Source: Candidatus Aldehydirespirator sp.
Lineage (GTDB): Bacteria > Actinomycetota > Acidimicrobiia > Acidimicrobiales > Aldehydirespiratoraceae
Assembly (NCBI GenBank): GCA_965221185.1
Contig: OZ244866.1
Location: 2,469,838 to 2,533,837 of the forward strand
Length of the DNA: 64,000 nt
Direction of reading: 5' to 3'
The translations under genes were made by a program, and so were the position numbers. Below are positions 1-64,000 of the stretch, piece by piece (positions within the stretch are counted from its first letter, which is position 1; each line of letters opens with the position of its first letter). The notes under the pieces are model-generated. The model ran no database searches and was not told the origin of the DNA. It worked only from the letters and a program-made list of their open reading frames with translations.

Positions 1-3000
1 GCCGCGCCGAGCAGGTCGCCGTCGAGGGGTCCTGGCCGAAACAGCATCCCGGTCCGGCACGCTCGCATCTCATTGAGCCAGTGGCCGTAGGACGAGCGCA
101 GCCGCTCGGCAGTGGCGGAGGCCACCAGATGGCAGATGCCGTCGCGGGCGGCGGCTATGCCGGTCAGCAGCCCGGAGGGGTCGCTGACGCGGTCGGCATC
201 GTCGATGAGCAGCAGTTGGCGCGGGCCCTCGGAGCGGCAGTCGAGCTCGGCCAGAGGGACCGGCTCCACGCCCAGGAGCGGTGCCAGATCGCCGAGCCGG
301 TCGGCCACCACGACCACCTGCACCCCGGCGAGGCGAGCCGCCGCGCCGATCGCGGCCAGAGCGGAGGTTCGCCCGGTGCGGGGAGGCCCCAGCACCAGGG
401 CGTGCTCGCCGTCGTGCAGCGCGAAGCCGGTCGGCGCCAGGCTCAGGTCGCCCAAGGCGAAGCGAACGTCGAGACGCCGATCCCCGTTGAGCGCGCTGCC
501 GGGCAGTTCCGTGAAGGAGATCGCATGTGGCAGCGAGCCGATGCGGGCCGGTCCGCGCCCGGTCGGCGGCACGGCCGCCGCCACCTCGGCCGCGGCTGTC
601 GCAAAGTCGCCAGCTGCGGGGCGGGCGACCTGGAGCTCTCTGCCGTCGCCTGCCCTAACCGCCCGGCCCGCGGCAAGCCCTGCCGTCGACGCCCGCAGGC
701 CGAAGCGCAGTCCCTCGCCGGCGTCAGCTGTCGCGTGGACCAGCACTACTCCCGCCGACGCAGCGAGGTCCGGCGGCAGGTCAGCGGCCCGGGCGATGCT
801 CACCGCAACTCTCAGGCCCACCCCGGGGCCGTCACTCCAGATGCGAGCGAAGCGTTCGTGGGGCTCGGGGTCGCGCACCGGGTCGTGGGCCCGGGCCAGT
901 CCGGCGAGATCGTCTACCAGCAGCACGATCGCCGTGGAGACTGGGCGGGACCGCCGGGCGGTGACCTCGTCGTCGAGCAGTCGCAGCAGGCGAGCCCGGC
1001 GCTCGCCGTCGGTCGGCGCTATCACCGCGCCCACATGGTGGAGGCCCTCCAGCACCGACAGCAGCCCGGCGTCCAGATCGATCGCGTAGACGTGCAGGTC
1101 GTCGGGGGAACGGGTCCGGCATAGATCGAGGGCCACCGCGGCCAGAGTGGTGGATGTGCCCGATCCGGGTCCGCCCATGACGACCAGATGACCGTCGCCG
1201 GGGTGCCACCCGCCGGCGAACTGGCGCTGCCGCTTCGGGTCGTCCATCAGCCAGGCCGCAGGCTCGCCCGCCTCGACCGTGGCCGCGAGGGCGCCCGCGG
1301 CGAGCTCGCAGGGCAGCGGTGCGGGCCACGGCGAGCGGGGCGCTCGGCCACCCCGGCGCCGGTGGGCGGCCCGCACCGCGTCCACCACTGCGTCCAAGTC
1401 GCTGCGCCCTGCGGGGTCGCGGCCCTGTTCGGAGTCGCGGCGCGGGTCGCGGTCGCGGTATGGGCGCGGTTCGGAGCGGGCATTCCGCGAGGGCTCCTCG
1501 GCCGGCGCGACCCGCAGGCCGGCGGAACCCACCGGCGTGGTGCCGGTCACCAGGGCCGACTGGAAGGCGATCAGCTCGCCCGGGCCGAGGCGGGCCAGCG
1601 CCTGGCCGGGCCGCTGCCGGGGGATGCGGGCCGCGGCGGGTGAGCCGATCACATCGTTGGAGTCGTGGCGGTCCGTCACCCGCAGAGCGATCCGGCACGA
1701 CGTGTTGGCTCTGATGTCGTCGGTCACCACCCCCGCCGGCCGCTGGGTGGCCAGGACCATGTGGACGCCCAGGCTCCGGCCCCGCTGGGCGATGCCCACC
1801 AGCGAGTGCAGGAAATCCGGCAGCTCTGCGGCCAGCGTGGCGAACTCGTCCACCACGACGACCAGACGGGGAAGCGGCTCGGCTGCGAGCCCGGTCCGGG
1901 TCCGGAAGGCGGCGAGATCCTCGGCCCCCGCGGCCCGCAGACGCTCCTCGCGGTGGCGCAGCTCGGCCTCCAGACACACCAGCGCCCGCTCGGCCAGGCG
2001 GTCGTCCAAGTCGGTGACCATCCCGGCGACGTGCGGCATCTCCGCGCAGCGGTCGAAGGCCGCCCCGCCCTTGTAGTCGATGAGCACGAAGGCGAGGTGG
2101 TCGGGGTCCGCCGACAGCGCCAGGCCGGCCACGAGCGAGCGCAGCAGTTCCGACTTGCCCGACCCGGTGGTGCCCCCGATCAGCAGATGGGGACCATCGA
2201 CCACGAGGTCGAGCACCAGCGGGCCCTCGGCGGCGGCGCCGATCGGCACGTGCAGATCGGCCGTGCCACGAGTTGCGTGCCAGCGCCTCTCCACCGACTC
2301 TGGAGTCGGCTCGCCGCCCAGAAGGTCCACCAGGGACACCGATTCGGGCAGGTTGGCGCGACCCGCTCCGAGCTCGGGGTCGTCGAGGCGGGCCAGGCGC
2401 GCCGCAGCGTGGTTGGCGGTCACGGTAGTGACGCCCCACGCGACGAGCGGCTCCATCACCGCCGCGGAGCGCGGGTCGACCAGCCGCAGGCCTCCGACCT
2501 CGTGATCGACCTGCACGATCGTGGTGCAGTTGGAGGGCAGATCGCATACGTCAGTGGTCACGATGATCCCGGCCGTGGGCGCCAGGGTGAGCAGCGCGCG
2601 GCCCGGCGCCGAGCGGCCGGTCAGCGCCTCCGCGCCGTCGATAACTGCCAGCAGGACCCGCTGGGCGCCGTCCGCGGCCGCGGCCTCGGCCACCGCCGAC
2701 ATGGCATCGCGCTCCGTGGCCACCAGCGCGCCGAGACCGCCGCCGGCCGCGTCGGCGGTGTGGGGAAGCCAGCGCGTCCACGACCACTCCGCCGCCCTGC
2801 CGGGGACTAGGCCGGCTATGGCCAGATCAGCCGGACCGTGGAGCACCGCAGCTTGCAGCACCAGGGCGCGGGCCACGGCGCGGGCCGCGGGCAGCGGGCC
2901 GACAACGCCGACAACGTCGCCAGGCGTCAGCGACACCGCCACCGGAACATCGCGCAGCGGCTCAAGCGCTCGCATTGCTTCGAGTGCCTCCGGCGCGACG

Positions 3001-4139
3001 GCGCCCTTGCCGTCCACATCGAGCGGCGGCGAGAAGGGCACGTCGGCGGTGCCGACGCCGAGCCGCATGGCGTCGGGATCGCCGCGGCGACGCTCCCAGC
3101 AGCGCAACGACGGAGTCTCGGCGCGTCGCACCAACTCGGCCAGGTCGGGGACCAGCGCCACCCTCCTGCGACGCTCGGCCGTCCGCTCCGCCGGCAGGGC
3201 GGCCACGAACCGCCTCACCTGGATGGCTACCTCCTCACTGGCCCGCTGATGGGCGCGGGCCGTCCGCCGGCGCCGCTCCAGCCAGGTGCCGATCGTGATC
3301 AACGGGCCCAGGGCCGCGAACACGGCCATGAACGGGTTCCACACCAGAGCCAGCACCAGCCCGGCCACCACCGGCAGGGCGATTCCTGCCCACGACAGGG
3401 GATCGGGCTCCGGCCGGGGCGGAGCCTCCGCGGGCACCCGCAACGTCGCCGGCGCGGTCGGGGGCCGGCGGCGAGGCGGGCGGTTGAACGGGATCCGTCC
3501 GGCGGTGGCCCCCAGCCCGGCGCGCACGGCCGCAGGAGCGTCGTCCACCGCGACCCGCCACTGGAGACAGGTGGCACCGAGCCGGACTGTGGCTCGGGCC
3601 GGCACCAGCGTCGAGGCGGTCACGGCGCGTCCCGCCACCACCGTGCCGTTGCACGAGCCGAGATCGGTGATGACCGCTCGCCCACCGGGCTCGTCCGTGC
3701 TCACCCGGGCATGGCGGCGCGAGACTGCGTGGTCGTCGAGCACGACGTCGCATTCCTCCGAGCGACCGATCACCCAGGAGCCCTTCGGGGGCGGCGAGAG
3801 GCGGGTGCCCGCTCGCAGGCCTGCCGTAGCCACCAATACCCGGCCGGGACTCGATCCCGAGGGTGGCGACCCGGCCTGCTGATGCGGTGACTGGGAGGGG
3901 GACTGCCCGGAGCCGGGAGCGATCTCGAGCAGCGCCCCCTCCCAGATCGGGACCGATGACAGGGGGGTCTCGGGACTGTGCCAGCTTCCGTCGATGCTGA
4001 CGCCAGCCGCCGCGCCGTCGTCGGCTTCATCGAGATGGCAGTTGAGAGCCGCGGCCAGATCCGCCACGGTGTAGTCCTCGAGGCGGGAGTCGATCTCCAC
4101 AATCCGTTCCGCACCGTCGCAACGGTGTCGGATCCGCAC
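1..4139 (-). CDS. FHA-domain FtsK/SpoIIIE-family ATPase, EssC/EccC-like type VII secretion motor (3' end runs off the window)
   Basis: Own minus-strand translation; absent from the ORF track because it leaves the window. FHA signature at about 3540-3800 (VIGRSEECDVVLDDHAVSRRHARV...ITDLGSCNGTVV). Hydrophobic segments at about 3290-3410. Three P-loop modules: GGTTGSGKSELL near 2150 with VVVDEF/RSLGVHMVLATQRP near 1750-1880, GGPGSGTSTT near 1170, GPPRTGRTSA near 375. GTG 4139 is preceded by AAGGA; GTG 4100 is an alternative start. Confidence 0.85.
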   Translation of the reverse strand, partial: MRIRHRCDGAERIVEIDSRLEDYTVADLAAALNCHLDEADDGAAAGVSIDGSWHSPETPLSSVPIWEGALLEIAPGSGQSPSQSPHQQAGSPPSGSSPGRVLVATAGLRAGTRLSPPPKGSWVIGRSEECDVVLDDHAVSRRHARVSTDEPGGRAVITDLGSCNGTVVAGRAVTASTLVPARATVRLGATCLQWRVAVDDAPAAVRAGLGATAGRIPFNRPPRRRPPTAPATLRVPAEAPPRPEPDPLSWAGIALPVVAGLVLALVWNPFMAVFAALGPLITIGTWLERRRRTARAHQRASEEVAIQVRRFVAALPAERTAERRRRVALVPDLAELVRRAETPSLRCWERRRGDPDAMRLGVGTADVPFSPPLDVDGKGAVAPEALEAMRALEPLRDVPVAVSLTPGDVVGVVGPLPAARAVARALVLQAAVLHGPADLAIAGLVPGRAAEWSWTRWLPHTADAAGGGLGALVATERDAMSAVAEAAAADGAQRVLLAVIDGAEALTGRSAPGRALLTLAPTAGIIVTTDVCDLPSNCTTIVQVDHEVGGLRLVDPRSAAVMEPLVAWGVTTVTANHAAARLARLDDPELGAGRANLPESVSLVDLLGGEPTPESVERRWHATRGTADLHVPIGAAAEGPLVLDLVVDGPHLLIGGTTGSGKSELLRSLVAGLALSADPDHLAFVLIDYKGGAAFDRCAEMPHVAGMVTDLDDRLAERALVCLEAELRHREERLRAAGAEDLAAFRTRTGLAAEPLPRLVVVVDEFATLAAELPDFLHSLVGIAQRGRSLGVHMVLATQRPAGVVTDDIRANTSCRIALRVTDRHDSNDVIGSPAAARIPRQRPGQALARLGPGELIAFQSALVTGTTPVGSAGLRVAPAEEPSRNARSEPRPYRDRDPRRDSEQGRDPAGRSDLDAVVDAVRAAHRRRGGRAPRSPWPAPLPCELAAGALAATVEAGEPAAWLMDDPKRQRQFAGGWHPGDGHLVVMGGPGSGTSTTLAAVALDLCRTRSPDDLHVYAIDLDAGLLSVLEGLHHVGAVIAPTDGERRARLLRLLDDEVTARRSRPVSTAIVLLVDDLAGLARAHDPVRDPEPHERFARIWSDGPGVGLRVAVSIARAADLPPDLAASAGVVLVHATADAGEGLRFGLRASTAGLAAGRAVRAGDGRELQVARPAAGDFATAAAEVAAAVPPTGRGPARIGSLPHAISFTELPGSALNGDRRLDVRFALGDLSLAPTGFALHDGEHALVLGPPRTGRTSALAAIGAAARLAGVQVVVVADRLGDLAPLLGVEPVPLAELDCRSEGPRQLLLIDDADRVSDPSGLLTGIAAARDGICHLVASATAERLRSSYGHWLNEMRACRTGMLFRPGPLDGDLLGA

Positions 4140-4190
4140 CGGCCTGCTGTCCTTGCTTCGATGCGGCGGTCCCGGCCGCCGTCGCTGCGG

Positions 4191-4466
4191 TCAGATCGTG
4201 TCGAGCGCGCTCATGCCCGCGTGAAGCTCGGCGGTGATGAACGCTGAGTGCTCCCCCAGCGCGTCGCACAGCGCCCGCAGGTTTGGACGGAACTCGCTCT
4301 CCCAGAGCTGCCTGAACCGGTCGGCCCTGGCCCCCTGCCATGTGGTGCCGTCGATGCCGGCGCCGATCGCGCTTATCACCCCCTCCGCCGTCTCCTTCTG
4401 CCGGGCGAAGATCACCGCTAGCTGCTCCATCTGCGACTTCGACATCACCAGCATGTCACCAGCCAT
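4191..4466 (-). CDS. WXG100 (ESAT-6-like) family secretion substrate
   Basis: 91-aa product from ATG 4466, with AAAGGAGGG 5 nt upstream. Central W-x-G motif (DGTTWQGARADRF). It sits 51 nt upstream of the EssC-like gene on the same strand. The extra 16 codons of track ORF 4191..4514 lack an RBS. Confidence 0.85.
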   Translation of the reverse strand: MAGDMLVMSKSQMEQLAVIFARQKETAEGVISAIGAGIDGTTWQGARADRFRQLWESEFRPNLRALCDALGEHSAFITAELHAGMSALDTI

Positions 4467-4514
4467 TGACACCCTCCTTTGGGTTGCAGCACAAGATGTG
4501 TCGTGCTGTTTCAT

Positions 4515-4673
4515 GTGATTGTCGTACCATCATGTCAGTGTGATGAGACAACAACAACCTAAAGAATGGAGAATTGATTGAAACATCTTGACAACTTATC
4601 TCGGTGTTGGACTTGAGCTGCTCTCCAGCAACCATCCGGGTGGCCGCCCAGGTCGGGCGCTCGGCTCGACCTC
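4515..4673 (-). promoter_or_regulatory. AT-rich upstream region of the WXG100 gene (putative promoter/5' UTR)
   Basis: About 160 bp of conspicuously AT-rich, ORF-free DNA (e.g. acaacaacaacctaaagaatggagaattgattgaaacatcttgacaactta) in a roughly 70% GC context. I could not assign exact -35/-10 hexamers by eye. Confidence 0.35.
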
Positions 4674-5477
4674 TCAGGCCGGCGGGGTGTCGCCGATGGC
4701 TTTCTTGACCGAGCCCAGAAGGTCGGCGATGGCGGCCTTCACCGATTCCTGGTGAGCGGCGAGGGCCTGGAACTCCTGGCCCGAGCGGATCGCAGCCCGG
4801 CCTCCGAGCACGTCGAAGGCCCTATGGACCATGCGCTTGTTGATCTGGGACAGGTCCGTGGCCACGCCGGCTATGCGCACCGCAACCGCCAGCACGGCCT
4901 CCTCCAGCTGCTCGGGCGGGTGGGCCCGGTTGGCCCAGCCCATGCGGGCTGCCTCGGCGCCGCTCACGGAGTCGCCGGTGAGCATGGCCTCCATGGCGTG
5001 ACGCATTCCCATCAGCGGCGTGTGGTATTGCCAGTCCGGCGGCGAGGCCACCCGCACCACCGGATAGCCGATGCGGGCGTCGTCGGCCACGTACACCAGG
5101 TCACAGGCCGCGGCCAGCTCGGTGCCACCGGCGTAGGCGTACCCGTGCACCTGCGCGATGACGGGCTTGGCCAGGTCCCAGATGGAGAACCAGCCGTCGC
5201 TGGCCTGGCGGGTCCACTGGCCGTCGCCGGGAGCCGACGGGTAGGGCGGGTCGTCCATCAGCCCGCCCGACAAGTCGTAGCCCGACGAGAAGCACGGTCC
5301 CGCGCCCCGCACGATGGCGACCCGGATGCCGGGGTCCTCGTCGAAGCGGTGCAGGGCGTCGAACAGCGCGGCCCGCAGCGGTGTGGAGATGGCGTTGCGC
5401 TTGTGGGGGCGGTTGAGGGTGATGCGGCGGACATGCTCGGCCGGCTCGTCGATGAGGATCATCTGCTCATCCGTCAT
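4674..5477 (-). CDS. enoyl-CoA hydratase/isomerase (crotonase) family protein
   Basis: ATG 5477 forms an ATGA overlap with the stop of the upstream LLM gene. Crotonase motifs RGAGPCFSSGYDL and VHGYAYAGGTELAAACDL. The 5' 183 codons of track ORF 4674..6026 are an Arg/Gly-rich off-frame overlap. Confidence 0.9.
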   Translation of the reverse strand: MTDEQMILIDEPAEHVRRITLNRPHKRNAISTPLRAALFDALHRFDEDPGIRVAIVRGAGPCFSSGYDLSGGLMDDPPYPSAPGDGQWTRQASDGWFSIWDLAKPVIAQVHGYAYAGGTELAAACDLVYVADDARIGYPVVRVASPPDWQYHTPLMGMRHAMEAMLTGDSVSGAEAARMGWANRAHPPEQLEEAVLAVAVRIAGVATDLSQINKRMVHRAFDVLGGRAAIRSGQEFQALAAHQESVKAAIADLLGSVKKAIGDTPPA

Positions 5478-6532
5478 GTGTCTGCTCCTCCGGTGTCTCT
5501 GGTGCCGGCCAGCTCGGCCATGAGCTCGAGGCCCTCGTCGCGACCGCACCGGATTATCACCCCTGTCAGCCCGGCCGGAACGGCTCCGGGCCACCGGGCC
5601 CGGATGCGCTGGCGCGAGCCGAGCAGGGACTGCGAGTCGATGTAGTCGTCTGGGACCGCAGCAATGGCGTCGTCTCGACGACCGGCCCGCCACTGCTCCA
5701 CGATCCGCGCCGAGGCCTCCGGCCACCCCCGCCGGGCCATGGCTTGTGCGTGGAAGTTGTGGGTGTCGCTTCCCATTCCGCCGACGTACATCGCGACCGT
5801 CGGCTTGCGGGCGTCGAGCGCGGCCTGCACGTCGCCGGTGATCTCGACCGAGAGCGACCCGAACGCCTCGAGCTCGGGCCGGAGGCCGTCGTGGCGGCGG
5901 GCCAGTCCCCGCTGCAGGGGCTCCCGGTAGGTCTGGGCCCCGTCGGGCCCGTAGCCCATCGGCAGCCAGCCGTCGGCCACCTCGGCGGCCAGGGCCACGT
6001 TGCGGGGTCCTCCGGCCGCGATCCATATCTCGATGCCGGGCGACGCATGCAGGATCGACTTCAGCGGCTTGCCCTGGCCCAGCGAGCCAGGGCCGTCGTA
6101 TGGCAGCCGGATGGCGGCACCGCAGTGGGTTACGGGCTCGTCGCGGGCCAGCACCTTGCGCATGATCGCGGCGTAGTCGCGCAGCTTGGCCGTCCGCGAC
6201 CCCCAGGCCGCGCCGTGCCAGCCCTCCACCACCTGGGGCCCCGACACGCCCAGACCGATGATCGTGCGCCCGCCCCCTGCGAGCGCGTCGATGGTCATGG
6301 CGTGCATGGCGGTGGCCGCGGGGCTGCGAGCGTCGATCTGCACCACACCGGAAGCGAGCTTGATCCGGCGGGTGTGCGCGGCCAGGTAGGCCAACGGCGA
6401 CAGCGCGTCGGCGCCGTAGGCCTCAGCCGTCCACACGCTGTGGTATCCGAGCCGCTCCGCGAGCTGCACCGCGGCCACGGGCACCTCGAGCGCGGCGCCC
6501 CGGTACAGGTCCAGGCCGAGACCCAGCTTCAC
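5474..6532 (-). CDS. LLM-class (luciferase-like) F420/flavin-dependent oxidoreductase
   Basis: 352-aa ORF from GTG 6532. LLM-type sequence (LGYHSVWTAEAYGADA, GLGVSGPQVVEGWHG). Confidence 0.85.
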   Translation of the reverse strand: MKLGLGLDLYRGAALEVPVAAVQLAERLGYHSVWTAEAYGADALSPLAYLAAHTRRIKLASGVVQIDARSPAATAMHAMTIDALAGGGRTIIGLGVSGPQVVEGWHGAAWGSRTAKLRDYAAIMRKVLARDEPVTHCGAAIRLPYDGPGSLGQGKPLKSILHASPGIEIWIAAGGPRNVALAAEVADGWLPMGYGPDGAQTYREPLQRGLARRHDGLRPELEAFGSLSVEITGDVQAALDARKPTVAMYVGGMGSDTHNFHAQAMARRGWPEASARIVEQWRAGRRDDAIAAVPDDYIDSQSLLGSRQRIRARWPGAVPAGLTGVIIRCGRDEGLELMAELAGTRDTGGADT

Positions 6533-6655
6533 GTCGATCGGTCCCCTGACCCCGCCGCCAGCGTCATTCTGCGCGGCCCGACGATTGGATCCACCCCGCC
6601 GCGCCGCCTGCAGTCCTCATCCGCTCCGACCCTAGTGTGGCTACGCTCCCTCTTC

Positions 6656-7840
6656 GTGAAGGCACTGCGCTTCTCGCGCCAGGAGGCCCGCTACGCGGCC
6701 GCGGCGCTGGCTTCGCGGCTGCGGCCTGGAGCGGGGGCGGTTTGGGGGCCGCTCAAACTGATCGACGACGATCCGCCCGAGCTGCCCGGCGAGGACTGGC
6801 AGCGGGTCTACCCGAGGCTCACCGGCATCTGCGGCTCGGACCTGGCCACCATCGACGGCCGCTCGGCGCGCTACTTCGAGGACTACGTGTCGTTCCCGTT
6901 CGTGCCCGGCCACGAGATCGTGGCCGACACCGCCGACGGGCGCCGGGTGATCGTCGAGCCGGTGCTGGGGCACGCGGCGCGCGGCTTCGGCCTGCCCTAC
7001 CCGGGGGCCGCGCCCGGCGACGGCGACGACTACCGGCACCTCATGAGCGGCCATCTGTTGCCGGGGCTGCAGACCGGCTTCTGCAAGTCCACCGGCGGGG
7101 GCTGGTCCACCGAGCTGGTGGCGCACGCCTCGCAGCTCCACGACGTCCCCGACTGGATGAGCGACGAGCTGGCCGTGATGATCGAGCCGGTGGCGGGGGG
7201 CGTGCACGCCGCTCTGCGCTCCGGCGCCCGGCCGGGCGACACCGTGGCGGTGGTCGGGGCCGGGACCATGGGGCTGGTGGCGGTGGCCGCCCTGCGGGGC
7301 CTCACCGAACCGGCGTCGATAATGGTCGGGGCCCGGTACTCGACCCAGCGGGCGCTCGCGCTGGAGTTCGGCGCCGACGCGGCCGTGGAACCCGGCGAGC
7401 TGAAGCGGGCCGTTCGCCGGGCCACCAGATCGTTCATGGTCGGAGACCACCTCTCGGGGGGTGCGGACGTGGTCATCGACGCGGTGGGCTCGTCGGCCTC
7501 GCTGGCCGAGGCGCTGTCGCTGTGCCGGCCGAGGGGCCGGGTCGTGATGCTGGGGATGCCGGCCACGGTCACGGTCGAGTTGACCGGCCTGTGGCACCGG
7601 GAGGCTGAGCTGGTGGGGTGCTACGCCTACGGCACCGAGGTCCGCGCCGACGGCCGGCTCACCACCAGCTTCGAGCTGGCCATGGAGCTCGCCGGCAAGA
7701 TCGCCGTCGACCGGCTCGTGTCGGACCTGTACCCGCTCGACCGCTACGCGGACGCTCTGGGCCACGCGGCTGAGGCGGGGCGCCGCGGTGCGGTCAAGAT
7801 CGCCTTCGACATGCGAGGCGAGCGCCGCCGTGGCAACTGA
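6656..7840 (+). CDS. zinc-dependent alcohol dehydrogenase (MDR) family protein
   Basis: GTG 6656 gives MKALRF..., in frame with track ORF 5744..7840, whose 5' part is antisense to the LLM gene. Motifs GICGSDL, PGHEIVA and VVGAGTMGLVAV. GTG 6635 is an alternative start. Confidence 0.85.
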   Translation: MKALRFSRQEARYAAAALASRLRPGAGAVWGPLKLIDDDPPELPGEDWQRVYPRLTGICGSDLATIDGRSARYFEDYVSFPFVPGHEIVADTADGRRVIVEPVLGHAARGFGLPYPGAAPGDGDDYRHLMSGHLLPGLQTGFCKSTGGGWSTELVAHASQLHDVPDWMSDELAVMIEPVAGGVHAALRSGARPGDTVAVVGAGTMGLVAVAALRGLTEPASIMVGARYSTQRALALEFGADAAVEPGELKRAVRRATRSFMVGDHLSGGADVVIDAVGSSASLAEALSLCRPRGRVVMLGMPATVTVELTGLWHREAELVGCYAYGTEVRADGRLTTSFELAMELAGKIAVDRLVSDLYPLDRYADALGHAAEAGRRGAVKIAFDMRGERRRGN

Positions 7841-7943
7841 CCACACCGGCGACAGCGACAACGGCTACGACATGCGCGACGGGCGCCGCCGTGGCAACTG
7901 ACCTCGTCCGCAGCCGCAGCAACGGCTACGACGCGGTGGTGAT
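7822..7943. repeat. imperfect 61-bp tandem duplication across the ADH stop / oxidoreductase start junction
   Basis: gcgccgccgtggcaactgacc occurs at 7822 and 7883, and caacggctacgac at 7859 and 7920. The period is 61 bp. Confidence 0.85.
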
Positions 7944-9219
7944 CGGCGCAGGAGTGATCGGCGCGGCCACCGCCTTCGAGCTGGGGCGGCGGGGCCGGCG
8001 AGTGCTGTGCGTGGACAAGCTCCCCGGCGCCGGGTTCGGCTCGACCGTCAACTCGTGCGCCATCGTGCGCTTCACCTACTCCACCTACACCGGCGTGGCC
8101 ATGGCCTACGAGGGACTGCAGTACTGGCTGGAGTGGCCCGCGTACCTTGAGGCCCCCGACGAGCTGGGCATCATCGAGTACCGGCAGTGCGGGATGGCAA
8201 CCCTCAAGGACCCCGGCGGCCACTACCTCAAGGTGCTCCCCCACTTCGACGCCATCGGCGTGGCCTACGAGGAGTGGTCCACCGACGAGCTGCTCCGCCG
8301 GATGCCGATCGTCGACGCGGGGGTGTTCGGCCCGCCCAAGCGGCCCGACGACCCAGACTTCTGGGCGGACCCGACCGAGCAGCTGCCCGGAGCGGTGTTC
8401 ACCCCCGAGGCGGGCTATGTGAGCGATCCCCAGCTCACCACCCACAACCTGCAGCGGGCCGCGGAGGCCGCCGGCGCCGAGTTCCGCTTCTCCACCGCGG
8501 TGACCGCCATCGGGCGGGCCGGCGGCCGGGTGACCGGCGTGATCCTCGACGGCGGCACCACCGTGGCCGCGCCGGTCGTGGTCAACGTGGCCGGCCCGCA
8601 CTCGTATCTGATCAACCGGACAGCCGGCGTCTACGAATCGATGAACATCAAGACCCGGGCGCTGCGCCACGAGGTCCACCACACCCCGGGTCCGGCTGAC
8701 TTCAACTACGAGCGGGACGGCTTCAACATCGCCGACGACGACAACGGCATCTACTTCCGGCCCGAGACCGGCAACCACATCCTGGTGGGCAGCACAGACC
8801 CCCGCTGCGACCCCCAGGACTGGGTGGACCCCGACGGCTACGACCAGCGCCTCGCCCCGGACCAGTGGGAGGCGCAGGTGCTGCGGCTCAACCGGCGCCT
8901 GCCGTCGCTGGGCGTGCCCCACGAGCGCAAGGGCGTGGTCGACCTCTACGACGTGAGCGACGACTGGATCCCCATCTATGACCGCACCGACCTCGACGGC
9001 TTCTACGTCGCCATCGGCACCAGCGGCAACCAGTTCAAGAACGCCGGGGTAGCCGGGCACTGCATGGCCGAGCTGATCGAGGCGGTGGAGGCCGGCCACG
9101 ACCACGACCACGACCCGCTGGTGGTGGAGGGCCGCTACACCGGCCTGCCCATCGACATGGCCACCTTCAGTCGCAACCGCGAGGTCAACCCCAACTCCTC
9201 CATGTCAGTCCACGGCTGA
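7891..9219 (+). CDS. FAD-dependent oxidoreductase (DAO family)
   Basis: 442-aa ORF with an N-terminal dinucleotide-binding motif (YDAVVIGAGVIGAATAFEL). Confidence 0.85.
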   Translation: MATDLVRSRSNGYDAVVIGAGVIGAATAFELGRRGRRVLCVDKLPGAGFGSTVNSCAIVRFTYSTYTGVAMAYEGLQYWLEWPAYLEAPDELGIIEYRQCGMATLKDPGGHYLKVLPHFDAIGVAYEEWSTDELLRRMPIVDAGVFGPPKRPDDPDFWADPTEQLPGAVFTPEAGYVSDPQLTTHNLQRAAEAAGAEFRFSTAVTAIGRAGGRVTGVILDGGTTVAAPVVVNVAGPHSYLINRTAGVYESMNIKTRALRHEVHHTPGPADFNYERDGFNIADDDNGIYFRPETGNHILVGSTDPRCDPQDWVDPDGYDQRLAPDQWEAQVLRLNRRLPSLGVPHERKGVVDLYDVSDDWIPIYDRTDLDGFYVAIGTSGNQFKNAGVAGHCMAELIEAVEAGHDHDHDPLVVEGRYTGLPIDMATFSRNREVNPNSSMSVHG

Positions 9220-9285
9220 CCAGATGAGGCGGCGGACGTGCCGACGCCGCTCGCTATGCGGATGCTTTGATGTTATGATGCGCGT

Positions 9286-9522
9286 GTGCGCACTACCGTG
9301 TCAATACGAGACGAGACTTACGAGGAAGCCCGGCGGATAGCGTTCGAATCACGCCGGACGCTCGGTGCGGTCATCAATGAACTCCTTGCCGAGGGTCTCA
9401 AGCAGGTGGCCCGACCACCGGCGCGTCGCCGACTCGGACAGCTCCGCGGCACGATCACGATCGCCGACGACTTCGACGACACGCCTGCAGAAGTCCTCGA
9501 CTCGCTCGACGACCCGCTCTAA
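9286..9522 (+). CDS. vapB: type II antitoxin, VapB-like
   Basis: 78-aa ORF (MRTTVSIRDETYEEARRIA...). Its stop overlaps the ATG of the PIN gene (TAATG). TATGAT at 9274-9279 lies 6 nt before the GTG start, consistent with a leaderless transcript. Confidence 0.8.
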   Translation: MRTTVSIRDETYEEARRIAFESRRTLGAVINELLAEGLKQVARPPARRRLGQLRGTITIADDFDDTPAEVLDSLDDPL

Positions 9523-9902
9523 TGGCCGCGCTCCTGCTGGACACGCACGTCCTGCTCTGGGCCAACGAAGCGCCGGAACGACTCTCGAGCGAGGCCGTGG
9601 CCGCACTGGAGGATCCGGCCAACGACCTCCTGGTGTCGTCGATCTCGGTCGCTGAGATCGAGATCAAGCGCCGGCTCGGCAAACTGACCCTGGAACACAG
9701 CTGCCACACACTCGCCGAACAGCTCGACGCGCTCTGGCTCGACCTCACGGCAGTTCACGCGATGGCTCTGCGAACACTGCCGTACCTGCACGCCGATCCG
9801 TTCGACCGGCTCCTGATCGCCCAGGCCATGGCCGAGGGCCACACCCTCGTCACCACCGACGAGAAGGTGCTCGCCTACCCGATTTCCACCCTCACCGCGT
9901 GA
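9522..9902 (+). CDS. vapC: PIN-domain ribonuclease toxin VapC
   Basis: 126 aa with PIN acidic residues in context (LLLDTHVLLW, SISVAEIEIK, DPFDRLLIAQA, LVTTD). Confidence 0.9.
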   Translation: MAALLLDTHVLLWANEAPERLSSEAVAALEDPANDLLVSSISVAEIEIKRRLGKLTLEHSCHTLAEQLDALWLDLTAVHAMALRTLPYLHADPFDRLLIAQAMAEGHTLVTTDEKVLAYPISTLTA

Positions 9903-10051
9903 CGACCTGATCCGCACCGCCATCTCCGATGCGCCGGATGCCAACAACTTCCGGCGACCACCGGGCGGCGACATCTTTTCAGTCGCTGCGGTCATGCGAC
10001 TTGTAGGCTCCGAATCCGCCGCCGGCCGCCTAAACGGGAAAGTGCGCAACC

Positions 10052-11890
10052 ATGGACGTCCAACAGATAGTCGGTACGGCCCGCACTGTCAGTCAACTCC
10101 TCTCGAACAGCCGCTAGGGCCTCGACTTCTACCAGCGCGAGTACAGCTGGGAGGAGGCACAGGTCGGCGACCTAATCGAGGACTTGGCCGACCGCTTCCG
10201 CAACGAGTTCGACCCCGGTCACGAACGATCTGACGTAGATTCATACCGCCCCTACTTCCTAGGGCCGATCGTTACGGTCCAGCGCGACGGCATCCGGTAC
10301 CTAGTCGATGGGCAGCAGCGGATCACGACCCTGAGCCTCCTGCTCATCCACCTACGCAGCTCCCTAGCCGGGACGCACCCGAACGAGAAGGCGGCACTCG
10401 ACTCGCTGATCTTCTCGTGGAAGTTCGGGAAGGAGACATTCAATCTCCACGTTGAACAACGCGAGGAGTGCCTTCGAGCCATCCTCAACAGCGGACACTT
10501 CGATGCGGACGGACAGCCGGAGTCGGTCCGGAACCTCTCCAATCGATACCAGACCATCGTTCACCGCTTCCCCGAAGACCTGGTCGGCGAAGCGCTCCCC
10601 TACTTCTCCGACTGGCTCCAACACCGAGTCCTCCTCGTAGACATCGTCGCGTCAGATCAGGACATGGCCCTCGAGATATTCGAGACCATGAACGACCGAG
10701 GCCTCCGGCTGAGCAACACCGACATGCTCAAGAGCTTCCTGCTTCCGCAGGTGCGCGACGAGCAGGCGATCCGCGACCTCAACGACCGATGGCGCCGCCG
10801 GATCACGGAACTGGCCGACTTGGAGCCCAATGCCGACGCGGAGTTCGTGAAGGCCTGGCTGCGGGGTAACTACGCCCTGACGCAGCGCGAGCGCAAATCG
10901 AGGGCTTCGCCACGCGATTTCGAACTGATCGGCACGGCATTCCACAAGTGGGTTCGAGACAACCGGAGCACGATAAGGCTCAGCAAGCCCGCCGATTATC
11001 GACGCTTTGTGGAAAACGAGTTCATGAGGCTCAGCGACCGCTACCTGCAACTGCTCCGATCCACACACGAGTCCGACGACGGCCTCGAAGCCGTGTACCA
11101 CAACGCCCACGCCGGGCTCACGCTGCAACTGCCGGTGATCCTGGCGGCTGTGACCCCTGACGATGATGACCAGACGTTTAGAGACAAGGCCGCTCTCGTC
11201 GCGGGAGCTCTTGATATCTACGTCGTTCGACGTATGGCCAGCTACCGCAACTTCGGCTACTCCACCGTCGTCTACACGATGTTCAACTTGATGAAGGAGT
11301 TGCGGAACCGACCGACTGAGGAGGTCAGAGAAGTTCTTGCCCGGTGGCTCGACCGCGAGCACGAGCGGCTCGACGGGTTCCTCACGCTTCGGCTCCATCA
11401 GCGCAACCGCTGGCATGTCCACTACATCCTGGCTCGGATAACAGCCTGGATGGACGCGGAGTTGGAGACCGGGACGACCTTCTTCAACTACTTCGTGGAA
11501 CGGCGTAGGCACCCATTCGAGGTGGAGCACATCTGGGCCGACCACTTCGACCTGCACTCCCACGAATTCGACAACCCCTACGAGTTCGCAGAGCACCGCA
11601 ACAAGATCGGCGGGCTGCTACTGCTCCCCAAGGACTTCAACGCCAGCTACGGCGCCATGGGCTACGAGGACAAGGTGAAGCACTATTTCCGCCAGAACCC
11701 TCTTGCCCAGTCGCTTCACCACAGAGCGTACAAGAACAACCCGAGCTTCTTGAGGCTTCGAGAGGCCCACGGTCTCGCCTTCCGGACGTACCGGTCATCG
11801 TTCACCAAGGCAGACATCGACGAGCGCCAGGCGCTGTACCGCGACCTGGCCGAGATCATCTGGGCACCAAGCCGCCACGGACTGTGTTGA
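10052..11890 (+). pseudogene. GmrSD-like DUF262/DUF1524 (type IV restriction-like) gene interrupted by an in-frame TAG
   Basis: ATG 10052 gives MDVQQIVGTARTVSQLLSNSR-TAG(10115-10117)-GLDFYQREYSWEEAQVGDLIEDL, which continues in frame into track ORF 10184..11890. That ORF carries the DGQQR motif and the C-terminal His-Me finger region (FEVEHIWADHF, NKIGGLLLLPKDFN). GC is visibly lower than in the flanks. Confidence 0.8.
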
Positions 11891-11895
11891 CGGCC

Positions 11896-11928
11896 CGGCG
11901 AGCCGCCAGCTGCGACGGCCGCTCGCCG
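11896..11928 (+). terminator. possible stem-loop terminator after the GmrSD-like gene
   Basis: CGGCGAGC-17 nt-GCTCGCCG starts 6 nt after the TGA stop. There is no clear U-tract. Confidence 0.3.
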
Positions 11929-12109
11929 CTGTGTTGGGAACGAAACACACGATCACACGCTCGGGTGCTGGTTGAAGGTGAACAATGACTCGGACTGATG
12001 GGGTGGGGACTGATGATGGCCGGACCGGCTCAGTGCAGGCGCCACGGGGACTCGCAGGCTCGGGCGGCTCAAGAGTATGCAGTTGCGCATGTTTATTTGT
12101 GATGGATAT

Positions 12110-12388
12110 ATGCAGAAACAGCGGGTGACGATCACGGTGGACGAGGCCCTTCTCGACGAGGCGAACAGCGCGGTTAGCGCGGGGCGCTCCCGCTCGGTCA
12201 GCGAATGGATCGGCGAGGCGATGGCACAGCGGCGGGACAGAGATCATCGACTCGCCGTGCTGAGCCGATTGCTCTCCGAGTACGAAACCGAGCACGGCTT
12301 CATCACCGATGACGAGATTGCGGAGCAAGCCGAGCGGGATCGGGACGCGGCCGCATCGTTTCGAGTGGCGACTCGACGAGTCGGATGA
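12110..12388 (+). CDS. ribbon-helix-helix (CopG-like) antitoxin
   Basis: ATG 12110 gives MQKQRVTITVDEALLDEANSAV.... ATGA overlap with the following PIN-type ORF. Confidence 0.7.
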   Translation: MQKQRVTITVDEALLDEANSAVSAGRSRSVSEWIGEAMAQRRDRDHRLAVLSRLLSEYETEHGFITDDEIAEQAERDRDAAASFRVATRRVG

Positions 12389-12540
12389 GCGACACTCTGG
12401 ACTCGGGTGCGTTCCTCGCGCTCGAGGGCAACGACCGCCGGATGTGGCGCCGCCTCAAGGGCTCTCTGCAGGCCGCAAGCCCGCCCAAGACCCACGGCGG
12501 CGTGGTCGCGCAAGTATGGCGCGGCGGACCCGGCCGGCAA
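12385..12540 (+). pseudogene. 5' fragment of a PIN-domain (VapC-like) toxin gene
   Basis: MSDTLDSGAFLALEGNDRRMWRRL...VVAQVWRGGPGRQ looks like a PIN N-terminus. Similarity stops near 12540, where an IS21-type fragment begins on the opposite strand. Confidence 0.6.
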
Positions 12541-13000
12541 ACACGACCGGACCCAGGGCGCAGACCCCGGTCCCGGATGCGGCGCACGAACGTCGAATAC
12601 GACGCCCCATAGCCCAGCGCCCGCGCCTCCGCGAACAGCACCGTCGCCCGCACATGGGGGTCCTCCGCCAGCCGCTGGCGCACATAGTCCGCCACCGCGT
12701 CGAAGGGATCGACAGAGCTGCTGCGGCGCACCCCCGCCTCGCGGTCGCCGGCCAGATGGGCGCGCACCGTCTTGTGGTCAAGGCCCAAATGGCGGGCGAT
12801 CGCCGAGATCGACCATCCCTGCCCTCTCAGTGCGTGAATCTCCACGTCTTCTCCATGTGTGGTCATCTGAGCCGGGGCTCCTCTGGTCGCTGAACATCTC
12901 TCAACGCCCAGCACAGAGGAGCTCCACCCCAACCGGGTGGATCCCCCGCAGGTGGGGAACTTCAGTGATCAGAACTGGGGAATTTCAGTGATCGCCGTCA
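12541..13000 (-). mobile_element. IS21-family insertion sequence remnant (left end plus about 104 N-terminal codons of IstA)
   Basis: ATG 12866 with AGAGGAG upstream gives MTTHGEDVEIHALRGQGWSISAIARHLGLDHKTVRAHL...VLFAEARALGYGASYSTFVRRIRDRGLRP, an IstA-type HTH N-terminus. Two 18-bp direct terminal repeats, tggggaa(c/t)ttcagtgatc, lie at 12953-12970 and 12976-12993. No istA C-terminus, istB or right end is present. Confidence 0.65.
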
Positions 13001-13126
13001 GCTCGAGCGAGGCTTTCGCACACCGAACGCGCACCGGAGCCCTCGTGCCACAGATTTGAACTCAGAGCACCGAAGGCATTGAACACCCGGCGGCGCGTCG
13101 CCCCGAGGACTCCGAAGTGTCGGGGT

Positions 13127-13681
13127 CTACGGCTGCTGGTCGGGGAGGAGGGCTTGATAGGCGTCGAGGGTCTCGCGGTTGAAGCAGACGAAGCGCACTA
13201 CGCGGACCTGGGTCGGCGCCGTTCGCACCGCGTGGACCGCGATCGCTGCCGCCGGCTGGACCGGAAAGCCGTAGACGCCGGTGGAGATGGCCGGGAACGC
13301 CACGGACTCGGCGCCGACCTCGTCGGCTCGCGCCAGAGACTCCCGGTAGCACGACGCCAGCAGGGCGGGCTCGTCCTGCTCACCTCCTCGCCATACAGGG
13401 CCGACAGTGTGAATGACCCAGCGCGCCGCGAGGCGGTAGCCGGGCGTGATCTTGGCGTCACCGGTGTCGCAACCGCCGAGACCCCGGCAGAACTCAAGCA
13501 GCTCGGGACCGGCAGCCCGATGAATGGCCCCGTCCACGCCCCCGCCGCCCAGCAGCGATGAGTTGGCTGCGTTGACGATCGCGTCCACCCCCTCGACCGT
13601 GATATCGCCGAGGTCGACCTCTAGGCGGGGGCCGCCAGCATCTGAGGGAGCTGACAAGCCGGAACTGTCCATGCCCGTCAT
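13127..13681 (-). CDS. macro-domain protein (ADP-ribose / O-acetyl-ADP-ribose processing)
   Basis: Motifs [34 protein letters not shown] and [14 protein letters not shown] prefer ATG 13681 as the start; the ORF stays open up to 13780. Confidence 0.85.
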
Positions 13682-13784
13682 TCTGCCCGCCGTCGAATCG
13701 TCCACACCTCGCTCGGCGGCGAACCGCTTCCGACCGACCCGGCACCGTGAGACCCGGAATGGGCCGAGCCTTGCGGGCAACTCT

Positions 13785-15320
13785 CTAGGCGAGGGTGAAC
13801 AGCGGCTCGGATTGGTGGGTTTCGGCCGATGAGCGTGCGTTCGGGTCGGCTCGACCTGATGCCAGCCCGGCTACGGAACCCATCCCAGGGTGCCTTGCTG
13901 CCCGCTGGGGCGGGAGTCCGTGGGCTGGCGGGGGGTCGGGGGCGTGTGCGGGTCCGTGGCGGATCCGCTCAGGCGGCGCGATCGTGTAGAGGCCCCTACC
14001 GTCGGGCATCACCCGCCAACCGTGGTGGTGCACCTTCTGGTGGCAGGCCCAACACAACAACATCATGTTGTCGATGTTCGTGGGCCCGCCCTCAGAGACT
14101 GGTCTGATGTGATGGCTCTGGCACAGCCACATGTCGGCGCCACAGCCCCCGCAGGCCCCATAAAGGGCTCGCAGCGCGCTCATCTGGGCCTGGGTGGCGA
14201 GCCGTTTGGCGTGGCTGTGCCACAGAGGCAGCCCCTGATGACTGAACACCACCCCTTTGATCCGGGCGCCGCAGAAGTACTCCTCAAGCACGCTCACAGG
14301 GATCACGCCGCCCCCAGCGACCTCCGCGAACGCCGCAGCGCCATCCGCGCTGAGATGCTGCACGATGGTGATGTCAGCCGACGGCCGGCTCGCACACCCG
14401 CACTTCCTGCCACCTGCGGAGCCGCCTTTGGCGGTCCCGCTCACATCGCGGCCGTTGCCGATATCAGACTCACTCATGACACCGACACCGCCACTGGCCC
14501 GGCTCCCACCGCCATTGCCGATATCAGACTCGCTCATGACCGTGCTGGCGTTGGTGGCGCCGCGGCCATGTCCGGTGGGTGGCGCGCTTGTGGCGCTGGA
14601 GTGGATGCTTCCGTGCGAGGTCAAGGTGTCGAGCGCGTCGGCCATGCGCTGGTTGAGGCTGCGCTTCTCCCCGCCAGCACTGTGCAAGTCCAACCGACGC
14701 AGCCGCTCAGCCTCCAACAAGAACCGCTTGCGCACCTTGGCCCCAGTAACCGGATCCAACTCGCCCCGCAGGTGCACCATGCCGTCGTCGCCGTCCCAGA
14801 TGTTCAACCGACGTCGAGCCCGCTGCCTGCGATAGGCGTCTTCGCCGCCGATGGCTTGGCGCCGTGCAGCCCACCGGCCCGCCTCGCGGACAAAATGCTC
14901 TTGCGCAAGCCCGGCGGCCATCTCTAGCAGTTCGGTGTCGCTCTCAACCTGTTCGGCGCTGGTCTTGTCACTGGCAGCCGCAAGCACCCTGGCGTTCGCA
15001 ACAGAGATGCCACCGGTCTCGACCGCGTCACGCACCGCGGGCATCGACTGCAGGCTGTGCGCGGTCCTCACCTGACCGGCGGCTTCGCGACGGGACAGCC
15101 CGGCAGCCTGCGCTAGCACTCCAACACCGCCGTCGCCGTGACGCTCACGCCCGGCAACCCCGGCAGCGGTATCGGCCTGCAACACCGCCAGCTGCCCGCC
15201 GAAGGTCTTGCACTCGGTCAGAACGGTCCTCAAGTCCGAGGTCGGGGTAGCCGGGTCGTTCACAAAACGGATCAACTCCGCCAGTCCCTCCCGCACCTGT
15301 CGTACCGTCCCAATACCCAT
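13785..15320 (-). CDS. DUF222 / HNH endonuclease (13E12-repeat-like) protein
   Basis: C-terminal HNH region ([36 protein letters not shown]) and a DUF222-like N-terminal part. Internal 60-nt duplication at 14451-14540 ([10 protein letters not shown] twice). I prefer ATG 15320 as the start. Confidence 0.85.
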
Positions 15321-15326
15321 AAACAC

Positions 15327-15356
15327 ATGATGCCATAGGGGTGTGACAATTGTCAA
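15327..15356 (-). promoter_or_regulatory. putative promoter of the HNH gene with embedded palindrome
   Basis: On the minus strand: TTGACA (15356-15351), 18 nt, then TGG-CATCAT (15332-15327), then 6 nt to ATG 15320, which implies a leaderless transcript. The perfect palindrome TGACAATTGTCA (15344-15355) overlaps the -35. Confidence 0.45.
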
Positions 15357-15460
15357 GCATTTACATGATTTTTCAAACCAACTGAACGTTCACCACTCTA
15401 CTCCAGCCGATCAGCGCCGCGAGACCGGTAGGCGCACTTGCCAGCGCGTACTGTCGGGGC

Positions 15461-15964
15461 GTGCCGCGGTTGTTCGTCGCGCTCTGGCCGCCTGAGAATG
15501 TGGTGCGGGAGCTGGCTGGGATGCCCCGGCCTGAGGTGGACGGTCTGCGCTGGACCAAACCCGAGCGGTTGCACATCACCCTGCGGTTCCTGGGCCAGTG
15601 CGACGAGGCCGAGGCGGCCCGAGCGCTGCGCCGGGTCAGCTTCGCGCCGGTGCGGGTCGCGCTGGGACCGTTGCTCAAGCGCCTGGGACGCGGCATCGTC
15701 ATGTTGCCGGCCAGCGGCGTGGACGGTCTCGCCGCTTCGGTAACGGAGGCGACCGACCGCATCGGCCAGCCTCCTCCGGAGCGTCGCTTCACCGGTCACA
15801 TGACCGTCGCTCGCTTCCGGCGCGATCCACCATCGGGCCAATGGCCGCCCGAGGGCCTGCCCACGCTCGATGCCTCGTTCACCGCATCGGACATGGCTCT
15901 GGTACGCGTGGAGCCTTCCGGCGCTTACGTGAACGTGGAGCACTTCGACCTGAGTCCTCCATGA
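15461..15964 (+). CDS. thpR: 2H phosphoesterase, RNA 2',3'-cyclic phosphodiesterase / 2'-5' RNA ligase family (copy 1)
   Basis: 167 aa with two H-x-T motifs (HITLRF, HMTVARF). Confidence 0.85.
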   Translation: MPRLFVALWPPENVVRELAGMPRPEVDGLRWTKPERLHITLRFLGQCDEAEAARALRRVSFAPVRVALGPLLKRLGRGIVMLPASGVDGLAASVTEATDRIGQPPPERRFTGHMTVARFRRDPPSGQWPPEGLPTLDASFTASDMALVRVEPSGAYVNVEHFDLSPP

Positions 15965-15978
15965 TGTAGCTCCGACTC

Positions 15979-16830
15979 TCAGCCGGCCGCGATGAGCGCA
16001 ACCGCCACCAGCGCGACGCCGAGTCCCAGCACCTGGACCCTTCGCAACTTCTCGCGGAATACGAGCCAAGCCCAGAACACGGTCACCGCAGTGAACAACG
16101 ACGTGAGGACGGCCGCCACCGACGTAGACCCCACTCGGGTCGCCGTCAGGAACAGCGCATTGCCGACGGTAACCAGTGCCGCAATGGCGAGCACGTGAGG
16201 CCACACGTCACGAGACACCGACCTGGGAATCCCCCTTGTGGCGATGACGAGCGCTAGCACCACGAACCCGGACCCGCGTGCGGCCACAATCGGCCACAGG
16301 CCGCCGTTCTCCGACGTCCGGGAAAGGCACAGGAACAAGAGCCCGATTCCGAGTGCCCCGCCCAACCCGTAGAGCAGGCTGGATCCGACGCTGCCCCGCT
16401 GATCGGAGCGGGCGATGCTGACGAGCCCAATGGCCACCAGTCCAAGAAGAATCCCTGCGATCGCCCTGATCGACAAATCGTCATCACCGAAGAGCGATTC
16501 GACGATGACGGGCAGAGCGGCCGCGCCCACACCAGCCACCGGCGCGGCCACAGTGACCCGAGCGCAGGCGTATCCCGCGTACAGCGCGACCAGCCCGGCC
16601 GACACTCCGACACCGCCCAGCGCCCCCCAGGCCGCATCGGTGGCCGTGACCTCCCCTACTACGACCAACGCCGCGACGAACGCCATCGCGAAGCCAGCGA
16701 GGTTCGAAGAGGCAGTCACCACAACCGGCTCGGCTCGCCGGCTGCTCAAACCACCCAGAAAGTCCGACGTCCCCACTGACAGCGCGGCCAACAAGCCCAA
16801 GAGCACCGTCACAACGACATCACCTCGCAA
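15979..16830 (-). CDS. EamA/DMT-family membrane transporter
   Basis: 283-aa, highly hydrophobic protein with about 10 predicted helices arranged as a duplicated 5-TM pattern. Confidence 0.75.
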   Translation of the reverse strand: MRGDVVVTVLLGLLAALSVGTSDFLGGLSSRRAEPVVVTASSNLAGFAMAFVAALVVVGEVTATDAAWGALGGVGVSAGLVALYAGYACARVTVAAPVAGVGAAALPVIVESLFGDDDLSIRAIAGILLGLVAIGLVSIARSDQRGSVGSSLLYGLGGALGIGLLFLCLSRTSENGGLWPIVAARGSGFVVLALVIATRGIPRSVSRDVWPHVLAIAALVTVGNALFLTATRVGSTSVAAVLTSLFTAVTVFWAWLVFREKLRRVQVLGLGVALVAVALIAAG

Positions 16831-17010
16831 GTCTGGTGGGCGGTGCGGTCATTGTCGACTGCTGCCAAACGACAGTGCGGGCGCAGCCCTCCCAGCCGTG
16901 GTGATGTCCCCTCTGACAGCAGCCGGAACCGATTGGCGGTTTGACCGCTCAGTCCTGGCGCGGCCCGAGCGGTCCGGTCGCGAAAGGTCGCTCTGGCATA
17001 ATGTCCGGAA

Positions 17011-17508
17011 ATGCCACGGCTGTTCGTTGCCGTCTGGCCGCCCGACGATGTGTTGGGGGAGCTGGCCGCAATGCCCCGGCCCACAGTGGACGGTTTGCGT
17101 TGGACCAAACCCGAGCGGCTGCACATCACCCTGCGGTTCCTGGGCCAGTGCAACGAGACCGCGGCGACCGCGGCACTGCACCGAGTGAGCTTCGCGCCGA
17201 TCAGAGTGACGCTGGGACCGACGCTCAAGCGCCTGGGGCGCGGCGTCGTGATGTTTCCGGCTAGCGGCGTGGACGGCCTTGCCGCTTCGGTCACGGAGGC
17301 GACCGACCGCATCGGCCAGCCTCCCCCGAAGCGTCGCTTCACCGGTCATATGACCGTGGCCCGCTTCCGGCGCGATCCGCCATCGGGCCAATGGCCACCC
17401 GAGGATCTGCCCACGCTCGATGCCTCGTTCACCGCGCCGGATATGGCCCTAGTGCGCGTGGAGCCCTCGGGCACCTACGTGAACGTGGAGCGCTTTGGCC
17501 CTCGCTGA
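17011..17508 (+). CDS. thpR: 2H phosphoesterase, RNA 2',3'-cyclic phosphodiesterase family (copy 2)
   Basis: 165 aa, collinear with copy 1 and highly similar over most of its length (MPRLFVA(L/V)WPP..., HITLRFLGQC, HMTVARFRRDPPSGQWPPE). CATAAT at 16997-17002 lies 8 nt before the ATG. Confidence 0.85.
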   Translation: MPRLFVAVWPPDDVLGELAAMPRPTVDGLRWTKPERLHITLRFLGQCNETAATAALHRVSFAPIRVTLGPTLKRLGRGVVMFPASGVDGLAASVTEATDRIGQPPPKRRFTGHMTVARFRRDPPSGQWPPEDLPTLDASFTAPDMALVRVEPSGTYVNVERFGPR

Positions 17509-17618
17509 CGCGGCAGGAGCGCCACGGTCAGTTCGGGGCCGGGGCTCAGTCGAGCAGGGCGTCGGAGCGATCGAGCAGGTTCATCGGTGCTACCTGCTGC
17601 ATCTGTCCTGCTTCGGCG

Positions 17619-18569
17619 TCACTTCTCCCAGTGGGGAGTCCAGTCGCCTTCCAGTTGCATTGACATCCTGGCGTCGTCGGCTACACGCCGGGCCACGCAC
17701 ATCTCTCCCGCATCGAGGCCGTAGCGAGCCGCAGCCCGCTCGAAGGCGCTCCGGGCCGCCGCGGTCACCGGCAGGTCCGCGTCCACGCTCGACTCGAGGT
17801 CGGCCAGCAAGCCCAGATCCTTGACGCACAGAGCGAGCGGAAACGACGGGTCATAGTGACCGGCGAAGATACTGGGGGCGTCGTGACGGGCAACAAAACT
17901 GTCACCCACGCTGTTAAGGATGGACTCCCACAGGATCCTCAACTCCACGCCGTTGGCCACGCCCACCGCGAGACCCTCGCCCAGGACGGCGGCGGCCGCA
18001 AACCACAACTGGTTGGTCACGAGCTTCACGACGTTGCCGGAACCGAGCGGACCGCACTCGATCACGGTCCCGAGAATCTCGAGCAGGGGCCGAGCCACGG
18101 CCACTGGCTCCGGCTCACCTCCCACGAACAGGGTGAGCGTGCCGAGGCGGGCGCCGTCAACTGCGCCCGTCACCGGCGAGTCGACCACGGCCACGCCTGC
18201 GGGTGCGGTCGAAGCCAGCCCCAGCACCAGTTCTCGGCTGTTGGTGGTGAGATCGACCCACACTGAGCCGGGTCTCATCGCGCCGAGCGCACCGCCGGCC
18301 CCGGCCATGACCGCCTCCACCTGTGGGGGTCCGGGCAGTGACGTCATGAACAGATCGGTGTCGCGAGCGCAGTCGCGAGCCGACGATGCGGCCGTGGCCC
18401 CGGCGTCCACCGCCGCGGCCAGCGCATCTGCGTCGAGGTCGTAGGCCCTGACGTGGTAGCCCGCGGCCACCAGCCGCCGGCACATCGGTCCCCCCATCGT
18501 CCCGAGTCCCACGAACCCGATCCTGCGACGGGCCCGAGCCTCTCCGGATGCGGGCGCTGAGCCGTCCAT
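17619..18569 (-). CDS. NAD(P)-dependent beta-hydroxyacid (3-hydroxyisobutyrate-type) dehydrogenase
   Basis: N-terminal Rossmann motif IGFVGLGTMGGPM, with family-typical central and C-terminal regions. Confidence 0.85.
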   Translation of the reverse strand: MDGSAPASGEARARRRIGFVGLGTMGGPMCRRLVAAGYHVRAYDLDADALAAAVDAGATAASSARDCARDTDLFMTSLPGPPQVEAVMAGAGGALGAMRPGSVWVDLTTNSRELVLGLASTAPAGVAVVDSPVTGAVDGARLGTLTLFVGGEPEPVAVARPLLEILGTVIECGPLGSGNVVKLVTNQLWFAAAAVLGEGLAVGVANGVELRILWESILNSVGDSFVARHDAPSIFAGHYDPSFPLALCVKDLGLLADLESSVDADLPVTAAARSAFERAAARYGLDAGEMCVARRVADDARMSMQLEGDWTPHWEK

Positions 18570-18654
18570 GAGCCCAGAAAGCTACCGCAGAGCACACGGC
18601 CGATCCCACGGTCAGATGTCCAGTTCCCGCAGCCAGCGAAAGGGCCGCCACAAC

Positions 18655-19881
18655 TCAGACCAAGTCGAGGGGATAGCGCGAGAGGCGTTCGTTGCCGGTG
18701 TCGGTGATGAGGACCTGCTCCTCGAGCTTGACGCCCTCGCCGCCGGACTTCGGGCCGACAAAGGCCTCGACGCACATCACCGTGCCCGGCTGCAGTTCGG
18801 TGTCGTAACCCTCCCTGCCCCAGCGCTCACGCGTGTACACCGACGGGTACTCGTCGCACAGGCCCACGCCGTGCGACAGCAGGGTGTAGCAGTTGTAGTG
18901 CTCCCGCGACGGATGCCACGACCGCTCAGACATCTCGCGCACCGACGCGCCCGGCTGGTGCAGCTCGATGTTTCGCTCGATCTGCTCCCTGGCCAGAGAC
19001 CACACATCGTTCTGGGCCGGTGTCGGGCGCCCGCCGCCGCACAGCCAGGTCCGGGAGATGTCCACGCACGCTCCGTATGCGCACACCATGTCGGTGTCGA
19101 AGCCCATCAGCTCACCAGCCTGCACGCGGCGGCTGCTGGCCTCCTGGTACCAGGGGTTGGTGCGCGGGCCCGACGCAAGCAGCCGGGTCTCGATCCACTC
19201 CCCGTAGCGGGCGAAGTTGCCGGCCTGCAACTCTGCCCACAGACCCATCTCAGTGATGCCGGGCTCGAAGACAGCCCGCATGTCGTCGATCGCCGCCTCG
19301 CAGGCATGGACGGCGCAGCGCATCGCCGCGATTTCCTCGGAGGACTTCACCACGCGCGCCTCCTCCATGAGCGCCCACGCGTCGACGAGGCTCACGCCGC
19401 GCTTCTCCAGCGCTCGCACGCCGATCAGGTCGATCTGGTCGACGGCGAGCCGCACATCGCCCCGGCCGTGCTCAGCCAGCAGGCCGGCGATCTCTTCCGC
19501 CCATCGGTCCGCGACCTCCTCGGCCCGGGACCCCGCATAGAAGTAGATGTGCGACAGCCCCGGGCGGATCTCGTCCACAACCTCGGAGTGCGTGTTCAGG
19601 AACTCTCCCTTGGAGAACTCGAACATCACCACCGGGCCGTCGGTGGCCACAAGGGCGTAGCGCACGGCGTTGTGCATCGTCCAGATCGACATGTTGGTGG
19701 TGTCGGTGGCGTAGCGGATGTTGAGCGGGTCGTACAGCAGCGCGGCGTCGCATCCCGCGGCCCGCAGCTGCGCCCGCACCCGCTCCAGGCGGTAGCGCCG
19801 GATCGCGGGGCGGTCCGGCAGCCGAAGCCCGGCCGCAAGCCACTCCGCCTCCAGCTCCGGTCCCGGCCCCAGCGCGTGCAT
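18655..19881 (-). CDS. M24-family metallohydrolase (creatinase / Xaa-Pro peptidase fold)
   Basis: ATG 19881 gives MHALGPGPELEAEWL.... Creatinase-like N-domain and pita-bread C-domain (GFDTDMVCAYGACVDISRTW, HGVGLCDEYP, MCVEAFVG). The substrate cannot be inferred from sequence. Confidence 0.8.
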   Translation of the reverse strand: MHALGPGPELEAEWLAAGLRLPDRPAIRRYRLERVRAQLRAAGCDAALLYDPLNIRYATDTTNMSIWTMHNAVRYALVATDGPVVMFEFSKGEFLNTHSEVVDEIRPGLSHIYFYAGSRAEEVADRWAEEIAGLLAEHGRGDVRLAVDQIDLIGVRALEKRGVSLVDAWALMEEARVVKSSEEIAAMRCAVHACEAAIDDMRAVFEPGITEMGLWAELQAGNFARYGEWIETRLLASGPRTNPWYQEASSRRVQAGELMGFDTDMVCAYGACVDISRTWLCGGGRPTPAQNDVWSLAREQIERNIELHQPGASVREMSERSWHPSREHYNCYTLLSHGVGLCDEYPSVYTRERWGREGYDTELQPGTVMCVEAFVGPKSGGEGVKLEEQVLITDTGNERLSRYPLDLV

Positions 19882-20147
19882 GTTGCGCTCGCCATGGTCG
19901 AGCAGCCAATCTGGCGGCTCTGTTCGAGCCGACCCGATCCTCGGTCGGTGCCTCAGTGAGTTCACGGCGGAATTCTGCCGTACGATCAGCGCATCTCGAT
20001 GGACCCCGAGCACGGATCGCCGTCCGGCACCCCCGCGAGGATCACAGTGGTGATGAATCCGTGAGCCGGTCAATCGCCGGGACTAGCTTCGACGATGTGG
20101 CAGACACCGCCGCAGGGCGCCCGACAGCCGCTTCGCGGGACTGAGTC

Positions 20148-21665
20148 ATGGTCAGGCGAGGCAGGCCCCGCGTCACGACCCGGTCGTCCGCGATCGCGCA
20201 GCTGCCCTGGCGTTCTGTCGAGAACCCGCACGGAACCCTGCAGGTGCTCGACGATGAAGGGCTCTCCACCATCCACTCCGCTTCGATGCGGGTGCTCGAG
20301 GAGCTGGGCATCGAGCTGTGGTCGCTGGAGGCCCGCAAGCTCTTCGCCGATGCCGGCGCGATTGTCGAGGGCGAGGTCGTGCGGATCGGCCGCGACATCG
20401 TGGAGGCGGCGGTGGCCAGCGCCCCCGCCGAGTTCACGCTCACGTCCCGCAATCCGGCCAAGGAGCTTCGCATGGGCGGCCGGAGCATGGCGTTCGGCCT
20501 GGTGGCCGGCCCGGCCGCGGTTCATGATGAGATCGCCGGCCGGCGCAGCTCCAACATGGCCGACTACGAGAACTTCATCAGGCTCGGCCACTACTTCAAC
20601 GCCATCCACATCATCGGCAACCAGGTCGTCGCGCCTATGGAACTGCCCGCCAACACCCGCCACCTCGACGCCTACCGGGCCAACCTGACGCTGTCGGACC
20701 TCTCGTATCACTGCACGTCGATCGGCCGGGGAAGGGCACTCGACGGGATCCAGATGATGGCGATCAGCCGGGGCAACACCCTCGAGGAGATGGCGGCCTC
20801 GCCCGGGGTGACCACCATCATCAACGTCAACTCGCCGCGCCGCTTCGACCCCGAGATGGCAAACGGCCTGATGACCATGGCCGAGCACGGCCAGCCGGTG
20901 TCGGTGACTCCGTTCACGCTGATGGGGGCCATGGCCCCGGTGACGCTCGCAGCCGCGCTGGTGCAGCAGAACGCCGAGGCCCTCTTCGGCATCGCCCTCA
21001 CCCAGCTCGTCCGTCCCGGCGCGCCGGTGCTGTACGGCGCGTTCACCTCCAATGTCGACATGCGCTCGGGCGCCCCCGCGTTCGGCACGCCGGAGCAGGT
21101 CAAGGCCAACGTGGCATCGGGGCAGCTGGCCCGCCGTTACGGACTCCCCTATCGGGCATCGAACTCGAGCGCGTCCAACGTTGTCGACGCCCAGGCCGCT
21201 TACGAGACACAGATGTCGCTGTGGGGCTGCATCCTGGGGGGAGCCAACCTCGTGTACCACGCGGCCGGATGGATGGAGGGTGGGCTGCAGGCCAGCTACG
21301 AGAAGCTGATCCTCGACGTGGAGATGCTCCAGCAGACGATGGAGTTCCTAACGCCTCTTCCCTGCTCCGGTCCCGACCTCGCGTTCGAGGCCATGCAGCG
21401 GGTGCCCACCGGCGGCCACTTCTTCGGCGACGAGCACACCCTCGAGCGCTACCAGACCGCCTTCTACCCGCCGCTGATCTCCGACTGGCAGAACTATGGC
21501 GCCTGGGCCGACTCGGGCGGGCTCAACGCCACCCAGCGGGCCACGGCAATCTGGCAGGCCGCGCTGGAGGAGTACGCCGAGCCGCCTTTGGACAGCGCCC
21601 GGCGCGAGCAGCTCGACGAGTACGTCGAGCGCCGCAAGCTGGAGATCGGCGACGGCGAGCCGTAA
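20148..21665 (+). CDS. trimethylamine methyltransferase (MttB) superfamily protein, non-pyrrolysine type
   Basis: 505 aa with no in-frame TAG. MttB-family sequence throughout (LDDEGLSTIHSASMRVLEELG, PFTLMGAMAPVT, GGHFFGDEHTLERY). Confidence 0.9.
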   Translation: MVRRGRPRVTTRSSAIAQLPWRSVENPHGTLQVLDDEGLSTIHSASMRVLEELGIELWSLEARKLFADAGAIVEGEVVRIGRDIVEAAVASAPAEFTLTSRNPAKELRMGGRSMAFGLVAGPAAVHDEIAGRRSSNMADYENFIRLGHYFNAIHIIGNQVVAPMELPANTRHLDAYRANLTLSDLSYHCTSIGRGRALDGIQMMAISRGNTLEEMAASPGVTTIINVNSPRRFDPEMANGLMTMAEHGQPVSVTPFTLMGAMAPVTLAAALVQQNAEALFGIALTQLVRPGAPVLYGAFTSNVDMRSGAPAFGTPEQVKANVASGQLARRYGLPYRASNSSASNVVDAQAAYETQMSLWGCILGGANLVYHAAGWMEGGLQASYEKLILDVEMLQQTMEFLTPLPCSGPDLAFEAMQRVPTGGHFFGDEHTLERYQTAFYPPLISDWQNYGAWADSGGLNATQRATAIWQAALEEYAEPPLDSARREQLDEYVERRKLEIGDGEP

Positions 21666-21741
21666 GCAGCGCCGCCGACTCGCCGCTCTGGATCAGACAT
21701 CGACAGGCGCTCGTCGGCGGCCACGCGCTTCGACCGAAAGC

Positions 21742-21771
21742 AGATGGGCGGGGCCGAAGCCCCGCCCATCT
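21742..21771. terminator. bidirectional stem-loop between convergent mttB-family and proX genes
   Basis: Perfect hairpin AGATGGGCGGGGC-cgaa-GCCCCGCCCATCT with a 13-bp stem, followed by a T-rich stretch (agtcgtttggtcgtgttt). Confidence 0.65.
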
Positions 21772-21821
21772 AGTCGTTTGGTCGTGTTTGAGGCCTCAGG
21801 CCTCAGGTCTTGTCAGTGCTG

Positions 21822-23087
21822 TCAGCCCGCGGCTAGCGCTGCGTGGATCCACTCGTCAACCTGGTCGCGGTTGTCGGCGATCCACTGGGTGGCCAGGTCG
21901 TTCGGGTGTGCGCCGTCGGCCTGCGCCACGTTGGCCAGTGACACGTCGATCACAGACAGCTTGACCGCCTCGAAGAGCGCTGCGGCCGCCGGGTTCTCGT
22001 CAAGGAAGCCGTTGCGCGCTGTGACCAGGATGTCGGCAGCGATCCAGCCGATCGGGCACTTGCCATCCGCGGTGTCGGCCGCTGACGGGCACTGGTCTGG
22101 GCCAATGGCGGCGAAGCCGCCGCTGCCGTCCTCGCCGCGCTGGTTGTGCTTCTCACCGCCTTCTTGGTTGGCAGGGTTGGAGTCGTCGAGGACGTCCTCA
22201 ACTCCTATCCAGTAGACGTTGTCGCCAGGCCGCAACTCGGTGATGTACGCCGACGGGGTCCACGTGTAGGCCACCATTGGCACGCCTGAATTGGCGTTGT
22301 CAACTGCCTGGGCGAACATAGCGTCATAGCCCGCGATCGTCTCCTGAATGTTGTCCCAGCCGGAGAAGGCGATCTGATTGAGGATGATATTGTCGCAGGT
22401 CCACGACTCGGGGCAGCCGAAGATGTCGGCTATGCCGTTGCCGGGAACGGGGTCGGTAGCGTCGAACGCGGCGAGCGCCTCCGCATTCCGGTTGAGTTCG
22501 TCCATCGTGTACACGCCGTACTCGTCTGCGAAGGACTTGGTGACCAGGAAGCCCTGCAGGCCGCCAGCGATCATCTCCTCACCAATGATGGTTACGTGAT
22601 CGCCGACTAGCGAGCCGTCGGGCATCTCACCCGCGAGCCAAGCCAAGTGGCCCGGATACCAGCTGTTGGGCCAGAAGTCCATGGCACCTTGGGCCATGGC
22701 CACGTAGCCGTTGTTGGGTCCGAGCTCCAGTTCAGCGGGATCGGACACGTTGTAGCCCAGCTCTTCCATCAACTGCCGGTAGACGTACGCTTGGAAGTAG
22801 CCGGTGCTCCAGTCGGCCCGGCCAGCAATGACGTCGACACCCTCGCCGGGCAGCGCCATCTCTTCCATTGGCTCCTCCTCGACCATTGGCTCTTCCTCGA
22901 CCATTGGCTCTTCCTCGACCATTGGCTCTTCCTCGACCATGGGCTCTTCCTCGACCATGGGCTCTTCCTCGACCGCCGGAGCCGGCTCGGCTGTCGTCCC
23001 GCCGTCGTCGTCGTCGCCGCAGGCTGCAGCGATCAGCGAGAACGCTGCGAGTAGGGCGAGCCAGATGCTCGCGTGCCTCTTCTTCAT
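21822..23087 (-). CDS. proX: glycine betaine/proline betaine ABC transporter substrate-binding lipoprotein
   Basis: Lipoprotein signal (LIAAACG), an acidic linker, then an OpuAC/ProX-type domain. GGAGGGA RBS upstream of the start. Confidence 0.85.
   Translation of the reverse strand: MKKRHASIWLALLAAFSLIAAACGDDDDGGTTAEPAPAVEEEPMVEEEPMVEEEPMVEEEPMVEEEPMVEEEPMEEMALPGEGVDVIAGRADWSTGYFQAYVYRQLMEELGYNVSDPAELELGPNNGYVAMAQGAMDFWPNSWYPGHLAWLAGEMPDGSLVGDHVTIIGEEMIAGGLQGFLVTKSFADEYGVYTMDELNRNAEALAAFDATDPVPGNGIADIFGCPESWTCDNIILNQIAFSGWDNIQETIAGYDAMFAQAVDNANSGVPMVAYTWTPSAYITELRPGDNVYWIGVEDVLDDSNPANQEGGEKHNQRGEDGSGGFAAIGPDQCPSAADTADGKCPIGWIAADILVTARNGFLDENPAAAALFEAVKLSVIDVSLANVAQADGAHPNDLATQWIADNRDQVDEWIHAALAAG
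22866..22973. repeat. 6 x 18-bp tandem repeat inside proX
   Basis: cat(t/g)ggctc(c/t)tcctcgac repeated six times. It encodes (VEEEPM)x6 in the post-lipobox linker. Confidence 0.95.
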
Positions 23088-23215
23088 AATTGTTCCCTCC
23101 TAGGGTGGGCTTGTTGCGCCGCGTCGCAGGCTAGGCCATGTGGGGCCGAGGATCAACACCGCGCCTTGGCCGACATGATCGAAGCTGGCGAAGAGTGTTT
23201 GTCGGCATGGCTCCA

Positions 23216-23270
23216 GTCCGTCGCTCCTGCGCCCGGCAAGCTCGTGGACCTGGCCACGTGAAGCGACGGA
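23216..23270 (-). other. intercistronic stem-loop between proW and proX
   Basis: 10-bp arms GTCCGTCGCT / AGCGACGGAC enclose a second 5-bp hairpin (CGTGG...CCACG). It lies within an unusually long (203 nt) gap inside the operon. Confidence 0.5.
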
Positions 23271-23290
23271 CTTGCTCGACCACGACGATC

Positions 23291-25948
23291 TCAGGCGTTG
23301 CTGGCCGCTTCGGGGATGTCGTCGTAGCTCTTGTTGCGCTCGAACTCCGAAAGAGTCCCTAGCGTCGACGCGAATATCGTCCCTCCTGCTGCCATGACGA
23401 AGACCGCGCCGACGCCCGAGACGAACTTGGGGTCCGCGACCCGCACGATGGTGACGATCCAGCTGAGCGGTATCACCGCGATGGCCAGTCCCACACCACC
23501 GACAAGGGTGCCCCAGCGGTAGCGGAGGACTTCGTCGATCCCGAACACTCCGATGGCGGGGAGCGACAGCCCCAAAGCCGCGATACCGGCGATGAGCGTC
23601 CATATGCCCAGACCAGCACCCGTTCGTTCGAAGCCATCGTGGATCACATCGCCGGTGCGCTCAGCCTTGGCGATCGCTGAGGAGATGTCCGCCCCCCTCA
23701 CCCCTGCGAGCGCTAGAGCATCGATCTCGATGCGGTGGAGCTCGGCGGCGCGCTCTACGTCGCCCGCGGCCTCTGCCTCATCTGACTCCCGGCCAGCAAC
23801 CACGGCTTCCGCCTGAGCAGCGGCGCCCTCGGCTGCGATCTGGTCGAGCTCGGCCCGCAACTCCGGGCTGATCACGGACTCGGTTCGGGTATCGAAGCTC
23901 CATCCCGAGTACCCGCCCATTACCAGCAACAACACGGCGAAGACGGCACCGATCAGCCTGCCCCAACCAATGCCGGCAGCCAACGGGTGACGGGCTGTCA
24001 TGGGTGCTCGCCACAGCCACGCGACCGCGCCAATCGCGGCGATCAGGGCTCCGGCGACCGCGACCCACACTCCGACGCCTGTCGAGTACACAGTCACGCC
24101 GTCCGGCGGATTGGCCAGCAGGTACATCAGCGAGGTACCGAGTGCGGCCATCGAGAACACGACTGCGCCGTGAGCAGAGAACCACTGTGAACCCGACCCC
24201 GGACGCCACAGTGTGTTGAATGCGGACCAAGCGACGACCGCCGCTGCCATCGCGGCGAAAATGCCGAACCACGAACCGCCTGAAGCCGACACGCCGTTGA
24301 AGCTGTTGGAGATCCACTGGATGTCGCTCGTGCAGGTCAGCCCGGGGGCCGTCGCGCCCGCCAAGGGGTCGAGCACAGTGGTCTCGATCCATTCTCCGGT
24401 GCATTGCTCGGTTCGCAGATCGACATCGGCGGAACGGGCATAGGACGAGACAAGGCCCGCGTTGACGCTCCACGGCAACAAGAGCGCGACGAGCAACACC
24501 AACGCGCCAACGCCGGTGGCGATGATGGCACTGCGCTCGACGCCAGTGGCCGGAATGAACGCATCCTCTGGTGCAACCGGCTCCTCGGCCAGCTTCGCGA
24601 TCTTCTCGTCGGCGGTGGCCTGGGCCTCTTCCAGCAGAAGCTCCGGGGTACGCCAGTTGGCCCACGCCTTGGCCATGCGGGAGAGCAGGTTGCTCGAGTC
24701 GGCGTCCGTCTGAGTGAGCCTGTCGAGCACCACCGCGACAAGGAAGAACGCCAGGCCGGCAGAACCAGCCTGGGGCAGGTCGAGATTGGCGATGGCCTGG
24801 AACAGCAGCCGTCCCAAGCCGCCTGCGCCCATTATCGCTGCGATGCCCAGCATGGAGATGGAGAGCAGCAGCGTCTGGTTGAGGCCAGTCATGATGGCGG
24901 GCCGGGCCAGCGGGAGCTGCACGTCAGTCAGCACCCTCCATTCGGGGGCGCCGTAGGCTCGCGATGCCTCCACCACGTCCTCGGGCACCTGTCTGATGCC
25001 CAGATTCGTCAATCGGACAAGCGGCGGCAGAGCGAAGGTCATTGTCACCATGGTTGCCGGCACCCAGCCGACAGTGAAGAAGAAGATGAAGGGGAGCATG
25101 TAGACGAAGGAGTGCACGACCTGCATGGCGTCCAGCACGGGCCTGACCACTTTCCACGCGCCGTCGACGCGTCCGCACAGCACGCCTAAGGGGATGCCGA
25201 TGATCACGCACAGCAGCACCGAAACGCTGATGAAGCCGAGAGTGAGTGCCGTCTCCCTCCAGTAGGCCTGTCCCAGCAGGCCGCAAATCAGCAGGCCGAC
25301 GAAGCACAGCGCGCCGATCTGGAAGTTGCGAATTGCCCAGCCCAGAGCGAATACCACGAGGCAAATGGTCAGCCAGGACATGCCCAGCAGCCAGTCGTCC
25401 ACGATGACATTCAGCAGCCGCAAGAACGGCCACCTGATGACATCGAGGGTGGCCTTCAGGTTGTTGTCCACCCAGAAGACCGTCTGCTCGACCCAGTCGC
25501 CGACCGGTATCTCCCACCGGTCCAGAACCGTGTTCTGTCGTATCTGTGCGACCAAGCCTGAGCTGCACTCCAGCAGATCGCCTTCGGAGTCGACCGTTGC
25601 ATCGAGACACTCGAACGTCTCGCCGTCCCGCGTGAAGGTCCGGTTGCCCGAAGCCACGATCTCTTCGGGCCGGGTGCGGTACCACAAAGCCGCGAGCCCC
25701 CCGATCAGCCCGCCGGCGGCCAGGCCGTAGCGGCGACTTCTGACGCCTCCGAAGATCATCAGCGCCGGCACCGCGATCATAAGGATCACGACCAGCCACT
25801 CGACACCGGTGACGCCCCAGTCGACGAAACGGTCGCCAGCTTCTGGGCTGGTCACCGTGTCGAAGAAACGGTCGAAGAAGTGCCCCTGGTACTCGTCGCT
25901 GTTGGCTTGAGCCAGCACTCCAGCCCCGACTGCCGTTTGCGGGCTCAC
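23291..25948 (-). CDS. proW: betaine ABC transporter permease (ProW/OpuAB core) fused to large extra membrane domains
   Basis: GTG 25948 forms a GTGA overlap with the proV stop. The permease core with its EAA-type loop (EDVVEASRAYGAPEWRVLTDVQLPLARPAIMTG) lies at about 24720-25400. A roughly 470-aa multi-TM C-terminal extension occupies 23291 to about 24700. Confidence 0.8.
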   Translation of the reverse strand: MSPQTAVGAGVLAQANSDEYQGHFFDRFFDTVTSPEAGDRFVDWGVTGVEWLVVILMIAVPALMIFGGVRSRRYGLAAGGLIGGLAALWYRTRPEEIVASGNRTFTRDGETFECLDATVDSEGDLLECSSGLVAQIRQNTVLDRWEIPVGDWVEQTVFWVDNNLKATLDVIRWPFLRLLNVIVDDWLLGMSWLTICLVVFALGWAIRNFQIGALCFVGLLICGLLGQAYWRETALTLGFISVSVLLCVIIGIPLGVLCGRVDGAWKVVRPVLDAMQVVHSFVYMLPFIFFFTVGWVPATMVTMTFALPPLVRLTNLGIRQVPEDVVEASRAYGAPEWRVLTDVQLPLARPAIMTGLNQTLLLSISMLGIAAIMGAGGLGRLLFQAIANLDLPQAGSAGLAFFLVAVVLDRLTQTDADSSNLLSRMAKAWANWRTPELLLEEAQATADEKIAKLAEEPVAPEDAFIPATGVERSAIIATGVGALVLLVALLLPWSVNAGLVSSYARSADVDLRTEQCTGEWIETTVLDPLAGATAPGLTCTSDIQWISNSFNGVSASGGSWFGIFAAMAAAVVAWSAFNTLWRPGSGSQWFSAHGAVVFSMAALGTSLMYLLANPPDGVTVYSTGVGVWVAVAGALIAAIGAVAWLWRAPMTARHPLAAGIGWGRLIGAVFAVLLLVMGGYSGWSFDTRTESVISPELRAELDQIAAEGAAAQAEAVVAGRESDEAEAAGDVERAAELHRIEIDALALAGVRGADISSAIAKAERTGDVIHDGFERTGAGLGIWTLIAGIAALGLSLPAIGVFGIDEVLRYRWGTLVGGVGLAIAVIPLSWIVTIVRVADPKFVSGVGAVFVMAAGGTIFASTLGTLSEFERNKSYDDIPEAASNA

Positions 25949-27159
25949 ATGAACACCTCCCGCTCGAAGCCGTCTATCAACTGCTCGACACGGCCCATCT
26001 CCTCCATGATGAGACGGGGGTCGAGGTTGCCGACGAGCCGGCCGTCGTCGTCCACGACCGCTATCGAGAGTCCTCGGCCAGCCGCCGCGTACATCTCGTT
26101 GAGCGTGGCGTCGGGGCCGCATTTGTCGAAGTCGGTGCGCAGTGCGGCCTGCAGATCGTCCGAGTCCATGGAACGGACCCTCAAAGCGTCCGCGGCCGTG
26201 AGCAGCGCCGCAGGCCGGCCGTCCGCATCACAACAGAAGCGCCCCATGGCATCGTCGAGATGGGTCAGAGCCTCCGAGAGCGATCGATCCTTCGACACCG
26301 GCCTCGGCTTGCTCATCACCTCGTGCACCTTGATCACCCGGCCCTGGTCGACGTCCTGGACGAACTCGGCCACGTAGCCGGTGGCGGGCTCGGTGAGGAT
26401 CTCCTCAGGCGTGCCGATCTGAACCACCGCTCCATCCTTCATGATGCAGACCCGGTCGCCGATGCGCAGCGCCTCGTTGAGATCATGGGTGATGAACAGG
26501 ATCGTCTTGTGGACCCGTGACTGGATCTCCATCATCTCGTCTTGCATCTGGCGGCGGATTAGAGGGTCGAGGGCCGAGAACGCCTCGTCCATCAGCAGGA
26601 TGTCGGGGTCGGAGGCGAGCGCCCGGGCCAAGCCGACTCGCTGCTGCATGCCCCCAGACAGCTGCGCCGGACGATGGTCGGCGAACGGCGCCAGGCCGAC
26701 GAGCGCCAACGCGTCCAGGGCGGCCCGGTTGCGCTCATCGCGGCTCACCCTCTGAACCTTGAGGCCATAACCGACGTTGTCGATCACGTTGCGGTGGGGG
26801 AACAGCGCGAAGTGCTGGAAGACCATTCCCATCTTCTCGCGACGGAAGGTCTGCAGTTCGGTGCCCTCCAGCTTCTGAACGTCCACCCCGCCCACCAGCA
26901 CCTCGCCATGGGTGACATCGTGGAGCTTGTTGACCATCCGGATGGCGGTGGACTTGCCCGACCCCGACAGGCCCATCACCACGAAGATCTCGCCCCGACC
27001 AACAGAGAAGTTGACGTCGGTAATGCCTACCACGTGCCCCGTCAGCCGCTGCACCTCGTTCTTGGGGATGCCAGCTCGAGCCATTTCGAAGGGCCGTCCC
27101 CGCGGCTGCGGGCCGAAGATCTTGTAAACATCCTTGAACTCGATGATGGTGTCGCTCAT
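25945..27159 (-). CDS. proV: betaine/proline ABC transporter ATP-binding protein with C-terminal CBS pair
   Basis: Walker A GLSGSGKST, signature LSGGMQQRV, Walker B ILLMDEAFSALD. Confidence 0.9.
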   Translation of the reverse strand: MSDTIIEFKDVYKIFGPQPRGRPFEMARAGIPKNEVQRLTGHVVGITDVNFSVGRGEIFVVMGLSGSGKSTAIRMVNKLHDVTHGEVLVGGVDVQKLEGTELQTFRREKMGMVFQHFALFPHRNVIDNVGYGLKVQRVSRDERNRAALDALALVGLAPFADHRPAQLSGGMQQRVGLARALASDPDILLMDEAFSALDPLIRRQMQDEMMEIQSRVHKTILFITHDLNEALRIGDRVCIMKDGAVVQIGTPEEILTEPATGYVAEFVQDVDQGRVIKVHEVMSKPRPVSKDRSLSEALTHLDDAMGRFCCDADGRPAALLTAADALRVRSMDSDDLQAALRTDFDKCGPDATLNEMYAAAGRGLSIAVVDDDGRLVGNLDPRLIMEEMGRVEQLIDGFEREVFM

Positions 27160-27208
27160 AACCCAGTTCCGTTGCCGCTCAGTGCTGGCTGGCTACCATA
27201 GTCGTTCC

Positions 27209-28069
27209 ATGTCCGAGGCTGCAGCGAGTGCCAAGTCCGCTACCAAGCGCAAAGCGACAGGCGAGGCCAGAGCCCACACGTCGAGGCGTCAGGGCGCACC
27301 AGCGGGCACGATCGTGCGAACCCTCGACGATGAGACCGCGGCTGCCCTGACGCTGTTCAACACCTATCTGGTCGCCGACCGGGAGCAGCAGGCCCACGAG
27401 CGGGCCCTCAAGAAGGCTGAGAAGGCAAAGGACGAGGCGGCCGCCGCCGTGCGCAAGCTCAATGACAAGAAGGCGTCGTCATCTGAGACCGCCGCGGCCG
27501 AGGCCGCCTACCGCGAGGCCGCTGACGCGCTGCGCCGACTTCGCGACGGTGACCAAGCAGCCGCGCAAGACGCAAGTGATGAGGCTGAAGCCGATGCCGC
27601 CGAGGAAGAGGCTCCCGCCGCAGACACCGAGGAACAGGCACCTGCCGCCGAAGCCGACGCTGCCACCGCCGAGGATGCCGAGGCCGCCGACGGAGAGGCT
27701 CCCGCCGCAGACACCGAGGAACAGGCACCTGCCGCCGAAACTGACGCCACCGCCGAGCATGCCAACGATGAGGCGACCGCCGAGGCCGACGCCCCACACG
27801 CCGAGGAAGAAGCCCTGGCAGCCGACGCCGAGGAAGAAGCCCTGGCAGCCGACGCCGAGGATGTCGCCACCACTGACGTAGAGGCAAGCACCGAGGAAGA
27901 GGCACCAGCCGCCGAAGCGGAAGCCGCCGAAGCCGGTGCCGAGGAACAGGCACCTGCCGTCGACGGCGAGGAAGCCGCCGAAGCCCAAGAGCCCGAGTCA
28001 GTGAGGGTGGAGGCCTCCGTCGGCGACGATGACCTGGCCGGTGATGAACCGGCCGGCGTCGCTGGCTAG
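27209..28069 (+). CDS. hypothetical acidic Ala/Glu/Asp-rich repeat protein
   Basis: ATG 27209 with CATAGT 6 nt upstream. High GC at third codon positions. An 87-nt repeat at 27608-27739 encodes EAPAADTEEQAPAAE twice, and a 27-nt repeat at 27800-27853 encodes AEEEALAAD twice. The 3' end overlaps the convergent SDR gene by 72 nt. Confidence 0.5.
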   Translation: MSEAAASAKSATKRKATGEARAHTSRRQGAPAGTIVRTLDDETAAALTLFNTYLVADREQQAHERALKKAEKAKDEAAAAVRKLNDKKASSSETAAAEAAYREAADALRRLRDGDQAAAQDASDEAEADAAEEEAPAADTEEQAPAAEADAATAEDAEAADGEAPAADTEEQAPAAETDATAEHANDEATAEADAPHAEEEALAADAEEEALAADAEDVATTDVEASTEEEAPAAEAEAAEAGAEEQAPAVDGEEAAEAQEPESVRVEASVGDDDLAGDEPAGVAG

Positions 28070-28768
28070 CAGCAGCGCAGGGCCCACCATCTCGTCGGGA
28101 TGGGCCAAGCGGCCCAGCAGCGTGCCCGCGCCCATCGACTTCGCCGCATCAGGCCCCTGATTGCGCACCATGTCGGTGTCCACCGGGCCAGGCGCCAGGG
28201 CGTTCACCCGGATCCCTCTGGGGGCCAGCTCACCGGCCGCGGACCGGGTGTAGGCCAGCAGCGCAGCCTTCATCGCCCCGTAGATCGAGAAGCCCCGCGA
28301 GAACATGAAGGCCCCGACGCTGATCACGTTGACCACCGAGGCGTGAGGGCTCTCCTCCAACTGCGGCAGGCAGGCCTGGGTCAGCAGGGCGGGGCCGCGC
28401 AGGTTCACCTCGAACGACTTCTGCCACGCGACCGCGGTCTGGGCGCCGATGGGCTGAGCCAGGGCGTTGGCCGCGTTGTTGACCAAGATGTCGACCCCGC
28501 CGAAGCGATCCGCCGCGGCGGCAGCCAGCGCTTCGACCGCGTCAAGGTCGCCCATATGGGTGGGTACTCCCAGGGCGTCGAAACCCGCTTCCGTCAGACG
28601 CTCCTCGGCGGCGGCGCAGGACTCCGCTGAGCGCGACGCCACCACCACCCGGGCACCGGCGCAGGCCAGCCCCTCGGCAACGGCGCGGCCTATGCCCCGG
28701 GTGCCGCCGGTCACAATGGCGGTGCGACCGTTCAGATCAAACAGGCTGCCATAGGAATCAGAGTCCAT
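27998..28768 (-). CDS. short-chain dehydrogenase/reductase (SDR)
   Basis: VTGGTRGIGRAV cofactor motif and YGAMKAA catalytic motif. Confidence 0.85.
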   Translation of the reverse strand: MDSDSYGSLFDLNGRTAIVTGGTRGIGRAVAEGLACAGARVVVASRSAESCAAAEERLTEAGFDALGVPTHMGDLDAVEALAAAAADRFGGVDILVNNAANALAQPIGAQTAVAWQKSFEVNLRGPALLTQACLPQLEESPHASVVNVISVGAFMFSRGFSIYGAMKAALLAYTRSAAGELAPRGIRVNALAPGPVDTDMVRNQGPDAAKSMGAGTLLGRLAHPDEMVGPALLLASDAGRFITGQVIVADGGLHPH

Positions 28769-28942
28769 GTTCGGGGCAGCGTAGGCGCCCCCGACTCACA
28801 CCACGCGACCGCCTCGCCGGGGATGGCACCGGGCAAGGAGAGGGCGGCCCGTCCGTCACCAGGCCGCACCCGCTACAGGATCCGCCGGCCGGAACCATTC
28901 GACGACCAAGACGAACCGGGCCCGCCGGTAGCCTGATCGGCC

Positions 28943-31900
28943 ATGACCGAAGGCGACGACGGCCCCTACCCATCCGTCGGCAGCCCCGATTTTCCTGCCA
29001 TCGAGCAGCGGGTGCTGGCCCGCTGGAAGGCCGAAGGAACCTTCGAGGAGTCGGTGAGGGCCCGGCCCGCCGACCGGGACTGGGTGTTCTACGACGGGCC
29101 GCCGTTCGCCAACGGGCTCCCCCACCACGGCCACTTACTTACTGGTTACGTGAAGGATGTCGTGCCCCGGTACCAGACCATGAGGGGCAACCGGGTCGAC
29201 CGCCGCTTCGGATGGGACTGCCACGGGCTGCCCGCGGAGATGGAGACCGAGCGCGAGCTGGGCGTCGCCGGACGGGCCGCCGTCGCCGAGTTCGGCATCG
29301 CCGAGTTCAACCAGCGCTGCCGCCAGTCGGTTGTTCGCTACACCCGCGAGTGGGAGGACACGGTCACCCGGCAGGCCCGCTGGGTGGACTTCGGCAACGA
29401 CTACAAGACCATGGACCTGACCTACATGGAGTCGGTCATGTGGGCCTTCGCCCAGCTCCACCGCAAGGGGCTGGTGTACGAGGCGTACAGGGTGATGCCC
29501 TACTCGTGGGGCGCGGAGACGCCGCTGTCGAACTTCGAGATCCGCCTGGACGACGCTACCCGGCCCCGCCAGGACCCGGCCATCACAGTGGCATTCGACC
29601 TCGTGCCCCAGCCCGGCGACCCGGGACCGATGAGGCTTCTGGCCTGGACGACCACGCCGTGGACGCTGCCGTCGAATCTCGCACTCGCGGTAGGGCCGGA
29701 CATTCCCTACGCAGTGATGGAGTCCGACGGTGTCCACTGCGTGCTGGCCGAGGCCACCGTGGCCGCCTACGACGCCCAGCTGTCGCAGGCCCGCCGGGTC
29801 GGCACCGTCGGCGGCGATGAGCTCGTGGGGCGGGCCTACGCCCCGCTGTTCGACTTCTTCGCCCACCGCACCGAGGCCTTCCGGGTGCTGGCCGCCGACT
29901 TCATCGACACCGCCGAGGGCACCGGCATCATCCACATGGCGCCGGGCTTCGGCGCCGAGGACCAGGAGGTGTGCGAGGCCAACGGGATCGCCATCGCCGA
30001 CGCGGTGCCCGTGGACGACCGGGGCCGGTTCACCGAGCCGGTGTCGGACTGGGCCGGCATCAACGTGTTCGAGGCCAACGCCGGGATCATCCGCCATCTC
30101 AAGGCCCAGGGCCGCATCCTGCGCCACGACAGCTACGAGCACAACTACCCGTACTGCTGGCGCACCGACACCCCCATCATCTACCGGGCCATCAACAGCT
30201 GGTACGTGCAGGTGACCGCCATCCGGGACCGGCTCTCAGAGCTCAACCAGCAGATCAACTGGGTGCCGGACCATGTGCGCGACGGCCGCTTCGGCATGTG
30301 GCTGGAGGGCGCCCGGGACTGGTCGATCAGCCGCAACCGGTTCTGGGGCTCGCCCATCCCGGTGTGGCGCAGCGACGACCCCGCGTACCCGCGCATCGAC
30401 GTGTACGGCTCGCTCGACGAACTCGAACGCGACTTCGGGGTGCGCCCCGACGACCTGCACCGGCCCTTCATCGACGCCCTCACCCGCCCCAACCCTGACG
30501 ACTCCACCGGTCGCTCGGTGATGCGGCGGGTGCCGGAGGTGCTCGACTGCTGGTTCGAGTCGGGCTCCATGCCCTTCGCGCAGGTCCACTACCCCTTCGA
30601 GAACACCGAGTGGTTCGAGAGCCACTTCCCGGCCGACTTCATCGTGGAGTACATCAATCAGACCCGGGGCTGGTTCTACACGCTGCACGTCCTGGCCGGG
30701 GCGCTGTTCGACCGGCCCGCTTTCTCCAATGTGATCTGCCACGGGATCCTGCTCGCCGCCGACGGCACCAAGCTGTCCAAGAAGCTGCGCAACTACACCG
30801 AGCCCGCCGACATCTTCGGGAATCAGGGCGCCGACGCCATGCGCTGGTACCTGATGGCGGCCAACATCGTGCGGGGCGGCGACCTGCGGGTGAGCGACGC
30901 CGGCATCGACGAGGTCACCCGCCAGGTGCTGCTGCCGGTCTGGAACGCCTATTCGTTCTTCACGATGTACGCCAACGCCGAGGGCTACCGGGCCGAGGCG
31001 CGCACCGACAGCGACGACGTGCTGGACCGCTACGTGCTGGCCCGCACCCGGACGATGGTGCAGCAGGTGACCGAGCGCATGGACGCCTACGACCTGCCCG
31101 GCGGCGCGACCGAGATCGCCTCGTTCATCGACGCGCTGAACAACTGGTACATCCGCCGCTCCCGGGACCGCTTCTGGAACGCGGGCGGCGCCGACACCGA
31201 CCGGGCCGCCTTCGACACCCTGTATGTGGTGCTGACCACCCTGACCCGGGTGGCCGCGCCGTTCCTGCCCATGATCGCCGAGGAGATCCACAGCGGGCTG
31301 ACCGGCGGCTCGTCGGTGCATCTTGCCGACTGGCCCGACCCCGACGCCGAGGGCCTGCCCGCCGACGACGCCCTGGTGGCCCGCATGGAGCGCCTGCGCG
31401 ACGCGGCCTCCGCGGCGCTGCGGGTGCGCGAGGACGCCGGACTGCGGGTGCGCCTGCCGCTGGCCCGCGCCACCGTGGCCGGCGAGGGCGCCGAGGACAT
31501 CGCCCCGCTCGTGGACCTGCTGGCCGACGAGATCAACGTCAAGTCGGTGGTGCTCACCGACGACCTGTCCGCCCACGCCTCGCTGGCGCTGAGGCCCAAC
31601 GGCGCAGTGCTGGGCCCCCGCCTGGGCGGGGATGTGCAGGCCGTGTTCAAGGCGGCCCGCTCGGGCGCCTGGACCCGCAACGACGACGGCACCGCCACCG
31701 TCGCCGGCCACGTGCTGGAGGCGGGCAGCTTCGACCTGGCCGTGGAGCCGTCGGAGGGCGGCGCCGCGGCCGGCCTGCAGTCCGGCGACGCCGTGGTCGT
31801 GCTCGACGCCGAGGTCACGCCGGAGCTGGAGGCCGAGGGCTGGGCCCGCGACGCGGTGCGGGTCATCCAGGACTGCCGACGCACCGACGGCTACGTGGTG

Positions 31901-32191
31901 ACCGACCGCATCGAGGTGTCGCTGGCGCTGGCCTCAGCGGAGCAGGCCGCAGCCGTGGAGCAATGGCACGACTACGTAGCCGGGCAGGTGCTGGCCACCG
32001 AACTGGAGGTCGCCGCCTTCGAGGCCACCGGAGGCGACGCCAGCGGGGCCTCCGAGTCGTACACAACCAGCCGCTGGCTGGCAGGCTTCGTCGCCCACGA
32101 CGTCACCATTGACGGGCAGGCGGGCCGCTGTTACCTGATGCCCAGCACAACCCGGCGCCGCCGACCCGGCGACAGCACCCGGCAGTTCTGA
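28943..32191 (+). CDS. ileS: isoleucine--tRNA ligase
   Basis: 1082 aa. HIGH-type motif (PPFANGLPHHGHLLTGY), KMSKS-type motif (KLSKKLRNY), a CP1 editing region and a class I Ile/Val/Leu-type layout. Confidence 0.95.
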   Translation: MTEGDDGPYPSVGSPDFPAIEQRVLARWKAEGTFEESVRARPADRDWVFYDGPPFANGLPHHGHLLTGYVKDVVPRYQTMRGNRVDRRFGWDCHGLPAEMETERELGVAGRAAVAEFGIAEFNQRCRQSVVRYTREWEDTVTRQARWVDFGNDYKTMDLTYMESVMWAFAQLHRKGLVYEAYRVMPYSWGAETPLSNFEIRLDDATRPRQDPAITVAFDLVPQPGDPGPMRLLAWTTTPWTLPSNLALAVGPDIPYAVMESDGVHCVLAEATVAAYDAQLSQARRVGTVGGDELVGRAYAPLFDFFAHRTEAFRVLAADFIDTAEGTGIIHMAPGFGAEDQEVCEANGIAIADAVPVDDRGRFTEPVSDWAGINVFEANAGIIRHLKAQGRILRHDSYEHNYPYCWRTDTPIIYRAINSWYVQVTAIRDRLSELNQQINWVPDHVRDGRFGMWLEGARDWSISRNRFWGSPIPVWRSDDPAYPRIDVYGSLDELERDFGVRPDDLHRPFIDALTRPNPDDSTGRSVMRRVPEVLDCWFESGSMPFAQVHYPFENTEWFESHFPADFIVEYINQTRGWFYTLHVLAGALFDRPAFSNVICHGILLAADGTKLSKKLRNYTEPADIFGNQGADAMRWYLMAANIVRGGDLRVSDAGIDEVTRQVLLPVWNAYSFFTMYANAEGYRAEARTDSDDVLDRYVLARTRTMVQQVTERMDAYDLPGGATEIASFIDALNNWYIRRSRDRFWNAGGADTDRAAFDTLYVVLTTLTRVAAPFLPMIAEEIHSGLTGGSSVHLADWPDPDAEGLPADDALVARMERLRDAASAALRVREDAGLRVRLPLARATVAGEGAEDIAPLVDLLADEINVKSVVLTDDLSAHASLALRPNGAVLGPRLGGDVQAVFKAARSGAWTRNDDGTATVAGHVLEAGSFDLAVEPSEGGAAAGLQSGDAVVVLDAEVTPELEAEGWARDAVRVIQDCRRTDGYVVTDRIEVSLALASAEQAAAVEQWHDYVAGQVLATELEVAAFEATGGDASGASESYTTSRWLAGFVAHDVTIDGQAGRCYLMPSTTRRRRPGDSTRQF

Positions 32192-32208
32192 CCCCCGCAT
32201 GAAGCGGA

Positions 32209-32487
32209 CTATCGGGCCCTAGGCGGAGCAGTCGTCCCGCGGGCCTTCTCGTGGCCGTCGGCGAGCGCCTTGCCGAATAGCCCGTCGGCACCGCTGGAGC
32301 CGGAGCTGGAACCACCCGCCGCGCCCTGGACATGCATGGCGCCGCGCACCTGTTTGGCGGCCTTCGCTCGCTCAGCGGCGGCGCTGTTCGGGGCCGATGG
32401 TTTTGTCGGCATCCGGAACAGTGCCATCAGGAAGTGGTCGACGTGCTCAAAGGCGCTTCGGATGCCCCCGAGAATCTTGTTGAACAT
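32209..32487 (-). CDS. small hypothetical protein (92 aa)
   Basis: ATG 32487 gives MFNKILGGIRSAFEHVDHFLMALF.... Third-position GC is high. The RBS is weak and I recognise no family. Confidence 0.35.
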   Translation of the reverse strand: MFNKILGGIRSAFEHVDHFLMALFRMPTKPSAPNSAAAERAKAAKQVRGAMHVQGAAGGSSSGSSGADGLFGKALADGHEKARGTTAPPRAR

Positions 32488-32635
32488 CTCACATCCATTA
32501 CATGACGTGCCCTCTTGCGGGCACTGCCAACCTAGCAGCCAGGCAGGACACAGCACCCGCTGTCGGCCTGTCTGCGATAAACGGGGACGCGCCCGCCGTG
32601 GCCGGGCCACGGGCGCTTCGAGCCGGGCGTAGTGC

Positions 32636-33607
32636 CTAGCCGGCTCCGATGCGGCGGCCGTCCTCAACCAGGTTGATCTCCCAGATCACCTTGGCCAGGG
32701 CGTCGGCCGCGGAGATCGAGGGGTAGCGCAGCGGATTGTCGTCGGTGACGCAGGTTGGCAGCGGCGTCAGGATCGTCCAAGGCGTGGGGTGGGCGAACTG
32801 CACCACCGAGTAGCGGTCGCCGGGCTGGCCCTCGGTGGCTGCCACCCGGTGGATGCCCGCACCGATGACGCCGTTGGTCAGGTGGTCGAGCATCATGCCC
32901 GTGTTGATGATGGCGCTGCCCTCGGGGGGGATCGCGTCGACCCAGCCCCGGTCGGTGCGCACCTGCAGGCCCGGGGCCGTGGCCCGCGGCAGCATGGTGA
33001 TCAGGTTGATGTCGCCGTGCTCGGCCGCCCACATGAAGCCCTCGCCGGGCGCGGTGCTCATCGGCGGGTAGTGGATGGCCCGGGTGAGGGTCGAACCGTG
33101 CTCCAGCATGGTGTCGAAGAAGTCCTCGTGGATCCCTATCCCGGCCGCGATCACCCTCAGCACCCGCCGCTGGATATCGAGCACCGAGACGTGGAACCCG
33201 AGCAGGAGTTCGGTGACGCCGGGCAGGTCGTCCTCGGGCAGCACGGGCGGCCCGTAGCGCTGCGGGTAGCGCTGGCGAAGCGGATGGCCCGCCGGCGCGG
33301 GCTCGCCCCAATTGAGCATCTCCTTGAGGTCGGGGATGTCGGAGATGGCTGCCGTCTCGGTCATCATCGGGGTGTAGCCGGTCTCGCCGTGGGCGCCGGC
33401 CACGATGTAGCGGTCCTTGCGCTCCTTGGGCAGGTCGAAGAACGCCTCGAGCTGCCCGTAGGCCTCATCGATCACTCCCGCGCCCAGGTCGTGGGCCACG
33501 TACACGAAGCCGGTGACCAGGCTGCGCATCACGCCGTCCACCACCGCGGCCCGCTCGGTCCGGTTGCCCCGCTCGAAAGCCGCCAGATCGACGTCGAGTA
33601 TCTCCAC
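32636..33607 (-). CDS. 2-oxoglutarate/Fe(II)-dependent oxygenase (isopenicillin N synthase-like family)
   Basis: 323 aa. H-x-D (EHGDINLITML) and a distal His (GIHRV) form the facial triad. Confidence 0.85.
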   Translation of the reverse strand: MEILDVDLAAFERGNRTERAAVVDGVMRSLVTGFVYVAHDLGAGVIDEAYGQLEAFFDLPKERKDRYIVAGAHGETGYTPMMTETAAISDIPDLKEMLNWGEPAPAGHPLRQRYPQRYGPPVLPEDDLPGVTELLLGFHVSVLDIQRRVLRVIAAGIGIHEDFFDTMLEHGSTLTRAIHYPPMSTAPGEGFMWAAEHGDINLITMLPRATAPGLQVRTDRGWVDAIPPEGSAIINTGMMLDHLTNGVIGAGIHRVAATEGQPGDRYSVVQFAHPTPWTILTPLPTCVTDDNPLRYPSISAADALAKVIWEINLVEDGRRIGAG

Positions 33608-33672
33608 CCTCGCAACGCTAGTCGCACGCCGGGATCAAGAAGCCCTGCTCAAGGGGGGTGGCGGGGCGCAAT

Positions 33673-33702
33673 TTGACACGCGTGTAGTTACGGTGCTGTA
33701 AT
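33673..33702 (+). promoter_or_regulatory. putative sigma-70-type promoter of nrdAB
   Basis: TTGACA (33673-33678), 18 nt, then TGTAAT (33697-33702). The palindrome ACACGCGTGT overlaps the spacer. Confidence 0.5.
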
Positions 33703-33788
33703 TCATACTCTGAAGTGGTGGCCGGCCCGCATCGGGACTCGCAGGATTCCGAGAGCCCCGATGCGCCGGTGAAGGGAGGCGCACCGAC

Positions 33789-36233
33789 GTGACGACGATC
33801 CAGGACCGCCTGACCACCGTCGCCGATGCGCCGCCGGCTGCGTCAGCGCCGACGACCATGCGAGTGCGCAAGCGCAACGGCAACCTCGAGCCAGTCGACG
33901 TGAACAAGATCGTCAACGCGGTGGCCCGGGCCGCCGAGGGACTGCTGGGCATCGATCCCCTGACGGTCAGCACCCGCACCATCGCGGCCCTCGCCGACGG
34001 GGCCACCACCCGCGAGCTCGACGAGCTGAGCATCCGCACCGCGGCCGGGCTCATCGTGGAGGAGCCCAACTACTCCAAGCTCGCGGCCCGCATGCTGGCC
34101 ACCTACATCGACAAGGAGGTCCGCAACCAGAACATCCCCTGGTTCTCCGAGGCGATAGAGACCGGCCACCGGCTCGGGCTGATCGGCGACGACACCGCAG
34201 AGTTCGTGCGAGCCCACTCCCCCGGCCTCAACGCGGCCATCGACTCGGGCCGGGACCGCAACTTCGAGTTCTTCGGCCTCCGAACCGTCTACGACCGCTA
34301 CCTGCTGCGCCACCCTGAAACCCGCCGCGTGATCGAGACCCCGCAGCACTTCATGCTGCGAGTGGCCTGCGGGCTGAGCACCGACCCCGAAGAGGCCATC
34401 GCGTTCTACGACCTGATCTCGTCGCTGGCCTACCTGCCGTCGAGCCCGACGCTGTTCAACTCGGGCACGATGCATCCGCAGATGTCGAGTTGCTACCTGC
34501 TCGACTCCCCCGTGGACTCCCTCGAGGGCATCTATCAGCGCTACACCGACATCGCCCGGCTCTCGAAATACGCGGGCGGCATCGGCGTGGGATGGCACCG
34601 GGTCCGCTCCAAGGGATCGCTCATCAAGGGCACCAACGGGCTGTCCAACGGCATCGTGCCATGGATCAAGACCCTCGACTCGTCGGTGGCCGCGGTCAAC
34701 CAGGGCGGCCGGCGCAAGGGCGCGGCCTGCGTGTACCTGGAGTCCTGGCACGCGGACATCGAGCAGTTCCTCGAGATGCGCGACAACACCGGCGACCACG
34801 CCCGGCGCACCCACAACATCAACCTGGCCAACTGGGTGCCCGACCTGTTCATGGAGCGGGTGGAGAAGGACTGGCAGTGGAGCCTGTTCGACCCCAAGAA
34901 GGTGCCCGAGCTCACAGACACCTACGGCGACGAGTTCCGGACCATCTACGAGCAAGCCGAAGCCGACGGCCGCTTCGAGCGCCAGGTGCCGGCCCGCCAG
35001 CTCTACACCCGGATGATGCGAACCCTGGCCGAGACCGGCAACGGCTGGATGACGTTCAAGGACGCCTCCAACGCCAAGTGCAACCAGACCGGGCCCGGAC
35101 CGGCGGGCGACACCAACGCCCGAGACCGGGTGGTGCACCTATCGAACCTGTGCACCGAGATCATCGAAGTGACCAGCGACGCCGAGACCGCGGTCTGCAA
35201 CCTCGGGTCGGTCAACCTCGGCGCGTTCGTTCACCGAACTACGGCAACCTCCAACGGCAGCGCCCCGACCGGATTCGACTTCGAGCGGCTCGGCGAGGTG
35301 GTCCGGCTGGTGGTCGGCTTCCTCGACCGTGTAATCGACATCAACTACTACCCGACCAGCGAGTCCCAGGCCTCCAACCGGCGCTGGCGCCCGGTGGGCC
35401 TGGGCCTCATGGGCCTTCAGGACGTGTTCTTCAAGCTGGGCCTGGCCTTCGACTCCGCCGAGGCCCGATCCCTCAGCCGCCGCATCTCCGAGGAGATCTA
35501 CTTCAACGCCCTCTGGGCCTCCACGGAGCTCGCCGAGGCCAGCGGGTCCCACCCCGGCTTCTCCGACACCCGGGCCGCGGCCGGCGATCTGCAGTTCGAC
35601 CTCTGGGGGGCCGAGCCGTCCGACCCCGAGCGCTGGACGCCGCTGCGGGCGCGAGTCGCAAAGCACGGGCTGCGCAACTCTCTGCTGATCGCGATCGCAC
35701 CGACGGCCACCATCGCCGCCATCGCCGGCTGCTACGAGTGCATCGAGCCCCAGGTGTCGAACCTGTTCAAGCGCGAGACCCTCTCGGGCGAGTTCATGCA
35801 GGTGAACCGCTACCTCGTGGCCGAGCTGAAGGCCAGAGGACTGTGGGACGACAAGATGATCGCCGACGTCAAGAAGGCGGAAGGCTCGATCCAACAGATC
35901 GAGCGCATCCCCGAGGATCTTCGAGCCATGTATCGCACCGCGTGGGAGATCCCGCAGCGCTCGCTCATCGAGATGGCCGCCGATCGGGGCGCCTTCATCG
36001 ACCAGAGCCAGTCGCTCAACCTGTTCATCGAGGCCCCGACCATCGGGAAGCTGTCGTCTATGTACATGCACGCGTGGAAGCAGGGCCTCAAGACCACCTA
36101 CTACCTGCGGTCGAGGCCAGCGACGCGGATCAACCAGACCACCACCAACGGCAACGGCACCTCCCCCACCGACGCGGAGGCCGCGGTGGCCTGCTCCTTG
36201 GAAAATCCTGAGACCTGCGAGGCATGCGACTGA
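33789..36233 (+). CDS. nrdA: class I ribonucleoside-diphosphate reductase alpha subunit with N-terminal ATP-cone
   Basis: GAAGGGAGG RBS before GTG 33789. ATP-cone (RVRKRNGNLEPVDVNKIVNAV), catalytic regions (NLCTEI, PTATIA) and a C-terminal Cys pair (ETCEAC). Confidence 0.9.
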   Translation: MTTIQDRLTTVADAPPAASAPTTMRVRKRNGNLEPVDVNKIVNAVARAAEGLLGIDPLTVSTRTIAALADGATTRELDELSIRTAAGLIVEEPNYSKLAARMLATYIDKEVRNQNIPWFSEAIETGHRLGLIGDDTAEFVRAHSPGLNAAIDSGRDRNFEFFGLRTVYDRYLLRHPETRRVIETPQHFMLRVACGLSTDPEEAIAFYDLISSLAYLPSSPTLFNSGTMHPQMSSCYLLDSPVDSLEGIYQRYTDIARLSKYAGGIGVGWHRVRSKGSLIKGTNGLSNGIVPWIKTLDSSVAAVNQGGRRKGAACVYLESWHADIEQFLEMRDNTGDHARRTHNINLANWVPDLFMERVEKDWQWSLFDPKKVPELTDTYGDEFRTIYEQAEADGRFERQVPARQLYTRMMRTLAETGNGWMTFKDASNAKCNQTGPGPAGDTNARDRVVHLSNLCTEIIEVTSDAETAVCNLGSVNLGAFVHRTTATSNGSAPTGFDFERLGEVVRLVVGFLDRVIDINYYPTSESQASNRRWRPVGLGLMGLQDVFFKLGLAFDSAEARSLSRRISEEIYFNALWASTELAEASGSHPGFSDTRAAAGDLQFDLWGAEPSDPERWTPLRARVAKHGLRNSLLIAIAPTATIAAIAGCYECIEPQVSNLFKRETLSGEFMQVNRYLVAELKARGLWDDKMIADVKKAEGSIQQIERIPEDLRAMYRTAWEIPQRSLIEMAADRGAFIDQSQSLNLFIEAPTIGKLSSMYMHAWKQGLKTTYYLRSRPATRINQTTTNGNGTSPTDAEAAVACSLENPETCEACD

Positions 36234-37360
36234 TGGCCATCACCGACGTTTCTGTTGATCATCTCGATCTCCCGGGCCGGGACTCCGCCGTCCACGCCCC
36301 TCCCGCAGGCACCCAGCCTGATTCGGATGCCGAGGCCCGGCCCGGGCAGCCCTCCGTTCGGTCCAACATCCTGGACCCGGGCTTCGACCTGACGCTGCGA
36401 CCGATGCGCTACCCGCAGTTCTTCGAGATGTACCGCGACGCGATCAAGAACACCTGGACGGTCGACGAGATCGACTTCTCCGACGACCTCGTCGACCTGG
36501 ACCGCAAGTTGATGCCGGCCGAGAAGCACCTGATACGCCGGCTGGTGGCCTTCTTCGCCACCGGCGACTCCATCGTGGCCAACAACTTGGTCCTCAACCT
36601 CTACGAGCACATCAACGCGCCCGAAGCCCGGATGTACCTGTCGCGCCAGCTCTACGAAGAGGCGCTGCACGTGCAGTTCTACCTGAACCTGCTCGACAAC
36701 TACATCCCCGACCACGATGAGCGGGCCGAGGCGTTCGCGGCCATCGAGAACATCCCGTCGCTACGGGCCAAGGCCGAGTTCTGCTTCAAGTGGATGGGCT
36801 CCGTCGGCGACGGGCCGCTTCGCACCGCGGCCGACCGGCGCCGGTTCCTGCTGAACCTGATCTGCTTCGCGGCCTGCATCGAGGGCCTGTTCTTCTTCGC
36901 CGCCTTCGCCTACGTGTACTTCCTGCGGTCCAAGGGCCTGCTCAACGGGCTGGCCGCGGGCACCAACTGGGTGTTCCGCGACGAGTCGATGCACATGAAC
37001 TTCGCCTTCGAGGTGATCCGCACGGTGCGGAGCGAGGAGCCTGAGCTGTTCGACGAGGAGCTCGGCCGCGACATCAGCGACATGCTGGCGGAGGCGGTGG
37101 ACGCCGAGCACGAGTTCGCGGCGGACCTGCTGGGCGAGGGCGTGCCGGGCATGTCGGTGGCCGACACCCGGTCCTACCTCGAGTTTGTGGCCGATCAACG
37201 GCTAGTGCAGCTGGGTTTGCCCCGCCGCTTCGGCAGCCGAAACCCGTTCTCGTTCATGGAGCTGCAGGACGTGCAGGAGCTTTCGAACTTCTTCGAGCGC
37301 ACCGTCTCCGCGTACCAGGTGGGCGTCGAGGGCGAGGTCTCCTTCGACGAGGACTTCTGA
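36224..37360 (+). CDS. nrdB: class I ribonucleotide reductase beta subunit
   Basis: Di-iron ligand motifs (FFATGDSIV, EEALHVQFY with Tyr at His+4, ESMHMNF). ATG 36233, in a TGATG overlap, is an alternative start. Confidence 0.9.
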   Translation: MRLMAITDVSVDHLDLPGRDSAVHAPPAGTQPDSDAEARPGQPSVRSNILDPGFDLTLRPMRYPQFFEMYRDAIKNTWTVDEIDFSDDLVDLDRKLMPAEKHLIRRLVAFFATGDSIVANNLVLNLYEHINAPEARMYLSRQLYEEALHVQFYLNLLDNYIPDHDERAEAFAAIENIPSLRAKAEFCFKWMGSVGDGPLRTAADRRRFLLNLICFAACIEGLFFFAAFAYVYFLRSKGLLNGLAAGTNWVFRDESMHMNFAFEVIRTVRSEEPELFDEELGRDISDMLAEAVDAEHEFAADLLGEGVPGMSVADTRSYLEFVADQRLVQLGLPRRFGSRNPFSFMELQDVQELSNFFERTVSAYQVGVEGEVSFDEDF

Positions 37361-37410
37361 CGTCGGCGAGAGCTGTCCGAAATGGCCGCTGATGTGATAC
37401 ACAGAGCGGC

Positions 37411-38064
37411 ATGCTGAGATTCGCCGAAGAGATCATCCTGTTGATGCTGCACGACGACGACGGCAAGTTCGCGCGCGTGCCGTCGTGGTCGATGGACCGG
37501 GCCCTGGCAGGGGCGGTGCTCATGGACCTGGCCCTGGAGAACCGGATCGACACCGACCCGGAAAACCTCATCCTCGTCGACGCCATCCCCGTCGGCGACA
37601 GCCTGCTCGACCCGACGCTGGCCGAGATCGCGGCCGGCGACCAGCGCGACGCCCGCTACTGGGTGGAGCACACGGCCAAGAAGGGCGAGCAGATCCGCGA
37701 GGAGGCGCTGTCCCGTCTGGTCGACGCCGGCATCCTGGAGCCGCACGAGGACCGCTTCCTGTGGGTGTTCCGCTCCCGGCGCTACCCGCTGATCGACGGC
37801 AATGCCGAGCGCGAGGTGAAGCTGCGCATCATGGAGGTGCTGTTCTCGGACCAGATCCCCGCACCCCGCGACGTTGTGATCATCGCCCTCGCCGACGCCT
37901 GCGGGATCTTCCGGGAGCTGCTGTCCAAGCGGGAACTCGAGCAGGCCGCCGCCCGCATCGAGCAGGTGCGCAAGCTGGACCTGATCGGCCAGGCCATGGC
38001 CCAGACCATCTACGACATGGAGATGTGGCTGGCCGCCTCCCGCATAGAGGGCCGCATGTTCTAA
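37411..38064 (+). CDS. GPP34/GOLPH3-like family protein
   Basis: N-terminus LRFAEEIILLMLHDDDGKF... and the overall pattern are typical of actinobacterial GPP34 proteins. Confidence 0.75.
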   Translation: MLRFAEEIILLMLHDDDGKFARVPSWSMDRALAGAVLMDLALENRIDTDPENLILVDAIPVGDSLLDPTLAEIAAGDQRDARYWVEHTAKKGEQIREEALSRLVDAGILEPHEDRFLWVFRSRRYPLIDGNAEREVKLRIMEVLFSDQIPAPRDVVIIALADACGIFRELLSKRELEQAAARIEQVRKLDLIGQAMAQTIYDMEMWLAASRIEGRMF

Positions 38065-39527
38065 CCCCCCGCCGCGCCGTTGGCGAGGATGTGGGTCTTT
38101 AGGTCGCTGTGGAAGTCGAGGGCGTGGTCGCCGCCCTCGCGGCCTATGCCGGATAGGCCGCAGCCGCCGAATGGGGCGGCCAGGTCGCGCACTAGGAAGG
38201 TGTTGGTCCAGACGATTCCGGCCCGCACCGCTCTGCCGACGCGCTCGGCCCTGGCTGAGGAGCCCGTGTAGACGATGGCGGACAGGCCGTAGCGGGTGGA
38301 GTTGGCCAGCTCGACGGCCTCCGCCTCGGTGGCGAACGTCTGGAGGGTGAGCACCGGGCCGAAGACCTCGCGCTGGACTATCTCAGAGTCGTTGGAGGCG
38401 GGCACGATCAGGGTCGGCTCGTAGTGGAGGGAGCCGGCGCGGCGCTGGCCGCCCCACACGATCGTGTCGCCCGCGGACCGGGCCCGGTCCACGAAGGCCT
38501 CGACCCTGGTCAGGTGGTCGGGGTGGACCATCGGGGCGATGGTGGTGGCGTCGTCGCGGCTGTCGCCCAGCACGTGGGCCTCGGTGCTGGCCCGCAGAGC
38601 CTCCACGAACTCGTCGCGGACCGAGGCCTCCACCAGCAGGCGGGTGCCGGCCAGGCACACCTGGCCCGAGTCCTCGTATTGGGCCGCGGCCTGCCTGGCC
38701 GCCGCCTCCAGGTCGCAGTCGGCGAACACGATGAGCGGACCCTTGCCGCCGAGCTCGGCCGTGAAGGGCACGATGTTGGCCGCGGCGGCCGCGCCGATGC
38801 TGCGGGCCGTCTCCGGTGAGCCGGTGAAGCTGATGCGCCGCACCCGAGGATCAGCGGTGAGAGCCGCTCCTACCTCGGAGCCGATGCCCTGCACCAGATT
38901 GAACGCGCCCGCAGGCAGGCCCGCCTCCACCGTCAGGTCGGCCAGTAGCGACGCCGACAGCGGCGACCACTCCGCCGGCTTGAGCACCACGCTGTTGCCC
39001 GCCGCCAGCGCCGGGGCGACCTTCCAGGTGGCCAGCATGAACGGCGCGTTCCACGGGGTGATCACCACCGCCGGCCCGGCCGGCATGCGCTGCACGGTGT
39101 GGGTGGTGCCCCGCGCCGGCCAGCGGGGCTCGGCGTGGGCCTCGGCCATGTCCGCGTAGAACCGGAAGTTGAGCGCGCCCCGGGCCACCAGCCGCTCCCG
39201 CATGGAGCGGTGCAGGAACCCCATGTCGAGCGTCTCGACCAGGGCGATGTCGTCATTGCGGGCCTCAATCAGGTCGGCCAGGCGGCGCAGGGCCGCAGCC
39301 CGCTCTCCCACCGGCAGCGCGCTCCACGCGCCGAATCCGTCAACCGCCGCACCCACGGCCTGCTCGGCTGTGGCCACGTCGCCCCGGGCCACTTCGGCGA
39401 GCTTGCGGTCCCAGTCCAGCGGTGAGCGGCACTCGAACGTATGCGCCGACGCGACCCTCTCGCCGCCGATCAGGTGATCGACGCTGACCTCCACCCCACC
39501 GACAGCGCCCCGCGGCGACTCCGTCAT
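38061..39527 (-). CDS. NAD(P)-dependent aldehyde dehydrogenase
   Basis: Motifs FTGSPETARSI, ELGGKGP and catalytic Cys GQVCLAGTRL. I prefer ATG 39527 (GGGGAGGG upstream); ATG 39569 is an alternative start. Confidence 0.85.
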   Translation of the reverse strand: MTESPRGAVGGVEVSVDHLIGGERVASAHTFECRSPLDWDRKLAEVARGDVATAEQAVGAAVDGFGAWSALPVGERAAALRRLADLIEARNDDIALVETLDMGFLHRSMRERLVARGALNFRFYADMAEAHAEPRWPARGTTHTVQRMPAGPAVVITPWNAPFMLATWKVAPALAAGNSVVLKPAEWSPLSASLLADLTVEAGLPAGAFNLVQGIGSEVGAALTADPRVRRISFTGSPETARSIGAAAAANIVPFTAELGGKGPLIVFADCDLEAAARQAAAQYEDSGQVCLAGTRLLVEASVRDEFVEALRASTEAHVLGDSRDDATTIAPMVHPDHLTRVEAFVDRARSAGDTIVWGGQRRAGSLHYEPTLIVPASNDSEIVQREVFGPVLTLQTFATEAEAVELANSTRYGLSAIVYTGSSARAERVGRAVRAGIVWTNTFLVRDLAAPFGGCGLSGIGREGGDHALDFHSDLKTHILANGAAGG

Positions 39528-39580
39528 CTGCCCTCCCCGCTGGTGCCGATCCTCCGCGTGATCAGCCATCCACTCCCCAC

Positions 39581-39700
39581 AGCCGGTTTCTGTGAGCAGA
39601 GGTGCCGACTAGAGCGGCTTCGTTGCACAGAATTCTCCGTAGCCGGTTTCTGTTAGGAGCGGTGCCGACTGAAGCGGCTTCGTTGCACAGATTTCGTCCA
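39581..39700. repeat. 2 x 60-bp tandem direct repeat upstream of the aldehyde dehydrogenase gene
   Basis: agccggtttctgt(g/t)ag(c/g)ag(a/c)ggtgccgact(a/g)(g/a)agcggcttcgttgcacag(a/-)atttc... at 39581-39640 and again at 39641-39700. The track ORFs covering it look spurious. Confidence 0.9.
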
Positions 39701-39752
39701 GTCCACATCGACTCACGACTCGGGACGCCGTACCCGAGCCTCAGCGAGACCA

Positions 39753-40643
39753 TCATCGGTCGTCCTCGTCCAGAGCCGACTGGTAGTGGCGGGTGCCCGG
39801 TCCCCGGGGCGCCCGCTTGCCCCGGTGCTCCCAGTCGCCGCCCATGGCGGTGGATACGACCTCTTCGCTACTGGACGGCTGGGCGCCCACATCGGACCGC
39901 ACTGGCTCGGGGCCGGCCACGATCGTGTTGGTCAGGGCGCCCAGGCCCTCCACCTCCACAGTGACGACATCGCCGGGCACCACCGGGCGCGAGTTGGCCG
40001 GCGTGCCCGACAGCACCAGGTCGCCAGGCACCAGCGTGATGGTGCGGGCCAGGTCCGCCACCAGGTAGTGCATGTCCCATTCCATCTCGTCGGTGTTGCC
40101 GTCCTGGCGGACCGCGCCGTTCACAAGGGTGCGGATCTGCTTGTGGCGGAAGTCCCAGCCGGTCACCAGGGCCGGGCCTACCGGGCACAGGGTGTCGCCG
40201 CCCTTGACCCGCAACATCGACCCCGCGTCGGTGTCGCGGAAGTCGTGCAGCCCGTAGTCGTTGGCCACGGTGTAGCCGGCGACGTAGTCGCCCGCCTCGG
40301 CCGGCGACACGTTGCGGCAGGAGCGCCCGATGACGATGCCGATCTCGCCCTCGTAGTTGAGCCACCGGCACGGCTCGGGCCGCACCACGTCGGCGCCGTG
40401 GGCGCTGAGGGCGGTGATCGGCTTGTGGAAGTAGGTGGGGGCGGGCGGCAGCCTGGTTATGAACTCGGCGACGCGGCTGGAGTAGTTCAGGTGGACGCAG
40501 AGGATCTTGGTCGGCTCGCACGGCGCCAGATTCACGGCGCCGGACGCGGCGACGCTGCGCCCGTCGCGGGCGACCAGTCTCTTACCGTGGCGTTCGACCA
40601 GCGTCGGATACCCGTCGAGCAGGATGCGTCGATACTCAGTCAT
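39753..40643 (-). CDS. fumarylacetoacetate hydrolase (FAH) family protein
   Basis: FAH-fold motifs (KILCVHLNY, NYEGEIGIVIG, GDLVLSGTP). There is a roughly 50-aa low-complexity C-terminal tail. Confidence 0.85.
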   Translation of the reverse strand: MTEYRRILLDGYPTLVERHGKRLVARDGRSVAASGAVNLAPCEPTKILCVHLNYSSRVAEFITRLPPAPTYFHKPITALSAHGADVVRPEPCRWLNYEGEIGIVIGRSCRNVSPAEAGDYVAGYTVANDYGLHDFRDTDAGSMLRVKGGDTLCPVGPALVTGWDFRHKQIRTLVNGAVRQDGNTDEMEWDMHYLVADLARTITLVPGDLVLSGTPANSRPVVPGDVVTVEVEGLGALTNTIVAGPEPVRSDVGAQPSSSEEVVSTAMGGDWEHRGKRAPRGPGTRHYQSALDEDDR

Positions 40644-40646
40644 GGC

Positions 40647-40807
40647 TCATGACCTCCCAGCGTCGCGTGGCGGTGTGCGATCTCGGCGGCGGGCCAGCGG
40701 TTCCCACGGCGGTCTCATCGCGCCGAAGGTAGCTGCGATCCCCAGCGCGAGGAGCGCGTGGATGGAGCCCCGGCCCAGACCGTCGATCAGGTTCTGCAGC
40801 AGTTCGA

Positions 40808-40811
<4 letters not shown>
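40647..40811 (-). pseudogene. remnant of a LivH-type branched-chain amino acid permease gene (first ~31 codons)
   Basis: ATG 40811 forms an ATGA overlap with the livF-like stop and gives MIELLQNLIDGLGRGSIHALLALGIAATFGAM, a typical LivH N-terminus. It then continues as unrelated Arg/Pro-rich sequence to TGA 40647. At 54 codons it is below the track cut-off. Confidence 0.55.
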
Positions 40812-41527
<716 letters not shown>

Positions 41528-41599
41528 CGCGGAACCCTACTCCAGGGCCGTGATCCGACCCGGAGCGGGGTTGTCCAGCCTCCGAGATCGGATACTGTC

Positions 41600-41615
41600 C
41601 GTTTGGTAGCAAACG
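41600..41615. promoter_or_regulatory. palindrome upstream of the MarR gene (candidate operator)
   Basis: CGTTTG-gtag-CAAACG ends 16 nt before GTG 41632. It lies in the divergent livF/marR intergenic region. Confidence 0.4.
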
Positions 41616-41631
41616 AAATCGGGGGCCCGTA

Positions 41632-42135
41632 GTGCAGAATCGAGCCGATCCGCGCCTGCTCGACGCTGAGCGCCTCATCCAGGAGCGCCTCGGCGACCGG
41701 CACCTCGACTTCGACTCGATGCTGGCCGTGTCCAACATCTACCGGGCCGCGACCGCGGTGCGCCGCCGGGCCGAGCGGGCCGTGCTGTCCGAGTTCGGCC
41801 TTTCCTGGGGCGGTTTCACCACCTTGTGGGTGCTGTGGGTGTGGGGGGAGATGCAGACAGCGGACCTAGCGGACGAGTGCGACCTGTCCAAGGGCACGCT
41901 GACCGGCGTGGTCAAGACGTTGGAGAAGCGCGGGTTCGTGGAGCGCACACCGGTGGAGTCGGATCGCCGTCGGGTGACGGTCTCACTGACCGACGCCGGC
42001 CTCGACACGATCGAGCGGCTCTTCCCCCGCTTCAACCTCTACGAGGGCGAGATGGTGGGTGAACTGTCGACGACCGAGAAGCAGGAACTGGCAGAACTGC
42101 TTCGCCGGGTGATCGTCACAGCCGGCGAGGAGTGA
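41632..42135 (+). CDS. MarR-family transcriptional regulator
   Basis: Winged-helix region (TADLADECDLSKGTLTGVVKTLEKRGFVERTPVESDRRRVTVSLT). Confidence 0.85.
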   Translation: MQNRADPRLLDAERLIQERLGDRHLDFDSMLAVSNIYRAATAVRRRAERAVLSEFGLSWGGFTTLWVLWVWGEMQTADLADECDLSKGTLTGVVKTLEKRGFVERTPVESDRRRVTVSLTDAGLDTIERLFPRFNLYEGEMVGELSTTEKQELAELLRRVIVTAGEE

Positions 42136-42168
42136 GCGCTACGGGGCGATTGCGGGTCGTCCCGGCAG

Positions 42169-42489
42169 CTACACCATGCTGGTGACAGAACCCCCACCGA
42201 TGGCGACGAGACCGACGGAGTTGAGCCCGCCTATCGCGACCAGACCCACCGAGTTGATGCCGCCGATCGATACGAGACCGATCGAGTTGATGCCCCCTAT
42301 CGCGATCAGACCCATGGAGTTCAAGCCGCCGAGCGTGACGATGCCCATCGCATTCAGGAGGCTCAACGCGCCGATTCCCACCGCATTCAGGCGTCCGGCG
42401 GCCGCGACGCCGATCGCGGACCAGCGACTCATGGCAACGATGCCGACCCCGCAATACTCGGACGTGGCTTCATCAGACACTTCTGGCAC
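42169..42489 (-). CDS. small hydrophobic Gly/Asn repeat protein (six 11-residue repeats)
   Basis: GTG 42489. Residues 32-97 (nt 42199-42396) are GRLNAVGIGAL-SLLNAMGIVTL-GGLNSMGLIAI-GGINSIGLVSI-GGINSVGLVAI-GGLNSVGLVAI. The nucleotide units diverge at synonymous sites and third-position GC is high, which favours this frame over the two overlapping track ORFs. Confidence 0.55.
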   Translation of the reverse strand: MPEVSDEATSEYCGVGIVAMSRWSAIGVAAAGRLNAVGIGALSLLNAMGIVTLGGLNSMGLIAIGGINSIGLVSIGGINSVGLVAIGGLNSVGLVAIGGGSVTSMV

Positions 42490-42533
42490 CTCGGGCTATC
42501 TCTGTTGGCATCTGCGACACTTCGGCTGATCGC

Positions 42534-43469
42534 TCAAGCGCCGCAGCGTTCACAGTAGTCGACCATGCGGCGACAGATGCCGGCCACCTCCCGGATGTCG
42601 TCGGTGTACTGCGACGGCTTCATGCAGAACAGGGAATAGCCCGCGGCGACCTGCTCGTCGATGGCGGCCATGGCGTCGTCGACGTCGGCGACGGCATCGG
42701 GGGAGGCGAACGTGGCCCGGGTGCCCCCGATCAGCTCAATCTCAGAAATGTCGCGCCCCGCGACGGCCAGACCCTCGGCCAGCTCGGCGAGGTCGTCGGC
42801 GGTGGGCGTGCCGAAGGGATGGAAGCCGCTGCCGTAGCGGACCATGCGCCGGATGAGCGCCGGGTGCATCCACTCGCCCCCGAACCACATGCGGGGCCCC
42901 GTCGGCCGCCAGGCCTTGGGCTCGCAATATGCATCCTCGAAGCTGAAGTACCGGCCCGAGAAGCTGGCGGGCGACCCGGCCCACAGCCGCGACATGGCCT
43001 CAAGGTGCTCATCGAGGATGCGGCCCCGCTCAGAGAACGCCACGCCGTGGGCCTCGTACTCGGCCTGCTGCCACGACACGGTGGGTTGCACCACCAGCCG
43101 GCCCTCGCACAGCAGATCGATGGTGGCCAGGTCCTTGGCCAGCAGGATGGGATGGCGCAGCGAGGGGATGATGGCTCCCGCTACCACTCGCACCCTGCTG
43201 GTGGCCGCCGCCACCGCGGCCAGGGTGGCCACCGAGCTGGGCCACGGCGTCATCGGGTCCTGGTTGCCGACGGCCGCGTACATCCGGGGATTGCTCATGA
43301 GGCCCTCGATGGCAGCGTCGGGGCCGAGCATGGTCTGCTCGCTCACCATCACAGCGTCGAACCCGCTGTCCTCGGCAATCCTGGCCAGATCCACCAGGCC
43401 CCGCATGTCGCGCGGATCCAGCATCGTGTGGTTCTCGGTCAGGATCATCAGCATCCCCGGCGCGGCCAT
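42534..43469 (-). CDS. LLM-class F420/flavin-dependent oxidoreductase
   Basis: ATG 43469 (MAAPGMLMILTENH...) was chosen by alignment with the paralogue at 56453..57409 (MAPPRLLLILTENH...). Confidence 0.85.
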   Translation of the reverse strand: MAAPGMLMILTENHTMLDPRDMRGLVDLARIAEDSGFDAVMVSEQTMLGPDAAIEGLMSNPRMYAAVGNQDPMTPWPSSVATLAAVAAATSRVRVVAGAIIPSLRHPILLAKDLATIDLLCEGRLVVQPTVSWQQAEYEAHGVAFSERGRILDEHLEAMSRLWAGSPASFSGRYFSFEDAYCEPKAWRPTGPRMWFGGEWMHPALIRRMVRYGSGFHPFGTPTADDLAELAEGLAVAGRDISEIELIGGTRATFASPDAVADVDDAMAAIDEQVAAGYSLFCMKPSQYTDDIREVAGICRRMVDYCERCGA

Positions 43470-43565
43470 GTCAGCGCTCGGCGGCAGATTCGGCACAATG
43501 CGTGGTTGGCCGCCTCACCTCAGCGCTCCGCAGACTCGGCGCCGTGCGCAGCTAGCGGCCTCACG

Positions 43566-44324
43566 TCAGCGCTGCACCATGTCGAAGGGTCCCAGAGCCA
43601 CTGCGCCGCCGTCGAGGCGGAACGACGCTCCGGTGGCGAAACGGCCTGCCGGAGCCACCAGATAGTGGACCAGCGCGGCGATCTCGTCGGGCTCGCCGGC
43701 CCGGCCCGCGATGTTCACGGAGATGCCGGCCGTGGACAGCTCACGGATCGCGTCTGCTGCCATGGGCGTGTCCACAATGCCTGGGTCGACCTGCGTGACC
43801 CGGATGCCGTCGGCCCGCCACTCCTTGGCCAGCGCCACCGTGACCGCGGCCAGCCCAGCCTTGGTCGCCCCGTAGACGGCGCCGCCCGCCGAGGGCCGCA
43901 CCGCGTCCACCGAGCCGATCATCACCACGGCCGAGTCATCGCCCGCGGCCAGGTACGGCTGGGCAAGCTGGCAGAGCCGGAGAGGCGCCCAAAGGTTGAG
44001 CCCGACCAGCCCGTCGAAGTATTCGCGGTTCAGCTGGTCGAGGGGGAGCCAGTCGCCCCGCCCCGCATTGTTCACCAGTATGTCGAGCCCCCCCAGCTCG
44101 GCGACGGCCACGTCGATCACCCCATCGACAGCCTCGGCGTCGCTCAGGTCAGCTACGAGGGGACGCACCGAGCCCCCCGCCTCCGGCACGCGCCCCGACC
44201 GCGAGACCGCAACCACGTTGGCACCTGCACCGGCCAGACGGGCGGCGATGGCCGCCCCGATCCCAGCCGACGCACCGGTGACCACGGCGCGTCTGCCGGT
44301 CAGGTCGAACGCAGCATCAGGCAC
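43566..44324 (-). CDS. short-chain dehydrogenase/reductase (SDR)
   Basis: VTGASAGIGAAIA cofactor motif and YGATKAG catalytic motif. Confidence 0.85.
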   Translation of the reverse strand: MPDAAFDLTGRRAVVTGASAGIGAAIAARLAGAGANVVAVSRSGRVPEAGGSVRPLVADLSDAEAVDGVIDVAVAELGGLDILVNNAGRGDWLPLDQLNREYFDGLVGLNLWAPLRLCQLAQPYLAAGDDSAVVMIGSVDAVRPSAGGAVYGATKAGLAAVTVALAKEWRADGIRVTQVDPGIVDTPMAADAIRELSTAGISVNIAGRAGEPDEIAALVHYLVAPAGRFATGASFRLDGGAVALGPFDMVQR

Positions 44325-44354
44325 GGTGCCACGATAATCACCCGTGCCCCGCCC

Positions 44355-44383
44355 TTGATCGTTCGGTGCCTAACGATTAGAGT
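44355..44383 (+). promoter_or_regulatory. putative promoter with embedded inverted repeat (copy 1 of a duplicated module)
   Basis: TTGATC (44355-44360), 17 nt, then TAGAGT (44378-44383), then 6 nt to GTG 44390. Inverted repeat ATCGTT-N8-AACGAT at 44358-44377. The first 16 nt are identical to 51766-51781. Confidence 0.5.
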
Positions 44384-44389
44384 TCGGGC

Positions 44390-44509
44390 GTGGCGGAGCT
44401 CCAAGGGTTCATGCATCCCCGGACCCACTGCCGGAAGGTGTTCGCAGCTGGCGACCCCGAGGATTCGGGGGCGATCGACTGCACCAGGCTGTGCTCGTGC
44501 GGTCGGTGA
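44390..44509 (+). other. 39-codon leaderless upstream ORF / relic of an acetoacetate decarboxylase-family N-terminus
   Basis: It begins VAELQGFMHPRT, compared with MAELQGFMYPRT at the ADC-family gene (51801). Its TGA (44507-44509) overlaps the in-frame GTG 44506 of the LuxR ORF (GTGA). Confidence 0.35.
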
Positions 44510-45213
44510 CGGACGTCGCCCGCTTCGTCGGCTCCGTGGCCGCGGCCGCGACTTCGGCGGCACCGGCCCAGGACCGCATCGAGGCCATCGTCGACGAGAT
44601 AGGCCAAGTGCTCCCGTTCCTCGGCATGTGCATCAACTCAGCCCCGGACTCGAACGGGCGCAGCGGGATCGTCTGCAGCCGCGACTACCCCGACACGGTT
44701 CTCGCCTGGCTGGGAAGCAGACACTTTCTCGCTGAGTGGCAGGGGCTCAGGCCGTCACCACGGGGAACCCGACTCCGGGAGACATTGGAACTCGATCCGC
44801 TGCCCGCCACAGTCAGTGACTACATCGTGCCGCTCGGCTTCGGCGGCGGCGTCTCCGTGCCCCTGTGCTCCGCGGCGGGCGAAGTTCTCGGGGGCATGCA
44901 CTTCTCGACCGAGTCCGCCGACGACATCACCGACCTGGCCCACGACGGCCTCTGCCTGATTGCTCCGGCGGTCAAGAACCTGGTCCAGTCGCTGCCTCGG
45001 CCCATCGAGAAGACTCCTCTGAGCCCGCGAGAGGTCGAGGTTCTGGAACTAATAGCTCGTGGCAAGTCGAACGCTGACATAGCAGCCGACCTCTTCATCG
45101 CCCAGCGAACGGCGGCAACCCACATCGAGCACATCCTCTCCAAGCTCGGCGCAGCGAACCGGGCCCAGGCCGCCGTGCTGGGCGTGCAACTCCAGCTGAT
45201 AGCGGCCAACTAG
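44491..45213 (+). CDS. LuxR-family transcriptional regulator (GAF-like N-domain plus C-terminal HTH)
   Basis: C-terminal LuxR HTH (LSPREVEVLELIARGKSNADIAADLFIAQRTAATHIEHILSKLG). The start is uncertain: GTG 44491, 44497 or 44506. Confidence 0.8.
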   Translation: MLVRSVTDVARFVGSVAAAATSAAPAQDRIEAIVDEIGQVLPFLGMCINSAPDSNGRSGIVCSRDYPDTVLAWLGSRHFLAEWQGLRPSPRGTRLRETLELDPLPATVSDYIVPLGFGGGVSVPLCSAAGEVLGGMHFSTESADDITDLAHDGLCLIAPAVKNLVQSLPRPIEKTPLSPREVEVLELIARGKSNADIAADLFIAQRTAATHIEHILSKLGAANRAQAAVLGVQLQLIAAN

Positions 45214-45218
45214 CCGCC

Positions 45219-45938
45219 TCACCCGGCGGCCGGGTCTGTTCCTGCACCCAAGTATGCGCGCTGCAGGACTGTCGGATCCTCGACCAAGACGTCGGCGCGC
45301 TCGCGCAGGACGGTCTCCCCGCGCACCAGCACCATCACCACATCGGCCACGCCGAGAGCGACCGACGTGAACTGCTCCACAAGCAGCACCGCCGTTCCGG
45401 ACCGAGCTGCTTCCTTGACCACAGCGGTCAGGCGTCGTACGACCGTCGGAGCAAGACCGAGGGATATCTCGTCGATCAGCAGGCACGATGGTCGGGCAAT
45501 GAGCGCCCGGGCCAGTACCAGCATCTGCTGCTCCCCTCCCGAGAGCTCTCTGGCTCGCGTGTGTGACCTCGCCCGCAACTCAGGGAACATCTCGTAGGCG
45601 CGATCGGTGTCGTGCGCCGCGACCCGCAAGTTCTCCTCGACGGAGAGCTCAGCAAAGACGGCCCGACCCTGGCGCACGTGCCCGAGGCCGAGACGGTTGC
45701 GTCGCCGGCGCGACGCCCTAGTGATGTCGGAATCGTGCAACGCGACCGAGCCCCCCTCGACCTTGACGACGCCTGAGACGGCCTCGAGCATCGACGTCTT
45801 GCCAGAACCGTTGGGACCCACGATCGCCATCACTTCAGCGGCGCTGACATCAAGCGACACTCCGCGCACCACCGGCACGCCGCCACGGGCCACGACCAAG
45901 CCGCGCACAGCAAGGACCGGTTGCTTCGCAGGGCTCAC
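45219..45938 (-). CDS. livF: branched-chain amino acid-type ABC transporter ATP-binding protein
   Basis: Walker A GPNGSGKTS, signature LSGGEQQML, Walker B LLIDEISLGL. Confidence 0.9.
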   Translation of the reverse strand: MSPAKQPVLAVRGLVVARGGVPVVRGVSLDVSAAEVMAIVGPNGSGKTSMLEAVSGVVKVEGGSVALHDSDITRASRRRRNRLGLGHVRQGRAVFAELSVEENLRVAAHDTDRAYEMFPELRARSHTRARELSGGEQQMLVLARALIARPSCLLIDEISLGLAPTVVRRLTAVVKEAARSGTAVLLVEQFTSVALGVADVVMVLVRGETVLRERADVLVEDPTVLQRAYLGAGTDPAAG

Positions 45939-47629
45939 GGGGCCTCGTCCTCCACCCCCAGATAGGAAGCCATCACCTGTCGGTCAGCCAGCGTTCGCTG
46001 GGTCGGACCGGCCGCTATGACCGCACCCCGGTCGAGAACGACAAGTGACTGGCAGACCTGCCGCACGAGCCGGAGGTCGTGCTCTATGAGCACTATTCCG
46101 ACGCTCCACTCGCTCGCGACGATCCGAAGGGCCCTTCCGAGACGACCGGACTCCTCATCAGTGAGGCCGGCCGCGGGCTCGTCGATCAGAGCCACCGACG
46201 GCGCGGCGCTGAAGGCGGCCACCAGTTCCAGGCGACGGCGCTCGGCGCTGTCGAGCTGCGCTATCGGCGTGGCCGCAGCGGGCAAGTCGAAGAGCGCGAG
46301 CAGCCAGTCCCTCTGTGTGGCCGATGTTCGTTCGCGCCCGGTCACGGCAAGGAAGTGACCTACCGAGAGGTTCGTCGGCGTCCGCTCCCGCTGGAACGTG
46401 CGCGACAGCCCTGCCTGGACCCGGCGATGAACCGGCAGTGCGGCCAGCGGGACATGCCCCAAGCTCACGCGTCCGCCGCTGATCGGCACGTATCCCGTCA
46501 CCGCGTCGACGAAGGTCGACTTCCCGGCTCCATTGGGCCCGATCAGTCCCATCACCTCGCCCGGCCTCACCTCAGCCGACACCCGGTCGACGGCTCGTAC
46601 CGACCCGTAGTCCACGGTGAGATCCTCGACCAACAACGGAAGCCGGCGCGCGGACGGCGGTGGGCAATGGCCAACAACGCGCCTAGCCCGTGGCCGCTCG
46701 CCTCCCCGGCGGCTGAATCTTGCGGCCAGAGCGAGCCACTGTCCGGCGATGCCGCCCCCGCCCTGGCTCAGCACCTGCGCCGCCCCGACGGCGAAGATCA
46801 TCGGCCCGATGTCCTGGGACCAGCCCAACACCCGCAGGATCTCTGGCATCCACGACGACAGCGCCCCGGCCAGCGCAGCGCCCAGCGCGCTCGTTGATCC
46901 GGCCATAACCGCCAGCGCGAACATGACCAGCGAATCGAAAGGCTCTAGCTGGCGGGCCGACAGTCGTCCGATCTGAATGGAGAGAAGCCCTCCGGCTATG
47001 CCCGCGACGAAGGCACTGGCCGCGAACGCGGTGAGCTTGGTGACAACGACAGAATGTCCTGCGGCCGCAGTCGCCCGCTCCGATTGCCCGACCAGAGCCC
47101 ACATGGACCCAGCCGTCCGCCGCCGCACCAGACGCAGACCCAACTCGATGAGCACCGCAACGACCAGCGTGAACCACAGGAAGCGCACCTCGGACGCCGC
47201 AAACCGGGGGCGGGGCACCGCGAAGTTCGTACGGGCCCCAGGAAAGCCGCGGTTGAACACCGCAACCTGGATCGCGGCCGCAAATCCGAGGGTCACCACC
47301 GCGAGGTCCACGCCGCGCAGGCGCAGGGCGGGAAGGCCCACCACAACGCCCACGGGAACTGCGGCGAGGCCACCCAAAAGCAGGGCCGCCTCAACCGGAA
47401 CTCCGGAGTTCAGCGTGAGCCACCCGACTGTCCAACCCCCGACGCCGGCCAGGCTCACCTGGCAGAGTGACACCATTCGCGTGTCCGCGTAAAGGAACCC
47501 GACGGAGCGAGCGATGACAGCGGTGATGATCGCGCCGGTCGCGAGGAATAGGCGGAAGTCGCTCAGGGATGAGACCGCGACACCAGCCAGGATCGCGACG
47601 AGCGCGAAGCGAGCATCAGCGCGCGTCAT
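45935..47629 (-). CDS. fused LivM-type permease / LivG-type ATPase
   Basis: ATG 47629 overlaps the livH end by 14 nt. The N-terminal half is a multi-TM permease. The C-terminal half carries GPNGAGKSTF and IDEPAAGL. Confidence 0.85.
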   Translation of the reverse strand: MTRADARFALVAILAGVAVSSLSDFRLFLATGAIITAVIARSVGFLYADTRMVSLCQVSLAGVGGWTVGWLTLNSGVPVEAALLLGGLAAVPVGVVVGLPALRLRGVDLAVVTLGFAAAIQVAVFNRGFPGARTNFAVPRPRFAASEVRFLWFTLVVAVLIELGLRLVRRRTAGSMWALVGQSERATAAAGHSVVVTKLTAFAASAFVAGIAGGLLSIQIGRLSARQLEPFDSLVMFALAVMAGSTSALGAALAGALSSWMPEILRVLGWSQDIGPMIFAVGAAQVLSQGGGGIAGQWLALAARFSRRGGERPRARRVVGHCPPPSARRLPLLVEDLTVDYGSVRAVDRVSAEVRPGEVMGLIGPNGAGKSTFVDAVTGYVPISGGRVSLGHVPLAALPVHRRVQAGLSRTFQRERTPTNLSVGHFLAVTGRERTSATQRDWLLALFDLPAAATPIAQLDSAERRRLELVAAFSAAPSVALIDEPAAGLTDEESGRLGRALRIVASEWSVGIVLIEHDLRLVRQVCQSLVVLDRGAVIAAGPTQRTLADRQVMASYLGVEDEAP

Positions 47630-48473
47630 CCCACACCTCCGCCCGGCGCTGCCAGAGCAGCAGCGCCAGGATGAACAGGAACGGGATCGTGCCGCGGTAG
47701 CGGCTGATGCTTGAGAACCGCCCGGAGTACGCCTCCAGGAAGGCAATGAAGAACCCCGTACCCAAGGTGGGCCATACCCGTGAGAATCGACCCGCGAGGC
47801 CCGCGGCTAGGCCCGGTAGCAACAGGAACACCAACGGCGCGAAGGCGGCCGGCCTGCTGGGGCCAACAAGAATGGCGCCGAGCGCTGCGACTGCCCCGGA
47901 CACTCCCCACACGGTCACCGTCAATCCGCCGACCGGCACGCCGTCCAGTTCGGCGGTCACGGAGTCCTCGGCCATGGCACGCAGGCGGATGCCGACACGG
48001 GTCCGGTGCAGGACCAGGCTTGCAGCCGTGGCAATGGCCAGGGCAAGAATCACCGCCATCATCGTGTCGTAGGTGACTCGCACGCCGGCGAGCTCCTCGA
48101 AGCGCCCCGAGAAGAACGGGCGAGCCGCCCGCGGCTTGTCGCCGAAGACTCTGAACCCAGCGGCCAGCAGGCCCAGCAGGACCGCGATGGCGACGGTGCT
48201 CCTTGTCAGCCGCTCACTGTCGCGGAACCACGACGCGAACACCGCTCCCATCGCCACGCCGATCGCGGCGCCCAAGGCCACGGCCGCGATGGCGGCAGGG
48301 ACGATGGCGGTGCCTGCCTCGACCAGCGCGAGCATCGTGAACGCGCTGAGCGCGCCGACGGCGGTGATGGCGAAGTTGAGCGTGCCCGTCATGCGATACA
48401 TGAGCACGATGCACACGCCGAACAACGCGTAGGCCGCGCCCGAACTCAGCGACGCCGCCAGCGAGCGGATCAT
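47616..48473 (-). CDS. livH: LivH-type ABC transporter permease
   Basis: 285-aa hydrophobic protein with a LivH-like N-terminus (GAAYALFGVCIVLMYRMTGTLNFA). Confidence 0.85.
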   Translation of the reverse strand: MIRSLAASLSSGAAYALFGVCIVLMYRMTGTLNFAITAVGALSAFTMLALVEAGTAIVPAAIAAVALGAAIGVAMGAVFASWFRDSERLTRSTVAIAVLLGLLAAGFRVFGDKPRAARPFFSGRFEELAGVRVTYDTMMAVILALAIATAASLVLHRTRVGIRLRAMAEDSVTAELDGVPVGGLTVTVWGVSGAVAALGAILVGPSRPAAFAPLVFLLLPGLAAGLAGRFSRVWPTLGTGFFIAFLEAYSGRFSSISRYRGTIPFLFILALLLWQRRAEVWDDAR

Positions 48474-48509
48474 GGCCCGGTGGTCCGGCTGCGGCCCCTC
48501 AGGCCGTCA

Positions 48510-49913
48510 TCATGGAACGACGATCCACCCCGGCGTCTTGACCACCCAGGCGCCGTCGACAAGCTCGACGAACTTCGCGGCGCGATTCGATCCATGGGCA
48601 TCACCCTCACCGAACTCGTAGGGAGTCCCGCTGAGGCCGGTGTCGACGGGCTCAAGCCCGAGCAGGGCCGCGGCCACCGATTCCCGGGTGATCTCGCCTT
48701 CGATCCCCTCCAAGACGCCAACCATGATCGTTGCCGCCAGGTAGCCGCCCTCGGCGAAGGATGTCTGGGGCACGCCGGCCTCGTTCATCAGCGCCCGCCA
48801 GTCGCTCAGCACAGCGCTGTCCAAGTCGGTGAAAGGCTCGAACTCCGACGCCAGCACGAGGCCGTTGCCGGTTGCGCCCAGCTGCTCGGCCACGGCCGCC
48901 GTGTATCCCGAGGTGAGCCCGATGATCTGCACGTCGAGGCCTTGGGCCTCACGGAGCTGCATCATCGCCACGTAGTGGAAGTCGTTGGCCTGCACGACGG
49001 CTGCGTCGCAGCCGTTGCTCTCGAGCTCGAGCATGAAGGGCGTCAGGTCGCCGTCGAAGATCAGCGTCGTGTCGCCGTACGCCAGTTCCTTGCCGGTGGC
49101 CGCGGTCCATTCGGCTATGGCCGCTTCGTACGCGGGCTGAAAATCAGGGACGTTGAAGGCCCCGAAGCAGACGTTGTCGGCACCCAGTTCCTCGCTCGCG
49201 TAGAACAGGGCCACCGCATCGGAGAAGAAAGGGCCCGTGTTCACTGGCGAGATGTTTGAAGTGGCGAAACAGACCGGATCGATGCCGGTGCCCTGGATGG
49301 AGTAGAGGCCGACTTCGGCATAGAACTGGGCATTCACGGCGCACTCGAGCAGACTCGCCGATCCAACCATGGCCACGACACCCGGCTCGTCGGCGAGCCG
49401 CCGAGCAGCCTGCGCCGCGAGAGCCGGATCGAATCCGTCGTCCTCGACGATGTAGGAGATCATGCGCCCGCCAATCCCACCGGCGGCGTTGACCCGGTCG
49501 AACACAGCCTGCGCAGCCGAGTGCGATTCGGGGAACGAGGCCGGTCCGGTGAGAGTGGAGATCGCTCCGAGCCGGATCGGACCGGAGCTGGGGGCCGCGG
49601 CCGCCTCGACGACCTCCTCCGCGGGCCTTTCGGTCGTCGGAGACGGGTCCTCCACTGACGGGGCCTGTTCCTGCGTCGACGGAGCTTCCCCGCCGCCGTC
49701 GACGGAGGCGCCTTCGTCGACGGCGGTGCTGCTCGCCGGTGCCTCTTCGACGGCAGTGCTGCTCGCCGGTGCCTCTTCGACGGTGGCCGACGGCACCGGT
49801 TCGGCCGCTGGTCCTTGATCCGACTCGGAGTCGCCGCCGCACCCGGACGCGATCGCGACCAGGACGGCCAGCGGAATCGCTAGACGTTTCAGTGGGTTTG
49901 TTGTCTTGGGCAC
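48510..49913 (-). CDS. livK: LivK-type periplasmic/lipoprotein substrate-binding protein
   Basis: Lipobox (VAIASGCGG). The linker contains a 30-nt tandem repeat at 49722-49781 (VEEAPASSTA twice). A type I periplasmic binding fold follows. Confidence 0.85.
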   Translation of the reverse strand: MPKTTNPLKRLAIPLAVLVAIASGCGGDSESDQGPAAEPVPSATVEEAPASSTAVEEAPASSTAVDEGASVDGGGEAPSTQEQAPSVEDPSPTTERPAEEVVEAAAAPSSGPIRLGAISTLTGPASFPESHSAAQAVFDRVNAAGGIGGRMISYIVEDDGFDPALAAQAARRLADEPGVVAMVGSASLLECAVNAQFYAEVGLYSIQGTGIDPVCFATSNISPVNTGPFFSDAVALFYASEELGADNVCFGAFNVPDFQPAYEAAIAEWTAATGKELAYGDTTLIFDGDLTPFMLELESNGCDAAVVQANDFHYVAMMQLREAQGLDVQIIGLTSGYTAAVAEQLGATGNGLVLASEFEPFTDLDSAVLSDWRALMNEAGVPQTSFAEGGYLAATIMVGVLEGIEGEITRESVAAALLGLEPVDTGLSGTPYEFGEGDAHGSNRAAKFVELVDGAWVVKTPGWIVVP

Positions 49914-49940
49914 TTGTATCCCTCCAGTGGCTTGTTGGTG

Positions 49941-51653
49941 CTAGGTCAGGGGGCTCCCGTTCTTAGGGAATTCACCGAAGACCAGTTGCCCGTCCACGAC
50001 GGTCGCGGCGATCGGGGTCTTGGCGATCTGATGCTCGTCCGTGCCGAGGAGTCGGCCATCCAGGACGCAGTAGTCGGCGGCCATTCCCGGCACCAGGCTG
50101 CCTTTCCATCCCTCCGCCCCGTCCTGCCATGCGCCGTTGACGGTGAATGTCCGGATCGCCTCCAGGACCGATATGCGCTCCTCGGGTCCGTGAACCTCGC
50201 CACTGGCCTTGGACTCGCGGAGAACCGCGGTCTCGACGCCCTGACGCCAACTCGGGAAGGTGATCGGCGCGTCCGAGCTCGATGTGACCGGCACGCCAGC
50301 ATCCAGCGCGGACCGCATCGGCCACTGGTAGTCGGCCCGCTCCTTGCCGATCATCTCCCTCATGAGGTCGGCGATGGTCCACTTGATGGCCGGCTGCATG
50401 CTCGCGCCGAACCCGTGGACCGCCAGGAGGTTCAGTGCTTTCGCGCTGGCAAGGTCGGCGTGGATCACATAGTGCCTGGGATCAGGACGGGGACTGCGGT
50501 TCTGGGCTCTCACCAGGGAGGCGATCGTCGCGTCGATGGCGCGGTCACCGGTCACGTGAACGCCGATCTGATGGCCCGCGCCGTGGCCGAGCTCGATCAT
50601 GGCTTCAAGATCCGCGAGCCGTTCATCGTCGGTCTCGCCGGCGACCGTGAGACAACCGCAGCCGCCTCCCACATACTGCTGCGTCAACCAGCCCGTCTTG
50701 TTCGGTGGGACCCCGTCAGCGAAGAACTTGATGCCGGCGACACGGAACCAGCCGGGCTTCTCCGGCGGTGGCATGAAGGAGTCCAGATGCTGGGTCACGT
50801 CATTGAGACTCGATGTGGTGGGCGGACTGAAGGCCAGCAGCACCGTCGTGCGGAGGGCGAAATCCTCCCGGCCGGCCCGCTCGCCCAGCCGCTGCAGGAA
50901 GCGCTCCCCGGCAGCCCCTCCCTCGAATGCGTTCCCGCCCGGGCCGAGCGCCGCGTCGGTGACCGAGGTGATGCCTTCGGCATGCACGATCTCGCGGACC
51001 GTGTCCAGCGCTTGATCGAGCTCCATGTCCGTCAGAGGTGGCACGATCCGGTCGATCATGGCGCCCGCCGCTTCGCGTAGTAGGCCCGTCGGTCGCCGGC
51101 TTCGGTTCCTGACGATCACACCGCCGGTTGGATCCGGGGTGTCCTCATGGATGCCCGCCAGCTCAAGCGCCCTGCTGTTGACCCAGAGCTGGTGTCCGGA
51201 GAAGTCGCGCAGCGCGACGGGTACATCGGCGCTGGCCGCGTCGAGGTCGTCTCGATTCGGGAGGCGTCCCGGATGGGCGTCCTGGAGGTAGCCGATGTCC
51301 CATCCAGTCCCCTTCACCCATCCGTTGACCGGTCGGGCAGACCCAACCGCGTCGATCACGTCCGCGATGGACCTGACCGCGGGGAATCCGACGTCCACTG
51401 CGAGCGGAGGACGCACCGCGCCGAAGTAGCCGATGTGCATGTGGGAGTCGTTGATGCCGGGCACAACGGTCCGCCCGTCCAGGTCGACAACCTCGGTGCG
51501 CGGTCCGGCCAGGGAGGTGACGTCGTCGTTTCGACCGACTGCGCACACGCGGCTGCCGCGCACGGCCATGGCCTCGACGACGTTGTCGCCGCATGCAGTC
51601 ACGATCTGCCCGTGCCGAAGAATCCGGTCGGGTGCGTCCAGGTCGCGAGCCAT
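49941..51653 (-). CDS. metal-dependent amidohydrolase (YtcJ-like)
   Basis: ATG 51653 gives MARDLDAPDRILRHGQIV.... HxH motif (GINDSHMH). The upstream 338 codons of track ORF 49941..52667 are antisense to the ADC-family gene. Confidence 0.85.
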   Translation of the reverse strand: MARDLDAPDRILRHGQIVTACGDNVVEAMAVRGSRVCAVGRNDDVTSLAGPRTEVVDLDGRTVVPGINDSHMHIGYFGAVRPPLAVDVGFPAVRSIADVIDAVGSARPVNGWVKGTGWDIGYLQDAHPGRLPNRDDLDAASADVPVALRDFSGHQLWVNSRALELAGIHEDTPDPTGGVIVRNRSRRPTGLLREAAGAMIDRIVPPLTDMELDQALDTVREIVHAEGITSVTDAALGPGGNAFEGGAAGERFLQRLGERAGREDFALRTTVLLAFSPPTTSSLNDVTQHLDSFMPPPEKPGWFRVAGIKFFADGVPPNKTGWLTQQYVGGGCGCLTVAGETDDERLADLEAMIELGHGAGHQIGVHVTGDRAIDATIASLVRAQNRSPRPDPRHYVIHADLASAKALNLLAVHGFGASMQPAIKWTIADLMREMIGKERADYQWPMRSALDAGVPVTSSSDAPITFPSWRQGVETAVLRESKASGEVHGPEERISVLEAIRTFTVNGAWQDGAEGWKGSLVPGMAADYCVLDGRLLGTDEHQIAKTPIAATVVDGQLVFGEFPKNGSPLT

Positions 51654-51765
51654 GAGGCGATTGAAGCAAGCGGCGAGGCTCGCGCCAATCGGCAGATCTA
51701 CCGATTCTTGGCTGATCACGTCCCCATCTCTGCGGTATGTCTGGCCGACGAAGTCGATTTGCCCG

Positions 51766-51794
51766 TTGATCGTTCGGTGCCAAACAATTATGCT
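51766..51794 (+). promoter_or_regulatory. putative promoter/operator (copy 2 of the duplicated module)
   Basis: TTGATC (51766-51771), 17 nt, then TATGCT (51789-51794), then 6 nt to ATG 51801. The inverted repeat is degenerate here (ATCGTT-N8-AACAAT). Confidence 0.5.
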
Positions 51795-51800
51795 CGGAGC

Positions 51801-52619
51801 ATGGCCGAGCTCCAGGGGTTCATGTACCCGCGGACGCCCACCGGGATCGCAGGCATCGTGCCAGCACCCCCCTGGCACTACTCCGGTGAAATGCTCACCG
51901 TCGAGTACCGCACCGACCCGGACCGGGTGGCCGAGCTGCTTCCCGATCCCCTGGAGCCGGCCCCGGACGACCCGGGCGCGGTGGCCATGATCTGGGCCGA
52001 GTGGCAGAGCTGCAGCAACACCTTCGAGGAGCTGCTCGACCCGGTGCGAGCCCAGTACCGGGAGGTGTTCGCGGTCGTGCGCTGCCGCTACCGGGGCTCC
52101 ACCTACAGCCGGGCGTCCTACATCTGGGTGGACAAGGACTTCGCCATGGCCCGGGGCCACGTGCAGGGCTACCCCAAGAAGATGGGCGAGATCGCCATGA
52201 CCAGGCCGGTGACGGTGGGCCGGGCCGGGCCCCGTCTGGAGCCTGGCGGGCGCTTCGGAGCCACCTTGAGCACCTGGGGCCGACGAATCGCCGAGGCCCA
52301 GTTCACGATTACCGGCACGGCCGAGACCCCCGGCTTCGTCAACGGTCATCCGATGCTGCACAGCCGCCAGATACCGGCCATCGAAGTCGACGGGGCCGAC
52401 TCGCTCGACGAGCTGGTCACCATGCGGGGCTACGACGCCGACCTCGGACCGGTGTACTCGGGCGACGCCGAGCTGATGCTGCCCGAGTGCCCCACCGAGG
52501 AGCTGCACGTCCTCCAGCCCGTCGAGATGATCGGCGGCTACTACCGCCAGGTCGGCATGTCCATGGCGGGGGGCACAACCCTGTGGGCCGCCCCCAACCC
52601 CAAGACCGGGAGCGAATAG
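51801..52619 (+). CDS. acetoacetate decarboxylase (ADC) family protein
   Basis: ATG 51801. N-terminus MAELQGFMYPRTPTGIAGIVPAPPWHYSGEMLTVEYRTDPDRV is typical of the ADC family. Confidence 0.8.
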   Translation: MAELQGFMYPRTPTGIAGIVPAPPWHYSGEMLTVEYRTDPDRVAELLPDPLEPAPDDPGAVAMIWAEWQSCSNTFEELLDPVRAQYREVFAVVRCRYRGSTYSRASYIWVDKDFAMARGHVQGYPKKMGEIAMTRPVTVGRAGPRLEPGGRFGATLSTWGRRIAEAQFTITGTAETPGFVNGHPMLHSRQIPAIEVDGADSLDELVTMRGYDADLGPVYSGDAELMLPECPTEELHVLQPVEMIGGYYRQVGMSMAGGTTLWAAPNPKTGSE

Positions 52620-52705
52620 CCCGTGGATGCGCTCCCCAGCGGCTTTCGTCGCGCTTTCTGGTGACATGCGCCAGAAATCGCGATGAAACAGCGAGAGGAC
52701 CGTCG

Positions 52706-53986
52706 TTGAGCCCGGCCGCAGCCACGTTCGTGGACGGCTACCTCGACGACCACGGCGATGACGACGCCGACCTGTCGTCGCACGACTCGTTCACCTCCGG
52801 CGTGCCCCACGCCACCTTCAGCCGGCTGCGCCGCGATGATCCAGTGCACTGGACTCCCGAGACCGACGGTTCCGGATTCTGGTCGATCACCCGCTACCAC
52901 GACGCCGTCTCCGTGAGCCGCGACGTCGAGACGTTCACCTCCACCAAGGGCATCCGCCTCGAGGAGATGGACGACGACCAGCTCGAGGCCCGCGGCACGA
53001 TGATGGAGCTCGACCCGCCCGAGCACACCCGGCTGCGCCGGCTGGTGAACCGGGGATTCACCCGCCGCACCGTCGAGTCCTACGAGGACTCCATCCGGGC
53101 CCTGGCCGCCGAGGTGCTCGACGAGGCCCTCACCGCCGGCACCTTCGACTTCGTGACCGATGTGGCGGCCAAGCTGCCCATGCGGATGCTGGGACGGCTC
53201 CTGGGCACCAGCGACTCCGACGGCCACCAGCTGGTGGAGTGGGGCGACGCCTTCCTGGGGAACAGCGACCCCGAGTTCACCACCCACGTGGTCGACACGG
53301 CCGACACCGAGGAGTTCCGGCTGATGCCGTTCCGCAGCCCGGCCGCCATCGAGGTGTTCCGGTACGCCGAGCGTGCGGCCGCGGCGCGCCGGGCCTGCCC
53401 CCGCAACGACGTGATCACCCAACTGCTGGCCCCCACCCGGGACGGCGAGCCGCTGAGCGACCTCGAGTTCAAGAACTTCTTCACCCTGCTCATCGCGGCG
53501 GGCAACGACACCACCCGCTACACGATGACTCACGGGATCGACACGATGATGCGCCATCCCAGCCTGTGGCGAGCCTGGCGGGCCGATCCCTGCCTCACCC
53601 ACACCGCGGTGGAGGAGGTTCTGCGCACCAGCGCGGTGACAATGCACTTCCGCCGCACCGCTACCCGTCCCACGGCCATCGGCGGAAAGCAAATCGCCAC
53701 CGGCGACAAGGTGGTGATGTGGTTCTGCTCCGCCAACCACGACGAAGACGGTTTCGGTGCCCCCTGGCGCTTCGATCTGGCCCGCGACCCCAACGACCAC
53801 ATGGCCTTCGGGCGCAACGGCCCGCACCTGTGCCTGGGCGCCTGGCTGGCCCGCATGGAGGCCCGGCTCGTGTTCGAGGAGCTGATGAAGCGGGTCGACC
53901 GCCTCGAGCCCGACGGCGAGCCCCAGTACCTGCGCTCCAACTTCATCGCCGGCATCAAGCACCTGCCCGTTCGGGTGGTGGCATGA
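52706..53986 (+). CDS. cytochrome P450
   Basis: TTG 52706 with GAGAGGA upstream; GTG 52661 is an alternative start. EXXR motif (VEEVLR) and heme loop FGRNGPHLCLGAWLA. Confidence 0.9.
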   Translation: MSPAAATFVDGYLDDHGDDDADLSSHDSFTSGVPHATFSRLRRDDPVHWTPETDGSGFWSITRYHDAVSVSRDVETFTSTKGIRLEEMDDDQLEARGTMMELDPPEHTRLRRLVNRGFTRRTVESYEDSIRALAAEVLDEALTAGTFDFVTDVAAKLPMRMLGRLLGTSDSDGHQLVEWGDAFLGNSDPEFTTHVVDTADTEEFRLMPFRSPAAIEVFRYAERAAAARRACPRNDVITQLLAPTRDGEPLSDLEFKNFFTLLIAAGNDTTRYTMTHGIDTMMRHPSLWRAWRADPCLTHTAVEEVLRTSAVTMHFRRTATRPTAIGGKQIATGDKVVMWFCSANHDEDGFGAPWRFDLARDPNDHMAFGRNGPHLCLGAWLARMEARLVFEELMKRVDRLEPDGEPQYLRSNFIAGIKHLPVRVVA

Positions 53987-54040
53987 TGCCCAGAGGCCGA
54001 GTGGAAGGGCCCGGCCCGCTGGGAATCGTCACAAGATGCA

Positions 54041-54090
54041 GAGCGAGGCCGTGGCCCGAGCGGCCCGTGAGCGCAGCGAACAAGAGCGGG
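54041..54090 (+). repeat. copy A of a perfect 50-bp inverted repeat
   Basis: GAGCGAGGCCGTGGCCCGAGCGGCCCGTGAGCGCAGCGAACAAGAGCGGG lies 75-124 nt upstream of the LigB-type gene start. It is the exact reverse complement of 58893-58942. Confidence 0.95.
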
Positions 54091-54164
54091 AGACACGACG
54101 CTGCACCGCGAGACGGCAGATACCCGTCCATGCTTGCTCTCAGCAGCCGCCGGGAGGTCTGACC

Positions 54165-55025
54165 ATGGGTGCGATAGTGGGTGCCGCGCTGGTGTCGCAC
54201 GTGCCGCCGCTGGTGATGTCCGAGAGCGATCGGCGGGCGCTGAACGGCGGCGAGGACACCTCCCTGTTCGCGGGTCTGCACGCGCTGCGGGCCGAGCGCC
54301 TGGCTCCCGCCGCGGCCGACACCGTGGTGGTGGTCGACACCCACTGGTTCACCACCATCGAGCACGTGATCTCCGCCCATGAGCGGCGCAAGGGACTGTT
54401 CACCTCCGACGAACTGCCCCGGGGCATGTGCGCCATGCCCTACGACATGCCCGGCGACCCCGAGCTGGCCCACGCCTTCGCGGCGGCCGCGGCCGGCCGC
54501 GACGACGCCTGGGTGACAGCCATAGACGACCCCCACCTGCCGGTGCACTACCCAACCATCAACCTGCTCGGCTTCCTGCAGGGCGACGAGCGCTGGGTGT
54601 CGATGGGCGTGTGCCAGACCGCCGAGCCAGCGGACTTCCTGCTGGCCGGCCAGCTTCTGGCCTCCGCGGTGGCCGGTCTCGACCGCCGGGTGGTGGTGCT
54701 GGCCAGCGGCGGGCTCAGCCACCGGTTCTGGCCGCTGCGGCAGTTCCGCGACCACGAGGGCGCCGATCCCGACCTCCACATCCGCACCCCCGAGGCGGCC
54801 GCGGCCGACCGCAGGGTGCTCGCTTGGATGGCCGCCGGCGACCACGCCGCCATCATCGACTTCCTGCCCGAATACTCCCGCCACGCCCCCGAGGGCTACT
54901 TCGGCCACTACCTGGTCATGGTGGGGGCGCTCGGCGGACCGGCCTGCACCGCACCGGGCGTCCAGTTCGGACAGTACGAGTCGGTGTCGGGCACAGGCCA
55001 GGCCCACGTATGGTTCGACCTGTGA
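54165..55025 (+). CDS. class III extradiol ring-cleavage dioxygenase (LigB family)
   Basis: ATG 54165 with GGGAGG 7 nt upstream. LigB-type sequence (VVVVDTHWF, LASGGLSHRF). Confidence 0.7.
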   Translation: MGAIVGAALVSHVPPLVMSESDRRALNGGEDTSLFAGLHALRAERLAPAAADTVVVVDTHWFTTIEHVISAHERRKGLFTSDELPRGMCAMPYDMPGDPELAHAFAAAAAGRDDAWVTAIDDPHLPVHYPTINLLGFLQGDERWVSMGVCQTAEPADFLLAGQLLASAVAGLDRRVVVLASGGLSHRFWPLRQFRDHEGADPDLHIRTPEAAAADRRVLAWMAAGDHAAIIDFLPEYSRHAPEGYFGHYLVMVGALGGPACTAPGVQFGQYESVSGTGQAHVWFDL

Positions 55026-55750
55026 GCAAGTCGCGGCGGGCCCTGGTGCTCGCCCACGAACCCCAGGGCACCAGCGCGCTGGTGGGCGAGCGGCTGGCGC
55101 AGCAGGGCTACGACGTGCACGAACATGTGGTGACCGCAGACCTGGACCGCCCCAACGACGCCGCGCCCTTTCCCGACGCCGCCGGCTACGACGTACTGGT
55201 GCCGATGGGCTCGATCCGCTCACTCACCAACACCGGCGAGATCGACAGCTGGATCTTCGACGAGATCGACATGATGAGAACGGCGCGACAGCGGGGCACG
55301 CCCATCCTCGGTGTGTGCTTCGGCGGCCAGCTGCTGGCTGCTTCCTTCGGTGGAGCCGTCGAGGAAGCGCCGGTCCCCGAGATCGGCTGGTACGAGGTCT
55401 ACGAACCCGACGGCTCACCCAACGGGGCGCGCAACCCGCTGGGTCCCGGGCCGTGGTTCCAGTGGCACCACGACCGTTTCACCCCTCCTGAGGAGGCAGA
55501 CGTCCTGGCCGTGAACGACAACGCCGTGCAGCTGTTCCGGCTGGACCGCTGCGTGGGCACGCAGTTCCACCCCGAGGTGACCTACGCCCACCTCGAAGGC
55601 TTCCTGTCAGGGGCAGACGAGGAGTACCTGGCCGAGCACGGCCTGAGCCGGGAGGGACTGCTGGAGAGCGTGCGTCACCACGAAGACCGCAACGCCCGGC
55701 AGTGCACCGCCCTAGTCGACTGGTTCCTCGACGAGGTGGCCGACTCTTAG
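55022..55750 (+). CDS. class I glutamine amidotransferase-like protein
   Basis: GTG 55022 forms a GTGA overlap with the LigB-type gene's stop. Nucleophile elbow GVCFGGQLL and the His/Glu region QFHPE. Confidence 0.8.
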   Translation: MSKSRRALVLAHEPQGTSALVGERLAQQGYDVHEHVVTADLDRPNDAAPFPDAAGYDVLVPMGSIRSLTNTGEIDSWIFDEIDMMRTARQRGTPILGVCFGGQLLAASFGGAVEEAPVPEIGWYEVYEPDGSPNGARNPLGPGPWFQWHHDRFTPPEEADVLAVNDNAVQLFRLDRCVGTQFHPEVTYAHLEGFLSGADEEYLAEHGLSREGLLESVRHHEDRNARQCTALVDWFLDEVADS

Positions 55751-55760
55751 GCTCCCTCCT

Positions 55761-56186
55761 GTGACCAGCCGCTGGATCGTCTTGGCCTGTGCGCTGTGCG
55801 CTGCGGTCGTGGTGGCGTCGGCGTGCTCGGGGACTAGGGCGCTCAGCTGCCCGGAGGGAACCGAGCGGTGGGTCGAATACCAGCTGTTCATGGGCCGAAG
55901 CGGCCCCGAGGGCGAGACCGTGGACGACGCCTCCTGGGACGCCTTCCTCGCGGAGGCGGTGACCCCCCGGTTCCCCGACGGGCTCACCGTGGTCGACGGA
56001 CGGGGCCAGTGGCGGGGCTCCGACGGCACCATCAAGCAGGAGCGTTCGAAGCTGCTGGTGATCCTCGCGCCCCCCGGAGGCGACGCCCGGCAACGACTGG
56101 ACGAGATATCTCAGGAGTACAGGCTCCGGTTCAGCCAGGAGGCAGTGCTCCAAACGGCTACCGAGACCTGCGCAGCCTTCCTGTAG
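55761..56186 (+). CDS. DUF3574-like lipoprotein
   Basis: Signal/lipobox (VVVASACSG). Core YQLFMGRSGPEGETVDDASWDAFLAEAVTPRFPDGLTVVDGRGQW. Confidence 0.65.
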   Translation: MTSRWIVLACALCAAVVVASACSGTRALSCPEGTERWVEYQLFMGRSGPEGETVDDASWDAFLAEAVTPRFPDGLTVVDGRGQWRGSDGTIKQERSKLLVILAPPGGDARQRLDEISQEYRLRFSQEAVLQTATETCAAFL

Positions 56187-56195
56187 CGTGGGTTC

Positions 56196-56393
56196 GTGCC
56201 GTCGAACACGACCAGAACACTGAGCCCACTGATCGCGGCGGGCATCTTCATCGCACTCTTCGTGCTGCTGACCCTGACCGGTGCGACCCTGGGTGGTGTC
56301 GGGCAATACGAGCTATTGGTCATCGCCTTGATCTCGCTCGGAGGCGCGTATCTCGCTTATCGAAGGCTCGTAAGGTCCACCGACACCGAGTAG
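56196..56393 (+). CDS. small two-TM membrane protein
   Basis: 65 aa from a GTG start, with two hydrophobic helices. It is the last gene of the plus-strand operon. Confidence 0.45.
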   Translation: MPSNTTRTLSPLIAAGIFIALFVLLTLTGATLGGVGQYELLVIALISLGGAYLAYRRLVRSTDTE

Positions 56394-56452
56394 CGGGCGG
56401 CCACGACTCGGGGCTCGCTTGAGCACGGCGCTCTTGTGAAACCCCCTGCGCA

Positions 56453-57409
56453 TCAGTTGTCATCGGCCGGAGTCTCGAGGCGGGCGGCTCGGACGACGAT
56501 GTGCTCGCACAGCGCCCGGACCTCGGAGGGGTCGTCGGTGTGCTGGGAGGGCTTCACGCAGAGCGTGGTGAACCCGGCTGCGATCTGGTCCTCGAAGTCG
56601 GCCATGGCCTCGTCGATGTCGGCGGTGTCGTCGGCGCCGGCGAAGACCGCCCGAGTGCCGCCCACCATCTCGATCCCGTCTGGGTCGCGGCCCACGGCGG
56701 CCAACCCGGCCCGAAGCGCCGCCAGATCCTCAGCGCTGGCTGCGCCGAAGGGATGGAAGCCGTCCCCGTAGGACACCAACCGGCTGAGCAGCGCCGGGTG
56801 CATCGACTGGCCGCCGAACCACATCCTGGGACGGGCCGGATCGGTCCGCCACGGCTTGGGCACGCAGTAGACGTCGTCGAAGGCGAAGCGAGGGCCGGGG
56901 TGCGAGGCCGGGGTGTGCTCCCACAGCGCGGCCATGGCCGCGAGCTGCTCGTCGAGGATGTCACCCCGCTCGGCGAAGGGCACGCCGAGGGCGTGGTACT
57001 CCTCGCGGTGCCAAGAAACTGTGGGCTGCACCACCAGCCGGCCCTCGCTCAGCCGGTCCAGGGTGGCCAGCTCCTTGGCCAGTAGCACCGGATGGCGCAG
57101 CGGGGCGATCACCGCACCCATCACCAGCCGCACTCGCCGGGTTGCCGCGGCCACCGCGGCCAGCAGCACATTGGAGCTGGGCCAGGACGTGGCCGGGTCC
57201 TGGTTGCCCGGAGCGGCGTAGGCGCGGGGGTTGACGGGTCGGCCCAGGGCTCCGGCCGAGGGGCCGAGGACGACATGCTCGCTGGCCATCACCGCGTCGA
57301 ACCCTGCCGCCTCGGCGTCCGTGGCCAGGCGCACCAAGCCGACCAGGTCGTCGGGGTCGACCAGGGTGTGGTTCTCGGTGAGGATCAGCAGCAGCCGGGG
57401 TGGAGCCAT
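56453..57409 (-). CDS. LLM-class F420/flavin-dependent oxidoreductase (paralogue of 42534..43469)
   Basis: ATG 57409, 10 nt after the GS-like stop. Collinear with the 42.5-kb paralogue (LILTENHT, RLVVQPTVSW, MWFGG). Confidence 0.85.
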   Translation of the reverse strand: MAPPRLLLILTENHTLVDPDDLVGLVRLATDAEAAGFDAVMASEHVVLGPSAGALGRPVNPRAYAAPGNQDPATSWPSSNVLLAAVAAATRRVRLVMGAVIAPLRHPVLLAKELATLDRLSEGRLVVQPTVSWHREEYHALGVPFAERGDILDEQLAAMAALWEHTPASHPGPRFAFDDVYCVPKPWRTDPARPRMWFGGQSMHPALLSRLVSYGDGFHPFGAASAEDLAALRAGLAAVGRDPDGIEMVGGTRAVFAGADDTADIDEAMADFEDQIAAGFTTLCVKPSQHTDDPSEVRALCEHIVVRAARLETPADDN

Positions 57410-57419
57410 CAAGAGCCGC

Positions 57420-58778
57420 TCAGTGGTAGGGCAGGTACTGCTTGAACTCCCATTCGGACACGGGCTCGCTGCCGGTGATCGCGTCCCAATCACCGACGAC
57501 CCCGTCGCCCGCCTGATCCGTGTAGCGGTCCCACTCGGCGCGCTTGTTGAACACGAAGTTGGCGCACAGCTCCGAGCCGAGCGCCTCGCAGAGGGCCTCG
57601 TCGGCTTCCATGTCGTCGAGGGCCGCACTCAGGCTGTGGGCGCAGTGGACGTCGGTGTCGACCTCGTCGAAGCCGTCGGTGGTCATGGGATCGGGGCATT
57701 CCAGCCCGCCGACGACGCCGAGGCGGGCCGCCTGCAGCACGGTGGCTACCAGGGTGTGGACATTGGCGGCCCCGTCGCCGATGCGGCTCTCCACGCGCAT
57801 GTGAGATCCGGGGCCCCGGGGCACCCGGTTGCCTGCGCAGCGGTGCTCCACGCCCCAGTTGGCCCAGTACCCGTTGAGCTCGCCGTGACGCAGGCGCCGG
57901 TAGGCGTTGACGGTGGGCGCAGCCAGCGCCGTCATCCCCACGTGGTGGTTGACAAGGCCCGCCATGGCGCCCCGGGCCAGGTCCGACATGCCGTGGGCGC
58001 CGCCCGCGTCCGAGAAGGCGTTCTGACCCTGCGCGTTGGCCAGCGAGAGGTTCACATGCACACCGCTGCCGGAGATGCCGGGGAAGGGCTTGCCCAGGAA
58101 GGTGAGGTCCAGGCCGAGGGGCCGGCCGGAGCGGTCGGTCGCGGTCAGCACCGTCTCGCGGGCCAGCAGCCGGAACAGGAACGCATCGTCGGCGGCCCGC
58201 ATGGCGTCGCCGTACTCGAGGGTGAGCTCGAACTGGCCCTCGTCGTACTCGGCGTTGACCGACTCCATGGCCATGCCCGAGGCCTCCGCCCGGCGCACCA
58301 CCGAGGTGATCACTCCGGCGGGATCGGTCGCCACGCCGGTGCCGTAGACCATCGCGCCGGGCGTCTCGTAGGGCCGGGGGTTCTTCAGGCCGCCGCTGAA
58401 CACGTAGGCCTCGAGCTCGATGCCGACCTTGGGGGTGTAGCCGAGGGCCTCCCAGTCGGCCACCGCCCGGCGCAGCGCCTCGCGAGGCGACACCGGCAGG
58501 GCCTCCCCGTGCATCGACAGGTCGCCGATGACGACACCGGTGGCGTCGTCATCCCAGCCCTGGCGGATGTCGCCGGTGTCGAAGCTGATCTGCGTGTCGG
58601 GCAGGCCGTCGAGCAGGTAGGCGCCGGGCGCGGGAACCATGCTGCGGTCATAGCCGAGCGCGAACACGCATACGCAGTGGCTGGTGCCCTTGTGGGCCAG
58701 CCGGGACGGCAGGTACTTGCCCCGGGCCAGCCCGAGGTGGTCGGGCCAGAGCACCCGGACGCGGTCCCAGTCGGTCAT
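57420..58778 (-). CDS. glutamine synthetase-like gamma-glutamyl ligase (GlnA family)
   Basis: ATG 58778 with GGGAGA upstream. GS catalytic motifs (NAEYDEGQFELTL, GSGVHVNLSL, NRVPRGPG...RVESR). The 46 upstream codons of the track ORF cover the repeat element. Confidence 0.85.
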   Translation of the reverse strand: MTDWDRVRVLWPDHLGLARGKYLPSRLAHKGTSHCVCVFALGYDRSMVPAPGAYLLDGLPDTQISFDTGDIRQGWDDDATGVVIGDLSMHGEALPVSPREALRRAVADWEALGYTPKVGIELEAYVFSGGLKNPRPYETPGAMVYGTGVATDPAGVITSVVRRAEASGMAMESVNAEYDEGQFELTLEYGDAMRAADDAFLFRLLARETVLTATDRSGRPLGLDLTFLGKPFPGISGSGVHVNLSLANAQGQNAFSDAGGAHGMSDLARGAMAGLVNHHVGMTALAAPTVNAYRRLRHGELNGYWANWGVEHRCAGNRVPRGPGSHMRVESRIGDGAANVHTLVATVLQAARLGVVGGLECPDPMTTDGFDEVDTDVHCAHSLSAALDDMEADEALCEALGSELCANFVFNKRAEWDRYTDQAGDGVVGDWDAITGSEPVSEWEFKQYLPYH

Positions 58779-58892
58779 GGCATCTCCCGAAATCGAGTTG
58801 GAACGCTGAACGTTTGGCCCCAAACGGTAGCCCGCACCGCGGTCGGGGTCACACTGGCCGCGCCGCCCAGCCGGCGACGGCTCTCCGTGCTG

Positions 58893-58942
58893 CCCGCTCT
58901 TGTTCGCTGCGCTCACGGGCCGCTCGGGCCACGGCCTCGCTC
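58893..58942 (-). repeat. copy B of the perfect 50-bp inverted repeat
   Basis: Reverse complement of 54041-54090. It lies 115-164 nt upstream of the GS-like start and overlaps the last codons of the acyl-CoA dehydrogenase ORF. Confidence 0.95.
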
Positions 58943-60193
58943 AGCGCCCCGCGAAGTCCATGTGGATCGCGTCCATCCGCTCGGCCTCTCGGGTGCTTCG
59001 TCCTGTTCGGGATAGAGACCGGTGCGGCCCAGGCGTTCAAGGCAGACCTCGACGCTCCAGGGCAGCATGGCCACGCCGCAGCGGGCGTCGCGATAGGCCT
59101 GCTCCAGGTAGGAGGGGCGCAGCATGCTGCGGCCCCCGCACACCTGCAGAGCCAGCGACGCCACCGCGGGGGCGCCCTCCATTACCGTGACCACCGACGA
59201 CCAGGCCCGCCGCACCTGCTCGGCACTGGGATCGATCCCGCACTCGTCCAGCACCCGGTAGGTGAGCGACTGGGCCCGATCGTACATCAGGTTCATCTGG
59301 GCCCAGCCCTGCTGCTTGATCGGGTGGTCGCGCCGGGCCGGGCCCCCGCCGCCGTCGCCTCGCAGGTAGGCGGCGGTGGCGTCGAGTATCCCCCGCATGA
59401 GGCCCAGGTAGGCGAACGACAACGTCATGTAGAAGTAGGGCCAACGGGCCGCAGCCTGGTCGAAGGCGCCCGGCGGCAGCCACTCGTTCTCGGCGGGCAC
59501 CAGGGCGTTGTCGAGCACCAGAGTGCGAGAGTCGGTGCCCCTCATGCCGAGGGGATCCCACTCCCCTTCGATGGTCGCGCCGGTCGCGTCGGAGGGCACG
59601 CCCATGAAGCGGATCCGCTCATCGCCGGGCACCAGGCAGACCACGTTGTGGATGTTCGCCGCTCCCGACAGGGAGGCGAAGATCTTGCGTCCCGTCACCC
59701 GGTAGCCGCCGCTGGCGCCCTCGACGGGCACGGCCCGGGTGGAGTAGCCGGCGGTGGCGCCTGCGGCCACTCCTTCAGAGAAGGGCTGGCTGTGGATCGT
59801 GCCGTTCTCGACGATGCCGCGACGCAGCTCGGCGCGCCGCTCCACCAGCAGGGACCGCTCGGCCGTGGTGAGATCCAGATCGTCAGCGATCTGGCCCACG
59901 AGGATGGTGGTGGCGGTGTGCATGTTGAACGTGAGCGCGGTGGTGGCGCAGTGGCGGCCCAGCTCCTCGGCCACCAGGGCGTAGCCCACGAAGTCGCCGC
60001 CGAGCCCGCCGTCGCCGGTGGGGATGCACAGCCCGAGCAGGCCGGCGTCGCGCAGGTCGGCCCAGTTCTGGGTAGGGAACGTGGCGTCGCGGTCGTGGGC
60101 CTCAGCCCGCTGCGCGAAGCGCGGCCCGAGGGCCGCCATGCGCTGCACGAGCCCGGCCCGCTCCGGGGTGAGTATGTCTGCTGCTACTCCCAC
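58913..60193 (-). CDS. acyl-CoA dehydrogenase-fold flavoprotein
   Basis: 426 aa from GTG 60193 with an ACAD-type three-domain pattern. The last roughly 32 aa (PERPSGWTRSTWTSRGAERGRGPSGP) come from read-through into the repeat module. Confidence 0.8.
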   Translation of the reverse strand: MGVAADILTPERAGLVQRMAALGPRFAQRAEAHDRDATFPTQNWADLRDAGLLGLCIPTGDGGLGGDFVGYALVAEELGRHCATTALTFNMHTATTILVGQIADDLDLTTAERSLLVERRAELRRGIVENGTIHSQPFSEGVAAGATAGYSTRAVPVEGASGGYRVTGRKIFASLSGAANIHNVVCLVPGDERIRFMGVPSDATGATIEGEWDPLGMRGTDSRTLVLDNALVPAENEWLPPGAFDQAAARWPYFYMTLSFAYLGLMRGILDATAAYLRGDGGGGPARRDHPIKQQGWAQMNLMYDRAQSLTYRVLDECGIDPSAEQVRRAWSSVVTVMEGAPAVASLALQVCGGRSMLRPSYLEQAYRDARCGVAMLPWSVEVCLERLGRTGLYPEQDEAPERPSGWTRSTWTSRGAERGRGPSGP

Positions 60194-60204
60194 GCGCCGA
60201 TCAT

Positions 60205-61101
60205 CTACTCACCAAAGTCGTCGATTGCACCATTCTGTTGCCCGAAGTAGCCGGGATCCGCCCATCTCGGGGCGGAGGTGCCGAACTCCTGGCGGCGACC
60301 GAGGAAGTCGCGCACCCGGCGGTTGAAGGTATGCGGAGCCTCCGAGACGCCGAGATGGCCCACACCGTCGAGCACTACCAACTCGGCTCGCGGCAATCCG
60401 TCGGCGAGGATACGGGAGTAAGCCACCGGAGTCTCGGCGTCGCACTCTCCCGCTACTACGAGCGCGGGCGAGGCGATCTCGCCCAGCCGATCGCGCAGGT
60501 CGTGGGTCGGGAGGCACTCGATGGCAGCCCGCAGACCCGCCACCGGTATGCGAGCAAAGCCGGCAATCCGCATGGCAAGCAGATCGGGGCTGAGATCGGG
60601 ACCGGCGATCGCAGTCAGGACGTCCGCCGCGATGTCGCCTGGGGTCAGGCCCGCGTCGAGCGGGGCTAGACGGGCGGCGCTCCAATCGGAGGGGTCGGTG
60701 CCGTCGAGGCCGAACGCAGGGCTCGTGTTGGCCACCACAAGCCGGCCGATCCGGTCGGGATGGCGCAGTGCGGTGTGCAGCGCATGCATCCCGCCGAAGG
60801 ACTCTCCCACCAGATGAGCCCGCTGCACGCCGACGGCGTCGAGCAGCCGGGCCACCGAATCGGCGATGGCGGCGAAGGTCAGAGGCTCCATGGGGGCCGA
60901 GACTCCGTAGCCGGGCATGTCCCAGGCGATGCACCGGAATGCGCCGCTCAGACCAGCAAGTTGCGGCTCCCATGAAGTACGCGAGCCGCCGAGCCCGTGA
61001 AGGAACACAATCGGCGCACCGCGGCCCTGCTCGCGCCAAGCCAGCGGCCCGTCCACATCCACGGCACCAGCCGCGGCTTGGGGAGCGAACAGAGCGGACA
61101 C
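60205..61101 (-). CDS. alpha/beta hydrolase
   Basis: Oxyanion region FLHGLGG and nucleophile elbow GESFGG. The start is GTG 61101, or 61116/61140. Confidence 0.8.
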   Translation of the reverse strand: MSALFAPQAAAGAVDVDGPLAWREQGRGAPIVFLHGLGGSRTSWEPQLAGLSGAFRCIAWDMPGYGVSAPMEPLTFAAIADSVARLLDAVGVQRAHLVGESFGGMHALHTALRHPDRIGRLVVANTSPAFGLDGTDPSDWSAARLAPLDAGLTPGDIAADVLTAIAGPDLSPDLLAMRIAGFARIPVAGLRAAIECLPTHDLRDRLGEIASPALVVAGECDAETPVAYSRILADGLPRAELVVLDGVGHLGVSEAPHTFNRRVRDFLGRRQEFGTSAPRWADPGYFGQQNGAIDDFGE

Positions 61102-61124
61102 GGTCGGAACATACACTCTTGGCC

Positions 61125-61832
61125 GTGACGAGAACACCACTGATCGGCATTTCGGGACGCACGAGGAAAGCTGGCGAACTCGGTCTCAAGCCAGCATCGA
61201 TGGGGGGCTCGGAGATCGACCTGTTCTTCGGCGACTACGCCCGAGGTGTGCTGGCCGCCGGCGGCCTGCCGATATTCCTTCCCACCTGTACCGACCCGGC
61301 CGACTATGCCGAGCGACTGGACGGGGTGCTGTTGACCGGCGGCACCGACGTCGACCCGGCCCGGTACGGCCAGGAGCCGTGTGCCGAACTGATCACGCCC
61401 GAGCCGGGCCGCGACGCGTTCGAGATCGGCCTGCTCGATGGTGCGGCCAAGGCCGGATTGCCCGTGTTGGGGATCTGTCGCGGCCTCCAAGTGCTCAATG
61501 TGCACGGCGGGGGCACGCTTCACCAGCACGTTGCCCCTCATGCCTGTCAGGCCCAGCCCCCGAACGCCGTCGCCCACCGAGTCGATCTCGCCGAGGGCTC
61601 GCTGGCGGCGTCGCTCTACGGCCCTTCGGTAGAGGTCAACTCGCTGCACCACCAGACGGTCGACGCCATCGCCGACGGCTTCTTGGCGACCGGCCACAGC
61701 GACGACGGCGCCATCGAGGCGATCGAGTCGCCTTACCGGCCGTGGCTGGGGGTCCAGTGGCATCCCGAGATGATGGACTCCCGCGACCACGACCCCGTAT
61801 TCGACTGGCTGGTCCAGGCTGCCTCGGCCTGA
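61125..61832 (+). CDS. gamma-glutamyl hydrolase-type class I amidotransferase (peptidase C26, PuuD-like)
   Basis: GTG 61125 gives VTRTPLIGISG.... Nucleophile GICRGLQVLNV and His region GVQWHPE. Confidence 0.85.
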   Translation: MTRTPLIGISGRTRKAGELGLKPASMGGSEIDLFFGDYARGVLAAGGLPIFLPTCTDPADYAERLDGVLLTGGTDVDPARYGQEPCAELITPEPGRDAFEIGLLDGAAKAGLPVLGICRGLQVLNVHGGGTLHQHVAPHACQAQPPNAVAHRVDLAEGSLAASLYGPSVEVNSLHHQTVDAIADGFLATGHSDDGAIEAIESPYRPWLGVQWHPEMMDSRDHDPVFDWLVQAASA

Positions 61833-61853
61833 TCCAGTCTCAGATGTCCTCCG

Positions 61854-63233
61854 TCAGGAGGCGGTGCGCTCCACGTGGCCGCCGTATCCGACGGTGCCTG
61901 AGACTCCGGCCGCGGAGCCGAGACGGTGCAGCGGCACGGTGTTGTACGACGGCGATGGCGTGTAGGCCACCGGCAGGCGCTTCACCCCGCCGATGAAGTT
62001 GGACCGCAGATAGTCGGGCTCGCCGTCGAGATGGATGTCGGGCATCCGCCGGGCGATCTCCCGGAAGGTCAGGCGGATCTCCATCTTGGCCAGACTCGTG
62101 CCCAGGCAGTAGTGCGGGCCGCCGCCGCCGAAGCCGACGTGGTCGTTGGGGGTGCGCTCGATGTCGAAGCGCCACGGGTCCTCGAAGGCGCGCGGGTCGC
62201 GGTTGGCGGCCACGTGCCACATGAGCACCTTGTCGCCCGCGGCGATCTTGACCCCGCCGATCTCGTAGTCGGACAGGGCCTGGCGGCGGAAGTACATGAC
62301 CGGGGTGGCCCATCGCACGATCTCCTCCACCGCGGTCTCCATGTGCCGGTCGGGGTCGGCGGTGAACTTCTCCCACTGGTCACCGAAGTCGAAGAAGGCC
62401 ATCATCCCCCGGGTGATCGAGTTGCGGGTGGTCTCGTTGCCGGCCACGCACAGGATCAGGAAGAACATGTCGAACTCGAGCTCGGTGAGGGCCTCGCCGT
62501 CGATGTCGGCCGACAGCAGCGTGGTGACGATGTCGTCGGCGGGCGTGCTGCGGCGCTCCGTCTGGAGCTGGTGGGAGTAGCCGAACAGTTCGGCCGCGGC
62601 CTGGAGGATGTCGTCGCGGCTCTTGACGAACTCGGGGTCCTCGCTGCCGATCATGGCGTTGGTCCAGTCGAACACCTTGGCGCGGTCCTCGATGGGTATG
62701 CCCATCATCTCGGCGATTGCCTGCAGGGGCAGCTCTGCCGAGATGCTGCGCACGAAGTCGCAGCGGCCCTTGTCCACCACCTCGTCGAGGATGATGTCGA
62801 TGCGGTTCTGGAGGTAGTCCTCGAGCAGGCCGATCATTCGGGGGGTGAAGCCCCGGTTGACAAGCTTGCGATAGCGGGTGTGGCGGGGCGGGTCCATATC
62901 GATCAGCGTCAGGTCGCTCGCGATGCCCGATATCCCCTCTCTCTGACCGGGATCGCGCATCTGCGTGCCGCTGTGGCCGGACGAGAACACATCAGCCCGT
63001 CGGTTCACCTCCTTGAGGTGGGCCTGGCGGGTGATGGCCCAGTAGCCGGAACCCTCGTCCCCCTCGTCCACCCAGTGGATGCCGGGGTCGGTCTCTCGCA
63101 GCCGCGCCAGCGCGTCGTGGTGCTCCTGGCGCTGGAACATGTCGAAGTCCCACGTGTCCACGCCGGAGGCGGGGCATCGCCCGGCTCCGTGGTCGACGGG
63201 ACAGCCTGTCAGCTGCTCATCAGTGATCGCCAT
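61854..63233 (-). CDS. cytochrome P450
   Basis: ATG 63233. EXXR motif (VEEIVR) and heme loop FGGGGPHYCLGTSLA. Confidence 0.9.
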   Translation of the reverse strand: MAITDEQLTGCPVDHGAGRCPASGVDTWDFDMFQRQEHHDALARLRETDPGIHWVDEGDEGSGYWAITRQAHLKEVNRRADVFSSGHSGTQMRDPGQREGISGIASDLTLIDMDPPRHTRYRKLVNRGFTPRMIGLLEDYLQNRIDIILDEVVDKGRCDFVRSISAELPLQAIAEMMGIPIEDRAKVFDWTNAMIGSEDPEFVKSRDDILQAAAELFGYSHQLQTERRSTPADDIVTTLLSADIDGEALTELEFDMFFLILCVAGNETTRNSITRGMMAFFDFGDQWEKFTADPDRHMETAVEEIVRWATPVMYFRRQALSDYEIGGVKIAAGDKVLMWHVAANRDPRAFEDPWRFDIERTPNDHVGFGGGGPHYCLGTSLAKMEIRLTFREIARRMPDIHLDGEPDYLRSNFIGGVKRLPVAYTPSPSYNTVPLHRLGSAAGVSGTVGYGGHVERTAS

Positions 63234-63307
63234 GCTCGCACCTCGCTGTCGGGGCTCTAGGTCTTGCACCAGCCGCGTGCCTCGGGACGGCCGGCGGCAC
63301 AATTTAC

Positions 63308-63335
63308 CTTCCTAGGAAGTTGTCTTCCTAGGAAG
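63308..63335. promoter_or_regulatory. two copies of the perfect palindrome CTTCCTAGGAAG (candidate tandem operators)
   Basis: Copies at 63308-63319 and 63324-63335, 16 bp start-to-start and 75-102 nt upstream of the P450 ATG. A TAAATT -10-like hexamer (minus strand, 63301-63306) is adjacent. Confidence 0.6.
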
Positions 63336-63387
63336 ATACCTCACAGAGCAGCCCTGCGCAACTCAACAGGACCAAGCCCCAGCGAGG

Positions 63388-64000
63388 TCAGCTGATGGTG
63401 CTGGTGGGAACCCCTGCCTGCACGACTGAAGCTTCCACCACCGGCACCTCGTGACGCTCGAGGGGACGCATCCGCTCCTTGCGGGCCAGGGCCTTCTCGA
63501 TATAGGGGGCCAACTCGTCAGCCTTGGCCGCCTCACGCTCTTCGCGGCCTGCCGAGAAGTGGCCCAGCACCTCTGATCCGAACAGGCGCAGGCTTGCGCA
63601 GATGTCTTCGTGGCGGTTCTTGCCGCCCTGCTGCAGGAATATCACATGGTCGATGCGTGCGTCCTCGGCCTCCTTGAGCCAGCGCACCGCGTCGGCAGGG
63701 GTGCCGATGGTGTCGGAGTAGTCGTCGCCCGCGTCCAGTGCGGCGGCCACCGCGTCCTGTTGCGCCGAGCCGCGCTGGACCTGGTAGCGGTCCCAGATGT
63801 TCGAGTGGCCCGGGATGGTGTGGTGCACCACCAGTTGGCGCAGGGCGTAGGCGAAGAAGTGGAACCCGTCGAAGCCCCTTCGGATGGCCTCGGCCCGGTC
63901 CTCGTGCAGCGAGAAGCCGGTGACCACCGCGATATTGGCGTTGACGCTGTGCCCCAGGGGCACGCACTCGTCGCTGCGGATGATGTCGTAGTACGCCTCG
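63388..64000 (-). CDS. LLM-class flavin-dependent oxidoreductase (5' end outside the window)
   Basis: The open frame continues to the window edge. The C-terminal half resembles luciferase-like monooxygenases (RIDHVIFLQQGG...). Confidence 0.6.
   Translation of the reverse strand, partial: EAYYDIIRSDECVPLGHSVNANIAVVTGFSLHEDRAEAIRRGFDGFHFFAYALRQLVVHHTIPGHSNIWDRYQVQRGSAQQDAVAAALDAGDDYSDTIGTPADAVRWLKEAEDARIDHVIFLQQGGKNRHEDICASLRLFGSEVLGHFSAGREEREAAKADELAPYIEKALARKERMRPLERHEVPVVEASVVQAGVPTSTIS

Follow-up and report, generated by a model that had tools for sequence, protein, structure and literature searches.

The segment from 9.2 to 17.5 kb of the window (the whole 64,000 nt stretch analysed here) is probably a variable slot on the chromosome, flanked by core genes, rather than a single inserted island. 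Its host is an uncultured sponge symbiont of the Acidimicrobiales (Aldehydirespiratoraceae/UBA11606 group). The first-pass annotation had described an 8.3 kb, horizontally acquired defence/mobile island (9220–17510) inserted between the metabolic genes DAO and HIBDH and now eroding. Every gene and fragment that it listed is present in the sequence, i.e., vapBC, a GmrSD-like gene with an amber codon, an RHH antitoxin gene with a cut PIN gene, an IS21 end, a macro-domain gene, a DUF222/HNH gene and a pair of 2H genes, but it missed an EamA gene (15979–16812) as well as the lesions in an amidase and a HalD-like gene. In related genomes the conserved backbone order is ADH-DAO-amidase-[slot]-(methyltransferase)-macro-EamA-2H-HalD-like-HIBDH-M24-MttB.

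The loci of relatives were found by a scan of genome contigs with DAO, followed by tblastn mapping, and about 40 related loci were compared for slot content. In about 18 species representatives, macro-EamA-2H-HalD-like-HIBDH lies 3' of DAO-amidase, whereas the slot genes vapBC, GmrSD, RHH-PIN and HNH are patchy or survive only as remnants. Across the ~40 loci, the same intervals are variably occupied by these four modules, helicase-nuclease genes, Fic and a MazF-like pair; L068 carries a NERD/UvrD-like gene and a DEDDh-DinG-DpdF-like helicase, L071 has Fic, and L008 the MazF-like pair. Conserved flanking genes combined with variable defence-type content, as expected of a hotspot, were thus found over this sample. 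Four relatives (L006, L011, L015 and L019) are without cargo yet keep macro-EamA-2H between DAO-amidase and HalD-like-HIBDH, and no empty site lacking the whole block was found among the related loci. Since the gene order is common to related Acidimicrobiales, the macro, EamA and 2H genes (13.1–17.5 kb) are best regarded as native core genes that presumably bear no relation to the cargo. The accessory DNA proper would then comprise 9268–13000 (vapBC, the GmrSD pseudogene, the RHH antitoxin, the PIN stump and the IS21 end) and the DUF222-HNH gene. Where they are more than remnants, the accessory modules occur at the same site genus-wide with 71–85% amino-acid identity, like the neighboring core genes, which does not agree with a recent foreign insertion. 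The cargo probably represents an old, genus-wide accessory set (vapBC, GmrSD type IV restriction, RHH-PIN and DUF222-HNH), the genes of which each lineage independently retains, breaks or loses.

The proposal of one acquired island can draw on the crowding of toxin-antitoxin, restriction, IS and HNH genes, on the damage to three modules, and on composition. The reported drop in GC at 9.9–12.3 kb is real (0.59–0.62 at 10–12 kb, compared to 0.685 for the window), and the third-position GC (GC3) of the vapB and RHH genes is about 2 SD low (0.71 and 0.72, respectively). The GmrSD gene, however, has a near-normal GC3 of 0.81, only 0.7 SD below that of the window's genes, and a low GC2 of 0.38, so that the dip within it is mostly driven by amino-acid content. 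As the first-pass annotation had remarked, the borders are marked by neither a tRNA nor a long direct repeat: there are no tRNA genes in the 64 kb, no long direct repeats at 9220/17510 (the 2H genes form the sole long repeat), and no integrase or recombinase among all ORFs of 9.2–17.5 kb when searched with Pfam, NCBIfam and PADLOC. Apart from the IS21 piece, the block has no matches to known plasmids or phages. Synteny in the ~18 related species and native composition were found for the right half of the block, macro-EamA-2H, so the view of a single island is largely refuted by synteny and we consider it unlikely; what stands of the earlier description is that the left part (~9.27–13.0 kb) is accessory, of defence and toxin-antitoxin character, damaged and variably present in relatives, and that horizontal exchange has clearly occurred.

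The supposed insertion junctions at 9220 and 17510 turned out to be deletion scars of native genes. On the left, 47 bp (9221–9267) remain at the position of an amidase gene of ~471 aa that adjoins DAO in most relatives, and an identical scar is carried by L065. On the right, a 24 nt remnant on the reverse strand (17546–17569) encodes the last seven codons and the stop (RSDALLD*) of a HalD-like 2OG-oxygenase-type gene, a deletion common to the window and L073. Between the scars, the reverse-strand macro-domain gene (13127–13681), a core gene of the neighborhood, is of the O-acetyl-ADP-ribose deacetylase type (NF001664, 243 bits, cut-off 200; Pfam Macro, 2.9e-46). The EamA-family transporter gene (15979–16812, reverse strand), also a core gene, is sited between two forward-strand 2H phosphoesterase genes, 2H_a (15461–15964) to its left and 2H_b (17011–17508) at the native position to its right. 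Both 2H genes carry HxT motifs (HITL, HMTV) and match Pfam LigT_PEase and 2_5_RNA_ligase2 above the cut-offs, while the score for TIGR02258 (63.5 bits) falls just below its cut-off of 65.7.

Alignment with two other lineages revealed a recombination mosaic. From 8863 to 16031 the window is 99.66% identical to L065 (L065/L067, contig ERZ25072670:ctg254997), with 24 differences in 7169 bp (0.34%), whereas the flanks of this block show 76 differences in 652 positions and 91 in 834 (~11–12%), the baseline divergence from the L065 and L073 genomes being known only from about 2–25 kb of flanks. From 15975 to 21657 the window is ~98.5% identical to L073, and elsewhere only 72–85%. Three-way informative sites place the switch from L065-like to L073-like sequence between 16003 and 16032, and the boundaries of exchange correspond to homologous crossovers in DAO (8863–9045) and EamA (16004–16031). 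Slot content is thereby shown to move between lineages via homologous recombination in the flanking core genes and not by site-specific integration. The block 8863–16031 shares very recent common ancestry with the L065 lineage, and 15975–21657 recent ancestry with a different lineage, L073. If the genomes were near-identical overall, the exchanged segments would be the clonal frame and the divergent flanks the imports, a history that still involves recombination but with reversed polarity, and the assignment of donor and recipient is not certain.

Two other accounts of these patterns were weighed. Vertical inheritance with differential gene loss alone would attribute the differences in identity to gene-specific rates with no recent exchange; the modules do sit at the same site throughout the genus, and L072 is evenly 90–94% identical to the window over flanks and cargo alike. 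It is very unlikely, given the abrupt steps from 0.34% to 11% divergence within tens of bases, even inside DAO and EamA, the change of matching partner across 16004–16031, and the spread of dS, within one genome pair, from about 0.01 to 0.63 in neighboring genes. Alternatively, the window contig could be a chimera of co-occurring strains, with the 2H pair and the mosaic being unreal, as all genomes are metagenome-assembled, several contigs have low coverage, and the L065 contig ends ~600 bp beyond the left edge of the common block. However, Logan contigs built from two independent sequencing runs match the window at 100% identity over 9141–10693, including the amber codon, and over 15745–17149, which covers 2H_a-EamA-2H_b with both 2H/EamA junctions and the crossover; these contigs may share a biological sample with the window assembly and so exclude assembler chimeras better than strain mixtures. 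The window and L065 copies are also distinct molecules, as seen from the 24 sites at which they differ, and an assembly artefact is accordingly most unlikely.

The two 2H genes had been taken for a duplication, and duplication of a 2H-EamA unit in tandem at this site, with later loss of one EamA, would fit a direct repeat of ~500 bp at a spacing of 1550 bp; both gene orders also occur in relatives. Against this, the two genes are only 84% identical to each other, while each is 98–99.6% identical to the single 2H gene of a different genome (2H_a ~99–99.6% to that of L065, 2H_b 97.6% to that of L073), and identity in the flanks changes partner inside EamA. Tandem duplication can hence be given hardly any credence. 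The pair is better explained as a recombination chimera, in which the crossover in EamA united two alternative gene orders: the junction fused an arrangement that has 2H on the left-hand side of EamA with one that has it on the right-hand side, leaving two 2H genes. The same comparison orders the events of decay. The PIN truncation, IS21 stump and amidase loss are common to L065 and therefore older than the last exchange, while the HalD-like loss, common to L073, arrived with the right-hand segment.

The first cargo genes, both on the forward strand, are a vapB-type antitoxin gene (9286–9522, 78 aa) and a vapC PIN toxin gene (9522–9902, 126 aa), which overlap at their stop and start codons (TAATG) and are intact. 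VapC matches Pfam PIN (3.9e-11, 44 bits, cut-off 23.6), has acidic residues at D7, E44/46, D92/95 and D113 as read from the sequence, and shows a dN/dS of 0.11 with the L068 allele. The antitoxin is of equal length in L004, L007, L008 and L068. The arrangement of a small antitoxin gene overlapping a gene for a 126-aa PIN toxin is that of VapBC type II modules, the difference being that the antitoxin scores only weakly against the VapB model NF050009 (21 bits, cut-off 60) and has no Pfam match, although its size and the overlap fit. The two genes probably form an active toxin-antitoxin module, one that helps to keep the segment in place. Further along the same strand, an intact RHH/ParD-like antitoxin gene (12077–12388, likely start 12110) is followed by a stump of its partner PIN toxin (12385–12553, codons 1–54 of 126). 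The full-length orthologue in L061 matches Pfam PIN (26 bits, cut-off 23.6), and the truncation is identical in L065. The RHH gene would now be an orphan antitoxin.

The stump is followed by the left end of an IS21-family element on the reverse strand (12554–13000), consisting of ~100 codons of istA (positions 2–99 of 294 in NF033546) and two 18-nt terminal repeats (12953–12993); it is found in L065 as well. The IstA N-terminal HTH, and an end that starts with TG and has two 18-nt subterminal repeats, are as in the IS21 family, and istA genes of actinobacterial plasmids align with the piece as far as 13000–13002. Only ~450 bp of a ~2.5 kb element is left, the fragment 12554–13000 being truncated internally and lacking istB, the catalytic domain and the right end, so the remnant appears to be dead.

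The DUF222-HNH gene (13785–15320, reverse strand, ATG at 15320, 511 aa; Pfam DUF222 2.9e-19, HNH 2.5e-10) is preceded by a promoter-like site, TTGACA-18-CATCAT, at 15356–15327, and GC is 39% over 15321–15400, in agreement with the AT-rich promoter of its own previously ascribed to it. Its presence varies in relatives, where it may lie on either side of macro. REP13E12 of mycobacteria is named among repetitive elements (PMC10589994), and DUF222-HNH repeats of this kind resemble the present gene in architecture, in variable presence and placement among close relatives, and in a promoter-like signal of their own. They differ in that there is one copy within the 64 kb window (of a genome of 4.1 Mb), and in that an identity of 64–76% between species does not indicate recent mobility. 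No terminal repeats were seen when looked for around the gene. The gene is probably a self-promoted selfish element.

A further damaged gene, on the forward strand (10052–11890), is a 612-codon pseudogene of a GmrSD-like (DUF262+DUF1524) type IV restriction enzyme. It starts with ATG at 10052 and is interrupted by a single nonsense codon, an in-frame TAG at 10115–10117 (codon 22 of 612), beyond which the reading frame continues to 11890. It matches GmrSD_N (1.3e-20) and GmrSD_C (2.5e-6) of Pfam, contains LVDGQQRITTL (the DGQQR motif), and, among PADLOC models, matches HEC-06, Orf5 and SspE best. The two-domain architecture and DGQQR motif of the predicted enzyme are shared with GmrSD, BrxU and SspE-type enzymes, from which it differs by the amber at codon 22 and by the absence of partner BREX or Ssp genes nearby. 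At codon 22, L065, L068, L071 and L007 encode Tyr (TAT or TAC), and the intact 612-aa alleles of L068/L069, L071 and P0002 give a dN/dS of 0.14–0.18 with the window gene. The amber is thus shown to be private to the window genome and, in view of these dN/dS values, recent. The amber takes away the conserved N-terminal YQRxYxW region, which would make the allele null.

No more than four or five intact GmrSD alleles were found, and the broken copies still show a dN/dS of ~0.15. Lesions differ between lineages. Besides the amber of the window, the L065 copy, 99.7% identical to it, has a -1 frameshift at nt 104 (on a contig labelled 8x, where a single-base indel may be an error of low-coverage metagenome assembly). 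L072 has -1 and -7 deletions and L029 a +1 insertion, and L061, L020 and several cluster members carry pieces of the gene, internal or terminal. It is a tentative and rather doubtful proposition that the gene is being inactivated time and again, by independent events, in co-occurring lineages of sponge symbionts, reflecting recurrent selection against an otherwise well-maintained enzyme; a clash with DNA-modification systems circulating in the same symbionts is one possible cause of such counter-selection. If this reading is true, flank recombination would still be spreading the whole decayed cassette from one species to another, its intact vapBC pair taking it along, and the recurrent inactivation would provide a testable example of a defence gene with alternating benefits and costs.

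Defence islands were reportedly described by Makarova and colleagues in 2011, and later surveys of enterobacteria and Pseudomonas are said to have found defence hotspots flanked by core genes. The present locus resembles such hotspots in its variable defence and toxin-antitoxin content between conserved chromosomal genes, in occupants that differ by lineage, and in turnover through flank recombination. It differs in the small size of the slot, in the interleaved non-defence core genes (macro, EamA, 2H), in occupants that are mostly old, decaying residents of the genus and not fresh acquisitions, and in its uncultured, sponge-symbiont host. The type of locus is ordinary, while the level of detail documented here is unusual. 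It also serves as a warning that a defence-like cluster and a GC dip are insufficient to define island borders, those picked by eye having been deletion scars. The slot provides a well-resolved example of how small defence and toxin-antitoxin cassettes persist, decay and move without dedicated mobility machinery in uncultured, host-associated bacteria, where crossovers in neighboring core genes shuffle cargo together with native genes, produce apparent "duplications" and also transfer already-dead genes between lineages.

The region was mapped by ORF listing, GC3-based gene calling and scans with Pfam, NCBIfam and PADLOC. On the plus strand, a Zn-ADH gene (ending at 7840) and a gene for a DAO-type FAD oxidoreductase (7891-9219) are followed by vapB (9286-9522), the PIN gene vapC (9522-9902), a GmrSD-like gene (10052-11890, ATG at 10052) with an in-frame TAG at 10115-10117, an RHH/ParD-like antitoxin gene (12077-12388), and a 75-codon ORF (12385-12612) that is PIN-derived in its first 54 codons only. 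An IS21 left-end fragment (about 12554-13000), a macro gene (13127-13681) and a DUF222-HNH gene (13785-15320) lie on the minus strand. Beyond them, two 2H phosphoesterase genes (2H_a, 15461-15964, and 2H_b, 17011-17508, both plus) stand on either side of an EamA transporter gene (15979-16812, minus), followed by genes for a HIBDH-type dehydrogenase (17619-18569, minus), an M24 creatinase/prolidase-type peptidase (18655-19881, minus) and an MttB-family methyltransferase (20148-21665, plus). The first-pass annotation read 9220-17510 as a single decayed island of 8.3 kb between metabolic genes; every feature it named is real in this map, and EamA had been missed.

The GC dip on which that annotation remarked is also real, with values down to 0.59-0.62 at 10-12 kb, the mean of this high-GC actinobacterial DNA being 0.685. 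In GmrSD its source is mainly amino-acid composition, the gene having a GC2 of 0.38 and a GC3 of 0.81, just 0.7 SD under the 34 other window genes. GC3 is clearly low only in the two small antitoxin genes (0.71-0.72, about 2 SD low). Positions 1-9000 have a markedly higher GC content, 0.72-0.75 against about 0.68 in the remainder of the window, broken at 4.2-4.8 kb by a sharp fall to 0.60 where relatives have a WXG100/ESX-type region. There are no tRNA genes in the window and no long direct repeats were found at the borders. A Rfam scan of 8.5-18.6 kb (E<=0.1) gave no match, PADLOC recognised the GmrSD-like gene alone in this region, and in searches of plasmid and phage DNA with 9220-13002 the sole matches were to the IS21 piece and to a single distant DUF262 gene. 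The locus differs from an integrative island in that every hallmark is absent.

With the DAO protein as query, a search of species-representative genomes yielded about 34 loci from Acidimicrobiales MAGs, 83-94% identical in DAO and many of them named Candidatus Aldehydirespirator, a group of sponge symbionts reported to be rich in R-M and TA systems (PMC11706023). Window proteins and the relatives' own ORFs, mapped onto these loci, gave the conserved backbone ADH-DAO-amidase-[variable]-(SAM methyltransferase)-macro-EamA-2H-HalD-like oxygenase-HIBDH-M24-MttB. Macro, EamA and 2H occur together in about 18 species representatives, so the right half of the supposed island is native, and the single-island reading fails there by the refuting test that the first-pass annotation had set for it. 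The macro and 2H genes, whose products we take to be enzymes of ADP-ribose and 2',3'-cyclic phosphate metabolism, are core genes of this neighbourhood, and no evidence was found linking either to the cargo of the variable interval. In four loci (L006, L011, L015, L019) the amidase-macro interval is otherwise empty. Complete vapBC is present in L004, L007, L008 and L068, with remnants in L001, L003, L016, L071 and L072; L007, L068/L069 and L071 have an intact GmrSD gene, which in other loci is broken or reduced to fragments; intact RHH-PIN pairs occur in L061, L068 and L072; and about 15 loci carry DUF222-HNH, to one side of macro or the other. The variable genes share 71-85% amino-acid identity with those of the window, resembling the neighbouring core genes (macro 74-83%, EamA 73-79%), and so have long been resident in the genus and are not a recent arrival. 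Exact-sequence look-ups of the window DAO, HIBDH and long-form 2H_b proteins found none on record, probably because called gene starts differ; shorter called forms were found among protein-cluster members.

The edges once drawn at 9220 and 17510 are deletion scars left by the loss of two native genes. In relatives, a 471-aa amidase gene follows DAO, and the window has 47 bp there (9221-9267); about 20 amidase codons remain at this site in L068 and 42 in L061, where they are fused to part of GmrSD. On the right, relatives carry a HalD-like gene of roughly 300 aa between 2H and HIBDH, of which the window keeps the last seven codons and the stop (17546-17569, RSDALLD-stop). In the L061 fusion (10689-11081) the amidase codons run in frame into 238 bp from the interior of GmrSD, which match window 10424-10661 at 97% identity, against 78-91% for the adjoining genes; the exchange of GmrSD sequence in L061 seems to postdate that of the DNA around it. 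The amidase ORFs of L071 and L072 terminate in vapB-3'/vapC-5' sequence (6173-6353 and 9499-9676, respectively) with 89% identity to window 9419-9599, indicating that vapBC was largely deleted there and its remnant fused to the amidase frame.

Closely related contigs, found by exact-protein look-ups, showed the window to be a mosaic. It is collinear with L065/L067 (contig ERZ25072670) over 8248-16865, with 24 differences from L065 among the 7169 bp of 8863-16031; the 652 bp before this segment have 76 differences and the 834 bp after it 91. Identity to L065 is then about 80% in HIBDH, 94-100% in M24-MttB, and about 80% once more beyond these genes. A second contig, L073 (ERZ25070987), is about 98.5% identical to the window over 15975-21657, a figure that falls to 72-85% outside this span. 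Among positions that distinguish L065 from L073, the window is L065-like up to 16003 and L073-like from 16032, with a short mixed patch at 16150-16243; this switch of partner indicates a crossover in the 3' end of EamA. Both L065 and L073 match window 18900-21700 (M24, MttB) at 94-100% identity, with an MttB dS of about 0.04, and identity drops to 72-85% in the adjacent HIBDH gene and in the ABC-transporter genes past 21.7 kb. Window 18900-21700 thus resembles a second segment that was exchanged separately or is sweeping. The 99.7% versus 89% contrast with L065 was at first taken as proof of interspecies transfer, a claim softened because M24-MttB is also about 98% identical between the same genomes, and the window-L065 comparison is that of a mosaic with an uncertain baseline.

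The crossover in EamA explains the two 2H genes, which the first-pass annotation had called duplicated. The order HNH-2H-EamA-HalD is seen in L065, L070 and L072, and EamA-2H in L073 and most species; joining the two orders inside EamA gives 2H_a-EamA-2H_b. Duplication in situ was rejected on the three-way comparison and because each copy is closer to the 2H of a different genome (2H_a 99.6% identical to that of L065, 2H_b 97.6% to that of L073) than to its neighbour (84%). Logan contigs assembled from two sequencing runs match the window base for base over 9141-10693 and 15745-17149, so the amber and double-2H junctions are not products of one assembler.

Decay within the variable interval is layered. 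The second PIN gene ends after codon 54, next to an IS21 left end that has itself lost internal sequence and whose outer end (about 13000) adjoins sequence conserved in L061 and L027. This arrangement shows that IS21 inserted downstream of PIN and that a deletion afterwards took most of the IS and the 3' part of the toxin gene. L065 has the same PIN/IS21 structure, so this damage is older than the last exchange; amidase loss is likewise common to the window and L065, and HalD-like loss to the window and L073. The PIN truncation junctions of the window and L073 differ, yet the gene is broken at points no more than about 10 bp apart (window 12547-12556, joined to IS21; L073 8885-8904, joined directly to the EamA 3' end), which may reflect a fragile spot or coincidence. 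A PDB sequence search with the full-length second PIN toxin gave no meaningful match. The RHH gene would be an orphan antitoxin, which is how TA decay usually ends.

The vapBC genes are intact, conserved in length and under purifying selection (dN/dS 0.11), and probably form an active TA pair. A near-consensus promoter-like site ends 7 nt before the ATG of the HNH gene, within a 39%-GC patch, and suggests a leaderless, self-promoted transcript. A second promoter-like match with the same hexamers (TTGACA-18-CATCAT) lies on the minus strand at 9275-9304, antisense over the vapB start. Within DUF222-HNH, a 30-nt unit repeated at 60-bp spacing (14451-14540) duplicates a 10-residue peptide in the DUF222/HNH linker, and at 14551 L065 carries one more TGG; linker length appears to vary.

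Overall, the locus behaves as a small defence hotspot flanked by core genes, and it resembles such hotspots in having other occupants in different lineages: a NERD/UvrD-like gene and a helicase in L068, a Fic gene with IS copies in L071, and a MazF-like pair in place of HalD-like/HIBDH in L008. In L008 (15919-16879), a MazF/PemK-like toxin and an RHH antitoxin replace most of both genes and leave a fused remnant ORF, a further TA insertion-with-deletion in the same neighbourhood. L068/L069, genomes with intact GmrSD, have two genes between EamA and 2H (14227-21355), encoding a 595-aa NERD/UvrD-like helicase (PADLOC C3a187, 9e-45) and a 1730-aa DEDDh exonuclease-DinG-DpdF/RecQ-like protein (DpdF, 5e-121), a candidate defence pair in a second slot.

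All components fall in known families, and exchange through the flanks, pseudogenisation and IS-associated deletion are likewise known processes. The GmrSD gene was under purifying selection until very recently, as its dN/dS against intact alleles is 0.14-0.18. The amber codon takes away the N-terminal YQRxYxW region of DUF262, and judged by its sequence the window gene is most likely null. This codon is private to the window; L065 has TAT there and lacks one base 38 nt downstream, at the equivalent of window 10155, for which reason the idea that all damage predates the L065 exchange was dropped. The 90% cluster holds 612-aa intact alleles beside copies with different lesions (-1 at nt 801 and -7 at nt 1055 in L072, +1 at nt 386 in L029) and fragments of 506, 291+251, 142 and 122 aa; single-base indels in low-coverage contigs may be errors, which is less likely for the window substitution and the 7-bp deletion of L072. 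That GmrSD has apparently been inactivated several times over, in independent events, is the single finding here that deserves follow-up.

Follow-up and report, generated by a model that had tools for sequence, protein, structure and literature searches.

A gene of the GmrSD family of defence nucleases is interrupted by a single in-frame amber codon in the DNA analysed here. It is very probably a genuine and recent pseudogene, found in a population in which the same gene has been lost repeatedly. In the analysed 64-kb stretch (referred to as the window) the frame runs on the forward strand from an ATG at 10052–10054 to a TGA at 11888–11890 and comprises 612 codons plus the stop. A TAG at codon 22, preceded by 21 full codons, is its sole interruption (Table 1). 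The intact gene would have encoded one polypeptide in which a helical linker joins a DUF262 NTPase/sensor at the N-terminus to a DUF1524 His-Me nuclease at the C-terminus. The gene is set in a low-GC accessory island between toxin-antitoxin pairs, on the chromosome of an Acidimicrobiia bacterium associated with sponges. A single base change, likely TAT to TAG, would have converted the conserved Tyr22 to a stop, translation would end after 21 residues and a null pseudogene would result. Relaxed or fluctuating selection may be allowing the population to lose this defence gene, as part of a defence island in decay. Less probably, a change in the DNA modification of the host made the nuclease harmful.

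Table 1. Coordinates of the interrupted gene, its elements and the neighboring features in the window.
Feature	Position	Strand	Basis
~7-kb block ~99.8% identical to metagenome contig L001	9100..16000	.	flanks ~10% diverged
78-aa ORF and PIN-domain (VapC-like) ORF, likely toxin-antitoxin pair	9286..9902	+	PIN 3.9e-11
Complete GmrSD-family (DUF262-linker-DUF1524) gene, now very probably a pseudogene	10052..11890	+	single frame, domains, orthologue length
True ATG start codon	10052..10054	+	orthologues begin MDVQQI/M(A)VDVQQI here
GmrSD_N / DUF262 (ParB/Srx-like NTPase) domain	10088..10744	+	residues 13-231
Premature amber stop TAG in place of Tyr22	10115..10117	+	homologue residues, allele codons
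TTG "start" of the 568-aa ORF = conserved Leu45	10184..10186	+	L45 invariant; CTG in sister species L091
DGQQR nucleotide-binding/hydrolysis motif, intact	10307..10321	+	residues 86-90
GmrSD_C / DUF1524 His-Me (HNH-type) nuclease domain	11396..11830	+	residues 449-593
103-aa ORF and truncated PIN toxin gene	12077..12612	+	PIN toxin cut to 75 aa
Macro-domain gene (13127-13780) and DUF222-HNH gene (13785-15356)	13127..15356	-	rest of small accessory island

The amber codon replaces a conserved tyrosine

An earlier reading of the sequence alone had described a GmrSD-like DUF262/DUF1524 gene, open from ATG 10052 except for the TAG at 10115–10117, with the stop at a position usually occupied by Tyr and one substitution away from it. 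Comparison with homologues supports this description in full. Over all 1839 nt the window gene aligns without any indel to an intact allele (L003:10001-11839) at 96.85% nucleotide identity. Upstream of the ATG the sequence GGGAAAG occupies positions -16 to -10 (GGGAAGG in L003) and plausibly serves as ribosome-binding site. The translation around the stop reads ..SQLLSNSR*GLDFYQREYSWEEAQVGDLIEDL.., and the 21 codons before and the 22 codons after the TAG are identical to those of the intact orthologues P0122 and P0127, the former 21 being shared with P0002 as well. Of the 115 homologues aligned at codon 22, 102 have Tyr and the other 13 have Phe. In close alleles the codon is TAT (L001, L002 and the sister species L091) or TAC (L003/L004), so that judged by these alleles the ancestral codon was most likely TAT and the lesion a T to G change at 10117. 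The match between the frame and the N-terminal profile, with position 1 of the GmrSD_N profile falling on residue 13, is far above chance.

Domain architecture and relationship to known nucleases

Both domains of the read-through product score above the Pfam gathering cutoffs: PF03235 (GmrSD_N) with 108.8 bits (cutoff 33.2; 5e-31) over profile positions 1–199 of 199, and PF07510 (GmrSD_C) with 27.6 bits (cutoff 23; 2.9e-6). Everything downstream of the stop had been read as intact, including the DGQQR motif and the His-Me finger, and this holds: the frame is continuous and the motif residues are present. D86, G87, Q88, Q89 and R90, which are invariant in 60 homologues, belong to a motif with a role in nucleotide binding and hydrolysis (PMC4619093, PMC8565348). 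The His-Me residues in the window are E492-H493 (11525-11530), N517 and N530; in the homologue alignment E492, H493 and N530 are invariant and N517 is conserved in at least 90%. An AlphaFold2 (AF2) model shows a linker of about 250 residues that is nearly all-helical at ~203–481, mostly with pLDDT >85. GmrSD proteins carry both domains in one polypeptide, joined by a helical linker of 200–400 residues, and the read-through product has this layout, in agreement with the published GmrSD architecture (PMC4619093). They also have an uninterrupted two-domain reading frame, which is broken here by the TAG at codon 22, so that the locus counts as a GmrSD-family pseudogene and not as a working member.

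The best PADLOC match is HEC-06 (PDLC04155 at 1.5e-34; PDLC04157 at 4e-34, with protein positions 3–546 on profile positions 4–519 of 558), and no NCBIfam model matched the read-through product. HEC-06 is a GmrSD-like "Hma-embedded candidate" with experimentally shown antiphage activity (bioRxiv 10.1101/2024.01.29.577857). Like HEC-06, the window gene encodes a single polypeptide of ~560–610 aa in which a helical linker connects DUF262 and DUF1524. However, the likeness is at profile level only, and the window gene is a stop-interrupted copy that lies between toxin-antitoxin pairs in an actinobacterial sponge symbiont instead of being embedded in Hma. Neither Hma nor another multigene defence system was found around it, and the intact haplotypes also lack a match to Hma. 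With the type IV enzymes GmrSD and Eco94GmrSD (PF03235 + PF07510) the gene shares both domains, DGQQR, the E/D-H..N..N residues and the helical linker, but it is distant from them in sequence; the substrate of GmrSD is glc-5hmC / 5hmC.

The closest solved structures are the phosphorothioate-sensing DUF262 nucleases DndI (PDB 9jfl; TM 0.52/0.53, sequence E 6e-7, Foldseek 3.8e-11) and SspE (6jiv, 7drs; Foldseek 8.9e-12 for 7drs). Their N-terminal YQRxYSW and DGQQR motifs align with those of the window gene, although identity is 14–16% and both act together with DndBCDE or SspABCD modification genes. No dndBCDE or sspABCD genes were detected among the ~50 ORFs scanned in the window or in the gene tables of the syntenic loci. 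BrxU (PDB 7p9m), an NTP-regulated nuclease against modified cytosines (PMC8565348), belongs to the same two-domain family (Foldseek E 3e-6), but its overall superposition is low (TM ~0.28), consistent with a different domain packing; BREX components are absent from the window and the loci of the relatives. Modified DNA may be the substrate of the window nuclease. The term "modification-dependent" in the sequence-only reading derives from the family name, and the nearest solved fold is that of the phosphorothioate-sensing DndI. The family as such is known, and the locus leaves the knowledge of its enzymatic mechanism unchanged.

Genomic neighborhood

The gene lies in a GC trough (~0.61 compared to 0.685 for the window). 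The upstream pair of 78-aa ORF and PIN gene is syntenic in L001, L003, L004 and L091, and the downstream PIN toxin retains just residues 1–54 of its 126-aa orthologue. At the edges of the 7-kb block shared with L001 we found no convincing repeats or att-like sites. The window contains no Rfam elements, and a scan for sigma-70 promoters and intrinsic terminators, which is uninformative at 68.5% GC, returned nothing. Intact haplotypes carry a UvrD-like and a DinG/RecQ-like helicase nearby. We considered this helicase pair as a named defence system and rejected it, its PADLOC matches being generic at helicase level. Broken alleles occur in haplotypes that also lack the adjacent helicase pair, and neighboring accessory genes (DAO, amidase) are likewise broken in some relatives. 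Part of the lesion pattern thus is a general erosion of the region and not specific to this gene. Pseudogenisation throughout the window was dismissed: the large gene at 411–4139 is intact and simply runs off the window edge, the flanking genes are intact and long housekeeping ORFs are uninterrupted. A second LigT paralogue is present in the window at 17011–17508; frameshift flags for LigT in the window and in L007 probably stem from HSPs to this copy, and the LigT row was ignored.

Age of the lesion and independent inactivations in relatives

The sister allele in L001 differs from the window gene by 3 substitutions in 1838 nt, none of them synonymous. It has TAT at codon 22 but carries its own 1-bp deletion, which causes a frameshift at codon 35. 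Because this allele, only 3 substitutions away, keeps TAT, Y22* is very recent, as the sequence-only reading had proposed, and postdates the split from a 99.8%-identical allele. Within the same species (95–98% nucleotide identity) we counted six independent inactivations and three intact alleles. The inactivations are Y22*, W33*, frameshifts at codons 35, 106 and 267, and a deletion of nt 1–1401; the codon-267 frameshift occurs in two contigs from different samples and the deletion in three contigs. Altogether 9 of the 14 contigs of the species-level population are broken. Some of the relatives are represented by contigs with names that point to low coverage (2x, 3x), and W33* drops out as a separate event when these are left aside. 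The sister species contributes Q15*, on a contig tagged 30x, as well as an IS insertion, and lesions are also present in 5 of 80 other species. The allele comparison thus places the window allele among many knock-outs that hit this gene independently in the population, an aspect beyond the sight of the sequence-only reading.

Between allele pairs dN/dS amounts to 0.10–0.17 and constraint therefore held until recently. The value of 0.165 for L006/L007, which share the codon-267 frameshift, was considered as evidence for a functional split form and discarded: recombination between alleles explains it, and variants private to L007 agree with the intact allele P0121. Intact and broken alleles occur together in the same samples. 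As in other pseudogenised restriction and defence genes of natural populations, the lesions are young and at the tips of the tree in a gene otherwise under purifying selection. Unusual here are their density, with at least six events in one species-level population, and an apparent excess in the first 35 codons. Of 5 nonsense events 4 fall in this segment (P ~2e-4), as do 5 of the 13 lesions when all types are pooled (P ~5e-4), both with a cutoff set post hoc. In a scan of JGI metagenomes with a pattern across codon 22 and a free third base we obtained 0 matches, and a scan of genome contigs did not return the species itself, the best segment having 77% identity.

Loss of the same gene could also have been positively selected instead of resulting from neutral decay, if the nuclease attacked its own genome after a new DNA modification (methyltransferase, phosphorothioation or similar) had appeared. 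We regard this as doubtful, yet worth weighing. Two independent knock-outs are found among just ~17 differences in the 7-kb block common to the window and L001, most sampled alleles are broken despite the long-term dN/dS given above, and restriction-modification systems are often mutually incompatible (PMC12707154). However, by a rough estimate ~0.5–1 inactivating events would be expected against the 2 observed for window and L001, which is compatible with neutral decay. Furthermore, no DNA-modification gene was found in the 64-kb window, the closest fold is a phosphorothioate sensor, and both the decay of the neighboring accessory genes and the missing helicase pair of broken haplotypes resemble an erosion of the whole island.

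It is unlikely, though conceivable, that nonsense and frameshift alleles at the N-terminus represent a recurrent, favoured switch-off or N-truncation of the nuclease in sponge-symbiont populations. If so, Q15* (found twice), Y22* and W33* would be clean and revertible lesions that maintain a standing ON/OFF mix of a costly defence nuclease, i.e. a mutational bet-hedging that works without the repeat-tract machinery of phase variation. Irrespective of the cause, intact GmrSD/HEC-06-like alleles and independently broken ones occur side by side at this locus, as a natural series within single sponge metagenomes. Such a series lends itself to the questions of why symbionts lose type IV-like nucleases (through relaxed phage pressure or through modification conflict) and whether lesions truly favour the extreme N-terminus.

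The sequence-only reading had left three options: a nonsense inactivation, a sequencing error or a product re-initiated at 10184. Of these, a true nonsense inactivation has by far the strongest support. If the TAG had arisen in sequencing or assembly, or if the consensus had picked up a minority variant, the organism would possess an intact 612-codon gene. The TAG is indeed present in one assembly only and one base away from an intact gene, and in the public record the locus is entered as a CDS of 568 aa. The error would, however, have to strike at random one of the few stop-creating positions, in a gene that is broken independently in at least 5 other lineages. Moreover, the sole frame-breaking coding indel between window and L001 over 8.6 kb lies within this very gene, and the flanking and long housekeeping genes are intact. 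The lesions of the relatives include contigs tagged 12–30x and lesions common to several samples. Because the surrounding assembly is clean and many independent lesions exist in relatives, an error is disfavoured and we consider it improbable.

The 568-aa open reading frame is a gene-calling artefact

A mechanical ORF list contains a 568-aa frame at 10184–11890 that begins with TTG and leaves exactly 44 codons upstream. The public record lists the locus as a CDS of this length as well, and the exact 568-aa product has no entry in the contig index. The upstream 44 codons had been interpreted as the missing N-terminus of DUF262, and the orthologues agree: they are 612–620 aa long, cover 100% of the read-through query and have their start codon at the position corresponding to 10052. 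A natural start at the equivalent of codon 45 is absent from all 120 best homologues. Wherever we could follow a shorter call to its DNA or to an N-terminal fragment in the gene calls (P0001, P0096, P0125, P0126, P0131, P0134, P0137), a lesion lies upstream. In the sister species L091, with CTG at codon 45, the gene caller retreated to codon 74.

Within residues 1–44 the homologue alignment shows L24, Q28, R29, E30 and W33 to be invariant. In the AF2 model (pLDDT 88.7) this segment comprises b1, a1, b2, a2 and the start of a3, and Tyr22 opens the second beta-strand of DUF262. Residues 1–44 are thus predicted to contribute two strands and two helices, adjoining DGQQR, to the DUF262 core. The 568-aa ORF is a gene-calling artefact, because its TTG is the codon of the conserved Leu45 and residues 1–44 are part of the DUF262 core. 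The public CDS should consequently be annotated as a pseudogene whose full GmrSD-like frame has 612 codons. By adopting an internal Leu or Val codon as start, gene callers hide such lesions, a silent "rescue" that also occurred in at least 6 relatives.

A real stop could nevertheless be followed by re-initiation at TTG 10184, giving functional residues 45–612, possibly under altered regulation, e.g. a nuclease without its NTPase gate. The 568 downstream codons are intact, the independent lesions of the relatives cluster in the first 35 codons, and there is a precedent in the active CT596 GmrS/GmrD pair, which was born of a stop codon and re-initiation (PMC12707154). The GmrS/GmrD split, however, falls between the domains and not within one, and the GAGGA that ends just 1 nt before the TTG is too near for a ribosome-binding site. 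Downstream, window and L001 differ at two sites apart from the lesions; both changes are nonsynonymous, which fits relaxed constraint, although the numbers are tiny. Because the lost residues 1–44 hold DUF262 core elements with invariant residues and the TTG encodes Leu45, a functional re-initiated product is unlikely, indeed very much so in our view.

That the TAG is decoded (by pyrrolysine, a suppressor tRNA or programmed read-through) and the full-length protein still made is hardly credible, and we rejected this reading. The MttB family is famous for its in-frame amber codon and pyrrolysine, and a gene of this methyltransferase family is located 8 kb downstream (20148–21665). It is, however, an uninterrupted 505-aa ORF ending with TAA and therefore of the non-Pyl type, and the window contains no tRNA gene. 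In addition, 4 of the 6 premature stops in this gene across the relatives are TAG, but such a bias among nonsense mutations is expected at the GC content of the window. Codon 22 is Tyr or Phe in all homologues and is no recoding site, and TAG is an ordinary stop in the window, where it ends 16 of 52 crude gene calls.

Family assignment of the interrupted gene

The GmrSD-type (DUF262/DUF1524) gene is open from its ATG to its TGA with a single interruption, a TAG at codon 22. The frame, coordinates and peptide given by the sequence-only reading (..SQLLSNSR*GLDFYQREYSWEEAQVGDLIEDL..) were found as such in the window. The conserved tyrosine that it had placed at the stop was also recovered: codon 22 is Tyr in 102 of 115 aligned sequences and Phe in 13. 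A search of 5.8 billion proteins yielded 4753 homologues, and nearly all of the best 120 are 612–620 aa long with 100% coverage of the read-through query, the 612-codon product with the TAG masked. The sole match with 100% identity is the 568-aa call of the same genome, on a 4.10-Mb contig; the contig index has no exact entry for this 568-aa product.

Membership in the GmrSD family is secure on the basis of profile matches, motif residues, structure model and structural relatives. Once the stop is masked, two Pfam domains are recognised in the product: GmrSD_N/DUF262 (5e-31; 108.8 bits, cutoff 33.2), with profile position 1 aligning to residue 13, i.e. upstream of the TAG, and GmrSD_C/DUF1524 (2.9e-6; 27.6 bits, cutoff 23). 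No NCBIfam model matches it. The best PADLOC family is HEC-06 (1.5e-34, and 4e-34 across residues 3–546), followed by ‘Orf5’ and SspE models; HEC-06 is GmrSD-like with demonstrated antiphage activity and has been set apart from BrxU and SspE (bioRxiv 10.1101/2024.01.29.577857). DGQQR (residues 86–90) and the His-Me residues E492-H493, N517 and N530 are present and invariant or nearly so in a 60-sequence alignment. The AlphaFold2 model of the intact allele P0122 is confident (pLDDT 88.7, pTM 0.78) and has an alpha/beta domain at the N-terminus, followed by a long helical linker and, at the C-terminus, the nuclease domain. Among solved structures, SspE (7drs, 9e-12), DndI of the phosphorothioate-sensing DndBCDE-DndI system (9jfl, TM 0.52–0.53) and BrxU (7p9m, 3e-6) come closest to it.

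By analogy with these relatives, intact copies most likely encode an NTP-gated, single-chain DUF262/DUF1524 nuclease directed against phage or other foreign DNA, and this nuclease probably recognises the modification state of DNA. The earlier term “modification-dependent” holds as a family-typical expectation only, as there are relatives that sense phosphorothioate on the host's DNA rather than attacking modified phage DNA. The ~50 window ORFs scanned and the gene tables of the syntenic loci contained no dnd, ssp, BREX or DNA methyltransferase genes.

Origin and age of the amber codon

The 90%-identity cluster of the protein comprises 13 sequences, for most of which the DNA was recovered. Since these contigs are syntenic with the window at 95–98% nucleotide identity, they represent diverged strains of one species-level population. 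Over 1838 nt of the gene the closest contig, L001, shows 3 substitutions: TAG/TAT and two nonsynonymous changes, with no synonymous one. It has TAT at codon 22 and its own 1-bp deletion in codon 35. The window change was thus most parsimoniously TAT to TAG and postdates a very recent common ancestor, which justifies the “very recent” of the sequence-only reading. Across 8.6 kb the two sequences differ by only four indels, two in-frame, one just beyond the PIN ORF stop and one frame-breaking; this sole frame-breaking coding indel falls in the GmrSD gene. The flanking genes of the window (large ESX-associated gene, WXG100, ECH, luciferase-like, ADH, DAO, PIN, Macro, HNH and EamA) are intact. This indirect evidence favours a true substitution over a sequencing error, and the TAG is probably a real, recent and inactivating mutation.

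Recurrent inactivation among relatives

Allele states were scored against the intact reference CDS of contig L003. Coverage values are our reading of tags in the contig names, the style of which suggests long-read metagenome assemblies. Nine of the 14 contigs are broken, by six independent classes of lesion: Y22* (TAG) in the window, W33* (TGA) in L002 (2x), the codon 35 deletion in L001 (8x), a 2-bp insertion at codon 106 in L005 (12x), a 1-bp deletion at codon 267 in two contigs of different samples, L006 (18x, which also lacks 7 bp at codon 352) and L007 (3x), and a deletion of nt 1–1401 with the same breakpoint in L008 (11.75x), L009 (26x) and L010 (a 3.07-Mb contig). Intact alleles encode P0122 (L003, L004), P0121 (L093, L094) and P0127, and the same samples hold both intact and broken alleles. 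The sister species (82% aa identity) carries Q15 CAA to TAA in L091 (30x) and, in L092, an IS (HTH_38 + rve) that interrupts the gene near codon 130. Of 80 species-level loci drawn from GTDB genomes, five carry a broken gene. L020, which lies on a complete chromosome, has Q15 CAG changed to TAG, L031 and L036 have frameshifts, L032 has both W269* and W495*, and L062 is broken too.

Pairwise dN/dS among alleles is 0.10–0.17; purifying selection thus acted on the gene over the time separating them, and all lesions lie at the tips. Private variants of L007 match intact P0121, indicating that alleles recombine; this accounts for the low dN/dS between L006 and L007 and, together with the small sample, makes branch-wise selection tests unreliable. 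The codon 267 deletion of L006 and L007 parts the DUF262 domain from linker and DUF1524, giving ORFs of 291 aa and 251 or 288 aa. The two ORFs resemble the classical GmrS/GmrD pair of separate proteins, for which activity is on record in E. coli CT596 (PMC12707154).

Lesions cluster at the extreme N-terminus: four of the nonsense mutations fall at codons 15 (twice), 22 and 33 and one further along, at 269, and a frameshift at codon 35 joins the early group. The lesions at codons 15–35 span three species-level groups. The first 35 codons make up 5.7% of gene length and 8.2% of nonsense-mutable paths (binomial P ~2e-4 for nonsense events, ~5e-4 for all 13 lesions). Because the cutoff was set post hoc and truncated proteins were the reason for picking part of the sample, this clustering counts as a lead rather than a result. 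Clean nulls might have an advantage over C-truncated DUF262 fragments, an N-truncated product might be of use, reversion might be easy, or the segment might be a mutational hotspot.

The observation is confirmed and its interpretation supported: this is a pseudogenised copy of a known family, in itself an ordinary finding. The added value lies in the population-level view of repeated independent inactivation and in the annotation correction.

Neighboring genes and cause of loss

The luciferase-like gene is intact in all 9 loci carrying it, and EamA lacks stops and frameshifts wherever present (in L005 only residues 1–69 were matched). Lesions were found in the DAO-family oxidase, the amidase (in L008–L010 partly deleted with the GmrSD 5’ end) and, as a frameshift in L007 (3x), in DUF222-HNH. 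The region thus erodes generally, the GmrSD gene being the extreme case. In L010 IS/transposase genes are inserted downstream.

In the intact loci L003, L004, L093 and L094 a helicase pair lies between EamA and LigT: a UvrD-like helicase (595 aa, PADLOC NERD+UvrD/GajB-like) and an RNase_T + DinG + RecQ fusion helicase (1730 aa, DpdF/PsyrT/type IV DinG-like matches). The pair is present in 4/4 intact loci and absent from 8/8 broken or deleted loci within the flank retrieved, a perfect association, although shared ancestry confounds it, the intact loci amounting in effect to two lineages. In the toxin-antitoxin pair that directly follows the GmrSD gene the PIN (VapC-like) toxin is cut short at 75 aa, keeping residues 1–54 of a 126-aa orthologue, and homology to other haplotypes stops near 12545; its 103-aa partner ORF is intact. 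The toxin gene is a second decayed gene of the island.

We favour relaxed or fluctuating selection in a decaying defence island as the cause of loss, since the broken haplotypes lack the helicase pair and the downstream PIN is truncated. Loss could instead have been selected through conflict of the nuclease with a newly acquired host DNA modification, an incompatibility well known for restriction-modification systems (PMC12707154). We consider this rather doubtful: by a back-of-envelope estimate ~0.5–1 inactivating events are expected under full neutrality for the window/L001 pair against 2 observed, so that positive selection for loss is not required.

Translation of the amber allele

On the window allele ribosomes would terminate after 21 residues, leaving a null. 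The mechanical ORF list starts at TTG 10184, exactly 44 codons into the frame. These codons are conserved: L24, Q28, R29, E30 and W33 are invariant, and many further positions are ≥90% conserved. In the P0122 model they form strand 8–12, helix 13–17, strand 22–24 beginning at Y22, helix 26–30 (the YQREY motif) and the start of helix 35–52; published work puts the first conserved GmrS-domain block at about residues 8–98 (PMC4619093). The TTG encodes invariant Leu45, the preceding GAGGA ends 1 nt 5’ of it and is thus too close for a Shine-Dalgarno sequence, and in the sister species the codon is CTG and the gene caller dropped back to GTG at codon 74. The 568-aa ORF is therefore a “first start after a stop” artefact. 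The re-initiated product raised by the sequence-only reading is unlikely, as efficient restart 67 nt downstream lacks a usable ribosome-binding site and the product would be without core elements of the DUF262 NTPase domain. Recoding of TAG is not supported, as it ends 16 of 52 crude gene calls in the window, no tRNA gene was found there, and the nearby MttB homologue is uninterrupted and of the non-pyrrolysine type.

Genomic setting

The gene lies in a GC trough (~0.61; window GC 68.5%) of an ordinary chromosome encoding IleRS, ribonucleotide reductase, ABC transporters and betaine/creatine-type metabolism. The accessory island reads 78-aa ORF + PIN, GmrSD gene, 103-aa ORF + truncated PIN, Macro, DUF222-HNH and LigT. 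Window and L001 are ~99.8% identical over a ~7-kb block with ~10% diverged flanks inside the DAO and EamA genes, suggesting recent recombinational island exchange or hypervariable flanks. Relatives of the gene in GTDB genomes come almost all from sponge-associated Acidimicrobiia MAGs (Ca. Aldehydirespirator, Ca. Poriferisocius, Ca. Poriferisodalis). A gene of the eukaryote-like GPP34 (Golgi phosphoprotein 3) family, which is reported to be associated with sponge-symbiotic Actinobacteriota (PMC11706023), fits such an origin.

Coordinates of features in the window and in contigs of relatives (L-numbers)
Feature	Contig	Position	Remark
GmrSD-type gene	window	10052-11890 (+)	612 codons; TAG 10115-10117, TGA 11888-11890
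Intact reference allele	L003	10001-11839	P0122
Split GmrSD gene	L006	6001-7831	
Split GmrSD gene	L007	5638-7475	
Q15 stop	L020	6043	
DAO-family oxidase	L003/L004	8364-9013	frameshift
DAO-family oxidase	L010	3406-4734	stop
Amidase	L005	3938-5359	stop
Amidase	L008/L009	4933-5799	partly deleted
Helicase pair	L003	14227-21355	
Helicase comparison region	window	16830-17011	pair absent
Truncated PIN	window	12385-12612	
Truncated PIN	L001	4127-4354	
PIN orthologue	L003	12181-12561	126 aa
Near-identical block	window	9100-16000	
Diverged flanks	window	8250-9000, 16000-16860	
GPP34	window	37411-38064 (+)	Pfam 3e-45
Methylated-amine cluster	window	17619-23087	
Creatinase/M24 peptidase	window	18655-20073	
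MttB-family methyltransferase	window	20148-21665	TAA stop
OpuAC betaine-binding protein	window	21822-23087	
3-hydroxyisobutyrate-dehydrogenase-like	window		in methylated-amine cluster
Type VII/ESX-like genes	window	411-4466 (-)	WXG100 4194-4466
LigT paralogues	window	15461-15964, 17011-17508 (+)	
Tandem GmrSD-like copies	L044	3829-5673, 6001-7824	

The methylated-amine cluster suggests betaine/creatine-type metabolism. The type VII/ESX-like secretion genes include, besides WXG100, a very large ORF that contains an FtsK/SpoIIIE-like part and extends past the window start; this ORF is a single fused gene in the window and in L003 and is split into two calls in L004. Two LigT/2’-5’ RNA ligase-like phosphoesterase paralogues flank the EamA gene, one of them inside the island beside Macro and HNH; Macro–LigT pairings have often been connected with conflict systems of the ADP-ribose or RNA-repair kind. 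The Ca. Spongiisociaceae MAG contig L044 (OZ241842.1) carries two tandem full-length GmrSD-like copies, each ~47–48% identical to the query, and in L051 and L054 an additional C-terminal fragment lies near the gene.

Follow-up and report, generated by a model that had tools for sequence, protein, structure and literature searches.

A duplicated cassette of predicted promoter, operator and start codon precedes a LuxR-type regulator gene in Acidimicrobiia and carries a predicted leaderless upstream ORF

The window, i.e. the whole 64,000-nt stretch of DNA that was analysed, contains a LuxR-type receptor gene with a ligand-binding domain and a GerE helix-turn-helix (44497-45213, plus strand; Pfam GerE, E 2.2e-19). 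This gene is preceded on the minus strand by a short-chain dehydrogenase gene (43566-44324) and, on the plus strand, by a MarR-family regulator gene (41632-42135; Pfam MarR, E 1.7e-15). It is followed on the minus strand (45219-51653) by the genes of a Liv-type ABC transporter (45219-49913) and an amidohydrolase (49941-51653), then by an ADC-family (MppR-like) gene (51801-52619, plus strand; Pfam ADC, E 1.1e-55), whose 272-aa product begins with MAELQGFMYPRT. The ADC gene is the first of an ADC-P450-LigB operon; its product scored 224 bits against the NCBIfam model MppR, under the 380-bit cut-off, and no ATGA overlap between ADC and P450 was found in the window, the ADC stop being TAG 52617-52619. 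For the MarR protein, the nearest NCBIfam models were Saro_0803, OhrR, and HpaR, all under cut-off. The AlphaFold model of the LuxR-type protein (pLDDT 90) gave full-length CviR, RhlR, SdiA, and TraR as best PDB matches, and the modelled protein has a TraR/CviR-like two-domain fold. Among the genes annotated here, none was noticed that would encode an acyl-homoserine-lactone synthase.

A cassette of about 80 bp was present twice at this locus, once proximal to LuxR and once, 7.4 kb away, proximal to ADC, the two copies flanking a LuxR/ABC-transporter/amidohydrolase module of 7.4 kb. Within the window, blastn aligned 44352-44424 with 51763-51835 (82.4% identity over 74 columns, E 1.8e-14), in agreement with the roughly 80% given by the first-pass annotation, and the ungapped match between the copies covered 84 nt at 76% identity. 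The 16-nt perfect match noted at that stage corresponds to TTGATCGTTCGGTGCC, which is exact and occurs at two places only in the window, one in each copy. Both copies comprise a -35 element (TTGATC), a 16-20-bp palindrome, a -10 element (TAnnnT), a start codon 6 nt further on, and about 12 first codons of ADC.

In the LuxR-proximal copy, the promoter elements were found on the plus strand as first described: the -35-like TTGATC (44355-44360) is separated by 17 nt from the -10-like TAGAGT (44378-44383), which stands 6 nt before GTG 44390. TTGATC would occupy -35 to -30 if transcription starts at G 44390. The inverted repeat reported between these hexamers, ATCGTT-N8-AACGAT, is indeed perfect over 20 bp (ATCGTTCGGTGCCTAACGAT, 44358-44377) and centred at -22.5, with a core (44360-44375) of CGTTCG-N4-CTAACG. 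The parental cassette at ADC (51766-51803, plus strand) has the same arrangement, with TTGATC at 51766-51771, the palindrome at 51769-51788 (core 51771-51786), TATGCT at 51789-51794, a 6-nt gap, and ATG 51801.

The resemblance is not due to chance: the cassette lies before LuxR in the window and in eleven related Acidimicrobiia genomes (12 in total), and upstream of ADC in ten further loci. Conserved ADC-upstream copies were those of L001-L004, L082-L085, L091/L095, and L106. The LuxR-proximal copies formed one clade, separate from the ADC copies, and were confined to one genome clade, with L004, L086, and L087 as outgroups. A scan of metagenomes for the cassette returned 18 matches, only two of which (L091 and L095) were related, the others being chance matches in unrelated DNA. 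TTG and the bases next to it were invariant in 12/12 LuxR-proximal copies and in all ADC copies. Moreover, every one of the 12 LuxR-proximal copies had TAnnnT, a gap fixed at 6 nt but variable in sequence, and ATG or GTG, i.e. the leaderless-type geometry, with no space for a Shine-Dalgarno leader, that the first-pass annotation had proposed for the LuxR-proximal copy. This geometry is rare: within the window, TANNNT-N6/7-RTG occurred at 18 of the 3,994 RTG triplets, at least 9 of these 18 being starts of long coding ORFs, and leaderless starts appear to be common in this Acidimicrobiia lineage. From this geometry we infer a transcription start at G 44390, although a strict E. coli sigma-70 scan detected no promoter at either copy (8/12 consensus matches).

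The first-pass annotation had derived the upstream ORF from a duplicated or truncated ADC gene; the duplication stood and the truncation did not. Codons 1-12 of the short ORF (44390-44425) are the relic of the ADC N-terminus, but similarity to the ADC gene past about codon 15 was not significant, with 9 of 300 shuffles scoring as well. Furthermore, outgroups with the same dehydrogenase-LuxR synteny showed no ADC remnant at this position. An internally deleted or truncated ADC pseudogene at 44390 was therefore rejected, and by sequence comparison the relic is a short duplicated segment of about 80 bp, consisting of promoter and N-terminus.

The short ORF (44390-44509, plus strand), predicted to be leaderless, consists of 39 codons and TGA 44507-44509, and its peptide begins with VAELQGFMHPRT; its length, its first codons of ADC origin, and the overlap of its stop with GTG 44506 all agreed with the earlier description. 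Among the 12 genomes, it was 39, 36, 40 or 9 codons long, its start was 107, 110 or 17 nt from that of LuxR (always 2 mod 3), and it kept one frame despite a 93-nt deletion and compensating frameshifts. Its start codon was ATG or GTG in 12/12 genomes, and its stop was located at +10 within LuxR, as TGA, TAA or TAG; L081 carried an extra TGA on the LuxR start codon itself (+1, as GTGA). In the other two frames, the ORF would extend 68-245 codons into LuxR or become fused with it, and the outgroups had no stop at the position of the short-ORF stop. Substitutions in the short ORF were not biased towards any codon position (21/17/17), as compared with pairwise differences of 303/205/918 in LuxR. 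A peptide-coding small protein was rejected for want of any third-position excess; by this measure, the peptide is not under selection.

The family-wide conserved start of LuxR is GTG 44497, at which orthologues begin with M[RKQ]S, GTG 44491 and GTG 44506 being alternative in-frame starts in this genome. The overlap of the short-ORF stop with GTG 44506 (GTGA), from which translational coupling had initially been proposed, is present in the window but is not the conserved feature, because codon 44506 is GTA in 5/12 genomes. At this site, 7/12 genomes had GTGA, L085 had TTGA, and the remaining 4-5 had GTAA or GTAG. If 44497 is taken as the start, the short ORF overlaps LuxR by 13 nt, and GTGA coincides with that start only in L081.

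The Shine-Dalgarno match upstream of LuxR was weak in the window (-4.9 kcal/mol), and values in the seven long-relic genomes tested ranged from -4.9 to -6.2 kcal/mol, i.e. about the 20th-35th percentile of random windows. In four more distant relatives that had no LuxR-proximal cassette (L004, L086, L087, and L109), the LuxR start was located 6-7 nt 3' of TGnTAnnGT, and LuxR itself looks leaderless there; no element of this type was found before 44497 or 44506 in the window.

In Mycobacterium, leaderless short ORFs have been described that are coupled to the gene following them (Shell et al. 2015, PMC4633059), and leaderless translation takes place in mycobacteria on any mRNA that starts with AUG or GUG (PMC4633059). 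The sequence of the short ORF matches this actinobacterial class, in that the predicted transcript begins with ATG/GTG and has an unannotated short ORF as its first cistron, and in that conservation extends to the leaderless start and to the linkage but not to the peptide. It differs from the class in its lineage (uncultured Acidimicrobiia rather than Mycobacterium), in its 13-nt overlap with the family-wide start instead of an RTGA tetramer, and in an origin that is traceable to duplication of a neighbour's promoter and N-terminal codons. Across the three length classes, the stop always fell on or just inside the LuxR start region, as a coupling function predicts. Three more leaderless-type short ORFs in the window ended 0-3 nt from the start of the next gene. 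The short ORF probably feeds or gates ribosomes onto LuxR. The 13-nt overlap counts against this, as the enriched coupling spacings are -4, -1, and -8 (PMC12548453).

We also considered that the duplicated promoter-operator drives LuxR while the short ORF is an inert by-product, with LuxR starting independently at GTG 44497 or 44506 and with the conserved frame and stop reflecting shared ancestry and chance. This would agree with the lack of selection on the peptide. Moreover, the conservation of frame rests on about two independent indel events, with a chance of about 1 in 9, which also weakens the case for coupling. Two further signs of selection were discarded. With 0.84 stops expected and P(0) = 0.43, it is not significant that the ORF is open, which again suits an inert ORF. 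Nor does a leader free of indels stand out, since at the ADC promoter the neighbouring non-coding stretch that separates the two palindromes is equally constant (63 nt in all ingroup genomes). In addition, L001 and L003 have lost 93 nt of the relic and have kept LuxR; their Shine-Dalgarno sequence is good (GAGGTG, -9.5 kcal/mol) and could allow independent initiation of LuxR in these two genomes, which likewise speaks against coupling. An inert ORF accounts less well, however, for indels that all keep the same frame, for a start codon retained as ATG or GTG throughout the 12 genomes, and for a stop that persists through three different stop codons, including GTA, an unusual third position in this GC-rich gene. 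It also leaves aside the long-relic genomes, where the Shine-Dalgarno match of the seven tested was no better than random sequence, the other two frames, which enter LuxR or fuse to it, and the similar short ORFs that abut other genes in the window. Overall, we regard the by-product reading as a serious but less probable account.

Variants such as those of L001 and L003, in which 9 codons start at an ATG and the GTG start of LuxR follows 17 nt on with its own GAGGTG, are reminiscent of the 5'-terminal AUG on Shine-Dalgarno-led E. coli mRNAs (PMC4965119). The cases differ in organism, in the 5' ATG, here inherited from a duplicated leaderless gene, and in the ORF of 39-40 codons found in most genomes of the present set.

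Polycysteine attenuators of mycobacteria, described by Canestrari et al. (bioRxiv 10.1101/834739), also have a leaderless short ORF upstream of an operon, and the peptide of the window contains four cysteines. These are scattered rather than consecutive and are not conserved; their number per peptide ranges from 1 to 4, L108 and the 9-codon variants having a single one each. An amino-acid-sensing attenuator of this type was rejected, as no run of cysteine codons was conserved, and no alternative RNA structure was supported in the leader. More generally, the 107-nt leader could be a structured regulatory RNA (riboswitch or attenuator) in which the ORF is coincidental. In a predicted 11-bp stem, 44474-44484 is paired with the region of the LuxR start, and in more distant genome pairs the leader evolved somewhat more slowly than four-fold degenerate sites. 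However, the leader had no Rfam match at E <= 1, its folding energy was not unusual (z = -0.96), the covariation term was positive (+0.78) and lent no support, and the stem was broken in L081 and deleted in L001 and L003. We consider a regulatory RNA very improbable.

MarR-family repressors bind palindromic operators in their own and target promoters. The motif CGTTYG-N4-CWAACG, to which the core of the inverted repeat conforms, was found at four sites in the window, as against 0.62 expected, and none of 100 shuffles reached that number. Apart from the two cassette copies, one site (CGTTTGGTAGCAAACG, 41600-41615) lies 16 nt upstream of the MarR gene, itself 2.3 kb upstream of the LuxR cassette, and is a predicted autoregulatory site; it was nearly invariant in 9 genomes and had 1 mismatch in L001-L003. 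The fourth site (CGTTTGGCCCCAAACG, 58811-58826) precedes a minus-strand glutamine-synthetase-like gene, 33 nt before its ATG 58778. This site, near 58809, was at first viewed as coding, since the translation of a longer ORF was conserved in L091, and was later reinstated as a candidate on account of a perfect match to the refined motif and of the 453-codon start ATG 58778 with its Shine-Dalgarno sequence GGGAGA. It is an uncertain candidate, as it lies within the longer alternative ORF, which starts at 58916; a related site was present at the same place in L091. In L002, the inverted repeat was a perfect 9-2-9 palindrome.

Within the fetched flanks, the MarR gene was present in every locus with the motif, and neither the gene nor the motif was found in L086 and L087; L109 had no motif and gave weak MarR_2 matches only. 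From this co-occurrence, the inverted repeat is probably a MarR-family operator rather than a LuxR site, and MarR is the likely regulator of all four motif sites. As in other members of the family, the 16-bp dyad, with 6-bp half-sites and a 4-bp spacer, overlaps core promoter elements, and one site is found at the regulator's own gene and others at nearby catabolic operons. What differs is that one predicted operator copy was duplicated together with promoter and start codon and now stands before another regulator gene.

The first-pass annotation had instead pointed to a LuxR-family protein for both copies of the repeat, which would imply autoregulation and co-regulation of ADC. The regulator gene next to the repeat is that of LuxR, dimers of the LuxR type bind dyads of 18-20 bp, and the palindrome lies within the promoter spacer. 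This proposal is nevertheless disfavoured, since the co-occurrence of site and LuxR orthologue failed across genomes: four genomes with a LuxR orthologue lacked the palindrome, either upstream of LuxR (L004) or in the whole locus (L086, L087, and L109), and L095 kept it at ADC although its fetched locus contained no LuxR gene. A close relative of the palindrome also stands upstream of the MarR gene, and LuxR tracks a different, tra-box-like palindrome. We therefore judge LuxR binding at the repeat improbable.

This second, 18-bp palindrome (ATCGGCAGATCTACCGAT, 51688-51705) has its centre at -43.5 from ATG 51653 of the amidohydrolase on the minus strand. It co-occurred with LuxR in 13/13 loci, and each of the 13 loci with a retained amidohydrolase had it, among them L086, L087, and L109, which have neither the ADC operon nor the other palindrome. 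The module was absent in L095 and partly deleted in L106. The central GCAGATCT of the second palindrome is shared with the TraR operator ATGTGCAGATCTGCACAT, as quoted in bioRxiv 10.64898/2026.05.13.724834. The likeness to TraR extends to the two-domain fold found in CviR, RhlR, SdiA, and TraR and to the position at -43.5 of a predicted promoter; the outer positions differ from the TraR box, 13/18 being identical, and the comparison concerns this second palindrome. It is the predicted binding site of the LuxR-type protein. One observation counts against this assignment, as L106 keeps LuxR although the presumed target operon and the second palindrome are deleted.

On its other side, the LuxR-proximal cassette faces the divergent dehydrogenase gene, with which the short ORF shares a 65-bp intergenic region and the operator. 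The dehydrogenase gene has its own -10 (TATCGT, 44336-44331, minus strand), located 6 nt before GTG 44324, and CACGATAATC at this gene was conserved in relatives. Given this leaderless geometry (TATCGT-N6-GTG), two promoters would stand back to back, and 36-51 nt upstream of its start codon the dehydrogenase gene has the operator. The cassette might thus mainly serve the dehydrogenase/luciferase-like monooxygenase operon, which would come under the repressor, transcription towards LuxR being incidental or weak and LuxR using another, unrecognised promoter. Against this, the -10, the 6-nt gap, and the start on the LuxR side were conserved in 12/12 genomes, which no longer have the ancestral promoter element of LuxR. 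Moreover, restriction-modification genes split the dehydrogenase from the cassette in L002, L083, and L095, with the cassette remaining next to LuxR in the first two. A main role at the dehydrogenase seems doubtful to us.

Taken as a whole, with moderate confidence, we favour a scheme in which the duplicated cassette drives LuxR, MarR controls it, the short ORF is coupled to LuxR, and LuxR acts at the second palindrome. The cassette of about 80 bp from the ADC operon would have been duplicated once in the ancestor of the clade, placed before LuxR, and substituted for LuxR's own leaderless promoter. RNA polymerase would start at G 44390 through TTGATC-17 nt-TAGAGT, and a MarR-family repressor would bind the palindrome between -35 and -10; binding there would put LuxR under the control of MarR, alongside the MarR gene itself, the ADC operon, and the glutamine-synthetase-like operon. 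Since the transcript would begin with the inherited start codon, ribosomes could load without a leader and translate the 39-codon ORF, the sequence of the peptide being irrelevant. They would terminate at 44507-44509 over the region where LuxR is initiated (GTG 44497 and also GTG 44506) and where a good Shine-Dalgarno sequence is lacking, and termination-reinitiation and/or unmasking of the start would set the amount of LuxR. The amidohydrolase/ABC-transporter operon would in turn be the target of LuxR, through the tra-box-like palindrome at -43.5. These mechanisms are ordinary; the evolutionary origin is the neat part.

A more specific reading, which we put forward tentatively, is that LuxR was ancestrally leaderless and therefore had no ribosome-binding site, and that the ORF of the duplicated start codon was exapted as an obligatory means of delivering ribosomes, by termination-reinitiation over the old start. 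If true, leaderless genes would have here a general evolutionary means of surviving the replacement of their promoters, and it would become clear why the peptides of many actinobacterial leaderless short ORFs are meaningless although the ends of these ORFs are fixed.

The locus represents a traceable, phylogenetically dated regulatory rewiring through duplication of a complete promoter-operator-start-codon cassette. By our proposal, it put a quorum-sensing-type LuxR receptor under a MarR-type repressor and created a leaderless upstream ORF as a side effect; the origin of such an ORF is rarely traceable, as it is here. The predicted architecture would extend leaderless coupled short ORFs from mycobacteria to uncultured marine and sponge-associated Acidimicrobiia; a literature search on 'Poriferisodalis' returned nothing. 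For annotation, the likely regulator-operator assignments and the LuxR start codon at this locus are corrected. Finally, the natural variants of the short ORF constitute a small mutational series of 39, 36, 40, and 9 codons.

The GerE/LuxR-family gene, LuxR (ending at 45213, plus strand; Pfam GerE, E 2.2e-19), is preceded by marR (41632-42135, plus; Pfam MarR, E 1.7e-15), genes for a luciferase-like monooxygenase (42534-43496, minus) and a short-chain dehydrogenase (43566-44324, minus), and a promoter cassette with a short ORF (44355-44509, plus). It is followed by Liv-type ABC transporter genes (45219-49913, minus), an Amidohydro_3 amidohydrolase gene (49941-51653, minus) and, from 51801 (plus), the ADC-family gene (ADC), a P450 gene and a LigB dioxygenase gene. 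Two copies of the cassette, a unit of about 80 bp running from a -35 element to the first ~12 ADC codons, flank the 7.4-kb LuxR/transporter/amidohydrolase module and, given gene order and strands, are therefore direct repeats. Synteny was kept in the related loci L001-L004 and L082-L085, and LuxR orthologues were found only in metagenome-assembled genomes of Acidimicrobiia (Acidimicrobiaceae, 'Candidatus Aldehydirespirator' and 'Candidatus Poriferisodalis').

The LuxR-proximal copy is composed of a -35-like TTGATC (44355-44360, plus), a 17-nt spacer with a perfect inverted repeat, ATCGTT-N8-AACGAT (44358-44377), and a -10-like TAGAGT (44378-44383, plus), followed after 6 nt by GTG 44390. In the ADC copy (plus), TTGATC (51766-51771) and TATGCT (51789-51794) are followed after 6 nt by ATG 51801, which opens a 272-aa protein (MAELQGFMYPRT...; Pfam ADC, E 1.1e-55) that is MppR-like, yet under the NCBIfam cut-off. 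By blastn within the window, 44352-44424 matched 51763-51835 with 82.4% identity over 74 columns (E 1.8e-14), and the 16-mer TTGATCGTTCGGTGCC was an exact match exclusive to the two cassette sites. The first-pass annotation had described a match of about 80% over 44355-44425, the 16/16-nt identity, the spacing of the promoter elements from GTG 44390 and the perfect repeat between -35 and -10, all of which we recovered.

A -10-like TAnnnT was present in 12 out of the 12 LuxR-proximal copies, at exactly 6 nt from the start codon (GTG in seven genomes, ATG in five) and with a variable gap sequence; ADC copies exhibited the same geometry, with a gap of 6 nt or, now and then, 7 nt. If transcription starts with the first nucleotide of this codon, the -10 and -35 elements lie at -12 to -7 and -35 to -30. 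Across the whole window, only 18 out of 3,994 ATG/GTG triplets had TANNNT 6-7 nt upstream, and at least nine of these start long coding ORFs, such as the dehydrogenase (44324), an ABC ATPase (41527), ADC (51801) and a DUF3574 gene (55761). This geometry fits the situation established for mycobacteria, where a 5' AUG or GUG suffices for any mRNA to undergo leaderless translation (PMC4633059). The promoter failed a strict sigma-70 scan (only 8/12 consensus matches), which counts against the leaderless reading. The leaderless-type geometry previously proposed at GTG 44390 is thus borne out by all 12 copies, and the leaderless mRNA is a prediction.

We then compared related genomes. The cassette was located directly upstream of LuxR in the window and in 11 other genomes (L001, L002, L003, L081-L085, L106, L107 and L108), and upstream of ADC at 10 further loci. 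In a neighbour-joining tree of six concatenated proteins, those cassette-bearing genomes that were included formed one clade, with L004, L086 and L087 as successive outgroups. LuxR-proximal copies formed their own clade, separate from the ADC copies. Together, the two trees point to one old cassette duplication without ongoing gene conversion. No cassette was found at LuxR in the outgroups L004, L086, L087 and L109; the relic upstream of LuxR is thus a short duplicated segment, consisting of the promoter and about 12-15 codons. Beyond approximately codon 15, the leader showed no significant similarity to the ADC gene. An ADC pseudogene was rejected on this ground, and an ADC gene truncated in place on this ground and the lack of a cassette in the outgroups, so that of the "duplicated or truncated ADC gene" first suggested as the source, only the duplication was retained. 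The same four outgroups carry an extended -10-like TGnTAnnGT 6-7 nt upstream of the LuxR start codon, which suggests that LuxR itself was probably leaderless before the duplication; in the window, neither 44497 nor 44506 is preceded by such an element. The cassette -10 region and gap of L001 and L002 (TATGGTTCCGGCATG; L001 4640-4656) resemble the presumed ancestral LuxR promoter of L087 (TACGGTTCCGGCCGTG; ~8976-9003), which could be a coincidence or a trace of how both promoters were joined.

GTG 44390 opens a 39-codon ORF, VAELQGFMHPRTHCRKVFAAGDPEDSGAIDCTRLCSCGR, whose stop codon, TGA 44507-44509, overlaps GTG 44506, itself in the LuxR frame. The peptide is not under purifying selection: summed pairwise differences by codon position were 98/95/76, versus 303/205/918 for LuxR, and parsimony changes were 21/17/17, on which a small protein gene was rejected. 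The openness of the short ORF was uninformative (0.84 stops expected, P(0) = 0.43), as were the missing indels, because a non-coding spacer close by is just as constant. Conservation concerns the frame and end of the short ORF. The short ORF has 39 codons, with 107 nt from its start to the LuxR start, in the window, L082, L084, L085, L107 and L108 (TGA at +10) and in L083 (TAA at +10). The distance is also 107 nt in L081, with 36 codons, a TGA at +1 (GTGA on the LuxR start) and a second TGA at +10. It is 110 nt in L002 and L106 (40 codons, two compensating frameshifts, TAG at +10) and 17 nt in L001 and L003 (9 codons, 93-nt deletion, TAG at +10); 107, 110 and 17 are all 2 mod 3. No stop was found at this position in the outgroups, and a ribosome reading either of the remaining frames would continue for 68-245 codons within LuxR or make a fusion with it.

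In the seven long-relic genomes that were tested, Shine-Dalgarno pairing before the LuxR start (-4.9 to -6.2 kcal/mol) was no better than random; the deletion variants L001 and L003 have a strong GAGGTG (-9.5 kcal/mol). The leader matched no known RNA family, and its predicted structure was not unusual and exhibited no covariation, which led us to reject a riboswitch. A polycysteine attenuator was rejected by comparing the short-ORF peptides, in which cysteines are scattered, with the published type. We favour a role at LuxR for the act of translating the short ORF, which would operate by termination-reinitiation or by unmasking of the LuxR start; only about two independent indel events bear on this reading.

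Across the family, orthologues start with M[R/K/Q]S where the window has GTG 44497, and the equivalent codon is the presumed leaderless LuxR start in the outgroups. At codon 44506, seven genomes have GTG, one has TTG, and four or five have GTA. The GTGA overlap at GTG 44506, previously put forward as the coupling geometry, is present and may be used in the window genome, but what is conserved is a 13-nt overlap of the short ORF with the start at 44497, which differs from the spacings found to be enriched for coupling (-4, -1 and -8; PMC12548453). Every genome that carries the short ORF has V/L plus T/A at LuxR residues 4-5, and L004, L086 and L087, all without the short ORF, have P-P or P-Q. 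The short-ORF stop codon is made of exactly these two LuxR codons (window 44491-44509 versus L004 10001-10015 and L086/L087 ~9001-9030), and the LuxR N-terminus may therefore have changed with the gain of the cassette.

This arrangement is like that of leaderless short ORFs coupled to downstream genes in Mycobacterium, with the coupling here predicted from sequence. The testable defining features of that class were found, aside from the strict RTGA overlap, for which the picture is mixed: GTGA occurs in the seven genomes with GTG at 44506, and the overlap with the conserved start at 44497 is 13 nt. The window has three additional short ORFs of the leaderless type, each beginning at TANNNT-N6/7-RTG, that end 0-3 nt from the start of the next gene: a 24-codon ORF (33718-33792, plus), whose TGA overlaps the GTG of an 840-codon gene as GTGA; a 23-codon ORF (40647-40718, minus), ending 3 nt before ATG 40643 of an FAA-hydrolase gene; and a 15-codon ORF (20097-20144, plus), ending 3 nt before ATG 20148. 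The organism thus appears to use this architecture repeatedly, which suggests that such coupled short ORFs are common in it. The novelty is modest: the lineage is new for leaderless coupled short ORFs, as is a short-ORF origin traceable to the duplicated promoter, operator and N-terminal codons of a neighbour.

In an upstream alignment of nine genomes, an element, TCCGTTTGGTAGCAAACGAA, was conserved 16 nt before the marR start; it and the ADC-copy palindrome have 16 out of 20 positions in common. After refinement, the motif, CGTTYG-N4-CWAACG, had four sites in the window versus 0.62 expected (0 out of 100 shuffles reached four): at 41600 (marR), 44360 (dehydrogenase/short ORF-LuxR), 51771 (ADC) and 58811, the last one 33 nt ahead of the start codon, ATG 58778, of a glutamine-synthetase-like gene. 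These sites were kept in relatives. marR was present at every motif-bearing locus, including L095, whose fetched locus yielded no LuxR gene. The fetched flanks of L086 and L087 yielded neither marR nor the motif, and the motif was absent from L109. The motif near marR and this co-occurrence make the MarR-family protein the likeliest binder of the cassette palindrome, on which it would sit as a repressor at -22.5.

Upstream of the amidohydrolase gene is a second, different palindrome, ATCGGCAGATCTACCGAT (51688-51705), which was found in all 13 loci retaining that gene, including L086, L087 and L109, which have neither ADC nor the first palindrome. At the amidohydrolase start, a TG-extended TTCAAT occupies -12 to -7, which puts the centre of this palindrome at -43.5. 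The AlphaFold model of LuxR (pLDDT 90) matched full-length CviR, RhlR, SdiA, TraR, LasR and QscR, and the TraR operator, ATGTGCAGATCTGCACAT, has the central GCAGATCT in common with the second palindrome. From co-occurrence and resemblance only, we infer that LuxR would activate the amidohydrolase/transporter operon from the second palindrome, and that the duplication would then place LuxR under MarR control, in a two-tier cascade from MarR to LuxR to the operon. This apparent rewiring of a LuxR-type receptor under a MarR repressor by duplication is also new. An awkward case is L106 (4423-5005), in which LuxR and the 40-codon short ORF are kept and the transporter genes, the amidohydrolase gene and the second palindrome are deleted.

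Other rearrangements were observed at this locus. In L095 (MKWU01000724.1, 3000-7700), the dehydrogenase gene is followed by a restriction-modification insert and then directly by the cassette and ADC, the entire LuxR/transporter/amidohydrolase module being missing. Either recombination between both direct repeats or loss at the time of the insertion could account for this. Three related genomes carry restriction-modification sets or remnants, differing in kind, at one shared position between the cassette and the dehydrogenase gene, namely a methyltransferase plus endonuclease (L002 7974-9775), an RE_XamI fragment (L083 7912-8785) and a methyltransferase plus two ORFs (L095 3922-6441), and this position looks like an insertion hot spot. 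The luciferase-like monooxygenase gene (42586-43469) is 72-78% identical in nucleotide sequence to a paralogue 13.9 kb downstream (56520-57409), whose operon has a site of the cassette palindrome motif upstream.

Elsewhere in the window, two paralogous genes of ~165 codons (15446-15745 and 16996-17295; 82% identity across 300 nt) each start at TANNNT-N6/7-RTG (15461 and 17011). A 78-codon ORF (9286-9522, plus) also begins at a leaderless-type motif, and its peptide, VRTTVSIRDETYEEARRIAFESRRTLGAVINELLAEGLKQ..., looks by eye like a ribbon-helix-helix antitoxin-type protein. In-frame tandem repeats were observed inside apparent coding regions at 22842-23003 (18 nt, 7 copies), 27587-27985 (~87 nt, 5 copies; one frame acidic and rich in Ala/Glu) and 42193-42324 (33 nt, 4 copies). 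Finally, tandem duplications of ~60 nt were located at 39574-39693, between the genes for the aldehyde dehydrogenase and the FAA hydrolase (85% identity), and at 7801-7922 (77% identity).
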